Source of the DNA: Nemertoderma westbladi | Lineage: Eukaryota > Animalia > Xenacoelomorpha | NCBI GenBank assembly: GCA_032718475.1 | Contig: JAUCBJ010000106.1 | Span: forward strand, 1 to 61,393 | Reading direction: 5' to 3' | Length of the DNA stretch: 61,393 nucleotides | Notes under the pieces: generated by a model | What the model was told of the DNA's origin: nothing | Databases searched by the model: none | Seen by the model: only the letters and a program-made list of their open reading frames with translations | Program-made: the position numbers and the translations under genes | Part shown: positions 1 to 61,393 of the stretch, one piece after another | Numbering within the stretch: the stretch's first letter is position 1 | How the letters are laid out: every line of letters begins with the position of its first letter

Positions 1-1535
1 CGCAAGGATGGGAAACATATGTGGGAATGTATGGAAATGAAGAAAGATGTTCTCTTCCTCAATCGGGATTAGTTGCAGAATGAGACTCAGGATAATTGTT
101 GGGCGATGCAAGATAGTTTTGAGAATAATTATACCTAATCATATATAAATGGATTTCCTTTGTTATTTTTTTGTGTCAATATGGGGGCGAAATAACAGTT
201 ACGACTAACGAGTAATATAATTTATAAAATAAATAGTAAGTAAATTGTAAATAAATATTTAATAATAAATAATAACAAATTTTCATTTAAGTAAAATTGA
301 CACCTTCGAAAATAAAAAGTGTATAGTATAGTATAGTAAAGTGTATAAAGTAAAATGTATACATGTAAAGTGGAAATAATGTATGTAAAGTGGTGTACAT
401 ACAGTACATACAGTATGATAGGGTTCAATCAAAACAAATATGAAATATATTTGTAATCAATCGCAAGTAATAATATCCGACCAACAAAAGTAAATTCAGC
501 AGTTAGTGTAGCTTTTAGGGATATCTAGAGGTCCCTAAGCAAATCACACTAACGTGTTAGTGGCACTTATAGTTAGTGAGCTTGGTGGAACAGGCTAAGT
601 GATAAGGGTGGCTCAGGTTAGTGGCACTAAGCAGTTAGCACTAACACTAAGCCGTTAGTGAGAGTTGGTGGAACCGGCTGCTGATCTCACACCCTACAGT
701 CATATTCCCTAACTTTCTTAACTTAATTTAAATTTATATATATGTATAGGCCTATATGTTTCAAATTTCAAGCAAAATTTGGGGCGGGGCGGGGGGGGGG
801 GGGGGGGGCGTCCTTGTCATCAGAAAATGACACTATATTACGGGTCATGGTGTATATCCAATTTAGTACGCGGTAGTAGATTTTGTAACAGAGTTACAAT
901 GGTTGAGTAATTCTTCACTGTACAGTACAGAAGAACTGTAGTTCGTTGAACTTAACGGAGACCGCATGCCGGTAGTATAGTTGAGAGGAATAATGATTTT
1001 TACAAGAGAGTGTTTTATAGCACAGAAGCAAAAAAGTAAGATCAATAATATGAATTACAATGAGTTACTGGTAAACCATCTACATAATGTAATACAAGTC
1101 AGCTTATACAACATAATAATTATACAACATATTGCATATTATTGCTGTTATACAGTACTACAGTATGTAGGTCTAATGCATTACGAAATATAAATTAAGT
1201 TTATTAGCTTTACAGCCTAATTTAGGCGCATTTTAATAAATTTTTGCATTTAGGACAATAATTCGGAGCCGGATAATTATTTCCCTGACGTAAAAACATC
1301 CAATTTTTAAAAGCCCACTGTATCTCCGCAATTTCTCAATGATATTTATACATTGTCGTATATAAAGTGTTTATACTGTAGATTAGATATCCTGTCATTG
1401 CATTGCAACCTTACCATTGGTTCATCCATAATCTATATATCGACCACTACTCTAAGGTACATACATACATTGCTTAGCAACCCGTGCATCGCAATACTCG
1501 CCACAGTTCGCAAACCAGCCATGTAAATCCCATAA

Positions 1536-3128
1536 TGGGGTAGACGACTCGGAAATTTTTTTTCGAGTTTTCGTTGGTTTCATGTGAAAGAGCATGTGAA
1601 AAAACCCCAGAGAGCAATTTTACTTCAAAAAAATTAATATTTGCCGAGTTATAGCAATTTTAAAACGCAAAATTAGCAACATCGAAAAATCAGGCCGTTT
1701 CAGAAAACTGCACGAGTGACGTCAGCCATAACACAGCAACAGTTGTCAAGCGCAGTTGATTGGCTAATATAAAGTATAATATTGCAGTATCTAAAATAAA
1801 ACAAATAATAAATGTAGCTATGTATTTATTTGGATGTGTATTTGTGTTGTGTTAAGAATCGATTATAGGATAGCGGCATGGAGGCAAATTATTCATATCA
1901 AGTTAATTATTCTAGAATAATATTTATTTCGTCCATGCCTGTATCGTAGAGCTGTAGCTAAAAACAAATAAGGCTAGCTAAATACTGCCAGGCGTTTCAT
2001 TAATCTATTTTTTTATTGTTTTTACAGCGAACAATGCGGGATGGGTAGATTAGCACTAGATGGAAATTATTTAGTTTTTTTTGTCAGTTCACTGTAAAGT
2101 GTTACTGGTACTAGTGTTGCACGTGTCACCATTATTCTGCCTTTCATAATAGCTGTTTTTGGTTTGACATCCAAAAATATCAAAATACCAAAAAATACCA
2201 AAACATAATGTTTTGGGCTATAGGTTTATGTTCTTGACATATTTTGGCTAGTTACATGTGAAAAAAAATGTTAAAGAAAATAAAAACAAATGTTTGTGGT
2301 AGCTATTGTTTTCAATGGTATGTACTGTTTTAATATTGTAGCTAGTGTTTTTATAAAATACCACAAAATCTTATTTTTTTATGCCATTTCAGATGTCATT
2401 ACACGAACGCATGTGGTAGAAGTAAAATGTCCAACATCAAAACATGCCATTCAAAAATCTTATCTTACACAATCGAATATCGTAAGCGCTAAATTCATGG
2501 CACAAATCCAACTTCAAATGCATCTTTGCAATAAACAGTGGGCCTTGTTTAGTATTGCAGATCCATCTATTGCAATAAATGGCGAAGTGGAAATAGTTGA
2601 AGTATCATATGATTCCATATACATGCAAAGTTTACTGAAAAGTAGTCGTAGCTTCTGGAAGGAATATATATTTCCCAAAATTGTGAAAAAATAGATAATT
2701 AAAAAATGTAAATTATACAGTAGTTATAGGTCAACTAAATTCTGATTAATGCTGATTGTATTGAGATGGCAGCTGAAGATATTTTTACTACGTCATCCAT
2801 TACAGCTACATGGGATATCAAATAATGTATTCTTAACACAACACAAAAACACACTAAATAAATATTAGCTACACAATTTATTTTAGTTACTAAGAGATTT
2901 ATATTGTATAGTAACCAATGAACATTTACTGCTGCACTAGTGACGTCACTAGTGCAGTTTTCTGAAACGGCCTGATTTTTCGATGTTGCTAATTTTGCGT
3001 TTTAAAATCGCTATAACTCGGCCAATATTAATTTTTTATAAGTAAAATTGCCTCTGGGGTTTTTTCACATGCTCTTTCACATGAAACCAACGAAAACTCG
3101 AAAAAAAATTTCCGAGTCGTCTACCCCA
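1536..3128. mobile_element. Non-autonomous TIR DNA transposon (Kolobok-like) carrying a YqaJ/lambda-exonuclease remnant
   Basis: ~188-bp near-perfect TIRs (1536-1723 / 2941-3128; TGGGGTAGACGACTCGG...CCGAGTCGTCTACCCCA), with further degenerate inner IRs. Flanked by ATAA on the left and TTAA on the right. Confidence 0.75.
2392..2694 (+). pseudogene. YqaJ/lambda-exonuclease-like C-terminal exon remnant
   Basis: VVEVKCP (ExK motif), QIQLQMH and FWKEYIFP are typical of transposon-associated YqaJ nucleases. Preceded by a polypyrimidine tract and ttcag acceptor. Confidence 0.7.
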
Positions 3129-4424
3129 TTAATATGCAATAGGCCTATCAAGAGTCAACTAGAGTCTTATCGCGATGTTTCAGGAACGTGATTGGCTGAC
3201 CTCCATGTTTCCTCTCACCATAGTTTCTTTTTGGCTACTATTGTGGGGCAGCACGAGCAGTGCCGGATTAAGCCTCTGGTGGCCCTAAGGCACATTTTAG
3301 TAATCTCCAAAAATGGCCCGAAAATTGATATTTTTCCGCAAACCCTTTCAAAAGAAAAAGCTGCTAAAAACTGTGAAAATGTTGCGAAGGAAAAATAGAG
3401 TATTTTCGTTAGATACAGCGTGCAAATAAGTACTAAGTACTTTAATAATAAGTAATTTGCAAAAATAGTTTTCATCAAGAATTGTAACATTACTAAACGG
3501 CATATTATTATGACTATAAAACCTTTGCTATAAAAAGTGTAATGGTTTTGGTAGAATTTCTCACGCTTAAATTTTTAATATATTAATGGGACCATTACCC
3601 CAAATCTATTTGTTTTATTTATAAAGCTACTATTCTGAAACTTTAACACAATGATCTGTGATCTTTTATATACTACAGTATGAACACTGAGTATAGATAG
3701 CTTCATAAACCGTTTGTTCGAAAAATATGGCACTTTTGAGCAGGTCGGTTTTTTTTTCAAAAATTGTATAAATTTTGAGGCATATGTAAATTAGCTCACT
3801 TAAGGATCCGTAAAACCACCTGCATTGAAGTTCTTGGTCCAAGACTTTGGTAAAATGGAGCTAGATATGTAGACTATCTTCTATGAAAATTTTAGCACAA
3901 AATTATTGCTTTTGGAAAATTTATGGGGGTTTTAGTATTTCCGGGCTATATTTTGGGATTGAAATATTTTGTAATAAACAAAGTATTATAGAGTTACAAA
4001 ACCGGGTCTAGAAGATCCAAACGGCCATGTTTTACAAAACCAACGATTGTAGTCCTAAAGCTGCTGACCATTTCGTGCCACCTCTCGTGCTGCACGAGAG
4101 CCTATATAAGAAAGTGTCCTAATCTCTATTATATATTAAAACCGCAATAATTTTTATTGTCCGTTTAAATCCTTTTTTTGTCCTTTTTTTTATTTTTTAT
4201 GTCCTCCAAAAATCTAATGTTAGGTTCCATGCTACCGGTTTCTCTACTGCTGTTCTCTCAGGCTATCAGTACCGGTATTAGTATATATAGCACTATGTTG
4301 CTGCATTGTATGTACAGATGTAGGTATAAAGCAGGCATTTCTGTATTTTAGTACCGGTACTGCTGTAGGCCTACTGTGTAGCCTACCATTTAAATACGGT
4401 ACTGGTAGGCCTTCCGGCTGACCG

Positions 4425-5030
4425 GTTGTTTTGGTTAGAAAATCCCGCCTCATCTGTAACCTGCTCCTTTGCCTGATTTGGTAAAGTGACCGTTTATTGT
4501 TTTGGTTAGAAAGGCCCGCCTCTGTAACCTGCTCCTTTCCTTCATTTTGTAAAGTGACTGTTTATTGTTTTGGTTAGAAAATCCCGCCTCTGTAACCTGC
4601 CCCTTTCCCTCAATTAATTAAGTGATTGTTTATTGTTTTGGTTAGGAAATCCCGCCTCAGTAACCTGCGCTCCTTTCTCTCAATTGGTAATGTTATCGTT
4701 TATTGTTTTGGTTAGAAAATCCCGTCTCTGTAACCTGCTCCTTTCCCTGATTTGGTAAAGTGACTGTTTATTGTTTTGGTTAGAAAATCCCGCATCTGTA
4801 ACCTGCTCCTTTCTCTCAATTGGGAATGTTATCGTTTATTGATTTGGTTAGAAAATCCCGTCTCTGTAACCTGCTCCTTTCCCTCAATTAGTTAAATAAT
4901 CGTTTATTGTTTTGGTTAGAAAATCCCGCCTCTGTAACCTGCTCCTTTCCCTGATTTGGTAAAGTGACTGTTTATTGTTTTGGTTAGAAAATCCGGCCTT
5001 AACCTGCTCCTTTCCATCAATTGGTAATTG
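4425..5030. repeat. Minisatellite, ~68-bp unit, ~9 copies
   Basis: Unit GTTTATTGTTTTGGTTAGAAAATCCCGCCTCTGTAACCTGCTCCTTTCCCTGATTTGGTAAAGTGACT repeats with ~68-bp period. Confidence 0.95.
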
Positions 5031-6210
5031 TTTTTGGCTATAAAATGAGTGTTTGGCTACGTCATGTGGTAATCGATTATCGACAACAACCACAAACTAT
5101 TAAATTTAGAGTCTTTTACCACAGGCGCATATGGAATTCTATCTCATAGTCTATAAATCATGGAATCATGGAATGTTTTGGCACAGGCATAGTGAAACCA
5201 ACTGTCCGACAGACCAGAAATCAACAAATTTTGAATGTTTTGGCATAGGCATGTTGAAATCAGCAGTCTGACAGTTTGAAGAAATACATACATAAAAATC
5301 ATTAAAAGGACATTAAAAGTCATTAAAAGGACAACAAAAGTCATTATGCACAATTCGTAAAAACAGGAGGACAAAAAAAGTCAAATAAAAGGACATGAAA
5401 AATCACTGCCTATTAAAACCGTCATTCCCAAAATATCAAAATAAGTGATGTTTTAATTAGCGTTAAACTGGTTGTAAAAAACAGGTCCATTTCAATACTC
5501 GTCTCCTCCATTAGTCTCGTTTGTCTCTTTTGTCTAAAAATTGTTTTCTTAAACGTAGACTGGCGACCCTTATGCATATTCAAAGTCTCGAAACTCGAGT
5601 AACTGCTGATTTATGGCAGATGGATACTCGTATCTACTGCAAAACTCGTTGTGTTCGTCCTGTACAACCCGGTGAACAAATAAAAACCTTACAACATTCA
5701 AAATAGACTGATTAAAAGACAATAGCCCGGTCAAATATTTTAAAATTTTTCTGAAATAAATAGTGCATTTGGTTGTTCTGAAGAAATTTGGGGTGGGTAT
5801 TTTTTTTTAAATGAACGTCGTTTTAAACGACGACACTGTGTCTCCTCTCTGTTTCTGATTGCTTTACAAATTATTTCCTTGCCTGCTTGAGCAGGGCTCG
5901 CTTTCAAATAGTATTATGTTGTTGTACCGGTTTGTAAATTGATCAAAACACTCAACATTCAATAATATTTCAAAATAAAAACTTTTGTGTTCGTTTAATT
6001 AAATAATTACGGTATGAAGGTATACGGGGTTTTGAAGTCGCTGATCACGATGATACTGTAACAGTTCAAAATATTTCTGGTAATTTATGATTATCAAATA
6101 TGTGCTAGGCCTACTTATATTTTTCGTGTAACCGTTAGGTCCGCTGTTAGAGATAGAATATATGCAACTTAAGACTGCATGTTCAATAGAAGTGGATTAG
6201 GTGGGAGTTT

Positions 6211-6330
6211 GAGTGTCAGGGTCTAGTGGCTGAGCTGGTTAGCGCTACTGATGAGGCTTGATATGCTGAAACGTACGTATACCGCCGGTTCAACCCCCGG
6301 TGACGCGCTTTCTCATTTTTTCCTTTAATT
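6211..6330 (+). ncRNA. tRNA-derived Pol III unit (SINE head) containing a hammerhead ribozyme
   Basis: A-box TGGCTGAGCTGG (6227-6238), B-box/T-arm GCCGG-TTCAACCC-CCGGT (6284-6301) and a downstream T-run. The hammerhead core lies between the boxes. Confidence 0.65.
6242..6285 (+). ncRNA. Minimal type I hammerhead ribozyme
   Basis: CUGAUGA 6248-6254; stem II GGC/GCU; GAAA 6268-6271; stem III C-GUAC-G with palindromic loop; GUA cleavage triplet 6277-6279; stem I GCGCUA/UACCGC with one mismatch. Confidence 0.75.
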
Positions 6331-7492
6331 ACAGTTGCATAAACAGCTCATCTCCAATTTATTTATATTTTTCGTGCCTAGTTTGGCACATGTCTAAAAA
6401 TACCTGAATGAATCGGGTGAGTGTCATATTCATTATCAACATGTATCCCAGAGAACCTCGAAGGTTATAAAATTATTTTTGTTCATCAATTTTGCCCTAC
6501 TTGTTTTTTTTCTTGCCACTCTTTCGTGCCATTCAAAATTACCAGATATTTTTTCGACTGTTATAATGGAGTTCAATAATTCTGATCAGCATCCAAAAAC
6601 CGTTATATACCGCAACTAAATAAATATTTAAATTTTTTTAGAAAGTAAAAACTTGAAAATAATTTTAGTACGAAAAATATTGACATGTCTGTACCAGAAT
6701 GGGACCACAGTACGAAAACTAACATAGCTATGTACTGTAATTGGCGTTATGCGCAGTTGGATAGCGCATTACATTTTAGGAAATGTCAAAAAACCCCGGT
6801 TTTCCCAACAAACCTGACTCAAAGATAAATATGAATTACAATAAAATCTCTAAAATATGGGAAAGGGGGCCAATGAGTTGTTACATTCTGTTAATTTATC
6901 TATTATAATTTAATCTCTAAAAGTGGGAAAGCTCAGTTGGTTGAGCGTCAGGTCTGCAATCGATTGGATAAAATGATGAATTATTAATTAATAATATTAA
7001 ATAATGAATTAATTTATTATCAAAACTTAAGTTCACTCTCTTACTTTCAGGTAGTACAGTAGCTATAGAAAAAAGGAGCATTTTTATGTTTTGTGTTTAA
7101 GCAAACTGTTTGCTTGCTTGCTTGTAAAATAGTTAGTTAGTTAAGTTTATTTACACCATAACAAACACATTAGATGTATATAAATTACATAATGTACATG
7201 GTGATGATTTAGTTATTCAGTGCAATAGGCCAATTAGTTGAATATTTTGTTAATTGCTATAAACAGGGTACGAACACATATAAACTCAGCTACAATAATG
7301 TCTTATAATCCATCCTATAGGTAAAATGTTATAAAACGAAACACATTAGGCCCTATAACAAATAGAAAACAATAACCACTTAACTCTATTTCATTTAATT
7401 GGGGAGGGCAGCACTAACTTGTTAGTGTTAGCCAGGAACATGGTGGTTTCGTCGATATTACAGAGAAGTGGGCAGCGCTATACTTCACTATA

Positions 7493-8206
7493 TTGTGTTC
7501 TTTACATGATACTGTACTAAACATTGTCATCTGTTATGGCAGTTTCACTTGCTATGATGAAATATCAACATCCATTAACGCAACTAATGATGCGCTACAG
7601 CGGAAAGTGGTTGACAAATTTACTTCGCTATTAAGAAGTAATCAACAATTGTTTGTTAATAATGGAGACACAACAACGCGCCATAATTTCCACAACATCA
7701 GACACAATTGCACAGAATGTGCCAATTATTTCTATCGGAGTATCGCTGTAGATGATGACACTGGGGAGGAGGTCATGTTCCAGTTCATCTTCGAGCTTTG
7801 CATAAACCGAGAAAAAGATGAAAATATTGGTACCATGAGGAATCATTGCCTTGCTTTGGATGAAACCAGATGTCCTGCTTTCATACAACAGTTAGAAGAA
7901 GGGTTTAAAATAGATCACCACAGCTTCCAGGATGTGTAATCATACGTGGATAATTTCTTTCGGATTGCTTTTATTGGTAGGGACTTTATGCAACATGGGT
8001 TCACCATCAAGTACAATTCTTGCATAATTATGTGTTGCCCTGGTGAGTGTCCTACTCCCATCTGGGAGGTGAATCTGGCTACAACAACTACCAGGGCGGT
8101 GGATGAAAGCACAGCAGTCGAGACGAAAGCAATCAGTTCTGGTGTGGTGGAAACTCCATTGATTCGGATGGTTTTGGTGCTGGTTACATTCATTGGATTC
8201 TTTTAG
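7493..8206 (+). pseudogene. Cysteine-rich, probably GPI-anchored or secreted host protein with one in-frame stop
   Basis: ORFs 7493-7939 and 7946-8206 are in the same frame, separated by one TAA. Cys-rich domain ends CIIMCCPGEC, then an S/T-rich stalk and a hydrophobic C-terminal tail (LIRMVLVLVTFIGFF). AATAAA at ~8228. Confidence 0.5.
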
Positions 8207-8289
8207 AAACAGATTCAACTTTGTGCTGAATAAAGTAATATATATATAATATATAATAACAATAAAGTACACCATGACCCATAGTACAG

Positions 8290-9631
8290 TATAGTGTTAG
8301 TTCGATGACACGGAACCCCCCCCCCCCCCCCCCCCCCCAAATTTTCCTACAATTAAATCTTCATCATATTGCTGTATTGCTTGAAAATAGAAACACAAGA
8401 AGTTCAGGTGGTTGTTACCATGAAAGAGAAAATGTTTTCGAATAAATGGCCTTCAGCGAACGATTCTTCTTGCAATCTTTGAGCGCATACTGTATATCTC
8501 AGGATAGTTATAAAACCCGAAAATAAAGAAAAAGACGAAATTATCAAAGAAAATATCGCAATTATGAAACAATCTACAAAATACCTCTTTCCTGTAAGAT
8601 CGGTATTATTAGAAGGCGAATTGTACATTTTTAATCAATAAAATCCGATAATTTCGCCCCATTTTCGACCTTAAAAGTAATTTAATACCAAATACTGTCG
8701 TCTGGTTGGTTGTTGGGTGTTGTCCAATGGCGACTTGGATGAATCAACTCAGCATCAGCAGATCAGTGTAGGGGGCTACTGGTACCGGTACAGCCTGAAG
8801 GGGCGAAGTTGATGGAATCGGTCCGGTGCCCTAACCTAACACTGCAACTATGTATTTCCCATAAAAAATGTTGTTTGCATTACGGCAAACGCTACCATAG
8901 CGCTATAGGAGGTGTACACTGTACAGTGACTGCCAGGCAAGGCTCGGCATGCGGGTGTGAACAGGCGAACGTAACTATAGTCCAGCAGTCGCAACGCAGT
9001 AGGCCTACACTCTGTCTGAAATGTCCTAATTTTAGCGCCATTTTGTGGTGTTTTGCCATCATTGCATTACCTCTCACAACCAATCAGCAGAGACAGTATT
9101 TGGTATTAAATTACTTTTAGGGTCGAAAATGGGGCGAAATTATCGGATTTTTATTAATTAAGAAATGTAAAGTGTGCCTTCTAATAATGCCGATCTTACT
9201 GGAAAACGAGAATTTATTTATAAAGTTTTATCAATTCGAGATTTTCGTTATTAAATTCGTATTTTTCGTTATTATCAGGTTTTATAACTATCCTATATCG
9301 CTATATCTCATCTGTTTCTCAACGAAATTCAGATATTGTTACATATTTTGGAATCCTTGCAACGCAAGCTTTCTAATGATATGAAAAAATTACGACCAAT
9401 GTGAAGAATGGCAATGATACGGAGTGTGTGATTTCGCAAAAGACACTTTTTTAAAACTCTTACAAAAATTTTAAAGGCAATATCGAAAATTCCGGCTACA
9501 TGCTAACAACCACGGTAAGTTGAACTACATAGTTGTGTTTCAAATTTCAGGCAATATGATAAAGATTTGTAGAACATATTGGGGGGGGGGGGGGGGGGGG
9601 GGGGGGTCCGTATCATCCGAAAATAACTATA
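8290..9631. mobile_element. Outer MITE with poly-C/poly-G-containing TIRs
   Basis: 8290-8420 and 9500-9631 are degenerate inverted copies (TATAGTG..GATGACACGGAAC(C)n / (G)nTCCGTATCATC..ACTATA). A similar end occurs at ~755-840. Confidence 0.55.
8501..9294. mobile_element. Nested MITE with ~215-bp TIRs
   Basis: AGGATAGTTATAAAACC...GGTTTTATAACTATCCT. Arms at 8501-8713 and 9077-9294; imperfect 7-bp flanking duplication ATATCTC/ATATCGC. Confidence 0.75.
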
Positions 9632-9744
9632 TAATGACTATCACAGTAATTTATCTGATTATTATACTGTATATGTAATCGTATTATATTATATATTATA
9701 CCGGGTGTTACATAATGATTGCCCCCCCCCCCCCCCTCCCATGG

Positions 9745-10450
9745 CCAGCCAAAACTGCCAAACATGTACTTTAGCGTAATCGAAAGAGAATTTAATTTTG
9801 AACTTGCACGCAAAAGTTTAGGGTCCAATACAAAAGTATAAAAATGTTATAGGTAATTCTTTAAACCAAACTTATTTTTCAATATTTGTAATTTAATCAC
9901 AATTTTAAAAAAATATATTTTATCCAGCGTTAGTCATCAGATTTGCAACCCTGTTTAAACAGTTATTACTGCTTGACTTTTGCTGTATTGCAATATATTA
10001 CAGTATTCAGTTACAGGTATTCGTGTTTCTTTGGTAATTTCACTGAATTAGATTAGAAGTAATTAAAATGACAAGTTCCCGATTTATGGTTGACAGGATC
10101 AGAGGTTACTTTTAGAGAGGGTCGTGATTCTGTGACTTAATCAAACTGAACTCAAACCAAAACGGCCTTTTTAAGGGCCAACATACTTTGACTCTATCAA
10201 TTAAGGAGCTCCCCGTGCTGCAAAGGGGAAACATGGCTGTAAAGCTGATGACTAACGCTGGATAAATTATACTTTTTTAATTGTGATTAAATCAAAAATA
10301 ATAAAAGTAAGATTGGTTTAAAGAATAGCTTGTAAAATTGTTATACTTTTTTGTATTGTGCCCTAAATTTTTGCATGTCAGCTCAGAATTAAATTATCTT
10401 TCGAATGATATACATTACTAAGGTGCATGTCTGGCAGGATTTAGGCTAAT
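9745..10450. mobile_element. MITE with ~200-bp degenerate TIRs
   Basis: 9745-9940 is an inverted copy of 10246-10450 (e.g. ATCCAGCGTTAGTCATCAG / CTGATGACTAACGCTGGAT). Confidence 0.65.
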
Positions 10451-10640
10451 ATTTAGGGAAGATTTAAAAGTTTAGAAGTGTTAACAAAAAATGCCACTAT
10501 AATGCTGGTCATTGTGAATATAAGAATATACCTGAGAATGTTGCCAAATCAATAAATGTTTTATAATTATTAGTTTGTTTATGTGTATTAATTTATGTTA
10601 ATTATTATTTGATTTAGTTCCTATATTGTAAACTTCTCCT

Positions 10641-10835
10641 TTAATCTCCCCTCTGTAGTTGCTCGACTTGCTCCTTTGTTAGTCTTTCTAAGATCTCAGC
10701 CCGCACTCTCTAGAAGTTTGCGTAGGTCAGGGCATTCGCCTTTCCGTCTTCGTACAAGAGATTAGCCCCGGCGTCCATCAGTCGTAAGGCGATATCTTCG
10801 TTTTTTAATCGCAATGCTCTCATTAGCAGAGATTC
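10641..10835 (-). CDS. Ankyrin-repeat host gene, putative terminal exon (stop at 10710-10712, or 10641-10643 if the TAG is a lesion)
   Basis: Acceptor ...ttatattgtactag| then phase-0 ESLLMRALRLKNEDIALRLMDAGANLLYEDGKANALTYANF*, matching the ankyrin consensus. Confidence 0.6.
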
Positions 10836-11155
10836 CTAGTACAATATAATTTAATATTGTTTTATACAGATACTATACTCTTTGTAAACTTTGACGGACT
10901 GCATGCATATGTACCAAGTTTGATTTAATTTCATCAATGATTGGCCGACTTACAGTATTTCGGTTTTTATCAAAAAAACTGAAACTACCGCTACCAACAG
11001 TCAGACTGTCTGATTTTTTGACAAAACTCCAGAATCTTTGCAAACCTTTGACAGACCACATGTTTACCGCAAGTATGGTTTAATTTCATCAAAATGATTG
11101 ACCGACGTATTCGTTGCTTTCAAGAATTAATTTTAAAAACGTGCAAAAGAATCAT

Positions 11156-11237
11156 TGTTGCGGGTAGCATTCGAGTCTACGTGGGAAGACCCCATTGGAT
11201 TTCTAGTCCAGCGCCTTAAACACTTGACCAACACTGC
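11156..11237 (-). tRNA. tRNA-Ser(AGA) pseudogene
   Basis: 82 nt. The minus strand reads ...TTAAGGCGCTGGACTAGAAATCCAATGGGGTCTTCCCACGTAGACTCGAAT..., colinear with eukaryotic tRNA-Ser(AGA) including the long variable arm. Acceptor and T stems are degenerate. Confidence 0.75.
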
Positions 11238-11714
11238 TCGAGGTAAAAGGTATGTATGTACATATACTGCCAAATTTATGTATGCTGAACTGTGGAGCGA
11301 GACACGTATACGGTGAGCCTTGGCATAGGTTCATATTGGGCAAATGGTACAGTACATGTCCGTCCATCCGTCTGTCTGTCTGGTAAATGTTTGAAAGCGA
11401 ATTTCTCAACTTCGCTTGCTTGCAATTGAACCAAACTTTTACAAAATTGAAAAGTTACGACAATTAATTGGGGATCCGCTAGAATTATATTTACGTTCTA
11501 GAATTGTATATTTTTATTTAGTGTTCTAGAACTCTACATTTTTGCCATGGTATACATGCGTTTTAACCCTTTCGCACCTATGACGCAGGCGTATGCGTCA
11601 CCACTATATGGGCTATGATGCAGTGCAGGCATATGTGTCATGGGCTTGTATTTAACTCTATATAGGTTTTATAAGAATACAAACTAACTAATATTCTCGC
11701 GCTGGGGGTCTTAA

Positions 11715-13296
11715 CCCTATTAAACCCGGGGGGGGGGGGGGGGGGGTTCAATATGACCCCTCCCGTGGTTTTTTTATTATAATTCTGAAACAAACGCAGT
11801 TGGGATTCTGAAATTTTATGACTTTTCCTAAAAATCTATTGTCTTCCTAGTAGTGAAAACCGTTTTCAAAAATATTGGGTACTTTTCGAGTTATAGCACC
11901 ATTTTTTTTTATAGCACTTTTTTTGAGACGTTTTTTGAAAATTACATTTCATTAAATATGAATTGTAACATCTCTATTTTTGATTTACACCGGTTTTTTG
12001 GTGTTAGAAATTTGATGGAAGTCATATAAATTGATTTAGAAATTTCAAACTTGTTTTTTTCGGTGGGTGCCAAATTTTGGTGCCAGCACAAAATTTTGAA
12101 ATAAGTCAATTTTGTAAATCGATCGTTTGAAACATGTTATTTACGCAATTGGGGTTTTTTGGGTTTCTGGATTCGATAAAATATATACGAGCTGCAACAA
12201 GCGTATCAAACTTGTATTTTTCGGTGCTGTGTGCAAATTTTGGTGCTAGCACGAAATTTTGAAAATCCATTCAATAGATAAAATTGCTTGTGACAATTTA
12301 TTTCTTGCGTTTTAGAGGTAAATGGCTGTTCTGAATTCAATGGAAAATATAATTATCGAACTAGACATCTCAAACTTGTATTTTTGGATGTGGGTGCAAA
12401 ATGTGGTGCTAGCACCAAATTTTGAAAACCATCAAATATATCAATTGATTGTGTCACCTTGTTTCTTGCGTTATACGGGTTTGTGATGGTTCTGAATTCA
12501 ATGGAATCAGTAAAAATTTCATAAGTGTTCTCCAACTTTTATTTTTCGCCGGTGGGTGAAAATTGTTGTGCCAGCACCAAATTTTGAAGAATATGCAAAT
12601 TGATAAGTAGATAGTATCACCTTGTTTCTTGCGTTATACGGATTTATGAGGGTCCTGAATCCGATGGAATCAATAAAAACAACACTGGACATCGCAAACT
12701 TGTACTTTTTGGTGATGGGTACGAAATTTGGTGCTAGCACCAAAATTTGCCAAATTACGCCGAAAAATACAAGTAGCAATGATCTGGCATATTAGAAATG
12801 TATTCCTTTAGAATTAGAATCAGCGCCCTCGAAAACCTGAAAATGTGAATTTATAGCATCGTATAAGTGAATTAAAAATTTTGTGTTCTAACTGAAAAGT
12901 GCTGGTTACTTGTTTTTTTCATTTTTTTCTACCCAGAGAGGACTAAACAGCCATTTATATTAATCATATCATTTTTTAATATTTTCCAATGTATTTTGCA
13001 CCACAGAAAAGCTGTATTGAAAAATAATTAGCCGAAAATGTAACTTTCAAATTTGGTGAAAATTGTGCACTACTTGTAATTTTGGTGCTGCAATATAACC
13101 ACCCCAGTACATTTTTTCGAAAAATCGTGTCGGATTTTTTCGGTCGGATCCAGACAGGTGATACCTACGTACAAACAAAAAATCAGACGTTTTCGTAAAT
13201 ATTTGTAGATTTTAGAGGGGGGGGGGGGGTCATTATGACCCCCCCCCCCCCCCCCCCGGTATTTGTACAACATTTTATAGCCCGGTACTAATAGGG
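11715..13296. mobile_element. piggyBac-like non-autonomous element
   Basis: TTAA TSDs at 11711-11714 and 13297-13300. TIRs CCCTATTAAACCCGGG / CCCGGTACTAATAGGG; subterminal G/C-tract hairpins; internal ~160-bp repeats (~5 copies, 12045-12750); no ORF. Confidence 0.8.
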
Positions 13297-13300
13297 TTAA

Positions 13301-14246
13301 AGGTCGGTGATTTCATTTCTGATGCCAGTTTTTACTTTCATATAAATCTAGTCTGTTTGTCTGTCCGTCTTTCTGTCAGTCAGTCTGTCAACACTTAAAA
13401 AAGAATACAAACTATCTAACATTCTCGCTATGGGGGTTTTAAGTAAAGTAAAGTAAAAAAAGTAAAAGTAAATTTTCTTCGGCCGCTAGGACAGGGATTA
13501 CGCACAAAGTCTGACTGACGACTTATTTCCAGTGCGGTCCACCCAGAACTTTACTAGCCAGGGGAAACTCCAGTACTCATTTAGCTACCACTTAAGGATG
13601 CAAGGCAGAGGTGCACCCAGGCTGGTCCCTTTAATGCATTCGTGCCAAAACGAAAACTGCCCTGGCCCATGAGAGGATCGAAACCACGACCTACAGGAGA
13701 TGTGAATTCAATGCAACCACTACACAAAGGTGGAACCTTAAGGGGTGCTGATTTCATTTCTGATGTCAGTTTTCACGTTTACATAAATGTAGTCTGCCTT
13801 TCTGTTGGTCTATCGGTCTTTCTGTCAGTCAGTCTGTAAAACGTAATAAGAACACTAACTAACTAACATTCTCGCTATGGGGGTTTTAAGGGGTGCTGAA
13901 TTCATTTCTGATGTCATTTTTCACGTTTACATAAATCTAGTCTGTCTTTCTGTCAGTCAGTCTTTCGAAACTTAAAAAAGAATACAACCTATCTAACATT
14001 CTCGCTATGGGGGTTTTAAGGGGTGCTGATTTCATTTCTGATGTCAGTTTTCACGTTTACATAAATCTAGTCTGTCTTTCTCTCGGTCTGTCGGTCTTTC
14101 TGTCAGTCAGTGTGTAAAACATTAATAGAGAATACTACCTAACTAACATTCTCGCTGTGGGGGTTTTAAGGGGTGCTGATTTCATTTCTGATGTCATTTT
14201 TCACGTTTACATAAATCTAGTCTGTCTCTCTGTCGGTCTGTCGGTC
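13301..14246 (+). repeat. ~140-bp tandem repeat with a (CTGT)-like microsatellite, interrupted by three insertions
   Basis: Unit ...CTCGCTATGGGGGTTTTAAGGGGTGCTGATTTCATTTCTGATGTCAGTTTT...CTAGTCTGTC... Begins at ~11670 and resumes at 26247; inverted copies at 26279-26391 and 45985-46085. Confidence 0.85.
13444..13737 (-). mobile_element. tRNA-derived SINE
   Basis: TTAAG duplication at both ends; (TTTAC)n tail on the minus strand; B-box-like GGTTTCGATCC. Body motif GTACTCATTT...AAGGATGCAAGGCAGA is shared with 58880-59100. Confidence 0.6.
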
Positions 14247-15505
14247 TGTAAAAGCTTTTGTGGGATAACTGATACGTTTGCCTTTGCTGGCCAGTTCTCC
14301 CCCAGGCGCTGGAATACTCTAAAAAGGTTTTCTAACTGTATATATATTCCCCTCGCCCGCAAGGTACCTTTACAGGTGTTTTAACGGACATAAAAATCAT
14401 TCTGCTATATACGTGTTTTGGCGGACATGGTAAGGCAAAAAACTTGTAATGCACCAACTACCTTTCACAGCTTAGCCGTGATGATTCATATTACGACATC
14501 TAGCAGCTGGTTGCTGACATGGAAACAGCCATTGGACGCGTGGTTCTTTGTTTGGCTTGGGCCAATCAGGGCGGTTTTTCCTGTCGACGTGTAGCTTTTC
14601 TGCCGATCATAAGGAGAGTGTTCTGTCTTACTGTTTTACTTGTTACTTTGTTGTTATTGCTGTCTAAGCCAGAAACACCGGCCTTTTGGGAAGAACTCTA
14701 GTAAACTGCTTGAATTATCGAAAGTATAAACTGTTACCGAATCGAATCACAATTAATTAATCAATCAAATCGAAAGACAGCATTAACTCACTTAATTTAA
14801 TTGCATTAATCATATTGTTTGTACTGTTATTTTACCGTCAGTTATTAATTGTACCTATTTGTTGATGGAAATATTGCTATTTGGATAATACGGATAAATC
14901 ACCCAATTCCCAATTTTCTTGATAACACTACAGGTTAGAGAGACCGGCTATACATAACAATTGCGATTTATATTAATGTGGTGTGTATTGAATCCAATGT
15001 TATTTAGCAGACCCTACGTGAGTCAATTACTGCTCTCTTTATGTGTGATCAAATGTACTGACTGTCGGCAGAATAGTGTGTATGATTGTGATTGGTAACA
15101 AAGTATTTCCTAAAGAATACGCTTTATACTTTAATCATAAGCAGTATCGTTGCGTTTTAGTATAAGTCTTAGTTCTGTTTAAATAGATAAAGCGCCACGT
15201 CCTAAAGGAACTGTTAATATTTCCCGAAAGCCAATAATATCTGTCAGAGATTAATTATTAACGATCTATCGAATAATACAGTAAGTTTACACTGCAACCT
15301 TACACTGTAATAATACAATTCAAGCATCCGAATTCAGTCTCCCGGGTGTAGATCCATCGGGTGAATGATCGCGCATGGGCTGACTTCGGCTAATGTTTTG
15401 CGTATTAGCATAAAATATTGTCGTATGCTAAAGTGGTTTTAATTAACTAGAAGACATATAAATTTTGGCAGGTTAAACTGCTAAAGGTCTTCAAAAGCGC
15501 GAACA
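14247..15505 (+). repeat. 5' LTR (1259 bp)
   Basis: TGTAAAAGC...GCGCGAACA, nearly identical to 24983-26241. Confidence 0.97.
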
Positions 15506-15939
15506 GTAACAGTTTATAATCTTATTGCAGTAAGCAATAAGGTTGCAAGTGTAGGCATTAAATACAGTTTAATACTGTTCTGTCGAACAGTAACAGTTTA
15601 CAATCTTATTGCAGTAGGCAATAAGGTTGCAAAATACCGTAGTGACCGGTAAAACTGAACCGGTACTTTGTAGGTCAGTAGGCCTAACTGTCATCACCGG
15701 TACCGGTACTGCTGTACAAGTACATTTAGTATTATTCGATTTTGATTATTGTATACCGGTAGGCTGTTTAAGGGATTAGGGACTGTACACCCCTTGTTTC
15801 TTTTGGAGCTTACTTATTTCTGTCAGTTTTATTTCCTAGTAAGTTAATATTGAGCTGAAGACGTGTAAGTCTGCTCAGATTGTTCAGATAATTGTAGGCT
15901 GAGCTGCTGTCTGACTGTGGTTGGGTTTGGAGAGATTAC

Positions 15940-16455
15940 GGCGTGTGTAGAGTTTGTCTGATAAAGTGCCGTTAGTAAGTTGGGGCAGTCATAACTGTAA
16001 GGTCAATCCCCTCTTAAAGAGTAAGTCGTACTACCGTGTTAGCACGCATACTAACTAACAGTTTCAGAGTCTGCATATACTGTAGTTTATTTAGGCTTGA
16101 TCGTAGTCTGTCAGTGTTTTAGCCTGTGTTTGTTTGTGTGGTCTGTTCAGGTACCGTAATAGTTATTACTCAAATATTTGTAGGCTGGATTGTTGTCTAG
16201 CTATTTTTTAGGTCTGAAGGGATTGCTGCGTGTGTAGAGTTGGTCTGATCAAGTGCCGTTAGTAAGTTGGGGCAGCCATATGCTGTAAGGACAATCCCCT
16301 CTTAAAGAGTAAGTCGTACTACCGTGTTAGCACGCATACTAACTAACAGTTTCAGAATCTGCACATACTGTAGTTTGTTTAGGCTTGATAGTAGTTTGCC
16401 AGCGTTTGGTTTGTATTTGTTTGAGTATTCTGTACGGGTAGCGTAATATTTATTA
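15940..16455 (+). repeat. ~230-bp direct duplication in the element's 5' UTR
   Basis: 15940-16165 resembles 16228-16455 (GCGTGTGTAGAGTT..AAGTGCCGTTAGTAAGTTGGGGCAG...). Confidence 0.85.
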
Positions 16456-17765
16456 TTCAGAGTTTATGCGATTATTCGCAACATTCATGTCCCCAAGTTT
16501 ATTCCTACAGTAATTGTGTTTGTTACACATACCGTTATAGTTAAATTAACTCCGGTACTACACGGGCTGCTTGGCGTAGGTAAAGACTGACGACTTTGTG
16601 CTTCGGTCACTCCAGCAGATGCCGTGGTTCTTTTAACTGTTCAAGTATATTTAACTACTGATTATTTGTTATACCGGTACTTGTACCTAATTTAGGGTTT
16701 AGTGTACAGTGCTATCCGAAGTAATTAGTGTAGGCAGTATATTTGTGTTGTAAAGTGGTTGATAGGCACATTCGTTAGCTCTATTAGCTTCTGGGTAGGA
16801 ACAATCCGTGATACATAACGTAGTACCTATAGCGATACGGTTATAGGTCGTCAGGCGGTGGTATTTTCCTATCTGGACAGTACAGTATATTTACTACTAC
16901 TTATTATTTCAAATACCGTAGTACCCTGTCCGTTGTAATAAACCGAATTCTAACCCTTTGTTAGACTGGTTTGTAGACTTCCTGTAAAATTACCCTAAAA
17001 AATTCGTACGTAATATTTTGTTGTGTTTAATTAGAGAATTAATCTCACCCGTATCGTAAGTAATTTGTAGTATTAAGTAACTTAGGTAAATTAGAATTAT
17101 CTGTTTTAGTGTCCAATAAATAGCACTCCACTGAGAGCGCACAGCTTCTGTGTAGTGACCCCCAGAAATAATAACATTTATTTCAAATATTGACAAAAAC
17201 CCATATAACGGGTATATAAATATTATAAATCAACTCAAACGATTTATAAATAGTAGGCCTGCCATACAACAACTAGGTCTCAATATCAGTTGGACTGCTG
17301 CTTAAATAACGGTAATAAAGTAAGTTAAAGTAACCAAGTAACCCTAAAATATTCAGAAATTCAATTATTCTAAAATAATTGACATACCGGTATTTACCAT
17401 AGGCTTATTATATTTATTTCTATAAATTTGTGCTGAAATCATACCGGTACTCTGTAATTAATTATAGTCCAGAATTATACTTATATACTATAAGTGTAGG
17501 CTGTATACCGGTATTCACGATAGGCCTATTATATATTTATATATATTTGTGCTAAAATTATATACCGGTACTCTGTGACAAATCTAGTCTGTAATAATAC
17601 TTATATATATATTATAAGCATACCGGTATTCTAATATATTATATATATATCACGCTACACTGAGTAGCAGCATCGGTAATTAATTATTAGGCTAACAGTG
17701 ATACTGAATTACTAGACTTGCTTTAACTGTAATATAGCAGTAGGCATTCAACTGTACAATCAAAC

Positions 17766-20700
17766 ATGGCTGACACAAGGCAAACTCTGTCAGATAGTCT
17801 CCTAGAAACAACAGCCTGTTTCTCAGATCAAAGTGTAGAGAATCCCAGACCGAGGTCTGAAACCCCTCATACTGTAAGAAGGGCAACCCCTGCAGTGGTT
17901 GTGTCAGAACCTAGGTTGGTAGAAAAGATTTCGCAATTTGCGAAGTTAGTGAAGCGCCGTTGGTCTGCCATAGGCACTCGGGCCCAAGTCAAGCGGGATC
18001 AAGAAGAAGCTATAAAACAGCAGCAACCTCCTAGCCAAGAACCGGGTCCTCAGCGGTCCGATGGCTCCAGTAGTTCGGATACTGTTGAGCGGACGCCAGA
18101 ACGCGGAGCGAAGATGGCGGATACGGTTTATGATGGGCGGCCAGCCTGTGGGGAATCAACCGACGCCACTTCTTCTCGAGTGGAAAGTGAGGTGGAAAGC
18201 GAAGTGGAAAGTGAGGTGGAAAGCGAAGTGGAAAGCGAGGTGGAAAGCGAAGTGGAAAGCGAATTAACATCAGCAGAGAAGCCGCGAACTAGAGACGCTA
18301 TCGACATTTATTTGTCCGACTATCAGCGATTCCTAGGAGACGAAGAGTTGAGGAGACGGCTGTCTGGACTTTCCCCTAATAGTGAAGGAACCAAGCTTGT
18401 GTTGGACGCAATCGATGCCGAAATGTTAGCTGCAAACCAAGCTGAATGTGATGAAAAACTCCGCCTCATTAGAGTCCGAGAAGAACAAATAAAGAAAAGA
18501 AGGATAGAGGAACAAAAGGCGGCAGCTATGGCAGAAGTAGAAGCAGAAAGAAAGGCAGCAGCGGCAGAAGCAGAAGCAAAAGGAAGGGCAGCTATGGCAG
18601 AAGTAGAAGCAGAAAGAAAGGCAGCAGCGGCAGAAGCAGAAGCAAAAAGAAAGGCAGCGGCGGCAGAAGCAAAGGCGGAAAGGGCAGTGGCCGAAGCAGA
18701 ACGGAGAGCCGCTGAGCAGACTACCCAACTGGAGTTGGAAAATCTGCAAGAGACACAAGACAGTATAAATAAACAGTTTACTGCTAATCAAATGCAGATG
18801 ATGAGAAAAGCTACTCCCAAGCGCCAGGGATACACATCCTCGGAGGAAGGCGAGACCACCGATCCTGAAGGCGGAGGAAATAGATCTCGTCTAAACAGGC
18901 GTATAAAAACATCTTACCGTCACAAATTGCCTAATTTGCCCCCAGCTGTCAGAAGACAACTAGCTAGCACAGACTTAGGTAGTACAGAACCTACAGACCA
19001 AACCATTCAGGTCAAAAGACTACCTACAATAGTTGATGAGCCTGAAATAATTAGGCCTGTCGTTCCCCAAGTCACTTCTGTGCTAGAGACCCCTGCACTT
19101 CCAGAGCTTAACTCTAAATTCCCTTTACACAGCACTACACTGCCTGTACCCGATGGAACAGTCCATGCAAATACCCCTGTCCAGATAGCAGAGAGAGAAA
19201 TCAATAATTTGTCTCCCGTCGTCCCGCGTCAGCCCGCTACTATGTTGGCGACTCCCGCTTCGGCGGTTGAGTGGGTGGAAGAGGGACGGCGGGGGATGAA
19301 TCTCCTGCTAGGACAGATGCAGGAGACTGTCCACCAACTTAAGGGAACAGTGAGGGAAGGTAGAGCGGAGTTGCAAGAAGTGCAGCAAAGTATCGCGCTA
19401 GAACGCGATAAATTAGTCAATATACAAAAGGGCATACCAATACCCCCTGTAACATTGTGTCAACCCGTTAGGTCTGAAGTATTACATGCGCAAGGTGTGG
19501 AGCCTACACGCATCTATACTGCTAGTGAAGTTGAAACTCCTATAGCAAACCCTATTAAGGGTGATTATAGATCTGTTATTAATGATATTCCTTATCGACC
19601 TGATAATGATCCGAGAAATTTGTATACCGATAATTCGATATTAAATAACACGATGGCCCAGGAAAGCTTTACGCGTCAGATGGCTAGAACAGAAGCCCGC
19701 CAAGCGGTCAAAGTGGGAGAGATCGTCAAATTCAATGGAGATGAGATGAAATGGTTACCTTTCAACGAATATTACAAAGATAGCATACAGAACTCTGTAC
19801 TATCTAACGGAGAGAAACTTAGATTCCTCATCAAGTGCTTGGAAGGACCTCCCAAGTTAATGGCGTTAAAGTTTATTGGACATCCAGATGGATTAAGACA
19901 AGTTTGGGATACATTAAACATCAGGTATGGTAACAAGGATAACATAGCTAAGTATTTGTATACAAAATTAGTAGCCCCCCGACACTTCCTTAGTAGTGGG
20001 ATTATAGAGTTTTCCGATGAAATTCAAGAGATCTGTAGACAACTGGACTGGTTAGGTAAGTCGCATGAATATCAGAGTTCCATGGTTATTGGAGCCGTAG
20101 TCTCTACTTTACCAAAGGGTGGAGTATGTACGCGCTGGGACAAGAAAGTGTTGTACATGAATGAACAACAACGACGAAGTCCTACCATGGCTGATCTCAT
20201 GTCTTTCTTAGATAGTGAAGTAAAATTACAACTCATAAGGCAGGCCAGAGAGAAAACATCGGAAAATAAGGTAAGTGAGAAACCCGATTCTAGGAGAAGG
20301 ATAATACCAGTGTGTTATACTGACGACGGCGAAAGCCAAGCTTCTCAAGAAGAGGACAGCGGGAAAGACACCGAACGATCTTACTATGACAACAAGACCT
20401 ATAAAGACGTAAGTAAATACAAGTCTCGAACCAGTGACAGGAGAGAACAGGTAACAACAACTCCTCCTACGTCTCCTAAGAGAATTCACGGAAGAAAGCC
20501 CGAAGAAAGAACGAGAGTGCAGAACGTTAACCAAGTTAAGGTGAGTAACATCAAACCAAAATGTGCGCTGTGCGACGGGCCCCACCGTTTGAGTGCGTGT
20601 GCAGAATTCCTAAAGAAATCCATGGCAGATAGACGTGGAGTCCTGTGGGATAAACGGTTATGTTATAACTGTCTCAGACGCGGACACCAGCGGCGAACCT

Positions 20701-21989
20701 GTTACTCTGACGCAAGGTGTGCTAAGTGCGGCGCGAAACATCATAGCTTGTTGCACACGGAATTCGAACGAAACAACCCTAGTCAGGTAAGTGAGCCCAA
20801 ATCACATGTCCAATTCAGTGATGTGAACGACACTGACCAAAGTTCTGAGTGGGAAGGATTCTATACGGACGAATTCTCCGATGCCAACGAATCCTGTTAC
20901 CTAATAAATACCACAGTGTATCGAGCACTTACGGATGAAAAGGACACTGACGAGTTTACTCCAACTCCTTTTGACAAACAACCATCTTGGAAAGTTCCAA
21001 CTTCCAACATAGGAATAAGAGAATTTCCTGTAGTGCAAGTTCGAGTTCATGGTCCCAACAAGAGTTACATAGTGAACGCCCTACTTGACTCCGGCAGCAC
21101 AGGAACATTCATCGATCAAGAACTAGCCGAAGATATCTTTGCTGGACAACCCAAATTCCAAACTAAGTTGAATATGTCCGGAATTATGCAGGTTTGGAAA
21201 TCTACCATAACGGCAGATTACTATGTAGGTGCGTTGTCCACCCCCCAGGATAAATTAGGAGCACAAAGTATAAGGTCAGTAAAAATGGTGGCTATAAAGA
21301 ACTTCGCTACTACCCAAGCAGACCTTTATAATTGGGACGAGGACGAGTGCATCCAACATCTTGAGATACCTCGATTCCAAACCGATTATCCTGGAGTGCA
21401 AATACTCATCGGCCAAAACGCGCATGAGGCGCTCGAGCCATTAGAGAAACGGCCTGCTCAACCACAGCCACTACAAACCTATGCGGTAAGAACTAGAGTA
21501 GGTTGGTACTTCACTGGCCCTTCCCGTAGAACTCTCAAAGAGAGATTACCTCAACAACAGGTATACCAAGTAAAGGGGGAAGTGGAGAGCAGTGATGTGG
21601 ACGAACTAACTGAGGGAACACCATACTCCTCAGATAATGACGATATTAACTCCAATGAAGATCAATGGAGACATCGCCCCGAGATGATTAATCTAGCCGA
21701 CATCGCTTCCAGAGGAGCGACTCCTCAAGAACGGATAGATACTCCCGGCTGGTTAGGTGGACCCGACTCCCTAAGTAAAGAAGAAGATGAATGGCCTCCT
21801 CATCTTACCACGGCGGAGAGTAGACAGGCCAAGGGAGCGGAGAAAGTAACACGACAACCCAATCACCCAGCTGGTCGTTTATGTTTACTGGAAAGAGACC
21901 AAAAACTGTCCGGAAACTATGGAAGGCAAGATACTCTTCCTACGACCACTTCCCTAATCCGACAAATATCTAGGGACTCCATAACGTAA
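17766..21989 (+). CDS. gag: BEL/Pao Gag-aspartic protease polyprotein fused to the RNase H C-terminal tail
   Basis: Coiled coil; DUF1759-like region (KFNGD..W..F...EKLRFL..CLEG); three BEL knuckles CX2CX3HX4C, CX2CX4HX4C, CX2CX3HX4H; protease ALLDSGS/ILIG; QWRH..NLADIASRG..W..GP..WP. No YVDD motif or integrase. Confidence 0.93.
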   Translation: MADTRQTLSDSLLETTACFSDQSVENPRPRSETPHTVRRATPAVVVSEPRLVEKISQFAKLVKRRWSAIGTRAQVKRDQEEAIKQQQPPSQEPGPQRSDGSSSSDTVERTPERGAKMADTVYDGRPACGESTDATSSRVESEVESEVESEVESEVESEVESEVESELTSAEKPRTRDAIDIYLSDYQRFLGDEELRRRLSGLSPNSEGTKLVLDAIDAEMLAANQAECDEKLRLIRVREEQIKKRRIEEQKAAAMAEVEAERKAAAAEAEAKGRAAMAEVEAERKAAAAEAEAKRKAAAAEAKAERAVAEAERRAAEQTTQLELENLQETQDSINKQFTANQMQMMRKATPKRQGYTSSEEGETTDPEGGGNRSRLNRRIKTSYRHKLPNLPPAVRRQLASTDLGSTEPTDQTIQVKRLPTIVDEPEIIRPVVPQVTSVLETPALPELNSKFPLHSTTLPVPDGTVHANTPVQIAEREINNLSPVVPRQPATMLATPASAVEWVEEGRRGMNLLLGQMQETVHQLKGTVREGRAELQEVQQSIALERDKLVNIQKGIPIPPVTLCQPVRSEVLHAQGVEPTRIYTASEVETPIANPIKGDYRSVINDIPYRPDNDPRNLYTDNSILNNTMAQESFTRQMARTEARQAVKVGEIVKFNGDEMKWLPFNEYYKDSIQNSVLSNGEKLRFLIKCLEGPPKLMALKFIGHPDGLRQVWDTLNIRYGNKDNIAKYLYTKLVAPRHFLSSGIIEFSDEIQEICRQLDWLGKSHEYQSSMVIGAVVSTLPKGGVCTRWDKKVLYMNEQQRRSPTMADLMSFLDSEVKLQLIRQAREKTSENKVSEKPDSRRRIIPVCYTDDGESQASQEEDSGKDTERSYYDNKTYKDVSKYKSRTSDRREQVTTTPPTSPKRIHGRKPEERTRVQNVNQVKVSNIKPKCALCDGPHRLSACAEFLKKSMADRRGVLWDKRLCYNCLRRGHQRRTCYSDARCAKCGAKHHSLLHTEFERNNPSQVSEPKSHVQFSDVNDTDQSSEWEGFYTDEFSDANESCYLINTTVYRALTDEKDTDEFTPTPFDKQPSWKVPTSNIGIREFPVVQVRVHGPNKSYIVNALLDSGSTGTFIDQELAEDIFAGQPKFQTKLNMSGIMQVWKSTITADYYVGALSTPQDKLGAQSIRSVKMVAIKNFATTQADLYNWDEDECIQHLEIPRFQTDYPGVQILIGQNAHEALEPLEKRPAQPQPLQTYAVRTRVGWYFTGPSRRTLKERLPQQQVYQVKGEVESSDVDELTEGTPYSSDNDDINSNEDQWRHRPEMINLADIASRGATPQERIDTPGWLGGPDSLSKEEDEWPPHLTTAESRQAKGAEKVTRQPNHPAGRLCLLERDQKLSGNYGRQDTLPTTTSLIRQISRDSIT

Positions 21990-23614
21990 TAACATATGGA
22001 GTGGGTGTGTGACTATATCATTTTATATTTGTTTTTATTTTATATTTATGTATGTATTATTATGTAATATTATTATAATCGTTTTCTTTAATTTTATTTG
22101 GTAGAATGTTATTTTAGGGATTATTTAGTAGATTAGTGCAATATATTAGTGTTTATTACGTACGTAATTATTTATAATATATATTTAGTGCGACGGCGAG
22201 AAATAATTATTTTTTCTCTTTCCTTACTGTCCGTATCATATTATAAATACGTGACTACAGTAAGATGAAATGTCCGTACTTATTAAAGTACAATAAAGCC
22301 ACTACTATATTTAAGTATTATTGGTAGGCAGAGTATTAGGAATGCAAAGTTCAGATCCTCGTGTCTCGGCTAAACCAAGCTCTGGGTAGACCTTGGAAAC
22401 GACTTGCCTCTTCACACTGACATTGCTTCGTGCGATATTGCTCTTCTACCTTATAACAAATAATACATATAGTAGCGTGATGTCCCTCTAACAGTAGCGT
22501 CAATCGCAAATAAATCTGTTAAACTTTTGACCATCTGTAATTCTAGTCGATTAAGATATCGTGGCACCCACCGATATACTTGAAAGACAAATTCTAGAAT
22601 CAGTGGTTAACGTCCCCAGACAAGTTCTGGAATAACTTGGTGCCCATCCTAAATATTAATTTAATATTTATTAAAATCTGTAAAATTCAGATCCGTTAAC
22701 AATTCTAGTCGATTAAGATATCGTAGCACTTACCGATACTCTTAAAAGACAAATTTTACAGAATTAAGGATCCTGAGTCCCCAGATATGCTCTGGAATAA
22801 AATTTATGTCAATTTAATATCAAATAATAAAATTCACGGGAATAAATTTAAATTCATATTCGAATGAATTTCATAAATTGTCATTTTGTGCAATTTATAA
22901 CATTCCCAAAATTCCAGTAATTAATAGATCATGGGAGCGGAGATTCATATTGAGTGTGCTAGAGTGTGAGAATCTCCAACATATAGTCAATAGCCGATAA
23001 AATTTATAAAATCATGCATAAAGAGGATATTGACAATTAAAGAATTACTATTAAATAACATCCCAGATCTGTATGCATGAGGATTGCCCTAATTCTACCG
23101 CTAGTTTTCCATAATGTCACCATGGCAACACCCACGCTAGAATTAGAAGCAAGTTAAAAGAACAATAAAAGGCTTGCCCCATTGCGTAGCATAAGAGTAT
23201 ACATAGCGCGCTATTAGTATCCAAGGATACATAGTAAATACGTGACATTCTGGAAGACACTGACTAACGGACAAATGGCATGCATGTGTGTAGTAAGTAA
23301 TGATTGTATGGAATTTGTGCGTTTATAGGTGAATGTTACTACTAAAGTGTGTTTACAGTAGCTAATCGCAATTGTAAAATAGCCCTAACTCTACCGAGAT
23401 AACCTCAAGTGGATTCAAGCTTTTGGGACGGACAGTGGTGGGACTTGTGCCGGTTATCGTTGTCGTGCTATTGCTACATGTTGGCGTAAACACTGCGACA
23501 GCGGTACATCGGCGCTGAGAAACCCACTGTCCGGGGGCAAAGCCTAGTAGGCAGCGACGCCCGCTTGCCTAAAATATTAACTCATATTGATATTAATAAA
23601 CTCAGATAACAGAT

Positions 23615-24904
23615 ATGACGGAATTGATAGAAGATGACCTTGGTATCAGGGAGCGATATACTCTACCTTTACAAGCGTTTGTGGATAGCTTGATACGCGG
23701 TGAAGCCGATCCGACTATTACGGAGGACGATGGTCGTTATATCGAACCGCCGATGTCCCAAGAGCAACTTACGTGTGAATTGGACTATCGAAAATTAACC
23801 GCTCGCTATATGCATCGTAATGGTACGTATATGGACTTCTTAACTACCGGCCATCCTATCGATTTACATGATACGGACGATGTAGACACCGAAAGAGAAA
23901 TGGTTCTATTTAAATATCATACCCAGCGGCGTCGTAACGATAAACCGAGAATAGATCACGAAAATTCTATTCGTAACAGACTGGGAAGACGAACCAATAT
24001 GTCTGGAATCTGAAGAGATTCAGCCTATCGCGCTCGGAACAACGACAACGATTACATCCTAGAATGGTATCAAGGTCCACAGTGTCTCACTGCGTACGAT
24101 TATCGCCATGCCAACTATGTTTCTCGGCAACGTTGTCGGTTATGCGCATCGAGAGACCATGTTACGCCCATGGACACAAACGTCCGCTGTTCCTATTTCC
24201 ACGAACAACCGGCGATGGAAATTTATTGCGCGTATTGCAGATTTAATAATTTGCATATTTTTGCGGTTTGCCCTCAATTTATGACTCAATGTCACCACTG
24301 TCAACTAAAGGGACACGCCAGTTTCGATTGCCCTTTTTAATCGCGATTTGGAAAGCGTAGATGAAATGATCACACTACGTTACATTAGAGCTTGGGAAGC
24401 GAACGCTGATTTACATCGTGATTCGCGCCATCGCTATTATCCTGGACGCGCTTACGAAGGAATTTATGCGTTCCATCCTTATCTATTCGCTTCTGTCGAA
24501 CAGAAATCACGCATATCGAGTTACAGGAAGTATATCGACGGCCTTACGAGTACCAAGCCCGCGAACGCGAGTTGGAAAGAACCATTAAACCAAGGAAGTT
24601 TCTAACTGCCTATGGTCCACCCACGGCCCTCGTTCAGACCACTCGTAAAGGACCTGTAAGAGCGGCTGTCTTGAAACGAGCTCTCAAAGCCGTTAGACCC
24701 CTCTCCCCGGACGTTGATGTCAATCAACCCAGTACTTCGACCGGCGGATATACCGATCGCAATCCCATACCTTCTGATGTAATCATATTGCACCCTTCAC
24801 CCAGGAGTTATAGCCCTCCTCGTAAAGTGGCTCGCCCCAAAGAGAAAAGGACTCTTGCTAGCTTTAAAAAGCTGCGTAAACGCCGTCCGCGCAAGAAAGA
24901 CTAA
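23615..24904 (+). pseudogene. 3' accessory ORF (~430 aa) with triple zinc knuckle; one stop and two frameshifts
   Basis: Reading through TGA 24011 gives CRLCASRDH..CAYCRFNNLHIFAVC..CHHCQLKGHASFDC. A +1 shift then gives ITLRYIRAWEANADLH and a basic C-terminal tail. Confidence 0.7.
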
Positions 24905-24982
24905 CTGTTTAGAGTATTTTTATATTTTAGAAACTGTGATTTGGTATATTTTATAGACTTAAATCCCATTTTCTGGGAGCGG

Positions 24983-26241
24983 TGTAAAAGCTTTTGTGGG
25001 ATAACTGATACGTTTGCCTTTGCTGGCCAGTTCTCCCCCAGGCGCTGGAATACTCTAAAAAGGTTTTCTAACTGTATATATATTCCCCTCGCCCGCAAGG
25101 TACCTTTACAGGTGTTTTAACGGACATAAAAATCATTCTGCTATATACGTGTTTTGGCGGACATGGTAAGGCAAAAAGCTTGTGGTGCACCAGCTACCTT
25201 TCACAGCTTAGCCGTGATGATTCATATTACGACATCTAGCAGCTGGTTGCTGACATGGAAACAGCCATTGGACGCGTGGTTCTTTGTTTGGCTTGGGCCA
25301 ATCAGGGCGGTTTTTCCTGTCGACGTGTAGCTTTTCTGCCGATCATAAGGAGAGTGTTCTGTCTTACTGTTTTACTTGTTACTTTGTTGTTATTGCTGTC
25401 TAAGCCAGAAACACCGGCCTTTTGGGAATAACTCTAGTAAACTGCTTGAATTATCGAAAGTATAAACTGTTACCGAATCGAATCACAATTAATTAATCAA
25501 TCAAATCGAAAGACAGCATTAACTCACTTAATTTAATTGCATTAATCATATTGTTTGTACTGTTATTTTACCGTCAGTTATTAATTGTACCTATTTGTTG
25601 ATGGAAATATTGCTATTTGGATAATACGGATAAATCACCCAATTCCCAATTTTCTTGATAACACTACAGGTTAGAGAGACCGGCTATACATAACAATTGC
25701 GATTTATATTAATGTGGTGTGTATTGAATCCAATGTTATTTAGCAGACCCTACGTGAGTCAATTACTGCTCTCTTTATGTGTGATCAAATGTACTGACTG
25801 TCGGCAGAATAGTGTGTATGATTGAGATTGGTAACAAAGTATTTCCTAAAGAATACGCTTTATACTTTAATCATAAGCAGTATCGTTGCGTTTTAGTATA
25901 AGTCTTAGTTCTGTTTAAATAGATAAAGCGCCACGTCCTAAAGGAACTGTTAATATTTCCCGAAAGCCAATAATATCTGTCAGAGATTAATTATTAACGA
26001 TCTATCGAATAATACAGTAAGTTTACACTGCAACCTTACACTGTAATAATACAATTCAAGCATCCGAATTCAGTCTCCCGGGTGTAGATCCATCGGGTGA
26101 ATGATCGCGCATGGGCTGACTTCGGCTAATGTTTTGCGTATTAGCATAAAATATTGTCGTATGCTAAAGTGGTTTTAATTAACTAGAAGACATATAAATT
26201 TTGGCAGGTTAAACTGCTAAAGGTCTTCAAAAGCGCGAACA
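24983..26241 (+). repeat. 3' LTR (1259 bp)
   Basis: Copy of 14247-15505 with about six substitutions seen by eye. Confidence 0.97.
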
Positions 26242-26391
26242 CGGTCTTTCTGTCAGTCAGTCTTTCAAAACTTAAAAAGTTAGTTTGTATTCTTTTTTAG
26301 TTTTGACAAACTGACTGACAGAAAGACCGACAGACAGACAGACTAGATTTATTTAAATGTAAAACTGATATCAGAAATGAAATTACCGACC

Positions 26392-27899
26392 TGATGACGT
26401 CACCAACACTTACGTTGACAAGATAGTTAACCTAACTAGATCATGGACGGAAGAGTGCCGCAAGTTTACATGGCTCAAACGTTTGAGACAATATGCCAGA
26501 GGCAAAAACGACTTTCCAAGAAGACTTCCCTTGGCTGAAATTGGTAATTGTGAAGTTGATATTATAAAACATTATCAATTGCGATATTTCGCACAAGAGT
26601 TCAGAGCGATCAATCAGGGTAAACAGATCAAGTCTTCACCGATCTTGAGTTGGAGTCCAATAATCTACAAGGGTTACTTTGTCACAAGTCCAGACTCCAA
26701 AACATTGACTTCGTACTAGACTTTAGGTATCCTATCATGAGTTACAGCGCGCTATGATACTGGATGCACATGTACGACTCAAACACGTAGGTAGACACCA
26801 CTGTCTATCACACTTACGCTCGAGGTTTGTACTGATTAGGCCTAGTAAGGCACTGAGTTCGGTAACACGGAACTGTGTGATTTGTAAGAAGGTGCACGCG
26901 AGGATAGGACACCAAGAAATGAGTGAACTACCATTAGCTAGATTACAGGCATTTAGACCCCCTTTCACTGAGACAGGGATAGACTGTTTTGGACCCATAA
27001 TCGCGAAACGCGGAAGGGTACAGGTAAAACGCTTGGGATTAATCTTCACCTGCAATATCGCGGAAATATTGAACGTGTGACAGATTTAACCACCAACGCC
27101 TTTATCCTAGCCTTACGGCGATTTATCGCTAGACGTGGATTGGTCAAATCCATCTATTGCGACCAAGGGACTAACCTTGTGGGTACAAGGAATGAAATCT
27201 CCAGAGCCTTAAGGAGGTTGGACCAAAATCATATTTCCGACTAACTACGTCCTCACAATATTGTCTGGAGCTTTAACACTTCTGACAGTCCGTGGAGAGG
27301 CGGAGTTTGGGAGAGATTAATTGGGTCAATCAAAACGGCAATGGCGAAAGTAATACCAACGCAATGCATTTTGACAGACGACCAATTGACGACGTTGTTA
27401 ATAGAAATCGAGGGGGTTCTGAACACAAGACCCATCGCTTTGATCCCAGACAACAACGACTCACAGTTTGCCTTGACACCAGCGCACCAGTGTGCTTATG
27501 CAGGCGCCGACAACATTGTTGCCCACTTCGGTACCTGTCGATAGTGACGGTAACGGCAACAAAGCTTGGAAAATCACTCAATTATTAGCCAACAAATTCT
27601 GGGAAATATGGCAGAAACACTATTTGCCCTCTATTTCGGCCAGAACCTCTTGGTATCTTAATACCCGATGTCTGAAACGAGGTGATCATGTTTTATTGGC
27701 TGAAACCAATTTGAGACGACGGTTTTGGCTGACTGGAGTCATTTTGACCACACACCCGACATCAAGTGTAGTAAGGACAGTTAGTGTACGGACTATTGAT
27801 GGTCGTACCGTAGATAGGCCTGTACAACGTCTCGTGCTCCTTGAGGAGACTAGAAACGAGACGGGAGACTACAAATCTCCACCCAACATTTGTAAATAG
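26392..27899 (+). pseudogene. BEL/Pao integrase (HHCC, DDE core, DUF5641-like C-terminus), frameshifted
   Basis: AHVRLKHVG..CVICKK; GIDCFGP; IYCDQGTN; PWRGGVWERLI; EGVLNTRP; FWEIWQKHYL..RPVQRLVLL, spread over several frames. Confidence 0.93.
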
Positions 27900-28552
27900 A
27901 TATGTGGGACCCTTGATGATCGCCACATAGCCTTACCGTATTCTAGTATTTTGTATTAGTGTACATCTTCGTATTCCTCTTCACAGTAGATTAAAGACAG
28001 CGGTGGAATTCCATTGTCTTTTTATGTGAACATGGAGGGTAGTACCCTTATGTATCACATAGGAGCGGGATTGTGTGTACAGTAGGAATGGAATTCCACT
28101 TGGAACCCACAAATGAGACAATTTTTCAAAAATTTAGACAAATCCATTCATTTGGATATAGATTTAAGAAAAATGATTCTCCAGTGGACGGAATCTAGGA
28201 TATGGTTGGATGGAACCAAAATTGGGGAGTGACAAGAGCGGATGGAAGGTTTGCGAGCCTACCGACATTTTTTTTGGAAAATAAAATTGGCCTTGTTCTA
28301 AAGTCGTGTCTATTATTATATTTTAGTCTGATTAATTCTCGACAGCTTTATTTTGGGGAGTAGTTTGGGATTAAAAGGTGAGTATTTTAGACTCAAGGCT
28401 AGTTTACCCGGAATTCGTTTTTTTTATTGGCACATTTTTTTTGGATTACGAGCCAGTGCGAAATCACGCAGAACCTGAAATCTTAGGCAAATGGGTAGGG
28501 GTTTTAGAGCAAAGTTGAGCCAAAAGCCGACAAACTCTAAGTATCCTCACAT

Positions 28553-28578
28553 CTAACCTCTGTTTGTGCTTCCTCTAG
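28553..28578 (+). promoter_or_regulatory. Splice acceptor for the 3' accessory ORF
   Basis: Branch-like CTAAC, pyrimidine tract CTCTGTTTGTGCTTCCTCT, then AG, ~40 nt upstream of ATG 28618. Confidence 0.55.
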
Positions 28579-28617
28579 TAGAACGTAACGATACGTAACC
28601 ATATATACGCATATATA

Positions 28618-30054
28618 ATGGCTGAGAAGATGTATAAGGAGTTCCCACAGCGATTCACGCAGGAGCAGGAGCTCCAGGCGCCATTTAATCGATATGGAGC
28701 CAAGAACTTTAACATGTTTAGAGTTGAGAGTATGGCGAGAAGTACAGCCAAGCTCGCAAAGTCCAAGGCGGATCCAAACGTCACGCGACAGCGACTAGAC
28801 GCCTATAACAAGAGAGCGGAGGAGTTACGCGCGGAGTTCAATGCATTGTACCCCTATGATGCGATATACGACGCCAGCGACATTTGCGAGGACCCTGACA
28901 TGGAGATACGCCGATTATATCACATGCTGCAACATTTGATGGCGAGTGAACCCTTGCCTGCAGCTAGGGACGGATTTGATGGGATGCATCTTTATAGATG
29001 CACTCGAGGAGCGGATCCGGAAACCAAGGAATTGTTCTCCATTTATAAACTGTTCTATAAATGTGGAGGATGTATGCGTGCGCAAGACAATGCGATTCCT
29101 ATGAGCTTGAACCCGGAGAACCCTGAGCCGATATTAGCGCTTTGCCCAAACCATCAGAGTCTGCGTTACCAAGAAGGTGGATACCCTTTGACGAATCCGT
29201 ACCACTCGTTTAAGATGAGTGGACCGAACGCAGGCGAAATTGTCATTTATGAACCCAAATTAGTCGAACCAGCCATCTACAGTATGGTAATAGACAAGTC
29301 TAATAAGTCGACACAAGAGAAACGGGAAGCTCTAAGCTTGTATAGGGCGTACAAGGCATACGAGAAAGGCGAGATCGAGGAGTTCGGTGGAAGACTTGCG
29401 AGCCTACCATTCTATTGGATATCCTACGATCAAACCGAACCCAAGGAGATGACACCTGAACTCTTCGATAGTATAACCTTTGCTCACCGTTTGTCGCAGA
29501 GACTACAAATACCTCACGTCGAGATGACACGCGAGTCTCAACCCCACCCTACCAAAACGTTAGTGCCGGTCACAAGGACATCTAACTTTCCTATTAGCAT
29601 ACCGACCCAAGAGGAGACGACCTATGAGATCCCCATAGTGGAACACGCGGAGATCATTTCAAACCTGGATTTCCTCCCATCGGCAACGTTTGGCGATGTG
29701 TTAGAGGCGGCGGAGTTGCATAGAACAATAGTTCGGAAAATCGTACGCAACATGCCTCCACATATTACTGACTTTGAGAAAGTTGATCGCGCGGGGACAG
29801 ATATCACACCTTGCATCCTGCGAGGGTATTTGGCGAAGACGATTCGATTATGGATTGTAGTCGGAACATTCGAAACCGACACCGACATCGCGACCAATTG
29901 GACAGGGAAACCTATTAGCCTCGACGACGAGAAGTCTATTGGGAGGATTTGGAACCCTACCGACGATTTACTCGTCGATTGGGATGCGACGAGTCGATCT
30001 CTGCAAGAGAATGGATATATGTTTTACGATAATGAAGGAGGAAGCCATCAGTAG
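28618..30054 (+). CDS. Unknown protein; N-terminal part of the BEL element's accessory ORF2
   Basis: 478-codon open frame with coding-like composition. Possible Zn site CGGC...CPNH; no signal peptide or TM segment. The same frame continues through two stops into 30136-30471. Confidence 0.7.
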   Translation: MAEKMYKEFPQRFTQEQELQAPFNRYGAKNFNMFRVESMARSTAKLAKSKADPNVTRQRLDAYNKRAEELRAEFNALYPYDAIYDASDICEDPDMEIRRLYHMLQHLMASEPLPAARDGFDGMHLYRCTRGADPETKELFSIYKLFYKCGGCMRAQDNAIPMSLNPENPEPILALCPNHQSLRYQEGGYPLTNPYHSFKMSGPNAGEIVIYEPKLVEPAIYSMVIDKSNKSTQEKREALSLYRAYKAYEKGEIEEFGGRLASLPFYWISYDQTEPKEMTPELFDSITFAHRLSQRLQIPHVEMTRESQPHPTKTLVPVTRTSNFPISIPTQEETTYEIPIVEHAEIISNLDFLPSATFGDVLEAAELHRTIVRKIVRNMPPHITDFEKVDRAGTDITPCILRGYLAKTIRLWIVVGTFETDTDIATNWTGKPISLDDEKSIGRIWNPTDDLLVDWDATSRSLQENGYMFYDNEGGSHQ

Positions 30055-31932
30055 AGCCTCACTTCAAAGACCATACAAAATCGAGCACCGGACGGAGTGC
30101 TACACGTCTTCAGTCGACAGAGGAATGATTGAAAGATGTCGATGCCGGAAGGAATGACGCAAAGACATGCCATGATAAAACGGATAATTAAATCTATGGA
30201 CCTAGCTTGTAGCATAGAGGCTAGGATGGTGACAAAGGCCGTGCGCGATGTTGTACTTGATAAGAGTATCGTCAAGAGTGGATCCAGTATATGGGAGGAC
30301 CTTATTAGTGATTTCGCAGGAATGCCTGAGGAGGAGGATCGATTGCCTATACCTGATGTGGATACTAGACCATTGTTGCTTTGGGCCACTGAGCAAGGAT
30401 ATTTTCGGGAATATAACACGCTTAAAACTGGAATGGGTTATATCTATCTATATGTTCAGTTGGGATTATAAGGAGAGCAAGAGGAGCAAATACACAGACA
30501 TATACGGTGAGGGAGATACCGCCAACTTGAACGAGTTTGAGTCACAGCTAAAGTGCGAGGATGTGTATACTGGGTGATCACCTCACCTCCGCGGATAATC
30601 TTGCAATACTATTTGGCGATCAAATCATCAATAAATGTGTGTTTCATCGCAGATGTAGTGTCTAGGACTTTAAAGCGACATCCGTTATGTCTCAGTGGAG
30701 GACACACAGTTTACGAGGGAGGAAGGACGCATACTGACGTATTCCGCCGATTTCTCCAACCATTTTACAACACCGATGCCCACTGTGAAGTTTTCACGCG
30801 AGCGGGATTCAGCGTTTTTAGGGATGTTTATCTCACCCACGCGGGAAGCCTAGTCGACAGACCGTCGATGTTGACGTTAGTACCCTACAACGGGGAACGC
30901 CACACGGAGATTAAGGGCCTGGAAGGATGTTGGAAGGCGCGCGCGCCTACCGCTCATCATCCCGATGAGGATCCGACCGAGTCTGCGATAATCGACGAAC
31001 CGTTGCGGCAACTCATTAAGATAGAGAATAATCTTCCGAGGAAGACGCGAACCGAGATATGCAAGCTAGAGAAGGGCGACGTCATGGTTTGTGTGCAACC
31101 TACGGAGACGAACATACCGACTAACCCCGATGATGAAGACTATGACATGGACAGTAGCGCTCACCCCCATCGGAGATCTCATCTATGAGCGAGTTTGGTA
31201 TCCTGCCAAAACCATTTGTGGCAGATGCGGGGCTACTGGCCATCACGCAAAGAAATGAGGAGCTAAACATATATCTCTACCAGATTTAGTGTGCAACTGG
31301 TGTGGGGATCAACGGTCACACACTTCCTACACCTGCTGGCGCTTTGTAGCTCACTGTACGTATTGCAACATCAAAGGACATAGGGCGTCTGAGTGCTAAT
31401 TTAGGGACATTCCCTATGAGCATATGTTGGTTCAGATCACCCGACAGCTATTTGACCATTGGGAGAATTTAGCAGATGAGCATGTGTCGGTGCAACGACG
31501 CCGTTTCCCCATGAGAGCACATTTCTCTCTCACATCTCTCTCATTATGTCGAAGGAAGGATACGTGTCAGCTATGCCTCAATACAACGAACTCTTAGAGG
31601 TGCTAGACATATTGCCATTGGATAGCAGCTTCAAAGTCATGAGGGATTATTTCCTACAGGTCCACCCAGATAATAAGAACACTTGGAACTTTCAAACCGT
31701 GGTGAACAAAATTACCGCCTGAGAGTTCGATAAATTGCGAGTCGAACAGCGGAATCGGGGAGCCTGGCATTCGATAGCCTGGGCTTACAGGAGTGCATTT
31801 TATCAAAAACGTGTGATCTCGTGTATCTTAGACGAGGCAGATGTCTTGCGTGTGACTGGCTTCAAGGCCACACCGTTACCCGAAAGGATACGCAACCCTC
31901 AGGAAGACCAGTCCAGACCAGACCATATCTAG
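30055..31932 (+). pseudogene. Degraded continuation of ORF2 including triple zinc knuckle
   Basis: Fragments 30136-30471 and 30553-31188. From 31130: CGRCGATGHHAKK*..CNWCGDQRSHTSYTC..CTYCNIKGHRASEC*..ITRQLFDHWENLADEH. Confidence 0.7.
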
Positions 31933-32358
31933 ACCAGTAGGACGAACTTTTCAGATCGTCAGGCGGACACTTTGGGACTTATTTGGAACTATTTTAGCGT
32001 ATTGAGTTTGTTTATATTGAACTGATTTAATTTGGTAAATTTAATATGTATATTAGCAATATTATATTATGGAAATGTTTAGAATTATTTGCCTTAATTT
32101 GTTAATTTGTTTTACTTTGGATAACCGAAGCCCTTTTTTATATTTTATGCACTAAATTAGCTAGTAAATTTGTATTTTGTATTTGTATGTATGAAGGTTT
32201 TGTATTTACGCAGTACTTGCAATATTGAGTATGCAATAGGTAAAGACAGTGAGTATTTTTATATTTTAGGCCCTACCCTAGATTTCAGAGATATTTTTGC
32301 TAATTATTTTGTGTCTCGATTGGTGAAAACAGTCTTACTTACTGTTTTCATGGAGCGG

Positions 32359-33805
32359 TGTTGGATTATTTCACTGTTAAGTAGCAATCTACAGTACCGC
32401 TTAAAAACTTTTTAAATCCGACGTATTTTGACTTGATTTGTAGTAATGTAATATGCCTACTTCCTATTAGTAGATATTAGTTCACTAGTGAATCTATTGG
32501 CGCTGTGGTCAGATGGGTTAAGGCGTTTGGTTACATTCTAGGTAGGGGTTCGAATCTCGGTCGGGAAATTTGCATTTTTGGGCTATTAAATTTTCGGTTT
32601 CATTGGATTAGATCCAATCCAACACATGGAACGATGGGTTGGGCCAATCATAGGGCATTTAATAACTTATTGCTCCAATGTGCGGCCATGGAATGTTGTC
32701 AAATGTTCTAGTTAATTCCATGCCTAGGATTTGATATATAAGGGGCTGTTTGCCCTTCGGTTATCACTTGACTGCAAAAAAATGATATCTCTTGCACAAT
32801 ATCACTTTCACTTACCTTGACTTAACTTATCTTACTTATTGTTATTTGTAAAGTAAAATTGATAAGTCTTTTGTAATTACGTTAATATACTGTGAACTCT
32901 TGAACATGTATATTTTAACGTGTCCACATTTGGGACAGCCAAACACTTGGAGAATGGGTGCCTAAACCGTTAGGCCTTCAGCAACGCAGGGAAAAGATGT
33001 CCGCAACACACTAAGCGCCCACATTAGTTTCGCCCGCGCGCCCGTTCGAAGTATGACCTCTTGCCATACAGCGCCCACTTCAGAGGAAGGTAAGACTTTG
33101 TTTGACGCCCTTGCCCGCAGTAAGACCTTAGATCAGGGTAAAGCATGACGCCATCCTGGGACGCCGTAAAATTTAAGATTAAATATCTCAGATTCAGACA
33201 GGAAAAACTCTGGATCAATCTGTATATCCTACAGGTGTGAGCTGTTGCTGTTCGTTAGTACGCGCAAGTACACTTTAGGTGCGGATAGCACATGCTCTAT
33301 AATTTGGTGATTTGCAGTACTGACAGTACAGTACCGGTTCACTTTGTAGCCCATATAGTTTGCCCGCCCTGTCTGAGTCCAAAATATTTGATCAGGCGAG
33401 GCTTTCTGCTACCGGCACATGCTTGGCCTACGGAGGTTTACTAACATCCTACCGCGCCCTTGCCACGTACTGACAGGTATTTACTGCTAACCACCGCAAA
33501 AACAAAGTTCTTGAATCAAATTTGTATACCAGATCAGCTAACGTACGTTAGTAATTAACACCTATGCTCTTATCTCACAATCAGAATCTGGTATTAGTGC
33601 CGATCACGGGTGTAGTTACTAACACCGTAATTGCCCGGTTGAGTTGTGGATAAGGAGGAGAGAGCTTTGACGTCAGTTTGTAAGTATTGAGCCTACATCG
33701 TGCGACTAGCTATTTCGAGTAGCTAGCGCCCGGCATTGTTATTTTGATTAAAATCACTAAAACCTAGTATAACGGCGATATACCAAAATTGTTTTATTCG
33801 CAACA
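32359..33805 (+). repeat. Probable 3' LTR of the second BEL element
   Basis: Begins TGT after GGAGCGG; CCAAT boxes and TATATAA at ~32735. The end is inferred. Confidence 0.6.
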
Positions 33806-34024
33806 CACACACGCGTCCTGAAACACACACGCCTTTTGAGACCTACTAGCTACCGATTACAATAGGTTACCGTTTCAGTGGGATTTATCTTACAGTTTCT
33901 ACTATTCTGTAGTTTGTAATTTGAGGAGATATTTAATATTTCGTTTTACGGCACAAGAGGTATTTTGGGGCACCCCCTTTTGACCCTTTTGACCCTTTTG
34001 ACTGCTATTTTCCTTTGAGTTACG

Positions 34025-34937
34025 CGGCACTAGTGTGTTATAGGTACACCACCCCCCCTCAAATTTTTTTAACTAGCTAGTTTTTGCTATTTCTTTTTAT
34101 GAACATGTTCTAGAACATGTTAGCTATTAAAAAAAATATATATATATGTTCTAGAAAAAAATATTTTTTGTTCTAGAACAATTAAAAAAATTAATGTACT
34201 ATTTTTATTTTTTAATAATGTTCTAGAACATATTAGCTATTCAGAACTAGAAAAAAAAAGTTCTAGAGCAAATAGTTTTTGATCTACAGTAGAACAGTTC
34301 AAAAAATATAAAATTTTTTTTAATTTTATTTAGAATTTGTTTCATATAATTTTTAATCGTTGCTGGCAAGATGGGTTTGGGAGGGGGGGTTAGCTAGTAT
34401 TTTTTTAATAGCTAATTAAAATTAACAAAATTCACTGTATTGAGGTCATTATATTCAGAAATTAATGATATGCTTAGAATACGTATACTGTATAATATTT
34501 ATTATTTAGCAGACAGCGGGTAATATTTTCTGATCATATCCAACAGAGCAGAAATTGGGTTTTCTTTGTGTAGAAGCTTCTATCGAAACCCTGCTAGTTG
34601 TTGGGCGAAAGTCAAATCTTAGCTATAGAAATTCGATTATTCTAGAAAATTCACTTTCCTTGACATCAAATAAAACATAACTAACAAAAAATAAAATTTG
34701 TAAGATTTTTTTAAAATTTGTTCTAGTACAAAAAATACTTGTTCTAGAACAAAAAATATTTGTTCTAGAACAAAAAATATTTGTTCTAGAACAAAAAATA
34801 TTTATTCTAGAACATCTTCTTATTATTTTTCAAATGTATCTCATGTTCTAGAACATTTCATAAAAAGAAATAGCAAAAACTAGCTAGTAAAAAAATTTTA
34901 TTTTCAGAGGGGGTGTACCTATAACACACTAGTACCG
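34025..34937. mobile_element. MITE with ~95-bp TIRs and GTTCTAGAAC palindrome arrays
   Basis: CGGCACTAGTGTGTTATAGGTACACC... / ...GTGTACCTATAACACACTAGTACCG; 21-bp tandem TTGTTCTAGAACAAAAAATAT at 34718-34815. Confidence 0.8.
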
Positions 34938-35433
34938 GTTAGAGGCCGGGTATCCTGTTTTGTCTAGTTCGCCCGGGCATTTGACTCGCCCACGTATTAG
35001 AATAGACATCAGGCTCCGTTCCCCCGCCAGTAGTAGTTTGCGTACTTGGTATCTGTTTATTTAGACACCCTGGACTGGGATTTGTTGTCAGATACTGTAC
35101 GAGCCCGTATACACTGCTTGATTCTACAGTAAGGTACATCGTTACTAGGAACCGGTAGGCGGTAGGCGGTACACTACTGGACTTTTCAGTAGGAGATATT
35201 CTATAGTCTAATATTAGTAGATTAGAGGGACTGTAGAATACCCGCTGTTGGAAAGGCTCTAAAAGGTACATTTAAAAATCATAAAATGTAGCCACGAGCG
35301 GAATTGACCACAATTTTTTTTAGAGGGGGGGGGGGGGGGGGGGGGGTGTGTGTGCCCAAAACACAGTACACAGTAGTACAAAGATACCTAACCCGATCAA
35401 TCAGTCAAACTTTAAGTTAATTGGGTGCATTAC

Positions 35434-35825
35434 AGTAGTATGGTAAACAGCTGAAATAAAACAGCGTCTGCCAAAGTCTACCATGTTAAAGAATTTGCCG
35501 AACGGCTCTTGCCCCGCCTACTTACTATGATTACTATTGTTGCCCCACCCACTTACTATGGTTACCATGGTTATCATTGTGCATATGTAACATATGTCAC
35601 CACTGTGTATATGTGACATATGTGGTATAAGGCTAGTCCGCAGACGGAAGTAATTTAATTAATTCGTGTCTACCGGTTGGCGTTTGACCTTGAACCGCAA
35701 TAGGTAAAACCCAATATCGCTAAGCAACAAGTTGTGGGGCGAGCCGCGAATTGGGTGTAAGGTTATAGTATTTATAATATTATTTTTAATTTGATTATTA
35801 TACTTAAATCCATCACCATTACTAT
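35434..35825 (+). repeat. Left TIR
   Basis: Reverse complement of 54330-54711 with about 7 substitutions and 2 indels by eye. Confidence 0.95.
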
Positions 35826-36920
35826 GGGGCGAGCCATGAAGTGAGTGATAGCATCGAAGTAAGGTTATGACGCGACAACTAAAAAAGGTAAATAAACACA
35901 GACTTATGGGGGCGAGCCATGAAGTGTGTGATTGGCGTTTGACCTTGAACCGCAATAGGTAAAACCCAATATAGTAAGTGGGTTGCAGACGTTTGTTATA
36001 AAACATGATTTCGTGATTTGATGAAAAAATGGGGTGAGCCATGAAGCGAGTGAAGCCTTAGCATATGGGTTAAGGTTATAGTATTTATAATATTATTTTA
36101 ATTTGATTATTCTACCTATGGGGCGAGCCATGAAGTGAGTGATAGCATCGAAGTAAGGTTATTGTATTCAACTAACGACAGCCACCAATATTACAATTCT
36201 ATAGTTATTGGTAAGCAACTAGTTGTGGGGCGAGCCGCGAAGTGAGTATAAAGTTATAGTATTTATAATATTAATTTTTAATATGATTATTCTACTTATA
36301 TGTGGAGGGGCGAGCCATGAAGTGTGTGAAAGCATATAGGTGCAATCGGAGAGTTGTCTAATCGCCGTCCGGCGCCGACATAAATTTTAATTGCTAATAA
36401 CTCGGTTACACGGTGATTTGATGACAAAATAGGGCGAGCCATGAAGCGAGCGAAGCCTTAGAATATGGGTATCATTAACGAGTTGTGGGGGGAGGGCGAG
36501 TTTGATCGATTATTCTTGGTGGGCATACATACATTGATTGAGTACCGCACCCGTGTATAGAGAACTATCTGGACTTCCAGGGGTACGCATCTGGCTATAG
36601 TACGCTAACCTAATGTCCTGAGCCTTCACGCAGCACGAAGTAAGCAAAGCCTTTAGCATGTATAGGAACTATTGTTGAATTTGTTGATTATTATTGTTAT
36701 TATAATAATTTCCGAAATTATTACTTACATTAATTTTCGGTAGGTGGTGGTATATAGGCGCTATCGGTGAGTTGTCTTATCACCGTCCGGCGCCAACATA
36801 AGTTTTAATTGCTAATAACTCTGTTATACAGTGATTTGATGAAAAAATAGGACGAGCCATGAATCGAACGAAGCCTTAGAATATGGGTACCCGCGCGGCG
36901 CGGAGTGAGCAAAGCCTTTA
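35737..36920 (+). repeat. Subterminal array of GGGCGAGCCATGAAG(T/C)G motifs (~9 copies)
   Basis: Copies near 35737, 35826, 35909, 36031, 36120, 36227, 36307, 36432 and 36850, embedded in longer direct repeats. Confidence 0.85.
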
Positions 36921-37002
36921 GCGTGTGGGTACTATTGTTGAATTTTGGTAATTATTTATTGTTATTATATTAATTGTTGAAATTAAATTACATTAACTTA
37001 CA

Positions 37003-37401
37003 TTAATGTTGGGTGGGAGGCTGCGTTCTTGTTTGCCCCATCATTCTTGGGGGGCAGGCGCAAGTCGGGCGGACTACCCCACCAACAATTCTACCCGGCT
37101 CCACAGGGACTACCCCTTCTTGCGGCGGATCCGGGGGGAACCACGGCGATAAGCCACGACCTCTCCCTCGGGGCCGCTTATTCGGAAATACCATGGCAAT
37201 AGGCCTAAGAGGCCTACCAATCCCCGGATAAAAATTGATAGGCCTATACAACGCTGCCATCGGTGTATTAGGCCTTCTAAGGGGTTCAATGGTACCCCCG
37301 CGACTCCCCCCGCCGTAAGTTTGGGGCACCCTGCCAGAAACGGGTATTTGTTGGGTGGGGTCTTCTGCTTCAGGATTCTTGAGTTCGCCGCTTTCAGCCA
37401 T
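37003..37401 (-). CDS. Polinton hypothetical Pro/Gly/Arg-rich protein
   Basis: GC-rich 132-codon ORF between AT-rich spacers, on the same strand as the structural module. Confidence 0.5.
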   Translation of the reverse strand: MAESGELKNPEAEDPTQQIPVSGRVPQTYGGGSRGGTIEPLRRPNTPMAALYRPINFYPGIGRPLRPIAMVFPNKRPRGRGRGLSPWFPPDPPQEGVVPVEPGRIVGGVVRPTCACPPRMMGQTRTQPPTQH

Positions 37402-38008
37402 ATTGATAATATTATATATTATATAATAATATTTATTAATAATAATTTAAAATTAAAATAATAAAGTGTTGTCAATATCGCCATTCCCAATGTTATATAG
37501 CAAACTACAACAGAACTAACTACTTTGGTAAGGCTAATTATCTATGCTTCGTATATGGCTTATTTTCTTTTGCGAAACCGGCCACATATGTGAGTAAATT
37601 GAACCCAGAGCTTTGATTGTCGTTAGAGCGTTTAATTATTGTCTAATGAGCGTAGCGTGGATAGAGATTCTGGCCTTTGTGTTAACCACATAGGTTGGGC
37701 GGCAGATGCTTGGTATATAACGGAAAGAGTTGGGTCCCAATGTGCTCTATGTCCAATTATTATTCCAGTTTTACCAGCCGCCCACACGTTAACGAGACCC
37801 CTGCAAGGTTTCTGCGATTGACGATGAAAATTAAAAACGAATAGTGCTGCGTGAAGACCCCAACCCACGTCACTTACCGTGTCCCATATATTTATTAAAA
37901 ATATTGCTATTACTATATACCCAAGAAATAAATATTTATTATTAATATTAACGCTAATAATATGTTCACACACCGCAATTGAATATACCCATAACCGAAA
38001 TAAATAAA

Positions 38009-38449
38009 TTATTTTATTAATGAAAGTGTCCACAGTAATAACAATAAATCATTGTAACGCAAATTAGAGGTGAATATATTCATTGCTCCGGGATTTTTCG
38101 GCACCTCGGTTAAATAATACAGACAAAATAGACCACACTGAGTCGATTGTGGCGCTTGAAATATTTTACGATTCCAAGTATGCCTTTGGGTATATTTATG
38201 CAGCCAATATGATATTTTTGGCGGCGGGGCTTTACCAAACGAATCTAAATAATAAGCAATTCTGTTAACCATGCGTACGCAAGACCAGTGTTGTCCTGGT
38301 AGGCCTATACGTTGATTATTAATAATAAATGAATAATTTTGTTTCTGCTTATTTTTTTTTGTGTGTATTAGGAGTAATTGGTCGATTGCGTAAACACCGA
38401 TGTATTCGGGCCCCACCGGGAATTTCGCTAATTGTATAGAGTCCAACAT
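38009..38449 (-). CDS. Adenain-like cysteine maturation protease
   Basis: GQHW, YYLDSFG and QAPQSTQCGLFC catalytic His/Asp/Gln/Cys motifs. Confidence 0.93.
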   Translation of the reverse strand: MLDSIQLAKFPVGPEYIGVYAIDQLLLIHTKKNKQKQNYSFIINNQRIGLPGQHWSCVRMVNRIAYYLDSFGKAPPPKISYWLHKYTQRHTWNRKIFQAPQSTQCGLFCLYYLTEVPKNPGAMNIFTSNLRYNDLLLLLWTLSLIK

Positions 38450-38543
38450 CTTAGCGTACGCGTATCATTAAAAGTTTAAGATAATTTTTCTAATTCCGCA
38501 GGCGGCGTGGCTTCGCTTACTTTGTACTATGCGAGATCTTTAT

Positions 38544-39794
38544 TTATTCGGTTATTATTTCCTTGGCTTCTGAAATAGATAGAAGAGCGTCATAGCTTGC
38601 CATTAATATAACGTTAATAGTGTTAACTAGCGCATTACTAAATTTCAGAATCAAATGCCCGCTTGTATGTATACTAGGTTGAATCTCATGGCTTTGATCG
38701 CCTCCGGCGGTAAGATCAAATACGATCAAAGGAAATTGGGTACGAAACCGTTCTGGTGTTAGCGAGCAAAATACGCCGCTCAAGCTCTTGAACACGTTCA
38801 TTAAACTTTCGAATTCCAGCATAAAATTGTTTTCTGGAAAGTTAGGGCGATATGGATACCCGTGTATAATACGGGAGTCGATGTTTAGTTCGGCATAATT
38901 TAAACCGAAATGGTTAAAATGTAGCGGATTACTGCTTAATTCCCCGTTGAAGCTGGCGTTGGTAAGCATTCCAATCAAAATATACTTAGGTAATTTCCCT
39001 TGGATTATGTTCGATTCTGTATAACTGGACTGCCCACCACCAATAGTGAAGGTTTTCACTTCTTGTTTTAACAAGTTATAAATAAAGTCATTTTTTTGTG
39101 ACCCCAACAAATGCGCGCGCATAACCTCAGCATCAATCCTGTGGCGTTTTATTTTTAAATTAATATTCATGATTTCAACTCTTGGGTTTACCAATCCTGC
39201 GGGGGGTTCAACTTTCAAAAAAAAATTATTCGATACTCGGTCTATACGAAGTCGAATGTTAATTCCTGGCGGCAGTAATTTGTCCTGGCTTGTTAGGTCT
39301 AAAAAAATTGGGGCCACAACGAATTTAACATAATTCCCACGAACGTCATTCTCAGTAGCGACAGGTACCCCACCTAGATTATTATCTGTATCTTCATATC
39401 CGCCAGCTCTTAAGATACTGCGTTTTTCATTAGCATCTGTCAACAGTAATGTCTGAAACGTAGACTTATAGGCGTAGAACCCATTCGAGGTTTCAACTAG
39501 CTTTTCATTTAGGTATAACAAACAATTTTCAAATAGTGACCCACCGGGGTAATTGAGATGGTGGAGGGTTGTATCGTCGTTAGCCCTATTACCATCCCAT
39601 GTAATTTTATATTTAATGTGAAATTTCGAATTCTTTAAATCAGTATATAGAACATTTGACTGGGGTATAAAGAACTCTATTTGCCTGGCATTCGCATCAA
39701 GAGTAGAAATCGGGTAGATATCCAAAAAATGTGAAGATGTATATTCTCGCTGATTTGTTTTACTCGAGAATAATGATAATTCTAATTTACTCAT
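38544..39794 (-). CDS. Double jelly-roll major capsid protein
   Basis: MSKLELSLF start (ATG 39794), QDKLLPPGINIRLRI, FNGELSSNPLHFNHF, IVFDLT and GHLILKF, as in Polinton MCPs; 416 aa, open. Confidence 0.9.
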   Translation of the reverse strand: MSKLELSLFSSKTNQREYTSSHFLDIYPISTLDANARQIEFFIPQSNVLYTDLKNSKFHIKYKITWDGNRANDDTTLHHLNYPGGSLFENCLLYLNEKLVETSNGFYAYKSTFQTLLLTDANEKRSILRAGGYEDTDNNLGGVPVATENDVRGNYVKFVVAPIFLDLTSQDKLLPPGINIRLRIDRVSNNFFLKVEPPAGLVNPRVEIMNINLKIKRHRIDAEVMRAHLLGSQKNDFIYNLLKQEVKTFTIGGGQSSYTESNIIQGKLPKYILIGMLTNASFNGELSSNPLHFNHFGLNYAELNIDSRIIHGYPYRPNFPENNFMLEFESLMNVFKSLSGVFCSLTPERFRTQFPLIVFDLTAGGDQSHEIQPSIHTSGHLILKFSNALVNTINVILMASYDALLSISEAKEIITE

Positions 39795-39969
39795 TGTTAA
39801 GTTACATAAAAATGTCGCGAAATTTATTATTTCGCTTTTTACGTTTGCGCCCAACGTTCATACCCACACTTGGGTGTCGCCGTTTCCCGCTCCTCTTTTT
39901 TTTACTTTTCGGGTTTGTAAATTCATTGTATACCCGTTGGGCGATTTGGCGTGTCTTTGGATGAAGTTC

Positions 39970-40329
39970 TTACCGCGCGGCCACTTTATTTATCAAATCA
40001 TCTGCTTTACTGCGTAAAATACGTTTTCCTTCCGGTATTATGTATTTCCGCGCTACTCTTGCTGCTTTGGGGAGGGCTTTAGTTAGCACCTTTCTCCCTA
40101 ACTTGCGCGCTAATATACCGAGGCCAGTTGTTAATATTCCGCGCCCGCGCTGACGATTTTGGGTGTATCGCCGCCCGAATTTATTATTCTTATTATTCCA
40201 TATACCAGTAGATGGGCCAAACCCTGGGAGAATGCTTCCACCCTTAAAAACGGGTATATCACTATAATTCCCACTTCCCAGTTGGATTTGTGGGGCGCTA
40301 TATAATTTAAACAAATTAGAATCTGACAT
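39970..40329 (-). CDS. Small basic core/membrane-active protein with adenain-type sites
   Basis: QLGSG, FKGG and QRGRG followed by an amphipathic basic helix GLGILARKLGRKVLTKALPK; located between the pentons and MCP. Confidence 0.7.
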   Translation of the reverse strand: MSDSNLFKLYSAPQIQLGSGNYSDIPVFKGGSILPGFGPSTGIWNNKNNKFGRRYTQNRQRGRGILTTGLGILARKLGRKVLTKALPKAARVARKYIIPEGKRILRSKADDLINKVAAR

Positions 40330-40451
40330 TATTATTATGAGTATTTATTATAACGTATAATAATAATTCTTTACTACATACGTATATGTGTAATCAACAA
40401 ATAATATATGTACCACATAATAATACAATATAATTAATAAATATATACACA

Positions 40452-41036
40452 TTAATTTGATGACAACCATTTCCCATAACCAACTGCGAGTTTCATAGAA
40501 CAGTAATTAAAACAAGAATCTTTATCAGAATGGTAGGCACAATTTGTTATTCCCGAATAATCATGGAAAAGACATTTGGTATCATAATCAACATATTTTT
40601 CGTTTATGCCGTACGTTTCTAGAAGTGTTCTATTCACATTAAATTCATTTTTTAAAATAAATAATTTCGGTATTCCGCGTATTAATATTTGAAACCCCAA
40701 CCGTTTTTTTTCTTGTAACCATTCCTGTATGTACATTTTAAATGCGCTTTGGTCCATAAATCCGTAGCCAAAATTAATGTGATGCGTAATATTGGCGAGT
40801 TGTGTGTATTCGCTTAAACTTAAAATTTTTGCGGGTGGACCATTAATAAACCATACGTTTTCTAATGATTTGATGGTAGTATTATAAGCCGCAAACTCTT
40901 TAAAATAAATGGTTGCAACGGGGTGTTGGCCGATCTGCGGATGATGCGTATAATATTGGAAATCTACTATTATTCCTGGGGTTTCCAGCATCGGGTAATA
41001 ATCACGCCCACGGCTGCGACTTAGAAATTTATCCAT
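40452..41036 (-). CDS. Putative degenerate DEDD/RNase H-fold protein with C-terminal CxxH...C motif
   Basis: IIVDFQ, FKEFA, IRGxxK and CAYH(x9)CS pattern. The fold assignment is inference. Confidence 0.45.
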   Translation of the reverse strand: MDKFLSRSRGRDYYPMLETPGIIVDFQYYTHHPQIGQHPVATIYFKEFAAYNTTIKSLENVWFINGPPAKILSLSEYTQLANITHHINFGYGFMDQSAFKMYIQEWLQEKKRLGFQILIRGIPKLFILKNEFNVNRTLLETYGINEKYVDYDTKCLFHDYSGITNCAYHSDKDSCFNYCSMKLAVGYGKWLSSN

Positions 41037-41110
41037 ATAGTCGCTATTACTTCAGATAATCAGATAAGAATAAATAATAAATAATTTACATCGATTAAAT
41101 TGTGACTATC

Positions 41111-41914
41111 TCAATAAATTTGTATAAAATGAAGCGTCAATATTGAATTTCCATAATGAAAGCGCAACAAATTTCCCGAATCCCCAATCAACCGAACTCG
41201 TATATAACGTAAATTAGATGTTGAATTAACTTTTTTATAGTAGACTTCCTCAACTTCTCGACTAATAATTTGCCCATATTCCCCTTCTATGGGTATGCCA
41301 CGCAACAGAGGGTATTCGCTATTGTCTACAAATTGAGGTTCGACGCAATTGATATGTATATTTATGTTGGGTTCCAGTATTTCGACAGCATTAGGATGCT
41401 TATGGCAGTTGTACTTATTATTTCGTGAATCAATCCTTAGCAAGTGATAATCCCCTACAGCATTTTGTACACACATAAAACCTTTGCCGTCAACCTCGTG
41501 TTCTGTTAATCCTAGGTAACCACCCAAACGTTTACTGACAAATATCGACAACTGTTTACCTTTAAAATGTATGGTTATATTACCGGAGCGTGCTCTATTA
41601 TCAATTATATTAATTTGGCCTTTAATAAGGCTTTTGTTGAAGTACTCAATGATCCTTTCCAATGATAGGAAAGATCCTTCGGGGAGAGTAACATCTCTTG
41701 TAAACATTTTTTTATTTTTTATGGCCTTTATATAAATGTCGCTATTGTCATACCTGATACTAGATACGTACGTTATACCGGTTAAACCTACTAACCACTG
41801 CCCTCTAGCGAAAGGTAAAGGAATTTGCAAATTTGTTTGGAAATCGCTGGGGCTATTACGCGGGAATTCTATGGGGTTTGCGTTTGAGGGTAGTACAACG
41901 TAATAACTGTTCAT
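41111..41914 (-). CDS. Minor capsid protein (penton), copy 2
   Basis: YYVVLPSNA..FPRNSPSDF..W.VGL..I.Y N-terminus; PLLRGIP..Y..V..G.LLRF..G..ILTLHF C-terminus. Confidence 0.9.
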   Translation of the reverse strand: MNSYYVVLPSNANPIEFPRNSPSDFQTNLQIPLPFARGQWLVGLTGITYVSSIRYDNSDIYIKAIKNKKMFTRDVTLPEGSFLSLERIIEYFNKSLIKGQINIIDNRARSGNITIHFKGKQLSIFVSKRLGGYLGLTEHEVDGKGFMCVQNAVGDYHLLRIDSRNNKYNCHKHPNAVEILEPNINIHINCVEPQFVDNSEYPLLRGIPIEGEYGQIISREVEEVYYKKVNSTSNLRYIRVRLIGDSGNLLRFHYGNSILTLHFIQIY

Positions 41915-42795
41915 TCTTGTAGTTTTTGTCGCCGTTGTTGTTTTTTGAGTTCTAGAACTAAAATTGTTTTACCTCCATGAAAGACTATATGCTTTCCTTT
42001 ATGGTCGCGAAGCGTTATACTAATTGTATCGAGCACTTTTTTATTTTTTAATTGTTTGTAATGTGTGTTTTTGAATTCCTGGTTGATGAATGAGTATGGT
42101 TCCCATTTCAAGGGGATTATCCGCAAAAGAGGCGCCATCGAATGTCCTACGTGAGAAGATTCAATCATATCTGTATATATAAACATTGTGTGTCTATCCC
42201 TCGTTATATCGCAAGGTTCGGGGAATTCAACCCCATCCATTTTGTTTGTGTCTTTACAGCCTAAGTTCAATAAATCATCATCTCCGTTGTAGTGTATTGC
42301 CCAAAGCGCCCCAAGACCCATTAAATTATTTTTTAAACTCGATAACCCGAAAATATTTATTATATCTCCATAGAATTGGAAATAGCGACCTTTCTTACAA
42401 TGTAGATGAATTTTTGATGTATGTTTTTGGTAGTTAAACTTAACATCTTTGAAACCGTGGTGGGATATTGTGGGATTTTTCAAATAAACACTAATATGGT
42501 TTTAAATTGACTCAATAGAAGCATATAGCCCAAGATTAAAATCGATTTCTATAAGATTGTATGGAGCTATATGAAATTCCAAATCCTCATCATACATATA
42601 TTCCCCAATTCTAATTCCGGATCTTTGTTCAATATTTCTATAGGTCGACACATACTGTATTTCCTTTAGACCCACGACCCAATCTGTGCTGACGGGGATA
42701 GGTTTGGACAACTCAATCGTGAAATCGCTGGGAGTGTTATCGGGATATTTATCTAGACTGGCGTCGGAAGTCAACGTTAAATGTAAGTAATCCAT
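41911..42795 (-). pseudogene. Minor capsid protein (penton), copy 1, one in-frame TAA
   Basis: LTLTSDAS..YPDNTPSDF..WVVGLKEIQY (42502-42795) and FIYTDMIE..VG...APLLRII (41911-42483) share a frame; TAA at 42502-42504. Confidence 0.88.
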
Positions 42796-42809
42796 AATAA
42801 TATAATTAA

Positions 42810-43895
42810 TTATTGTACGTGATCAACCCACCGATGTGTCGCAAAACCAACAAATTTAACCAAATATTGCTTTTTGCCGCTTTTATTTACTTTTTCTTTA
42901 ATTATTTTTTCAATTGGTAGGAATTTAAATGGTTCTATTACCTTTTGGATTTCATGTCGATAAAATGTCCCCTTTATAACGCGCCCATTCGAGTCCACAA
43001 CTTCGTACATAGGGTACAGCTCTCGATCCAATCTTATTCTGTAAATTTCAAAAATTTCTACTGTATAATTAGGTGTATAACCTTTGTCAAATGGCTTTCT
43101 AGCTAAACTCAGCCGCACCTTATCACCAACCTTGAAATGAACTCGACGCTGCGCGCGGCGTTTTCTTTTATTGGGATGACCCACACTCCCATATAGTTTT
43201 AAAAATAGGTCAGTTTCATTCTTTTTATTGACAGAGTTTGGCGCCATACCAATGGTTCTATGTATTGAATTATTATATGCAACCAATATTTTTGGCAATA
43301 TACTCATCCATTCTCTATTCTGTCTCCTCGTGAAAATTCTGTACATGCGAGATTTGAGGGTGCGATTCAGCCTTTCACAGATACTAGCTTTAAATTGGCT
43401 AACTAATGTATAAAAATGAACATTATTGTTCTGTAAGAAATCTTTCACCAATTTATTAACAAACTCAGTTCCTTGATCAACTGCTAGCCGTTTAGGTTTC
43501 CTTTCTTCGAATATCGTGGCTAGGGCCCTTTTAATTTCGACCCCTGTTTTACGTTTTAGACCCAACGCCCATGCCTTCCGACTAAAACACTCAATACAAG
43601 TAAGTATGTAACCGTAGCCATTATTCTCACCCCTAAAAGGTTGCATATCACACAAATCCGCTTGGTATAGATCGCCAATACCACCCGTGAAGATTTTTGA
43701 TGTCGGGTAATGGCGCCTAGCCGGCGTGTGTAGGGAATACGTTCGTTGGGAGCTCAACCATTCCTTTGCGCGATTTCTCGTAACTTTAGTGGCTTTCGCT
43801 AGTTTGGTTACGCTCGCGAAACCGGCAGCATTTGAAACATCGTAATATATTCTTCCCAGTCGTTTGTTTGTTCGATTTTCTACGGTTCTCCCCAT
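42810..43895 (-). CDS. int: Retroviral-type (RVE) integrase with C-terminal chromodomain
   Basis: YQADL, LAVDQGTEF and ERLNRTLK form the DDE triad; YNNSIHRTIGMAP; KQYLVKFVGF chromo-like tail. Confidence 0.96.
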   Translation of the reverse strand: MGRTVENRTNKRLGRIYYDVSNAAGFASVTKLAKATKVTRNRAKEWLSSQRTYSLHTPARRHYPTSKIFTGGIGDLYQADLCDMQPFRGENNGYGYILTCIECFSRKAWALGLKRKTGVEIKRALATIFEERKPKRLAVDQGTEFVNKLVKDFLQNNNVHFYTLVSQFKASICERLNRTLKSRMYRIFTRRQNREWMSILPKILVAYNNSIHRTIGMAPNSVNKKNETDLFLKLYGSVGHPNKRKRRAQRRVHFKVGDKVRLSLARKPFDKGYTPNYTVEIFEIYRIRLDRELYPMYEVVDSNGRVIKGTFYRHEIQKVIEPFKFLPIEKIIKEKVNKSGKKQYLVKFVGFATHRWVDHVQ

Positions 43896-44090
43896 CGGTT
43901 GTGTCGTGTCGTGGTAGAAAACACTTACAATGACAGTTAATACTTAATATGAAACGTTCAAAAAACATGCTACTATTTTAATGTTGTCCTACGTTTTGTT
44001 TCCGCACGTCGATTTATTGTAGTCCTACGTATTGTTTCCACGCGTCGACGCGTTTTGCATTGGAGGGGGTCACACGGACCCTTTGCCGTT

Positions 44091-44471
44091 TCAACCAACC
44101 GCGACCAATCGTTTTGGTATCCTTAATCGTTTTAATAACCCCAAAAATGTTGTTTGTCCTGGAATTATTTCGGTGTTGTTCTTATTTTTTTTTGTAGTCA
44201 GCAATTCAATCAAATGATCAATATTCGCTCCGGGTATAAGTTTATTTTCTATATAGAGTTTATTATTATCACTCCACCGTACTCTGTCTCGCGAGAATCG
44301 CATCAAATAACTCAACAATCGTTTGGCTTTCTGGGATGAAATTGTCACACCATCTAGCGGTTGTATTATATTATTGCTTTTCTTATTATTATTATTATAA
44401 GTATCCGTTAATAAAGTAGAAACTAGATACAACTTCATAAAATTTCCAAGGCTAATCTCGTTATTTTTCAT
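44091..44471 (-). CDS. Conserved Polinton hypothetical protein
   Basis: KAKRLL..W...KLYI....IPGANIDHLI...PG..FL..L pattern, recalled from ORFs between ATPase and integrase in Polintons. Confidence 0.55.
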   Translation of the reverse strand: MKNNEISLGNFMKLYLVSTLLTDTYNNNNKKSNNIIQPLDGVTISSQKAKRLLSYLMRFSRDRVRWSDNNKLYIENKLIPGANIDHLIELLTTKKNKNNTEIIPGQTTFLGLLKRLRIPKRLVAVG

Positions 44472-44592
44472 CGTTATATATCATTATTAATATATTAATA
44501 CTATATACTAGAGTTCACGTTCATGGACCGATAATAACCTAATTTTGGTGAAAGTCTAAACAAGGTGTGAAAATGGTTTTCGCGTGGCGTCG

Positions 44593-45303
44593 CTACTGCG
44601 GTATAGACTGAGCCTCAGGGCGTTGGCGAGGTGTGTTAGAGTTCATGTTCGTGGGTTGATAAACAGTTTGCCCTAATGGGTTGAAAATATCACCCCTAAC
44701 TCTTATACTATCATCCGTTTTTTGATGAAAGTCTAAGAGAAGGTGTGTGAATGGTTTTTGTGTGGCGTCACTATATGCTTGAACAATAAAATTGCTATTT
44801 TTTGGGTACACTTGTCGCGCTATATAACTTATTTGACTTGCGTCGCGGGGATTTTTTGTGAAAATACAATATTGGGCATTTAGACTTCTAGTCCGTGTTT
44901 CCGCCCCTTTACTGAAGAAATTTTGTGTTATATAGATAATGAAACAGGAAGTATGATGGCAGGTTTTTGTGAAGCTTTCTGTCAAACTCTCGTCACTCTT
45001 ACTTTCGCTTAACAAGTCGTCTATAATAATTAGATCGTTTTCGCGGAAAATAGAATTAATTTTTTGCGGTAAACCTTTGAATAGATGTGTTATACCTGGG
45101 AATTCTGGTGGGGTGGCGCCATAAAAGAATAATACACGCTTCGGGGTTATATCAAAAACTAAATTTTTATTTTTTACAATTTTTGATACCAGCACTGTTT
45201 TTCCGGAAGAACTTGGACCCGCAATAATCATGGCCGAACCCATCTTGAAAGAGGCGTCGTATGATGTGATTGGTTCCTGCGATATCGTCGGCTCTCGGGA
45301 CAT
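44593..45303 (-). CDS. A32/FtsK-family packaging ATPase
   Basis: Walker A GPSSSGKT, Walker B LIIIDDL, ITQN and RSLNAQY..F.NPRD. Confidence 0.95.
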   Translation of the reverse strand: MSREPTISQEPITSYDASFKMGSAMIIAGPSSSGKTVLVSKIVKNKNLVFDITPKRVLFFYGATPPEFPGITHLFKGLPQKINSIFRENDLIIIDDLLSESKSDESLTESFTKTCHHTSCFIIYITQNFFSKGAETRTRSLNAQYCIFTKNPRDASQISYIARQVYPKNSNFIVQAYSDATQKPFTHLLLDFHQKTDDSIRVRGDIFNPLGQTVYQPTNMNSNTPRQRPEAQSIPQ

Positions 45304-45320
45304 TGTTGATAGGTAGCCAC

Positions 45321-45785
45321 TCAGTAGATGGGAAATCTAGAAACTTGACGGTTGACGCGTGTACCAGAGGTACTAGGTCTATACCCCCGGCGGGATTGGG
45401 CTAATTTTCTGCCTCTTACAGCCGTTATTATGGGTGATATTTTCTGATAAGCGTTAAGCCCACTCATTAAACCAGAGATTAGTAGATTTATAAATCCGCA
45501 CCTTTGCACCAATCGTTTACGATAAATTCGAATGGGATACTTGGCTGCTTTTGGCTTTTTAGCGATCTCGCGTATTGTTTTTTTATGGCGTTTTAACCTC
45601 ACGATTGTTTGCTCAGGAATTTTTACGTTACCATTTAATACATTTAGAATAATATTAATTAGAAAACTTATAAGTTCGTCTGTTCCACCGACGCGTAAGA
45701 AGGTTTTTCTACGGTTAAGGGAGGCGTTAGATAAGAACTTTAAATCCCCGTCAAATTGTTTAATTAAAGCTTTGAGTGATTTCAT
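45321..45785 (-). CDS. Basic pX-like core protein
   Basis: NVLNGNV...LKRHKK.IR.IA...LVQRCGFINLLISGL resembles the Polinton/adenovirus pX QxGG|F/IL hydrophobic tail. Confidence 0.7.
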   Translation of the reverse strand: MKSLKALIKQFDGDLKFLSNASLNRRKTFLRVGGTDELISFLINIILNVLNGNVKIPEQTIVRLKRHKKTIREIAKKPKAAKYPIRIYRKRLVQRCGFINLLISGLMSGLNAYQKISPIITAVRGRKLAQSRRGYRPSTSGTRVNRQVSRFPIY

Positions 45786-46220
45786 TACATATATTAATAA
45801 CTTATATAAACGAGAACAATAATTGTAAGTAATAAAACACCACCACCGTTATAAATAGTATCGATTATATGCGTGGGTGGGGTTTTTCACACGATAAAAC
45901 CGAGCAATTATAGAAACCGGCACTCTTTAAAACCTAACATCAATAATTAATAAAATACATTATATAACGCGAACAATGAATTAATTTTGACATACTGACT
46001 GACAGAAAGACCGACAAATAGAGAGATAGACTAGATTTATGTAAATATAAACCGACATCAGAAATGAAATTGACGCCCTCGACAACCTAAGACTACCGAT
46101 AAAACACGTTATATATAATGTGATAATGTGAATAATGTTAATATTCACGTTTATTTAAAAACCTAACGAGATCCCACCGGACAAACCTAAAACTGGCACC
46201 AGAAATGAAAAAATTAAATA

Positions 46221-46781
46221 TTAAATATTTCTACCTAAATGACTATCTAAATTACCAACAAAATTCAAAAACTTTGGAAAAAATACTCGAAATATCCTGG
46301 GTCTTGCCATACATACAACATTTCGTGTGTAAAAAACGCAAAATGTTATGATATTAGAACTAGTTTTACCCCGACGATAAAACTGCACAAGAATATTATT
46401 AAATATCTCCGGCTCATATTTCACCTCCACATTATAATAATTATCTAAAAAATGAAACCCGACCATTTTCATTAATTTGCTATAGTCTATGTCTAGATTG
46501 TTAATAATATAAGTTTGGCTATTGATTGAAATAAAAGTTAATTTATAATCAGTATGCTTATATATATACTTAATAATTTTTTTTATTTTAGGCGATTTAC
46601 CGAGTACAGTGACCTTACCGCTCGGGAAAAAGAGACACGTCCATCCACAAATTTTGGCGATATATTGAAAAGGCTTTAAGATGAGTTTTCCATTTCGAAT
46701 TCGTTTAGCCAGCACATCGAATGATATGCACCCATCAACCAACCTCAAACTTATATTACTGTTGACAACACTAAAAGACAT
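46221..46781 (-). CDS. TATA-binding protein (TBP)-like protein
   Basis: TCLFFPSGKVTVLG (cf. TBP TALIFSSGKMVCTG), KYEPEIFNNI (cf. SYEPELFPGL) and FCVFYTRNVVCMA (second repeat); 186 aa matches the TBP core size. Confidence 0.8.
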   Translation of the reverse strand: MSFSVVNSNISLRLVDGCISFDVLAKRIRNGKLILKPFQYIAKICGWTCLFFPSGKVTVLGKSPKIKKIIKYIYKHTDYKLTFISINSQTYIINNLDIDYSKLMKMVGFHFLDNYYNVEVKYEPEIFNNILVQFYRRGKTSSNIITFCVFYTRNVVCMARPRIFRVFFPKFLNFVGNLDSHLGRNI

Positions 46782-46790
46782 TGCAATCCG

Positions 46791-49700
46791 CTATTCTATA
46801 ATGGGCGGTATATAAAGCTTAGGGGCGGGCGCTTTACGATCCAAATGTGTTTTATAATGGCCGTAAGGTAGACTTTCATTAGTCGATGTGTAATATATTT
46901 TATCTTCCCAGTGTTAGCGATTTTTTTCTTTGTGAAACGGTGTATATTTTATGTAAATTAGATTGAAACCTTTGACTGTATTCGTAATGCTCGCTAACCT
47001 CGTTATATACTTTTAAATATGATTCGTGGGAGAGTTTCTTTTTTATAACCATTTTTCCTACGCCTTTAGCGGCACGTTTTGGAACTGACCCCCTACGAAA
47101 GCTATAACATTTTGGTCTGAGTAAAATTACCTGTTCATATGGGATAGACATCCCTTCATCCTTTAAATATCTATATTTCCCTTTCTGTTCTACTGTATAC
47201 AACGGATGCGTAATGGGATAATTTGAACAGTCTAAAACTTTTTTTGATTGTAACGCAGATAAAAATTGGTGTTGGGATAAACCAACACACTGTAAAAAAA
47301 AAGAATCCGTGTCCCCACCTAACAAAGTTATACTACAATTTAATTCGGCTTCCAGGGGCTTTAATTTCTCGCAGAAGAAACTGTAATAATCTAACTTCGA
47401 CAGGTCCAATACAGCTTGGCCTAAAAAAATAGGTTTATGCAAACAAACCGCAGTTTTAGATAGGACGTGACCTGATAATGAATCAGTGAACATAATTAAA
47501 TTTTCGTGGTTCGGCTTGGATAATAATAAGTCACATTTCTCAATTGAATTACATAAGCGAAATGAGACACAGTCCTGTATATTCTCCATGCTTTTCCCGA
47601 AAAGCGCGTTATTTGTTCCTTTGTGAAACTTATCATAAAAGTCATTGCTTGCTATTTTTCTTTGCTGGGTGTTATATTCAATAAAATCCTTAAAAATGTA
47701 ACCTTGCTTAAATCTAATAAGTTTATGAACTTTAATCAAGCGCATACCATGATGAATATAAAAGCGCAATAATTTTAGATGCACACCGTACTCATACTTA
47801 TCAAATTGGGTTAACATCAATTTTTTTGCTGGGCTATTGAAAATTTTATCGCCATTATAATGTCGCCAAAGACTTTTCATGTGTGGACTGAGATACCTAC
47901 TATCGAGTTTAACATGCTCCGGTGCAAATGGAAGCTCGGCTGTGGCATCATGAATAGTCATTGGGTATTCAAGGTCTACAATTGCGAAGTATCCATATAT
48001 TTCGTCAATTTCCAGACTCATGATATCGACACTATCAACATCCAACCATTCAAAGTCAGAATAAGGAAGTTTCTCCGACAAAGAACCGCTATATAAACTG
48101 TTGAAATCTAAATTATATAAATGAGCTTCGGGTTTATTAGTATATAGTATTATATATTATTATTAGTATATGTTTCTGTGCCTGGTATATTCGCATTTGC
48201 CATATGAAGGTTGGTGTAAGAAACTCCACCCCTAATGGAATTTTCGAATGTTAAATACATTTCATGGTCTGCAAGTAGACAAATATGTGACTTAGAAAAT
48301 CTCAAAGCCGCGTCCCAACTAACCCCCGCCATCGTGTAATAGTTCGAGACCTCAAGCGAATAATGTTTATTACAATATGCGCGAAAATTTTCAAAAATAT
48401 CGGCTAGCAGCAAAACGTCAAGATGTAAGTAAGCTTCCAAATAATCAAAAAGTGTCTCACATCGAAATTGTTCCCACGAAAGATGAGCAAATGTATATTC
48501 TTCAGGGCTAATAGATGATAATGTTAATTCATTGTAAAACTCTTTTGGATGCGGTAATTTAGTATCCTCCAATTTACTTAAGGAATCGACATATTCGTAA
48601 GGAAAAACTGACTTACGGCGTAAAATTTCGTTGGTAACATTTGGATATAATTTTCTCATTTGCTTCACAGTGTGCGGAATAACGGTTGTTAAATCTGACA
48701 CATCTTTTGTCAAAAACCCAGCCAAAGCAGAAAGGGAAAATCCCATAAACGCGAATGAATCAATAAACTGTATAGTTATTGATTTGCTGGTTGGGAGCCC
48801 TCTTACATCCTTTTCTGGAATAGCATAACCAAGCACGCTAAGTGCTTCTGACATTGGAATATCGATGCGGAGTGAGATATATCTTTCAGTATTTTTTGCA
48901 ATGGTGAATCATAAGAAAAAAAATTATGACAGATAACTGGGAATAGGTGACGTTTAACACTTAATTGTTTATTACAGGAAATACACGCCGCACCAATGAA
49001 AGCCCCGTTGTAATGGTTGTGATGCATCACACTTGGATTTATATCTTCCCGAAAAAATGAATTACAATTAAAGCAATTTGTGGTACGCATATAAGCTTGG
49101 TATTGTGTGTGATCCAGGTGTTTGGGGTGGTGTGTGTTAAAGGTAGACCATTCATAACACTTAAATAAATCAAAAACCAGACTATCAATAAAATTCTGTA
49201 CCGAGTTATTATCGATATTTTGTCTAAATGTAGACAAAAAATAATTTGGGGAGTTAATTAATTCGGTATTGGGGACAATCAAATATGAAACGGCCGACGG
49301 GAGATGTTCGGCTATATAATATTTTTTTACATTATTTGTTGGGGCTAGTACCACTTCGAAATCCATATATACTATGAAAGGTGTGCTCATAGACTTATAG
49401 TAATTAGTAAAACGTAAATTCAAATTCAGTTTAGATGGCATCTCCTCTATTTGGCGCCCGCCTTGCCAACACCCTAATCTATGGCGTTCTAACGCATTTG
49501 GACTGTAGAAACCGCGAATACACTGCTCACAACGATGACAATGATTGTTGCTATTGCCTTCCCCGCGACCATTAAATAATCTATTTAAGTTAGAAACCCC
49601 GACGATGTGATATGTTGAGGTTAAATTTTGACGCTCAATAAGCAATAAATTTAGCAATCTTTTACCTTCAGCTTTTTTAGCGCTCGGTTGTCGTAGAAAG

Positions 49701-50830
49701 GAAATTTTTTTGCTACTTCTATCAAAATACAATAAATTTATTAAATAATTTGGATTATTTTTTTCAAACTTTAGAATATTTAGTTTCCATGATAGGGTAG
49801 AATCTAATTCGCTTAAATTAAAAAACCCTGAATAATGATTATAAGAACTTTGGCGTGAAACATGGCGCAGTGTGTGATCATCCGATATATGTTTTGAAAA
49901 TTTTGCTGTCAGGACCGCCCACTTAAAACATTCACCTTCATTACACAGTACATTTATTATACAATGTTTATTTTTTAATTTTGTCGGGATTGATTGGTTG
50001 GCATCACCGCTATGTCCAAAACGATATACCGATCGCAAGTATGACGCAATAGTAAGTTTGATGCGCGATAGAGTTACAAGTTTCCAGCCGCTACCCCGCC
50101 TAATAAATTGCGATATTTTTTCACCGATATGGGAAATGACTGTGTAGTACCATTCGTCAAAATCCGAGCTATTTTCAATATAATTATCTGTACCAATCGA
50201 AGTAAAATGGAATTCTTCTTGTAGAATATAATTAGCATCATCACGTTCCATTATCACTGAAGCAATTACCCACACTTTATAAAACATATCATTAAAAGCC
50301 GATGCCGCCGTGTTAAAAGCGCGCGAAGCATATAACCCCATATAATTTAAATAATTCGGCACATCTGGATACATCTCATTAGATGACACATTATGGGTAT
50401 ATTCCTGAACGCGGGATTCGTGACATGTTTTTGAGAGATGAAAACCTTCGTTGGGTGTATCTGAGCTGTTTGTAATGCTTACAGGCGAACCAACGTTGAG
50501 ATCCGGTTGAAATGTCGGTTCTGATTGTTTTTGGTTATGTTTGCGTTTGTGGGAATTGTAATGGTTTTGATGGCAACTATGTTCGATATATGAATCGAAG
50601 TTTTCAAAATCATCAGAGCATGTCGGGCAGGATAGCGTGTAACCGCAGTAGGTGTAATTCGGGCGAGACAGCCCGCAACATCTATTACTGTGAAATATTG
50701 CTATTCTTTCAGAAGTAGTTCGGCAATTACAATTATCGCAAACATACCCATCGAAATGTGTGCGTAAATGCCGTAAATAATTTTTCTTAAGTATAGTACA
50801 ACCGCAAAAAACGCAATTAATCTCCATCAT
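46791..50830 (-). pseudogene. polB: Protein-primed family B DNA polymerase, three frameshifts
   Basis: N-terminal C2H2-like fingers, CFKWAVL, ExoI YMDFE, HHNHYNG..AACISCN, ExoII HNFFSYD, FIDS, IRGG, motif A DFNSLY, motif B KGTNNALFGK, motif C GDTDS, and WEDK..LPYGHY in a shifted frame. Breaks at ~48870, ~48150 and ~46910. Confidence 0.95.
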
Positions 50831-51123
50831 TATAATTATTATTATTACGATTATAATATATTTATTAACGTAGGTACAGAAAACATATTTACAATATGCC
50901 GATGAAAGAGATGCGGCAGATTTTATGTAGATAAATATATCCAATACCCAGTCAACCAGCCACCCACGCTAGAAACCGTTTAACCAACCAAAATTTACTG
51001 AACTGGCATTATCCTATTTATATGCTCTATTAACTATGTTGTATAATCGCGTGTAAGAGTATTGAAATAGTATTGACATGTGTCACCATCCGAGTTTGGT
51101 GTTATGCGTTTAATGTCACATAT

Positions 51124-51759
51124 TTAATATGTGCGGTGAAATGTCGAATTATTAATCTCTTCCCCATACGGCGTTAAATTCGTCGGTAAAAGCCCGAAAT
51201 AATCATCCGAATAAATATTAGAAACGTAGAGTATTGCCGCATTACATTGTTGGCATATAAGCTGGCATATTTTATCGCCCGATGTTACAACGTATTCCTT
51301 AGATGTGTTGTTAATCAATATAATTACAAGTTGATCTATATTACCGTGCGCAACACTGGAATCAACCGCATATTCTGCAACATCGATGCCAATTTTTGTC
51401 AAGCTAAAAGTCGGTGTAATTCTTCCAAAATAATTGGCGGGTAAATATATTTTAACACCCGTCTCAATTAACATCCGTGAGTGCGGCTCTATTGTTCTAT
51501 TCACGGCGCTATATATGTCAATCCCAGCTGGGCTATATGAACCGCATACAGGTGCCCGAGCTGCCGGGCTTAACAATTCAATTTTAATTGGAATAATTGA
51601 ATTAAGACCGCGGTATCTATTTTCAGCTTGTATTATTGGAAACATTTTTTTATTATGGCGTATTTTACCTAAAAAAATTCCTAAAAGAAAGGTAACAATG
51701 AATAATATATTTGAAAAAATGATCTTATCTATAGACTCAAGCTGCCCCAGTATTGTCAT
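51124..51759 (-). CDS. dUTPase-like protein, probably catalytically inactive, with N-terminal hydrophobic segment
   Basis: Motifs I (AGIDI) and IV (GDKICQLI) are kept; II (GRITPTFSL) and III (AVDSSVAHG) are degenerate; V is absent. IIFSNILFIVTFLLGIFLG is TM-like. Confidence 0.8.
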   Translation of the reverse strand: MTILGQLESIDKIIFSNILFIVTFLLGIFLGKIRHNKKMFPIIQAENRYRGLNSIIPIKIELLSPAARAPVCGSYSPAGIDIYSAVNRTIEPHSRMLIETGVKIYLPANYFGRITPTFSLTKIGIDVAEYAVDSSVAHGNIDQLVIILINNTSKEYVVTSGDKICQLICQQCNAAILYVSNIYSDDYFGLLPTNLTPYGEEINNSTFHRTY

Positions 51760-52345
51760 GTCGCTTAATCAATAATATTTTGACCAATGGGTATATTTAT
51801 AATGGGTGTGTCTTTAAAACGCCGTTCGCGCGCCGCAATCGTTCGTTTTTAGTAAATGTGATTACAGAAAAATATCTGTCGTGAGAGAAAGTTTGCGATC
51901 CCGACATTAAATTAAATTCGCTCATGCTTAAAATTATGAAACTTCTAAGAAGCTACACAGTTAATACAGTTGACGTCAATCAATTTAACCGTGAGTAATA
52001 TTCTGTTGAATTTTGAGGGTGTGTCTATAAAAATTTATATAGACCGCATTAATCGCCACCGCAAGCTGTTACCACTTACGTCAACCAATTTAAGCGTAAA
52101 TAAATATTTCCCTTGAAATTTATAGGAAGTTTTTCAAAAAAAATTCTCTCAGGACAATAGCGATTAATCCGGTTGAGTGGTTAAAATATACCCGTTTTCC
52201 CAATAGCCCATCATTATATTATAAATACGTCGTAAAATACTTTATTTCGTCATTCGGGTTAATTCATTCATTATCATATTTTTCGCACATTGTATAGCGC
52301 GATATTATTGTATTTTTACACTTAATTATTAATATTTCGCAAAAT

Positions 52346-53452
52346 TTGTTGATGGAATCTGTGAAACCATCACAACCAAAAATGATGTCATTAAGCGGTA
52401 GCTCTACTGATAGTGTGCCCGCCCCATACGTATCGGTGATTACAGGTAAGAGTGTGTGGGGCCTCGAGTGTTTGGGGGAAGGAATAGAAATAAAAGCATT
52501 TAACGGGAAATACGTTCGATTCAACCGTTGGGGTGATACCAAAGGACGCAACGTCGTGCAAGAATCGGTAAGTCTTACTTACCAGAACATAAGATTCCTG
52601 TTTGACTTCCTCAATTATAATAAAATAGCCGTTGAATATTACAAGGAATACACCCGAGGCAATTTGCTTATAACACCAATAAATCATGCGTACTTACGCA
52701 TTGGGAAAAACGGCACATCAATTTTTATCTCGCGAAAAATTCTAGATGTCTTACAAAGCATCTACGGCAAAGTCGTTCTTTCCCGTATTGAACCAAAAAA
52801 GAAGGAAATTCATGATGAGAATTTTATGGAGTTCGAAGATTGTGGGTACATTGGATATATCTACGACTTTGAAGGGCAACGATTTGTCGGCGTTTGGGAA
52901 GCGAATGATATAGGTAGACAGCGGAAGGGTGTTCTATATTACGATGGGTTGAATCTCAGAGCGGATGAATTCTGTTTGCTCGACTTTAACATAGATAAGA
53001 ATGTTAACGAGAATATCGATGAGGTTAGTATGAGGTACACATCAACCGTTAACAAAAACGGAATATATTTGTCCCACAACTTCGACACCAAGGTTATTTT
53101 CATCCCTCGAAACAACACAAATGTGAAGATAATTAAGCAATTACAGAAGTACGTGGACCACGATATTCCGTCTGGGTGTGAGTTTCTACCGATTAAAAAG
53201 TTAGTTGTTGAGGCTGCGATTGATGAATTAGTGGACGAGGAACTAATGAAAGTGGTAATGCCGAACAACGCTAGTCAGCTGAAGACGTCCGAAGCAGTAA
53301 AAGTCACTGCTAAGAAAATGGATGAGAAAAAAATCTGGTTGCCCGCGATTGCAGAAAATGAACGGGTAGACGGCGCTGAAAAAAAGAATGATTATAAGGA
53401 TATTGATACCCTCGTTGGGGGTGAGCGCTCAGATGAAGATGAAAACACCTAA
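52346..53452 (+). CDS. Protein with two putative PC4-like ssDNA-binding repeats
   Basis: IEIKAFNGKYVRF...SVSLTYQNIRFL and YIYDFEGQRFVGVWE...DGLNLRADEFCLL resemble PC4 F.G...V.IR...KGISL..EQW..L. Confidence 0.55.
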   Translation: MLMESVKPSQPKMMSLSGSSTDSVPAPYVSVITGKSVWGLECLGEGIEIKAFNGKYVRFNRWGDTKGRNVVQESVSLTYQNIRFLFDFLNYNKIAVEYYKEYTRGNLLITPINHAYLRIGKNGTSIFISRKILDVLQSIYGKVVLSRIEPKKKEIHDENFMEFEDCGYIGYIYDFEGQRFVGVWEANDIGRQRKGVLYYDGLNLRADEFCLLDFNIDKNVNENIDEVSMRYTSTVNKNGIYLSHNFDTKVIFIPRNNTNVKIIKQLQKYVDHDIPSGCEFLPIKKLVVEAAIDELVDEELMKVVMPNNASQLKTSEAVKVTAKKMDEKKIWLPAIAENERVDGAEKKNDYKDIDTLVGGERSDEDENT

Positions 53453-53456
53453 AGCC

Positions 53457-53642
53457 ATGAAAGAACAAGCGCTTAAGCGAAAAATTGATCTCATCGTGAA
53501 TAAAACACCTAGCTATGAGTATGAAGATATCAGCGACTTTGAAGAGGACATCGTCAATGATACGGATGATGGTGAAGACATTTTCAATGAAATCGAGACT
53601 AATGGGCAACCTCAAATAAAGAAGAATAAAAATTCAGTGTGA
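53457..53642 (+). CDS. Small acidic protein with basic ends
   Basis: MKEQALKRK...DISDFEEDIVNDTDDGED...KKNK; starts 4 nt after the upstream stop. Confidence 0.4.
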   Translation: MKEQALKRKIDLIVNKTPSYEYEDISDFEEDIVNDTDDGEDIFNEIETNGQPQIKKNKNSV

Positions 53643-53870
53643 ATCTTCGAGCGGTCGAAACTTTATTATATAAATAGACCATGTTCGTAGGCGGTGTCGC
53701 TGCAACGAGCCGGGCACGGTTAAATTATTATTATTATTATTATTTTGTGGTGGTAAATTATTTGTTGGTATAATGAATTATCGATTGAAATAAATATTAT
53801 ATAAATTTATTTATAGTATTATTTATTATTATACACATATTTATTTTATTTATTATACTATATATATATT

Positions 53871-54308
53871 ATGGATGAGGAGGTAGAAAATGAGATTGCC
53901 GTGGATGAGGTTGATAAGGAGGAGGAGGAGGAGGAAAATGAGATTGAAGCAGATGAAATTGATAAGGAGAATGAGATGATACTGGTGGCGATTTACGAGA
54001 GAGAAAAAGAAGAAGCGCGGTTGGAGAGATTGTTGAATCCGAGAAATGAGTGGGAAGAGATAGAGAAAAATTATTATTTGGAGGAAGAGGCAAAAAAGAA
54101 CAAGAGTGTGTGGGGAGAAGATTGGGAGTTGGAGATGGTGGCTGAGGGGGTTAGGAGAGCGAGGGAGGCTGAGAGGTGTGCGCGGGAGAAGGCAATGAAA
54201 GAAAGGATTGAGATGTTGATGGGAATGTTGGAGATGTTAGGCGGTGGCGGTGGTAATGGTAATAATGTGGAGGATGTAGATAGCGAGGATAGCGGGATAA
54301 ATGGGTGA
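53871..54308 (+). CDS. Glu-rich coiled-coil protein
   Basis: 145-codon purine-rich ORF after an AT-rich spacer, abutting the right TIR. Confidence 0.55.
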   Translation: MDEEVENEIAVDEVDKEEEEEENEIEADEIDKENEMILVAIYEREKEEARLERLLNPRNEWEEIEKNYYLEEEAKKNKSVWGEDWELEMVAEGVRRAREAERCAREKAMKERIEMLMGMLEMLGGGGGNGNNVEDVDSEDSGING

Positions 54309-54329
54309 GGTGGTGGAAGAAATTTTAAA

Positions 54330-54711
54330 ATAGTAATGGTGATGGATTTAAGTATAATAATCAAATTAAAAATAATATTATAAATACTATAACCTTACAC
54401 CCAATTCGCGGCTCGCCCCACAACTTGTTGCTTAGCGATATTGGGTTTTACCTATTGCGGTTCAAGGTCAAGCGCCAACCGGTAGACACGAATTAATTAA
54501 ATTACTTCCGTCTGTGGGCTGGCCTTATACCACATATGTTACATATACACAGTGGTGACATATGTTACACATGCACAATGGTAACCATAGTAAGTGGGTG
54601 GGGCAACAATAGTAATCATAGTAAGTAGGCGGGGCAAGAGCCGTTCGGCAAATTCTTTAACATGGTAGACTATGGCAGACGCTGTTTTATTTCAGCTGTT
54701 TACCTACTACT
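54330..54711 (-). repeat. Right TIR
   Basis: Inverted copy of 35434-35825. Confidence 0.95.
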
Positions 54712-55008
54712 CATTACTATGTTTTGGGTACCCACTTTTTGACCAATTGTTTTCATATGAAAATGACTTTTATCATGAGGTTTTTTGTTCTAGAACAAAT
54801 ATTTGACCTTCTGGTAGTAAGATAGTAGCTATTAATTTTGATTATGCGTGGCTTATAGTTTAGAACTCCTTGGCCTAACTCACAATACTTCTCTACCATG
54901 TTGTTTTTATATTTCATTTGAGTAAAATTATTTTCCTAGCTAGAAAAAACTTAAGCTACTTTGAATTACTCAGACTGATAAACTCAATAAAGGTATCTAA
55001 TTTCAGAC

Positions 55009-55134
55009 CTGAGACCACAATATCATATTTACATCAGCCTTCTGATTCAATCTGATTTCAACTTCGGCTAGATTTCCTTCCTCAATAGCAGTTTTCAGCA
55101 GTTCGTGAATAAACTTTTCTCGTTGTGTCGACAT
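55009..55134 (-). CDS. Ankyrin-repeat host gene, putative first coding exon
   Basis: ACA-ATG start; MSTQREKFIHELLKTAIEEGNLAEVEIRLNQKADVNMILWSQ, then a CAG|GT donor in phase 0. Confidence 0.6.
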
Positions 55135-55416
55135 TGTTACGTTTTTTGCTATTTTCTACCGGTTGATTTTTTATATTTTTCTTTACATAGGACTAATTAC
55201 TTACGTGTTTGGTAGATGCGCAATTCGCATTGTAGTTTAAAACAAAATTTAACTATTACATTAGAAAACACCAAACAACAGGACGTACACTATAATAATT
55301 AATTAATTCTGAATTCTAGAATTAGAATACCAGATACCCCCTTAACAAACCCAACCACAACCGAAAATACTAAATAATATATTTATTGAGAATAGCTATA
55401 AAAATGACAGATAGCC

Positions 55417-55651
55417 CAGGGGGGGAAACTGGACGCAATAAAAATTAATCCCTCTCCAGTGTAAATTCGACGCAAATAACAGATGATCTCTCTCAAAAAT
55501 AAAACTGTAACCTGTTCTATTGTGTTTAGTTTATTGTTTTGGTTAAAATAACGTGCCACTGTAACCTGCTCCTTTCCCTAAATTGAGAATTTAGCATTGA
55601 GGCGGGATATTAATTCGCTAAGGCGGGTTTTGCGTCGAGTTTCCCACCCTG
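55417..55651. mobile_element. Short MITE (CAGGG...CCCTG ends)
   Basis: TIR CAGGGGGGGAAACTGGACGCAA / TTGCGTCGAGTTTCCCACCCTG. Contains a monomer related to the 68-bp minisatellite; no clear TSD. Confidence 0.55.
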
Positions 55652-56078
55652 TCTCAAAAATGAAGTAAGCAACTTCTTCAAATTCCACCCATAGTACATC
55701 CACTTATAGGAAGATGCAAACTACTACTGTACCTGACCGTCTGCGTCTGACGCGATTTGTTCAAAAACTAAACTAATATTCTGGGAATTTACCAGTAGGC
55801 CTATCATAGTCGTTTCAAATCCTCTCGTGAAAGTTAACCTAAACCACCGATGAACTGACGACCACTGGATAAACTCTCTTAAGTCGAAGAGCCTTAAGTC
55901 GATATTAAAAACAGTTGATAGGAGCGGCGACGGCTTTGCGGTATTCTATCGAAACGGCAACGTCAAAAAATTAAACAATCCTGACCACACTGACCATAAA
56001 ATACATTGCAAGTATGGTTTCCGCAATTTAAATAGGAAATCTGTCAGCGGGGTGGTGGCATAACGTTTAGTTAGCGTA

Positions 56079-56458
56079 GTTAAAGTGACCAGCCGGTTGT
56101 ATGCAGCCAGACAAATAGGCGCCAGTTAATGGCTAACTAGGAAATACGCGGCGTCATTTGCAGCCGATAACAAGGGGTAAACGAACACCTATGGTGTAGA
56201 TCCATTCATTGGGTCTATTGTAACCAGTTAGGCGTAAGGGACGTCGACATGCAGACTGGTATATAATTAAGACCCCCGCTGGTTTGGGCCTGCTTACACT
56301 CCTCTTACGTAATTAGTTTTAGTTTGGCATTGTCGAACTTCTTTCAATAGGCATACTGTGTTGTAATATTATGGCCGGTTGTTGCTCATCGCTCCCTTTA
56401 AGTAAAGTTAAGGAAGTCCTTAACCATGGTTGTACTGTAACTCTATTTGTCCGTTTAA
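56079..56458 (+). repeat. Dispersed ~380-bp repeat, copy 1 (possible SINE body)
   Basis: Highly similar to 59827-60209. Confidence 0.85.
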
Positions 56459-56677
56459 TTATTTTAATTAATTAAAATTATTCAAGGAAATTAAAACATT
56501 ATTTGAGAGACACGTTTTGTTACTTAGGTAAGTTTGATACTTTCATGAAAGATACAGAGAACCAAAGTTTAAATAAAACAAATTCACAGAAATACTATGT
56601 TATGTATCTGCCAATGCGATTTAATTACAAATAGTAATAACAAAAAATATTAATCTAAAGAGAAAGTTTAGCTATCT

Positions 56678-58867
56678 GTGACTGCAGAGATCAGACTCAG
56701 TTTGAGAGCCAGCAAACCCAGGGCAAGTAAGCAAATCAACTATGACTGGGAGAAACTCACAACTGACAATGCTGTAAAGGATGCTTATACAGTAGAAGTT
56801 CAAAACCGCTATGAAGCACTTCTTCAGTCAATGGATGACCAGTCCAACGATTCAATATACCAGAATATAATTACAGCCCAAAAGGAAACAGCTAAGAGGC
56901 ATATCCCCCAGAAACCCAAACGAAAACAGTATGTGCCATGGCAAAACTCTGAGGTTACTTGTAAGAGAGAAGATCTTAAGATAGCCTACAAAGTTAAAAC
57001 CGAACAACCAACAACCGAAAACATTAACAAGGTTGAGAAAGCTAAGGACGATCTTAAATTGGCCTACAACATCAGCCAGGAAAAGTACATACAGGATAAA
57101 ATTGAAGCTATTACAAATGCTCACATATAGCAACTAACAATCAAGACTTACCTGGCAAACTGTCAATGAGGTATCTGGTCGGAAAACTTGTGCAAAGGAG
57201 CGCCTCAAAGCCGATAGTCCTGAAGAACTTGTTAGGAAGTGGAAAAATCACTTCAGCAACTTGTTTGGGCAGCCACCAAACATCGAGGTCAGCCCTACAA
57301 GGAAAATATATGAAAAGACACTACCTATAGAAACAGGGGACTTCACACCTGCCGAACTCCAAAGAAGCATTAAAAGCATATCCAATAATAAAGCGAGTGG
57401 ATTAGATGAAATTCCAGCAGAGGTATGGAAAACAGGATTGCTAAACAGACCAATATTGAATGTTTGCAACCGGATGTTAAAAGGGGAAAAGCCACCACCA
57501 ATTTGGACTAAAGGTCAACTAAAGCCTCTCCCAAAGAAAGGAGACCTAGGTATACCAACAAACCATGTTGACAAACAACATGGAACCTGTCTGCTTGTGG
57601 TAGCTTCCTAAATATATAATAAAATGATTCTATATAGGATTAGGCCTCACATGGAGAAACTACTGCGTAAGAGGCAAAACGAATTTCGACCAAGTAGATC
57701 AACAATAGCTCAGATACTTGCACTACGGAGACTGATTGAATGAATTAAGTCAAAGAATCTCCCCGCAGTCATGACTTTTGTGGTCTCCAAGAAGGCATTC
57801 AACTCCATCCATAGAGGCAAAATGCTTGAAATCCTAAGAGCTTATGGAATACCAGAAGTAATTGTTGCTGGCATTGGATTGTAATATTGTGTCACAGAAG
57901 CGCAGGTACTCTCACCAGATAGTGAAACGGAGTTTTTCTCAATCCAGGCTGGCGCACTGCAAGGTGACACATTAGCACCATTACTATTTGTAATTCTGCT
58001 GGATTACGCAATGAGGACGGCCACAAAGGGTGAAGATCTGGGATTTACACTTCAAGAACGAAGAAGTAGTAGATATCCGGCAACTACAGTCACAGACACA
58101 CGACTTTGCGGATGACATCCCCCTGCTCTCTAATACGCTAGCAGATGCACAGCTTCTACTAAATAAAGTGGAGAGGAGAGGGCTGCTAAGGAGGTTGGAT
58201 TGCATATAAATGCTACCAAGACCGAATTCATGACCTTTAATGTTGATGGAAACTTGACAACCATTGATAATAATCAACTAAGGAAGGTCGACGACTTCCA
58301 GTACCTTGGATCCTGGATAGAGAGGAGCAAAAAGGACATAAAAGTTAGGAAAGCAAAGACAAGGGTAGGTCTATCAAAAATGGATACCATCTGGAAATCA
58401 GATCTCTCCAGGCACATGAAGACTAAGTTCTATCAAGCCACAGTGGAAAGTGGATTTTTATACGGGGGTGAGACCTGGACACTGACTAAATCACTTGAAC
58501 AACGAATTGATGGTTGCTACATAAAACTACTGAGGGCAGCCCTAAACATCAGCTGGAGACAACACATGACAAACGCTGAGCTTTATGGTACAATACCACC
58601 TGTATCAACCACTCTCCGTGAACGCAGATTAAGATTCAGTGGGCACTGCTGGTGAAGTAAAGACAAGGTCATACCAGATCCACTTTTCTGGCAACAAACT
58701 CATGGTAAGCGTAGTCGTGAACGAGCTGCCATAACATATATAGATCAACTTGAAAGGGATACTGAACTTGGGGAAACGAAATTACGACAACTATGGAGAA
58801 TCGGGAAGCCTGGAAGGATCTCATTTCCACTGTCCGAGTTCGCTCGATCTAGTAGTAGTAGTAGTAG
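56678..58867 (+). mobile_element. RTE-clade LINE, 5'-truncated, degraded RT
   Basis: KASGLDEIPAE, LPKKGDL, QGDTLAPLLF, DFADD, FQYLGS, LYGGETWTLTK and RRLRFSGH; (TAG)n tail; imperfect AGCTAT flanking duplication. Confidence 0.92.
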
Positions 58868-58879
58868 CTATATCTAACT

Positions 58880-59100
58880 TTTGTCAAGGGATTACACACG
58901 GCGTCTGAAGGCTTTTCCCAGTACAGCCACCCTCCCCCCCCCCCCCCCCCCCAACCTCAGAACTATACTCCCCAATGGAAACTGGTACACATTTGGTTAT
59001 CATTGAAGGATGCAAGGCAGATACGCGCCCTGGTAAATCCCTTTCTTTAAAAATTAATCATTTCCTGGTGCCAATACAGGGTCTCAACCCAAGACATACA
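58880..59100 (-). mobile_element. SINE related to 13444-13737
   Basis: Shared AGGGATTAC, GAAACT.GTAC.CATTT and AAGGATGCAAGGCAGA blocks. Confidence 0.5.
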
Positions 59101-59221
59101 GAGCCTATATAGAGTCAGACAAGTGGTTATCTATCCGGAGATTGAATCCAAAACCCTTGGATACATTAACAAATTTTTCTTTAAATTACTTATTCATTAT
59201 TACATCAATGAATGAAAAACC

Positions 59222-59450
59222 TTAGAGGTGTAAGACAAGACGGGATGTTATCCGCAATTATTTTTTATTTCTATATATGTGTAGTCTTTTTCAGGAGATT
59301 GATAACAGTGGTCTTGGTGCGCACATAAAGGCAGAATCTTTCGGTGCCATGAGCTACGGTGATAATATCATCCTTGCAGCAAACATGAAGTCTGATGCAG
59401 AGAAACTTTTGGCCCTATGTTGCACGCAATTACTTTTGAAAGACATAGTT
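59222..59450 (+). pseudogene. Non-LTR reverse transcriptase fragment
   Basis: RGVRQDGMLSAIIF and SYGDNIILAA are degenerate GVRQG..LSP.LF and YADD motifs. Confidence 0.65.
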
Positions 59451-59826
59451 GCTTCTAAACATAAAAAAGACTCATTTCATATACCTGAATAGAGGAATAG
59501 AGCCGGAACGAGCTATGGAGAGTTATCATTGGAATTAATAAATGGGACAGACATCATTGATGTGGTTTCTGTGAAGGATTGCAACTTATCTTGGAATGCA
59601 CTTTCCCATGACGTCGCAATCTTGATTCAGTTTGTAAAATGTAAAATTTGTAAATGTGTCAGCAGGGTGGAGGCATATCGTGGTCATTGCATTAACAGTG
59701 TGGAATTTTGTATCGAATCATAAAATTAACCTCACCATATTTTGCACTTATTACTGAACCTCCTCTTCCTGATTTAATAAAAGTTTAGGAAGTAAACGCT
59801 GTTTCAACCCCCCAATGTATTCGGCC

Positions 59827-60209
59827 GTTAAAGTGATCAGCCGGTTGTATGTAGCAGACAAATAGGCGCCAGTTAATGGCTAACTAGGAAATACGCGGCG
59901 TCATTTGCAGCCGATAACAAGGGATAAACGAACACCTATGGTGTAGATCCATTCATTGGGTCTATTGTAACCAGTTAGGCCTAAGGGACGTCGACATGCA
60001 GAGTGGTATATAATTAAGACCCCTGCTGGGTAGGGCCTCCTTACACTCCTCTTACGTAATTAGTTTTAGTTTGGCATTGTCGAATTTTCTGGAGCAGTAG
60101 GCTTACTGTGTTGTATACTGTAAAAGTCATGGCCGGTTGTTGCTCATCGCTCCCAACAGTAAAGTTAAGGGAGTCCAACCAAAGCTTGTAACTCTATTTG
60201 TCCGTTTAA
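59827..60209 (+). repeat. Dispersed ~380-bp repeat, copy 2
   Basis: Highly similar to 56079-56458. Confidence 0.85.
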
Positions 60210-60269
60210 ATATTTTTACAGTTCTTCAAATTAATTTTAAATTAAATAAGGACCATTTATAAAACCTTT

Positions 60270-61074
60270 TTTCCACAGTTAGTTTAACCGCTGTCCTAAC
60301 CTTTGTTCCTCAGTTAGTTTAACCGCTGTACTAACCTTTATTCCTCAGTTAGTTTAACCGCTGTACTAACCTTTATTCCTCAGTTAGTTTAACCGCTGTT
60401 CTAACCTTTGTTCATTAGTTAGTTTAACCGTTGTTCTAACCTTTATTCCTCAGTTAGTTTAACCGCTGTCCTAACCTTTGTTCCACAGTTAGTTTAACCG
60501 CTGTCCTAACCTTTGTTCCTCAGTTAGTTTAACCGCTGTACTAACCTTTATTCCTCAGTTAGTTTAACCGCTGTACTAACCTTTATTCCTCAGTTAGTTT
60601 AACCGCTGTTCTAACCTTTGTTCATTAGTTAGTTTAACCGCTGTCCTAACCTTTGTTCCGCAGTTAGTTTAACCGCTGTCCTAACCTTTGTTCCTCAGTT
60701 AGTTTAACCGTTGTTCTAACCTTTATTCCTCAGTTAGTTTAACCGCTGTCCTAACCTTTGTTCCGCAGTTAGTTTAACCGATGTCATAACCTTTGTTCCT
60801 CAGTTAGTTTAACCGTTGTTCTAACCTTTGTTCCTCAGTTTGTTTAACCGTTGTTCTAACCTTTGTTCCTCAGTTAGTTTAACCGATGTCATAACCTTTG
60901 TTCCTCAGTTAGTTTAACCGTTGTTCTAACCTTTGTTCCTCAGTTTGTTTAACCGTTGTTCTAACCTTTGTTCCTCAGTTAGTTTAACCGATGTCATAAC
61001 CTTTGTTCCTCAGTTAGTTTAACCGTTGTTCTAACCTTTGTTCCTCAGTTAGTTTAACCGTTATTCTAACCTTT
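60270..61074. repeat. Minisatellite, 35-bp unit, ~23 copies
   Basis: CAGTTAGTTTAACCGCTGTCCTAACCTTTGTTCCT head-to-tail with no spacers. Confidence 0.97.
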
Positions 61075-61393
61075 TTGGAGACAGTTTCATCACCTAATTT
61101 ATCTTTAATCAATGGAATTATCACGCAAGTTAGAAGGAATTGTGGAACCGTGCAGCCGTGCATTAAAAACGCATTGAACAAATAACTTAAATGATCGCAT
61201 AGTTCGGACGGCCCATTATTAAGGCAATCAGAATCAAATCCGAAAGCAACGTCCGTTGTAGAACTCTTAAGCCTATGTACGGCCTCGGCGACCAAGTCCG
61301 GCGTTACACGAGGAAAATTTGCCAAAGTACAATGACTTAGTTTTTCCGAAATCTGATCCTTTAACGATTCTGGAAAACAGAACCTCTCCATCT
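61075..61393 (-). mobile_element. LINE ORF2 fragment (pre-RT region), truncated by the minisatellite
   Basis: VTPDLVAEAVHRLK...LSYLFNAFLMHG..P.....VIIPLIKDKLGD is typical of RT domain 0 in L2/CR1-like LINEs. Confidence 0.8.

Follow-up and report, generated by a model that had tools for sequence, protein, structure and literature searches.

The window analysed here (the whole stretch of DNA, 61,393 nucleotides from Nemertoderma westbladi) is repeat-rich animal DNA, with a BEL/Pao-type gag (DUF1759, DUF5641), a Polinton-like cluster and LINE fragments. The BEL/Pao-type gag-protease region lies at 17733-21989 and an integrase tail at 27477-27899. The Polinton/Maverick-like cluster (37000-54300, minus strand), which carries integrase, ATPase, protease-like, dUTPase and polymerase-like ORFs, is bounded by a 392-bp inverted repeat (35434-35825, 54330-54711), and a broken RTE-like LINE with a (TAG)n tail is located at 56672-58868. 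Other repeats include a 1,259-bp direct repeat whose copies are 99.5% identical (14247-15505 and 24983-26241), a further multi-copy repeat at 6694-6860 and 6915-6960, and tandem arrays with units of 68 bp (4426-5027), 163 bp (12206-12749), 130-150 bp (13809-14247) and 35 bp (60263-61074). Sequences reminiscent of tRNAs also recur: two D-arm-like fragments at ~6740-6770 and 6925-6960, and heads with B boxes at 32495-32570 (plus strand) and 13655-13745 (minus strand), which score only under relaxed ARAGORN settings and are probably ordinary SINE copies. The element that concerns us is itself nested in another repeat with inverted arms at 6059-6086 and 6536-6563 (24/28), and contigs join across the interior (noted at 6015-6100 and 6520-6600).

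From 6129/6132 to ~6359/6362, the window holds a damaged member of an abundant dispersed family of animal repeats, characterized by a type I hammerhead motif located between tRNA-derived A and B boxes (Table 1). This span is wider than the interval 6211..6330, to which an initial annotation of the sequence had assigned a hammerhead within a tRNA-like RNA polymerase III (Pol III) unit. Each piece that it listed, from the A box through the core, stems and GAAA to the B box and T-run, is present where it was placed.

Table 1. Features of the element and its borders, with positions numbered along the window.
Feature	Position	Strand	Remarks
Left copy of direct repeat, likely target-site duplication (TSD)	6112..6128	+	14 bp exact at 6115-6128; single-copy depth 37.8 at 6110-6129
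Upstream part of repeat, before tRNA-like head	6132..6214	+	Depth ramp 33k to 139k; loose ends at 6132; some copies continue upstream
Remnant of tRNA acceptor 5' strand, ~5 extra bases	6215..6226	+	GTCA pairs with TGAC 6301-6304 in majority-letter fold
A box, TGGCTGAGCTGG	6227..6238	+	RNA 6231-6236 predicted to pair with B box, extending helix I
Stem I 5' arm, matching tRNA D-stem 3' strand (positions 21-27); part of palindrome TAGCGCTA	6241..6247 (GCGCTA 6242-6247)	+	
Catalytic core CUGAUGA	6248..6254	+	No variant at or above 3% in X1
Stem II and loop	6255..6267	+	4 bp in family, 3 bp in window copy (near-private T6258, T6264)
GAAA (6268-6271), then CGTACG (6272-6277); palindrome ACGTACGT; predicted cut after GTA, at A6279	6268..6279	+	
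Stem I 3' arm, matching variable loop and T-stem 5' strand	6280..6286	+	Near-private C6282 and C6286 break 2 of 7 pairs; family U at 1.7
B box (T loop), GGTTCAA..	6287..6298	+	No variant at or above 3% in X1
T6 run, likely Pol III terminator	6316..6321	+	Kept in family, T7 in some copies; loose ends 6321, 6323
Downstream part with sharp 3' edge	6322..6359	+	Further 33-37 bases near 6323-6325 in many copies
Right copy of direct repeat	6360..6376	+	First A/T letters common to minority of family contigs; depth 5,309 at 6360-6369

Abundance was judged from the contigs of six public runs (X1 to X6) filed under one organism label, none of them recorded as RNA. The stretch is contained in X1 and X3, which derive from one sample, and in X2, which derives from an independent sample; X4 gave two matching contigs and X6 none, and contigs of this kind cannot show ends, strand or expression level. 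The summed contig depth in X1 is 37.8 at 6110-6129, rises to 33,000-257,000 across 6130-6359, falls to 5,309 at 6360-6369 and is 37 from 6370 onwards, and the same pattern appears in coarser bins in X2 and X3. At eleven single positions, the ratio of element to flank ranges from 810 to 5,460 in summed contig depth, which is not a copy number. The element is thus about a thousandfold or more above single-copy depth, placing the family on the order of thousands. A single copy with no core conservation among its relatives is therefore not what we find, since the family is abundant and no core variant reaches 3% in X1.

The borders of the repeat differ in character. On the 3' side, the edge is sharp, and the flanks of family contigs past 6365 disagree with one another (agreement 0.48 among 21 contigs). 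On the 5' side, the depth ramps over 50 bases, possibly as an artefact of assembly. In each of three runs, 9-11 contigs extend upstream of 6132, with an agreement of 0.72-0.77. The element is flanked by a 17-bp direct repeat with one mismatch (6112-6128 and 6360-6376), which contains 14 exactly matching base pairs and is likely to be a TSD. No empty insertion site was seen in the run contigs. The unit length is at least 231 bp, plus the 33-37 bp found in many family copies near 6323-6325 and absent from the window copy. The element stands single at this locus, with no tandem array there. An end-to-start joint, as expected of tandem or circular forms, was not seen among the joints listed (4 in one set and the best 15 of 29 in the other), where short contigs could hide one, and two loose-end motifs of the family contigs have no further occurrence in the window.

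A descriptor for type I hammerheads, comprising the core, a stem II of at least 3 pairs and 5 of 6 pairs in stem I, finds a single match in the window and none in 150 dinucleotide shuffles, whether or not the promoter boxes are required as well, and the core elements CUGANGA, GAAA and NUH are all present. Of the covariance models towards which the initial annotation had pointed, the hammerhead gave a faint signal and the tRNA gave none. At gathering scores, Rfam returned no match and nothing relevant on 2 kb around the motif, and at E<=10 on 136 bases it yielded one weak Hammerhead_3 match (12.8 bits, E 3.6) and no tRNA match; ARAGORN at default settings likewise called no tRNA at the element. 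A type III reading with GUC at 6221-6223 was rejected because it depends on T6222, which is near-private to this copy. Pattern scans of viral contigs matched 1, 43 and 12 stretches; the nested type I layout occurs in none of these. A scan of metagenome contigs gave 56 stretches, none of which is similar to the element by blastn. The same approach gave 0 matches in prokaryote genomes. The scans also recovered ordinary-looking phage or bacterial hammerheads (L007, L019, L061, L068, L072, L083, L090, L093 and L100).

The copy in the window is a poor representative of its family. At 6258, 6264, 6282 and 6286 it deviates from 99.4-99.8% of the depth, and the independent sample X2 agrees on the majority letters. 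With these letters restored, stem I has 7/7 pairs and stem II 4/4, compared with 5/7 and 3/4 in the window copy, and the pair probabilities predicted for both stems across three sequence contexts are 0.55-1.0, compared with 0-0.42. The window copy is predicted to have lost its catalytic activity. At the base of stem II, a G-U pair (T6267) accounts for 39% of X1 depth and G-C for 61%. The initial annotation had suggested that this G-U might be CpG decay, and it may indeed have begun as one CpG transition, but it is a subfamily variant rather than damage specific to this copy; the region of the hammerhead and B box contains five further CpGs, none with a listed variant at or above 3% in X1. The other X1 polymorphisms in the motif are at 6261 in loop II (50%) and an A-to-G change at 6275 in the palindrome (7.8%). 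The variants at 6261, 6267 and 6275 (a wobble) all obey local pairing, with a joint chance of about 0.03, and a further variant, A6234 (23%), converts a G-U pair between the A and B boxes to A-U. G6275 is also predicted to cost the whole unit its stem I, in monomer and dimer alike, and rare breaking variants occur in X5 (G6284C at 9% and A6254G at 4% of depth, in 1-2 contigs). Variable sites are few and no two-sided compensatory change was seen among the family variants, because the family is young.

In the monomer, according to folding predictions, the core would pair wrongly with the palindrome of stem III. With majority letters, the lowest-energy dimer is a double hammerhead in which an 8-bp ACGUACGU duplex and stems I to III are formed, and CUGAUGA, GAA and A17 are left unpaired, both for the motif alone and for the whole unit of ~105 nt. 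This agrees with the proposal in the initial annotation that a 1-bp stem III with a palindromic loop would lead to cleavage as a dimer. The gain in energy on dimerization is no evidence in itself, since the window copy also gains, in a fold that is not a hammerhead, and the stability of the whole unit is no better than that of shuffled sequences (127/200 as good). In the family, position 1.7 is U and loop II ends in A; these two bases have been suggested to make a tertiary contact in natural hammerheads (PMC11875169). In the element, this U could alternatively pair with A6241.

The relationship of the motif to a tRNA was established by scanning for GGTTAGCGC (6237-6245) 24-32 bases before a T loop, which gave at least 125 loci with 118 ARAGORN calls. 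In 96 distinct tRNAs, this sequence occupies positions 18-25, and therefore the 5' arm of stem I corresponds to the 3' strand of the D stem; nearly all spacers to the T loop are 26 bases, and that of the element is 41. On this alignment, the core with stems II and III fills the place of the anticodon arm, and stem I is formed by a D-stem strand and a strand from the variable loop and T stem. The placement of stem I at the anticodon stem, as originally annotated, is thus not borne out. Nor is the idea of a tRNA mimic: stem I consumes the D-stem and T-stem strands, of whose residual pairing (2/4 in the D stem and 3/5 in the T stem) nothing is left over, and therefore no cloverleaf mimic would form. 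The element holds a tRNA-derived promoter, not a tRNA mimic. The A and B boxes themselves are predicted to pair (probability 0.45-0.59 with majority letters), extending helix I past a GGUU bulge, and this model shows how tRNA boxes could refold into a ribozyme helix with their consensus intact.

We favour, with slightly more confidence than doubt, a reading in which the element is non-coding, Penelope-dependent and of the retrozyme type, with a nested Pol III promoter and an RNA template that is uncut or re-ligated. In this proposal, the A and B boxes would act at the DNA level, and Pol III would make an RNA of ~105 nt (~6215-6320) ending at T6. In this RNA, the strands from the D stem and the T stem would pair, as would the two boxes, to give one long helix I without a cloverleaf. 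The monomer would be inactive because stem III has one pair only; two RNAs could pair at their palindromes TAGCGCTA and ACGTACGT to form a double hammerhead, and a cut after A6279 would release pieces of ~65 and ~40 nt. This predicted cut does fall between the promoter boxes, as had been noted, with the A box at 6227-6238 and the B box from 6287; unit-length or circular RNAs, if formed, might then be permuted. New copies would come from a longer read-through RNA, made by Pol II or by Pol III leaking past T6, and possibly a circle derived from a tandem array. Copying by a Penelope-type reverse transcriptase, from a fixed start near 6360 into AT-rich DNA, would then regenerate the whole promoter-ribozyme unit.

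Several observations bear on the template. The depth is equally high on both sides of the cut, and the loose ends listed include none at 6280; most copies therefore span the cut, which argues for an uncut or re-ligated RNA. A Pol III transcript from ~6215 to T6 would not be able to template an element of 6132-6360, and since T6 would stop Pol III short of the 3' end, the polymerase that makes the template is unexplained. The 3' edge lies 80 bases past the cut in the window copy and ~115 in the family, with an ATT junction and a ragged 5' side. This fits the Penelope element PAc, in which reverse transcription starts 85-92 nt past the cut (by subtraction of the published coordinates), with ATT targets and an uncut RNA (PMC11167929). 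The 14-17 bp direct repeat is longer than the 8-10 bp TSDs described for rotifer Penelope elements (PMC3846280), and suits LINE-type insertion equally. No partner element was seen among the run contigs or at the locus.

The foremost alternative, which we consider possible if doubtful, is that the repeat is the truncated pLTR of a Penelope element that encodes proteins and has acquired a tRNA gene, the thousands of copies being 5'-truncated insertions of that element. The contigs extending upstream of 6132 and a sharp 3' edge at a PAc-like distance (PMC11167929) would be expected in that case, and hammerheads of Penelope-like elements (PLEs) are described as mostly solitary truncated copies (PMC4209133). 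However, the ATG within the core opens only 25 codons at the window locus, whereas the PAc ORF starts at stem II, and the geometry is canonical rather than that of the minimal PLE type, in which helix II has 7-8 bp, helix I has 4-5 bp and an extra base follows A9. On these two grounds together, we prefer a Penelope-dependent element without coding capacity to the end of a coding one. The disagreement among flanks past 6365 also speaks against a coding Penelope end, as does the lack of any Penelope family among the 15 window ORFs in a Pfam scan. At the locus itself, no RT or GIY-YIG ORF is present.

A tRNA SINE mobilized by a LINE, with the hammerhead as a passenger, is quite unlikely. The A and B boxes, the TSD-like repeat of 14-17 bp and the AT-rich 3' end fit such an origin, but a tRNA-derived SINE starts at its head and lies within one Pol III transcript. 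Here, the depth over 80 or more bases ahead of the tRNA head matches that over the head itself, and T6 lies well before the 3' end with 40-75 bases past it that belong to the repeat, so that a plain SINE, one of the two options in the initial annotation, is not supported. Moreover, the sole RTE-like LINE in the window, the one LINE end available there for comparison, has its (TAG)n tail and no tail in common with the element's 3' end, and an active ribozyme would be expected to truncate a SINE (PMC5786205).

Spread at the DNA level, as a Pol III small-RNA cassette in a MITE, as Helitron cargo or as the solo LTR of a Helenus-type TRIM, is very improbable. The element does look like an entire tRNA-like gene with leader, terminator and flanks, Helenus LTRs bear tRNA boxes (PMC10886601), and a 9-bp inverted repeat is found at 6161-6169 and 6334-6342. 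It has, however, no terminal inverted repeats, no LTR with TG..CA ends and a 4-bp TSD, and no primer-binding site (PBS) after its end, and the long direct repeat and asymmetric edges are out of keeping with such a history. That the motif is a chance match or long dead, as its Rfam scores far under gathering and the failure of the window copy to fold as a hammerhead might suggest, deserves almost no credence given the 0/150 shuffles and the perfect stems formed with majority letters.

Beyond the non-coding, Penelope-dependent reading, a more speculative extension, which we consider unlikely, is that a tRNA gene turned into a hammerhead where it stood: the anticodon hairpin would have given rise to stem II, the D and T strands to stem I, and the A and B boxes to the closing helix. 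Each genomic copy could then make a short Pol III RNA that serves as the missing dimer partner in trans and cuts the long element RNA, giving a copy-number-dependent ribozyme switch on transposition. As a source of stem II, the anticodon hairpin of tRNA-Asn(GUU) was compared, and the eukaryote-type Asn spacer ranks 1/86 for the T6261 variant. The tRNAs in this comparison were viral rather than the host's, random hammerheads score equally high in 9-11% of trials, and for the A6261 variant Ile takes the first rank.

A parallel is provided by 7 of the 56 metagenome loci (4 distinct sequences), in which a type III core is located between an A-box-like D arm and a B box. Four of these (L016:20-128, L020, L028 and L050) come from one metagenome and share ~125 near-identical bases with different 3' flanks; the others are L008:1466-1580, L045:1466-1575 and L003:1466-1575. 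In this family, the D-arm-like hairpin forms stem I, the predicted cut (GUU) is at tRNA position 8, and the core with stem II is found at the anticodon arm, followed by the B box. Rfam Hammerhead_3 matches 2 of the 4 scanned, with E values of 0.001 and 0.016. The family has no sequence similarity to the Nemertoderma westbladi element, and its flanks look eukaryotic, perhaps fungal, by eye. If the conversion of a tRNA into a hammerhead is true, this separate family would make it a recurring route of ribozyme origin.

Small hammerheads are common in animal repeats. The present element, as an abundant young family, combines promoter and ribozyme in one 72-base module with a built-in terminator, and its predicted RNA of ~105 nt should be easy to assay for concentration-dependent and trans cleavage. 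It could also reveal whether the RNA copied by Penelope enzymes is uncut or circular, because the promoter could not be restored from a template that had been cut at 6279.

Among known systems, the geometry of the element, with 6-7, 4 and 1 bp, matches the canonical metazoan type I hammerhead with a palindromic loop (Cervera 2014, PMC4209133). This hammerhead is carried by non-LTR retrozymes, whose TSDs exceed 4 bp (PMC7229834) and which have been tied to Penelope pLTRs (Li et al., bioRxiv 10.64898/2026.07.22.740005). Like them, the element has a type I hammerhead with a 1-bp stem III and a palindrome, a long putative TSD and a probable Penelope link, and it is probably a non-coding unit of a few hundred bases (non-LTR retrozymes span 150-450 bp). 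Non-LTR retrozymes are, however, defined by tandem arrays and circular RNA, and the main texts of PMC7229834 and bioRxiv 10.64898/2026.07.22.740005 mention no Pol III promoter for them.

The Penelope/Poseidon pLTRs and PAc of Anolis (PMC11167929, PMC4209133) resemble the element in having a hammerhead ~80-115 bases before a fixed 3' end, an AT-rich target and insertions that span the cut. The element differs from them in its tRNA boxes, its canonical geometry without the extra base, and the absence of an ORF from the core ATG and of an inverted arm at the locus. Pr77/L1TcRz of the trypanosome L1Tc and NARTc elements offers a precedent for one short stretch serving as both DNA promoter and RNA ribozyme (PMC3383444), but that ribozyme is HDV-like and cuts before +1, so that the promoter stays whole, whereas the predicted cut of the element would divide its type 2 Pol III promoter in two. 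Helenus TRIMs likewise have tRNA-derived boxes in a longer mobile unit that keeps upstream sequence (PMC10886601), yet they possess LTRs, a PBS, a PPT and TSDs of 4-5 bp, and the source consulted mentions a hammerhead in a reference only.

A precedent for the pairing of promoter and ribozyme is Sm-alpha/Sj-alpha of Schistosoma, high-copy repeats with a tRNA-derived Pol III promoter and a type I hammerhead (PMC6765202, PMC2770079). In Sm-alpha, the promoter precedes the hammerhead in tandem units, and transcription proceeds into the next unit (PMC6765202). In the element, by contrast, the hammerhead lies between the boxes, tRNA strands serve as stem I and T6 follows the B box. No hammerhead nested between A and B boxes was found in the literature searched, which was covered mostly at the level of titles and the opening lines of abstracts. 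The combination of a Pol III promoter with a hammerhead is already known from Sm-alpha, and it is the nested position that appears to be new.

What the first reader, a model, noticed from the sequence alone, without database searches (positions are those of the whole stretch)
46221..46781. Polinton-encoded TATA-binding protein homologue
Seen: both TBP repeats are recognisable, the ORF is intact and it starts 10 nt after the repaired pPolB stop. TATA-like boxes precede several viral ORFs (e.g. ~45805, ~46812, ~51798, ~52218). Known: TBP homologues are typical of large nucleocytoviruses and are not Polinton core genes. Inference: with the PC4-like and acidic proteins this could form a small transcription-hijacking module, redirecting host Pol II to viral promoters or acting as a TBP decoy.
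Basis: partly seen in the sequence, partly recalled or inferred. Interest (0 to 1): 0.85.

Follow-up and report, generated by a model that had tools for sequence, protein, structure and literature searches.

The report
Polinton's divergent TATA-binding protein
A virus-like Polinton transposon carries an intact, strongly diverged relative of the cell's TATA-binding protein that likely helps steer host RNA polymerase II to the element's own genes; related Polintons carry such genes too, but this copy is an outlier and shows no matching promoter word.

Summary
Confirmed. The ORF (minus strand, 46781-46221, 186 aa) is intact and lies 9 nt past the pPolB C-terminal stop in a 19.3-kb Polinton bounded by TIRs and a 6-bp target duplication. 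It is a TBP-family protein: weak Pfam hit (E 0.0024), 47 bits on a profile of 120 relatives (1000 shuffles: 6 or less), and an alignment-based AlphaFold model (pLDDT 80) whose top PDB matches are TBPs. It is not unique: 3 of 82 related pPolB loci encode clear TBPs, and a profile search finds 346 proteins. It keeps three of four intercalating Phe, one of two Asn and both TFIIB-loop Glu, but lacks two near-invariant repeat-2 glycines and sits on a very long branch. Two related TBP-bearing Polintons have non-canonical upstream words (CATAAAC, TTAAGC); this element has none above chance. Best reading: an element-encoded promoter factor (about 50%). In print I found only a 'TBP' label in a MELD-virus figure legend (PMC8502044). 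This scan noted Polinton TBPs earlier in eight findings on other genomes.

The parts
46221..46781 (-). TBP-like gene, 186 aa, two TBP repeats, no N-terminal extension; basic (pI 9.8)
35434..54711 (.). Polinton/Maverick element, 19.3 kb, AGTAGT ends, flanked by a 6-bp target-site duplication (35428-35433 and 54712-54717)
35434..35825 (.). left terminal inverted repeat (about 390 bp, 97-98% complementary to the right arm)
54330..54711 (.). right terminal inverted repeat
46791..50830 (-). protein-primed DNA polymerase B gene, broken in this copy into three ORFs (50830-48803, 48854-48150, 48021-46900) plus a C-terminal piece in another frame ending at 46791
   Evidence: (PF03175)
44593..45303 (-). 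A32-like packaging ATPase
   Evidence: weak Pox_A32; E 3e-52 to the L003 ATPase
42810..43895 (-). rve integrase with C-terminal chromodomain
41111..42795 (-). three ORFs that match the same ORFs of related Polintons; likely minor capsid proteins (name from recalled Polinton layout, no family hit)
40452..41036 (-). Maelstrom-like protein (weak); a similar ORF lies near the TBP gene in L003 and, by position and size, L010
   Evidence: E 0.016; E 0.002
38544..39794 (-). likely major capsid protein, 416 aa (name from recalled layout; no Pfam hit)
   Evidence: (E 2e-47 to a 429-aa L010 ORF)
38009..38449 (-). adenain-like cysteine protease
   Evidence: (weak Peptidase_C5/Josephin)
51124..51759 (-). 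dUTPase
   Evidence: E 3e-16
52352..54308 (+). three plus-strand ORFs (366, 84, 145 aa; the last two acidic) of unknown family; PC4 likeness not supported
46804..46814 (-). TATA-like box about 30 nt upstream of the TBP-like ATG, inside the pPolB C-terminal coding frame; present, but such boxes are not above chance in this element

Best explanation
The ORF encodes a strongly diverged TBP-family protein of a Polinton, which likely binds A/T-rich DNA of the element's own promoters through its predicted saddle and likely recruits host TFIIB and RNA polymerase II. Shown: intact ORF, TBP homology, place inside a complete-ended Polinton, relatives in other Polintons. Predicted: two-repeat saddle fold. 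Inferred: (1) it is made with the polymerase block, since it follows pPolB on the same strand; (2) three kept Phe plus a Tyr at the fourth position still bend DNA; (3) the polar or basic changes on the DNA face (yeast V71, V122, N159, P191 positions) shift its preference away from the canonical TATA box; (4) the kept YEPE loop binds TFIIB; (5) its targets are the packaging and capsid genes, none of which has a canonical TATA box within 150 nt of its start. The target site in this element was not found.
For: Homology: Pfam TBP is the only family hit (E 0.0024); 29 of 30 Atlas hits are TBP clusters; of 1867 ORFs from 84 loci the only two hits at E<1e-4 are both TBPs above the Pfam cut-off; 47.4 bits on a profile of 120 relatives against at most 6.0 for 1000 shuffles; model pLDDT 80.5, pTM 0.70, top matches all TBP (Foldseek E 2e-6; Z 9-10, rmsd about 4 A over about 160 residues, next fold Z 6.8). 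Kept residues in 123 relatives: F116-equivalent 122, F190 122, F207 119, N69 115, E186 121, E188 121; the window protein keeps all six (yeast numbering from PMC12529657 Table 1). Constraint among copies: 14 of 28 listed differences in the ORF are synonymous against 20-27% expected (P 0.0006-0.02), none is a stop, while pPolB of this copy is broken. Related TBP-bearing Polintons have element-specific upstream words: L003 CATAAAC (7 of 13 genes within 100 nt, all 12 copies on the coding strand, 0 of 150 random-anchor sets as good) and L010 TTAAGC (7 of 14, 0 of 150); 13 long loci without a TBP gene gave only A/T-only words (5 of 13) or none. Precedent: herpesvirus ORF24/BcRF1/UL87 read a non-canonical TATT box (PMC12529657, passages).
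Against: No upstream word passes a family-wise test in this element (best TGAACG, 4 of 18 genes, 30 of 150 random sets as good; spaced patterns 22 and 20 of 40; one-mismatch words 28, 58, 3 and 30 of 60; position-fixed words 14, 83 and 27 of 200). The protein is an outlier: branch 3.18 against a median of 0.16; it lacks two repeat-2 glycines found in 116 and 118 of 120 relatives, has Asn at the P191 position (Pro in 113 of 123) and a 7-residue insertion in repeat 2. Single-sequence searches found nothing, the single-sequence model failed (pLDDT 36), the Atlas recognition value (1848) is below its 2300 mark, and the good model leans on an alignment of TBP-family relatives collected with a profile that included this ORF. 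In L003 all genes point one way and four CATAAAC copies overlap stop codons, so that word could be a poly(A) signal. No expression or binding data.
Confidence: 0.5

Rival explanations
1. TBP decoy: the protein keeps the TFIIB-binding loop and a basic surface but has lost useful promoter recognition, and would dampen host transcription by soaking up TFIIB or TBP regulators or by blocking host TATA boxes.
For: Both loop glutamates are kept while several DNA-face positions differ; basic protein, 27 K+R against 10 D+E; no shared promoter word in this element.
Against: Three DNA-intercalating Phe and N69 are near-invariant over 123 relatives, which a pure protein decoy would not need; two relatives have element-specific upstream words.
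Confidence: 0.2
2. A family gene under relaxed selection in this lineage: once a promoter factor, now drifting, with the element relying on host TBP.
For: Very long branch; loss of two near-invariant glycines and the P191-equivalent; no promoter word; canonical TATA-like boxes before 8 of 18 ORFs (chance level); one low-depth record shows gaps in the ORF.
Against: Frame is open, and at about 30% identity to its nearest relatives the key Phe, Asn and Glu are all kept; excess of synonymous differences among copies, no stop among 28 listed differences and no listed indel inside the ORF; no listed first- or second-position difference falls on the two glycine positions, so the change is not peculiar to this copy.
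Confidence: 0.15
3. Non-transcriptional DNA-bending protein: it would bind A/T-rich DNA at the termini or elsewhere to assist protein-primed replication, integration or packaging.
For: Gene directly follows pPolB here and lies close after it in L009 and L010; TBP folds also occur inside large viral proteins with other roles.
Against: The TFIIB-contacting glutamates are the best-kept surface residues (121 of 123); in L003 the gene sits in the ATPase/integrase block, not beside pPolB.
Confidence: 0.12
4. The likeness to TBP is chance or a product of the alignment given to AlphaFold.
For: Pfam score 18.1 is below the 22.9 cut-off; no single-sequence hits in three large searches.
Against: Independent Pfam, language-model and small-database hits all point to TBP; motifs fall in the right order and spacing; shuffles score 40 bits lower.
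Confidence: 0.03

Closest known systems
'TBP' gene label in MELD viruses with adintovirus-like PolB (Starrett et al. 2021, PMC8502044, Fig. 5 legend; preprint 10.1101/697771)
   Same: A TBP-like gene in a mid-size pPolB element of the Polinton type.
   Different: I saw only the legend and section 3.4; the figure is not held, so which genome carries the label is unknown to me. The text I saw gives no family survey, residue analysis, promoter or mechanism.
Cellular TBP family (PF00352; yeast 1ytb/1ngm, human 1cdw, archaeal 2z8u/1ais)
   Same: Two-repeat saddle (predicted), F116/F190/F207, N69 and the YEPE(L/I)F loop.
   Different: 16-21% identity; first Phe (F99) is Tyr here and Leu in 116 of 123 relatives; repeat-1 stirrup is shortened; N159 and P191 positions changed; no N-terminal extension; repeat-2 glycines lost in this member.
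Beta/gamma-herpesvirus late TBP mimics (KSHV ORF24, EBV BcRF1, HCMV UL87)
   Same: Viral TBP fold with a more polar DNA face in a nuclear virus that depends on host Pol II; the likely working model.
   Different: ORF24 is 752 aa with a Pol II-binding N-terminal domain, keeps all four Phe, lacks the TFIIB glutamates and works in a six-protein complex (PMC12529657, passages and section 15). This protein is a bare 186-aa core that keeps the glutamates; no partner complex is evident.
Nucleocytovirus TBP-like proteins (e.g. HaV01 TBP, EsV-1-53, asfarvirus B263R homologue)
   Same: Viral TBP fold; they are among the top BFVD matches.
   Different: 8-18% identity; most nucleocytoviruses encode their own RNA polymerase (recalled), this element has no ORF for one. 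Direction of any transfer was not tested.

Membership tests
TBP family (PF00352) | Score above Pfam gathering cut-off | tested here: not met
   18.1 bits against 22.9; its relatives L003, L009 and L010 pass (56.7, 49.2, 46.2 bits)
TBP family (PF00352) | Two-repeat saddle fold | tested here: met
   predicted with an alignment, pLDDT 80.5; PDB matches all TBP, Z 9-10 over about 160 residues; single-sequence model failed
Canonical TATA-binding TBP | Four intercalating Phe (yeast F99, F116, F190, F207) | tested here: not met
   three kept (F52, F127, F150); F99 position is Tyr40
Canonical TATA-binding TBP | Two minor-groove Asn (N69, N159) and P191 | tested here: not met
   N7 kept; N159 position Thr90, P191 position Asn128
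Canonical TATA-binding TBP | Acidic repeat-2 stirrup that contacts TFIIB | tested here: met
   E123 and E125 in YEPEIF; binding itself not tested
Canonical TATA-binding TBP | Binds and bends the TATA box | not testable with these tools
   needs a binding assay
Polinton-associated TBP-like group | Matches a profile of the group far above shuffles | tested here: met
   47.4 bits against at most 6.0; the 120 members were collected with a profile that held this ORF as one of three rows
Polinton-associated TBP-like group | Falls inside the group in a tree with cellular TBPs | tested here: inconclusive
   quick tree, long branch 3.18, only four haloarchaeal TBPs as outgroup, no eukaryotic or nucleocytovirus rows
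Herpesvirus vTBP (ORF24/BcRF1/UL87) | Large multidomain protein with Pol II-binding domain; lacks TFIIB glutamates | tested here: not met
   186-aa bare core that keeps the glutamates (PMC12529657)
Herpesvirus-type late switch | Shared non-canonical box upstream of structural genes | tested here: inconclusive
   no word passes in this element; passes in relatives L003 and L010; degenerate or distant sites could be missed
Polinton/Maverick | TIRs with AGT-repeat ends and 6-bp target-site duplication | tested here: met
Polinton/Maverick | pPolB, rve integrase, packaging ATPase, protease, capsid genes | tested here: met
   capsid names rest on similarity to ORFs of related loci and recalled layout

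The most novel reading that the evidence does not exclude
A branch of Polintons runs its own early-to-late transcription switch with one gene: a bare TBP that keeps the TFIIB handle, rewires its DNA face, and reads an element-specific promoter word (CATAAAC in L003, TTAAGC in L010, perhaps TGAACG here), so that TBP and promoter change together from element to element. It would be the smallest known viral take-over of Pol II initiation and the first regulatory logic for Polinton virion genes.
Probability: 0.4. Interest if true: 0.75.

Novelty: new variant of a known kind. Interest (0 to 1): 0.5.

Why it matters
How Polintons switch on their capsid and packaging genes is unknown (my knowledge; the Polinton papers I searched by term give no TBP or promoter model). 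An element-encoded TBP gives a concrete, testable handle: one small protein, candidate sites, and a predicted host partner (TFIIB). The family is also a natural set of TBP variants with altered DNA faces. The interest is tempered because viral TBP mimics are well known, a TBP label already exists for one such element, this scan has met the family several times, and this member lacks the promoter evidence seen in relatives.

Tried and rejected
Single-sequence searches with the ORF found nothing: PDB sequences, 5.8-billion set, 1.84-billion representatives, viral contigs, metagenome contigs, phages, NCBIfam. No host genome is held, so copy number, host TBP paralogues and full copies could not be read. 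No RNA holder was listed for the stretch; this says nothing about expression. Single-sequence AlphaFold failed. Promoter word in this element: exact, spaced, one-mismatch and position-fixed searches all failed their random-anchor controls; TGAACG (before the capsid, integrase and 126-aa ORFs at 52-66 nt, 5 of 6 copies on the strand of the nearest genes) is a post hoc lead only. PC4 likeness of the 366-aa ORF: no support. Origin of the gene: I could not fetch eukaryotic or nucleocytovirus TBP sequences (searches gave none; one search gave haloarchaeal ones), and profile scores against solved TBPs do not separate donors (archaeal 103.7 and 84.5, microsporidian 102.5, yeast 98.7, human 93.7 bits). 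The careful tree did not finish; only the quick tree was read, with 9 of 128 rows under 150 aa left out. No complex prediction was run, as only a prokaryotic stand-in for TFIIB was on offer.

Full report
Observation. The coordinates hold an intact 186-codon ORF on the minus strand, 46781-46221; the plus reading is closed. It lies in a 19.3-kb element (35434-54711) with roughly 390-bp terminal inverted repeats, AGTAGT ends and a 6-bp target-site duplication. The element encodes an rve integrase, dUTPase, pPolB and, more weakly, a packaging ATPase and protease; these and the likely capsid ORFs match ORFs in related loci. It is a Polinton. pPolB is broken in this copy into three ORFs plus a C-terminal piece in another frame, whose stop ends at 46791, 9 nt before the ATG in question. 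The host is likely an animal; that is inference from the element type and flanks, not a result.

Is it a TBP? Alone the sequence is hard to place. Pfam gives one hit, TBP, at E 0.0024 and 18.1 bits, under the 22.9 cut-off. phmmer finds nothing in the PDB, the 5.8-billion set or the 1.84-billion representatives and the single-sequence model fails. The ESM Atlas puts 29 of 30 hits in TBP clusters at 0.94, with a recognition value below its reliability mark. I then collected 82 loci with a related pPolB. Against 1867 six-frame ORFs of these and two bacterial loci, the ORF has two hits at E under 1e-4, in L010 and L003; both are TBPs above the Pfam cut-off with two repeats and both lie in Polinton gene sets. 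A profile of the three found 346 proteins, 120 listed, 119 of them with PF00352. A profile of those 120 scores the window ORF at 47.4 bits against at most 6.0 for 1000 shuffles, finds a third locus (L009), and picks out only this ORF among 570 ORFs of the window. With that alignment AlphaFold gives pLDDT 80.5 and pTM 0.70; the top PDB matches are all TBPs (Z 9-10, about 160 residues, rmsd about 4 A; next fold Z 6.8) and the top viral matches include nucleocytovirus TBPs. Caveat: the 120 were gathered with a profile containing this ORF, and the model leans on them.

How widespread? 3 of 82 pPolB loci carry the gene, but only 15 of 82 reach 8 kb, 2 of which have it. Of the 120 listed relatives, 18 have a contig of 5 kb or more and 5 share an exact longest-contig length with a listed pPolB hit. 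That is circumstantial; the contigs were not read, so the setting of most of the 120 is unknown.

Residues. Using yeast numbers (PMC12529657 Table 1) carried over through the profile-to-1ngm alignment, the 123 relatives keep F116 (122), F190 (122), F207 (119), N69 (115) and both loop glutamates (121 each; E186 and E188 by the printed chain, the paper writes E184 and E188), but have Leu for F99 (116) and polar or basic residues at V71 and V122. The window protein keeps the same six and has Tyr at the F99 position. It departs from its own group in repeat 2: Asn at P191 (Pro in 113 of 123), a 7-residue insertion, and no glycine at two positions that are Gly in 116 and 118 of 120. In the quick tree it is the longest branch (3.18, median 0.16), 30% identical at best.

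Is the gene maintained? Contigs of DNA runs from one coded organism cover the ORF with many variant records, including a subfamily about 83% identical. Of 28 listed differences in the ORF, 14 are synonymous against 20-27% expected (P 0.0006-0.02) and none is a stop; no indel is listed inside the ORF, although one low-depth record shows gaps. No RNA holder was listed.

Promoters. None of the capsid, protease, integrase or ATPase ORFs has one within 150 nt. Earlier scan notes suggested a shared non-standard box, so I tested that. In L003, CATAAAC precedes 7 of 13 genes within 100 nt, all 12 copies lie on the coding strand, and 0 of 150 random-anchor sets do as well; in L010, TTAAGC precedes 7 of 14 (0 of 150). 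With automatic gene calls both held, while 13 long loci without the gene gave A/T-only words (5 of 13) or nothing. CATAAAC may be a poly(A) signal, as four copies overlap stop codons and all L003 genes point one way. In the window's element nothing passed: exact words (30 and 9 of 150 at 100 nt), spaced patterns, one-mismatch words (best 3 of 60 for an A/T-rich word, one of four tests) and position-fixed words. TGAACG, 52-66 nt before the capsid, integrase and 126-aa ORFs, is a lead only.

Partners. The acidic ORFs have no convincing family hit. The three-gene module is unsupported.

Mechanism. The kept Phe residues argue for DNA binding, the kept acidic loop for TFIIB binding, and the changed DNA face for an altered site preference. 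With the promoter words in two relatives and the herpesvirus precedent (PMC12529657, passages and one section), the best reading is an element-encoded promoter factor (0.5). Decoy (0.2), relaxed selection in this lineage (0.15) and a non-transcriptional DNA-bending role (0.12) remain open, the more so because this member is degenerate in repeat 2 and has no detected site.

Literature. [quoted passage not shown] 5 legend of PMC8502044 and in its preprint (passages, section 3.4 and part 1 of the supplement seen; figure not held; supplement cut, slides unreadable). Term searches inside PMC11131425, PMC11161782, PMC10748475, PMC8097293, PMC12220804 and two 2026 preprints found no TBP or TATA-binding gene (passages only, supplements not searched). 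PMC10675990 mentions TATA-binding proteins in mirusvirus-like elements, not Polintons. Subscription papers, Repbase and bioRxiv supplements were not searchable and may hold annotations.

Verdict. A real, diverged TBP-family gene in a Polinton, part of a wider group; a new variant of viral TBP mimics, with function inferred and not shown. Interest 0.5.

Noticed in passing
L003 (1-18942) and L010 (1-16724): Two TBP-bearing Polintons each have their own non-canonical word upstream of about half their genes (CATAAAC; TTAAGC), passing a random-anchor control.
   Followed up: partly
L009:4454-5492 and L010:7095-8161: Between pPolB and the TBP gene both loci have two small ORFs (113/216 aa and 120/216 aa); by eye they recall PC4-type proteins (recalled motif), but Pfam gave no such hit.
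   Followed up: partly
window 45985-46200: A repeat that also occurs at about 13330-14250 and 26290-26360 sits inside the Polinton just downstream of the TBP-like gene.
   Followed up: no
window 40452-41036: Maelstrom-like ORF (weak Pfam hit); MAEL labels appear on several adintovirus maps in the PMC8502044 supplement.
   Followed up: partly
window 35800-36900: Degenerate copies of TIR-internal sequence repeat several times just inside the left terminus (families D12, D15, D19 and pairs I6, I21).
   Followed up: no
window 41911-42795: The 97-aa and 136-aa ORFs match the same single ORFs in related loci, so they may be one gene that is split in this copy.
   Followed up: no
window 17766-30054: A 1407-aa gag-like ORF and further ORFs suggest a BEL/Pao-type LTR retrotransposon (recalled likeness, not tested); a 300-nt direct repeat lies at 14247 and 24983.
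   Followed up: no
window 56831-58655 and 61014-61391: Fragments that look like non-LTR retrotransposon ORFs (by eye), and a 35-bp tandem array at about 60120-61190.
   Followed up: no
L003:11783-16583: This Polinton also carries KilA-N, parvovirus-type PLA2 and C2H2 zinc-finger genes.
   Followed up: no
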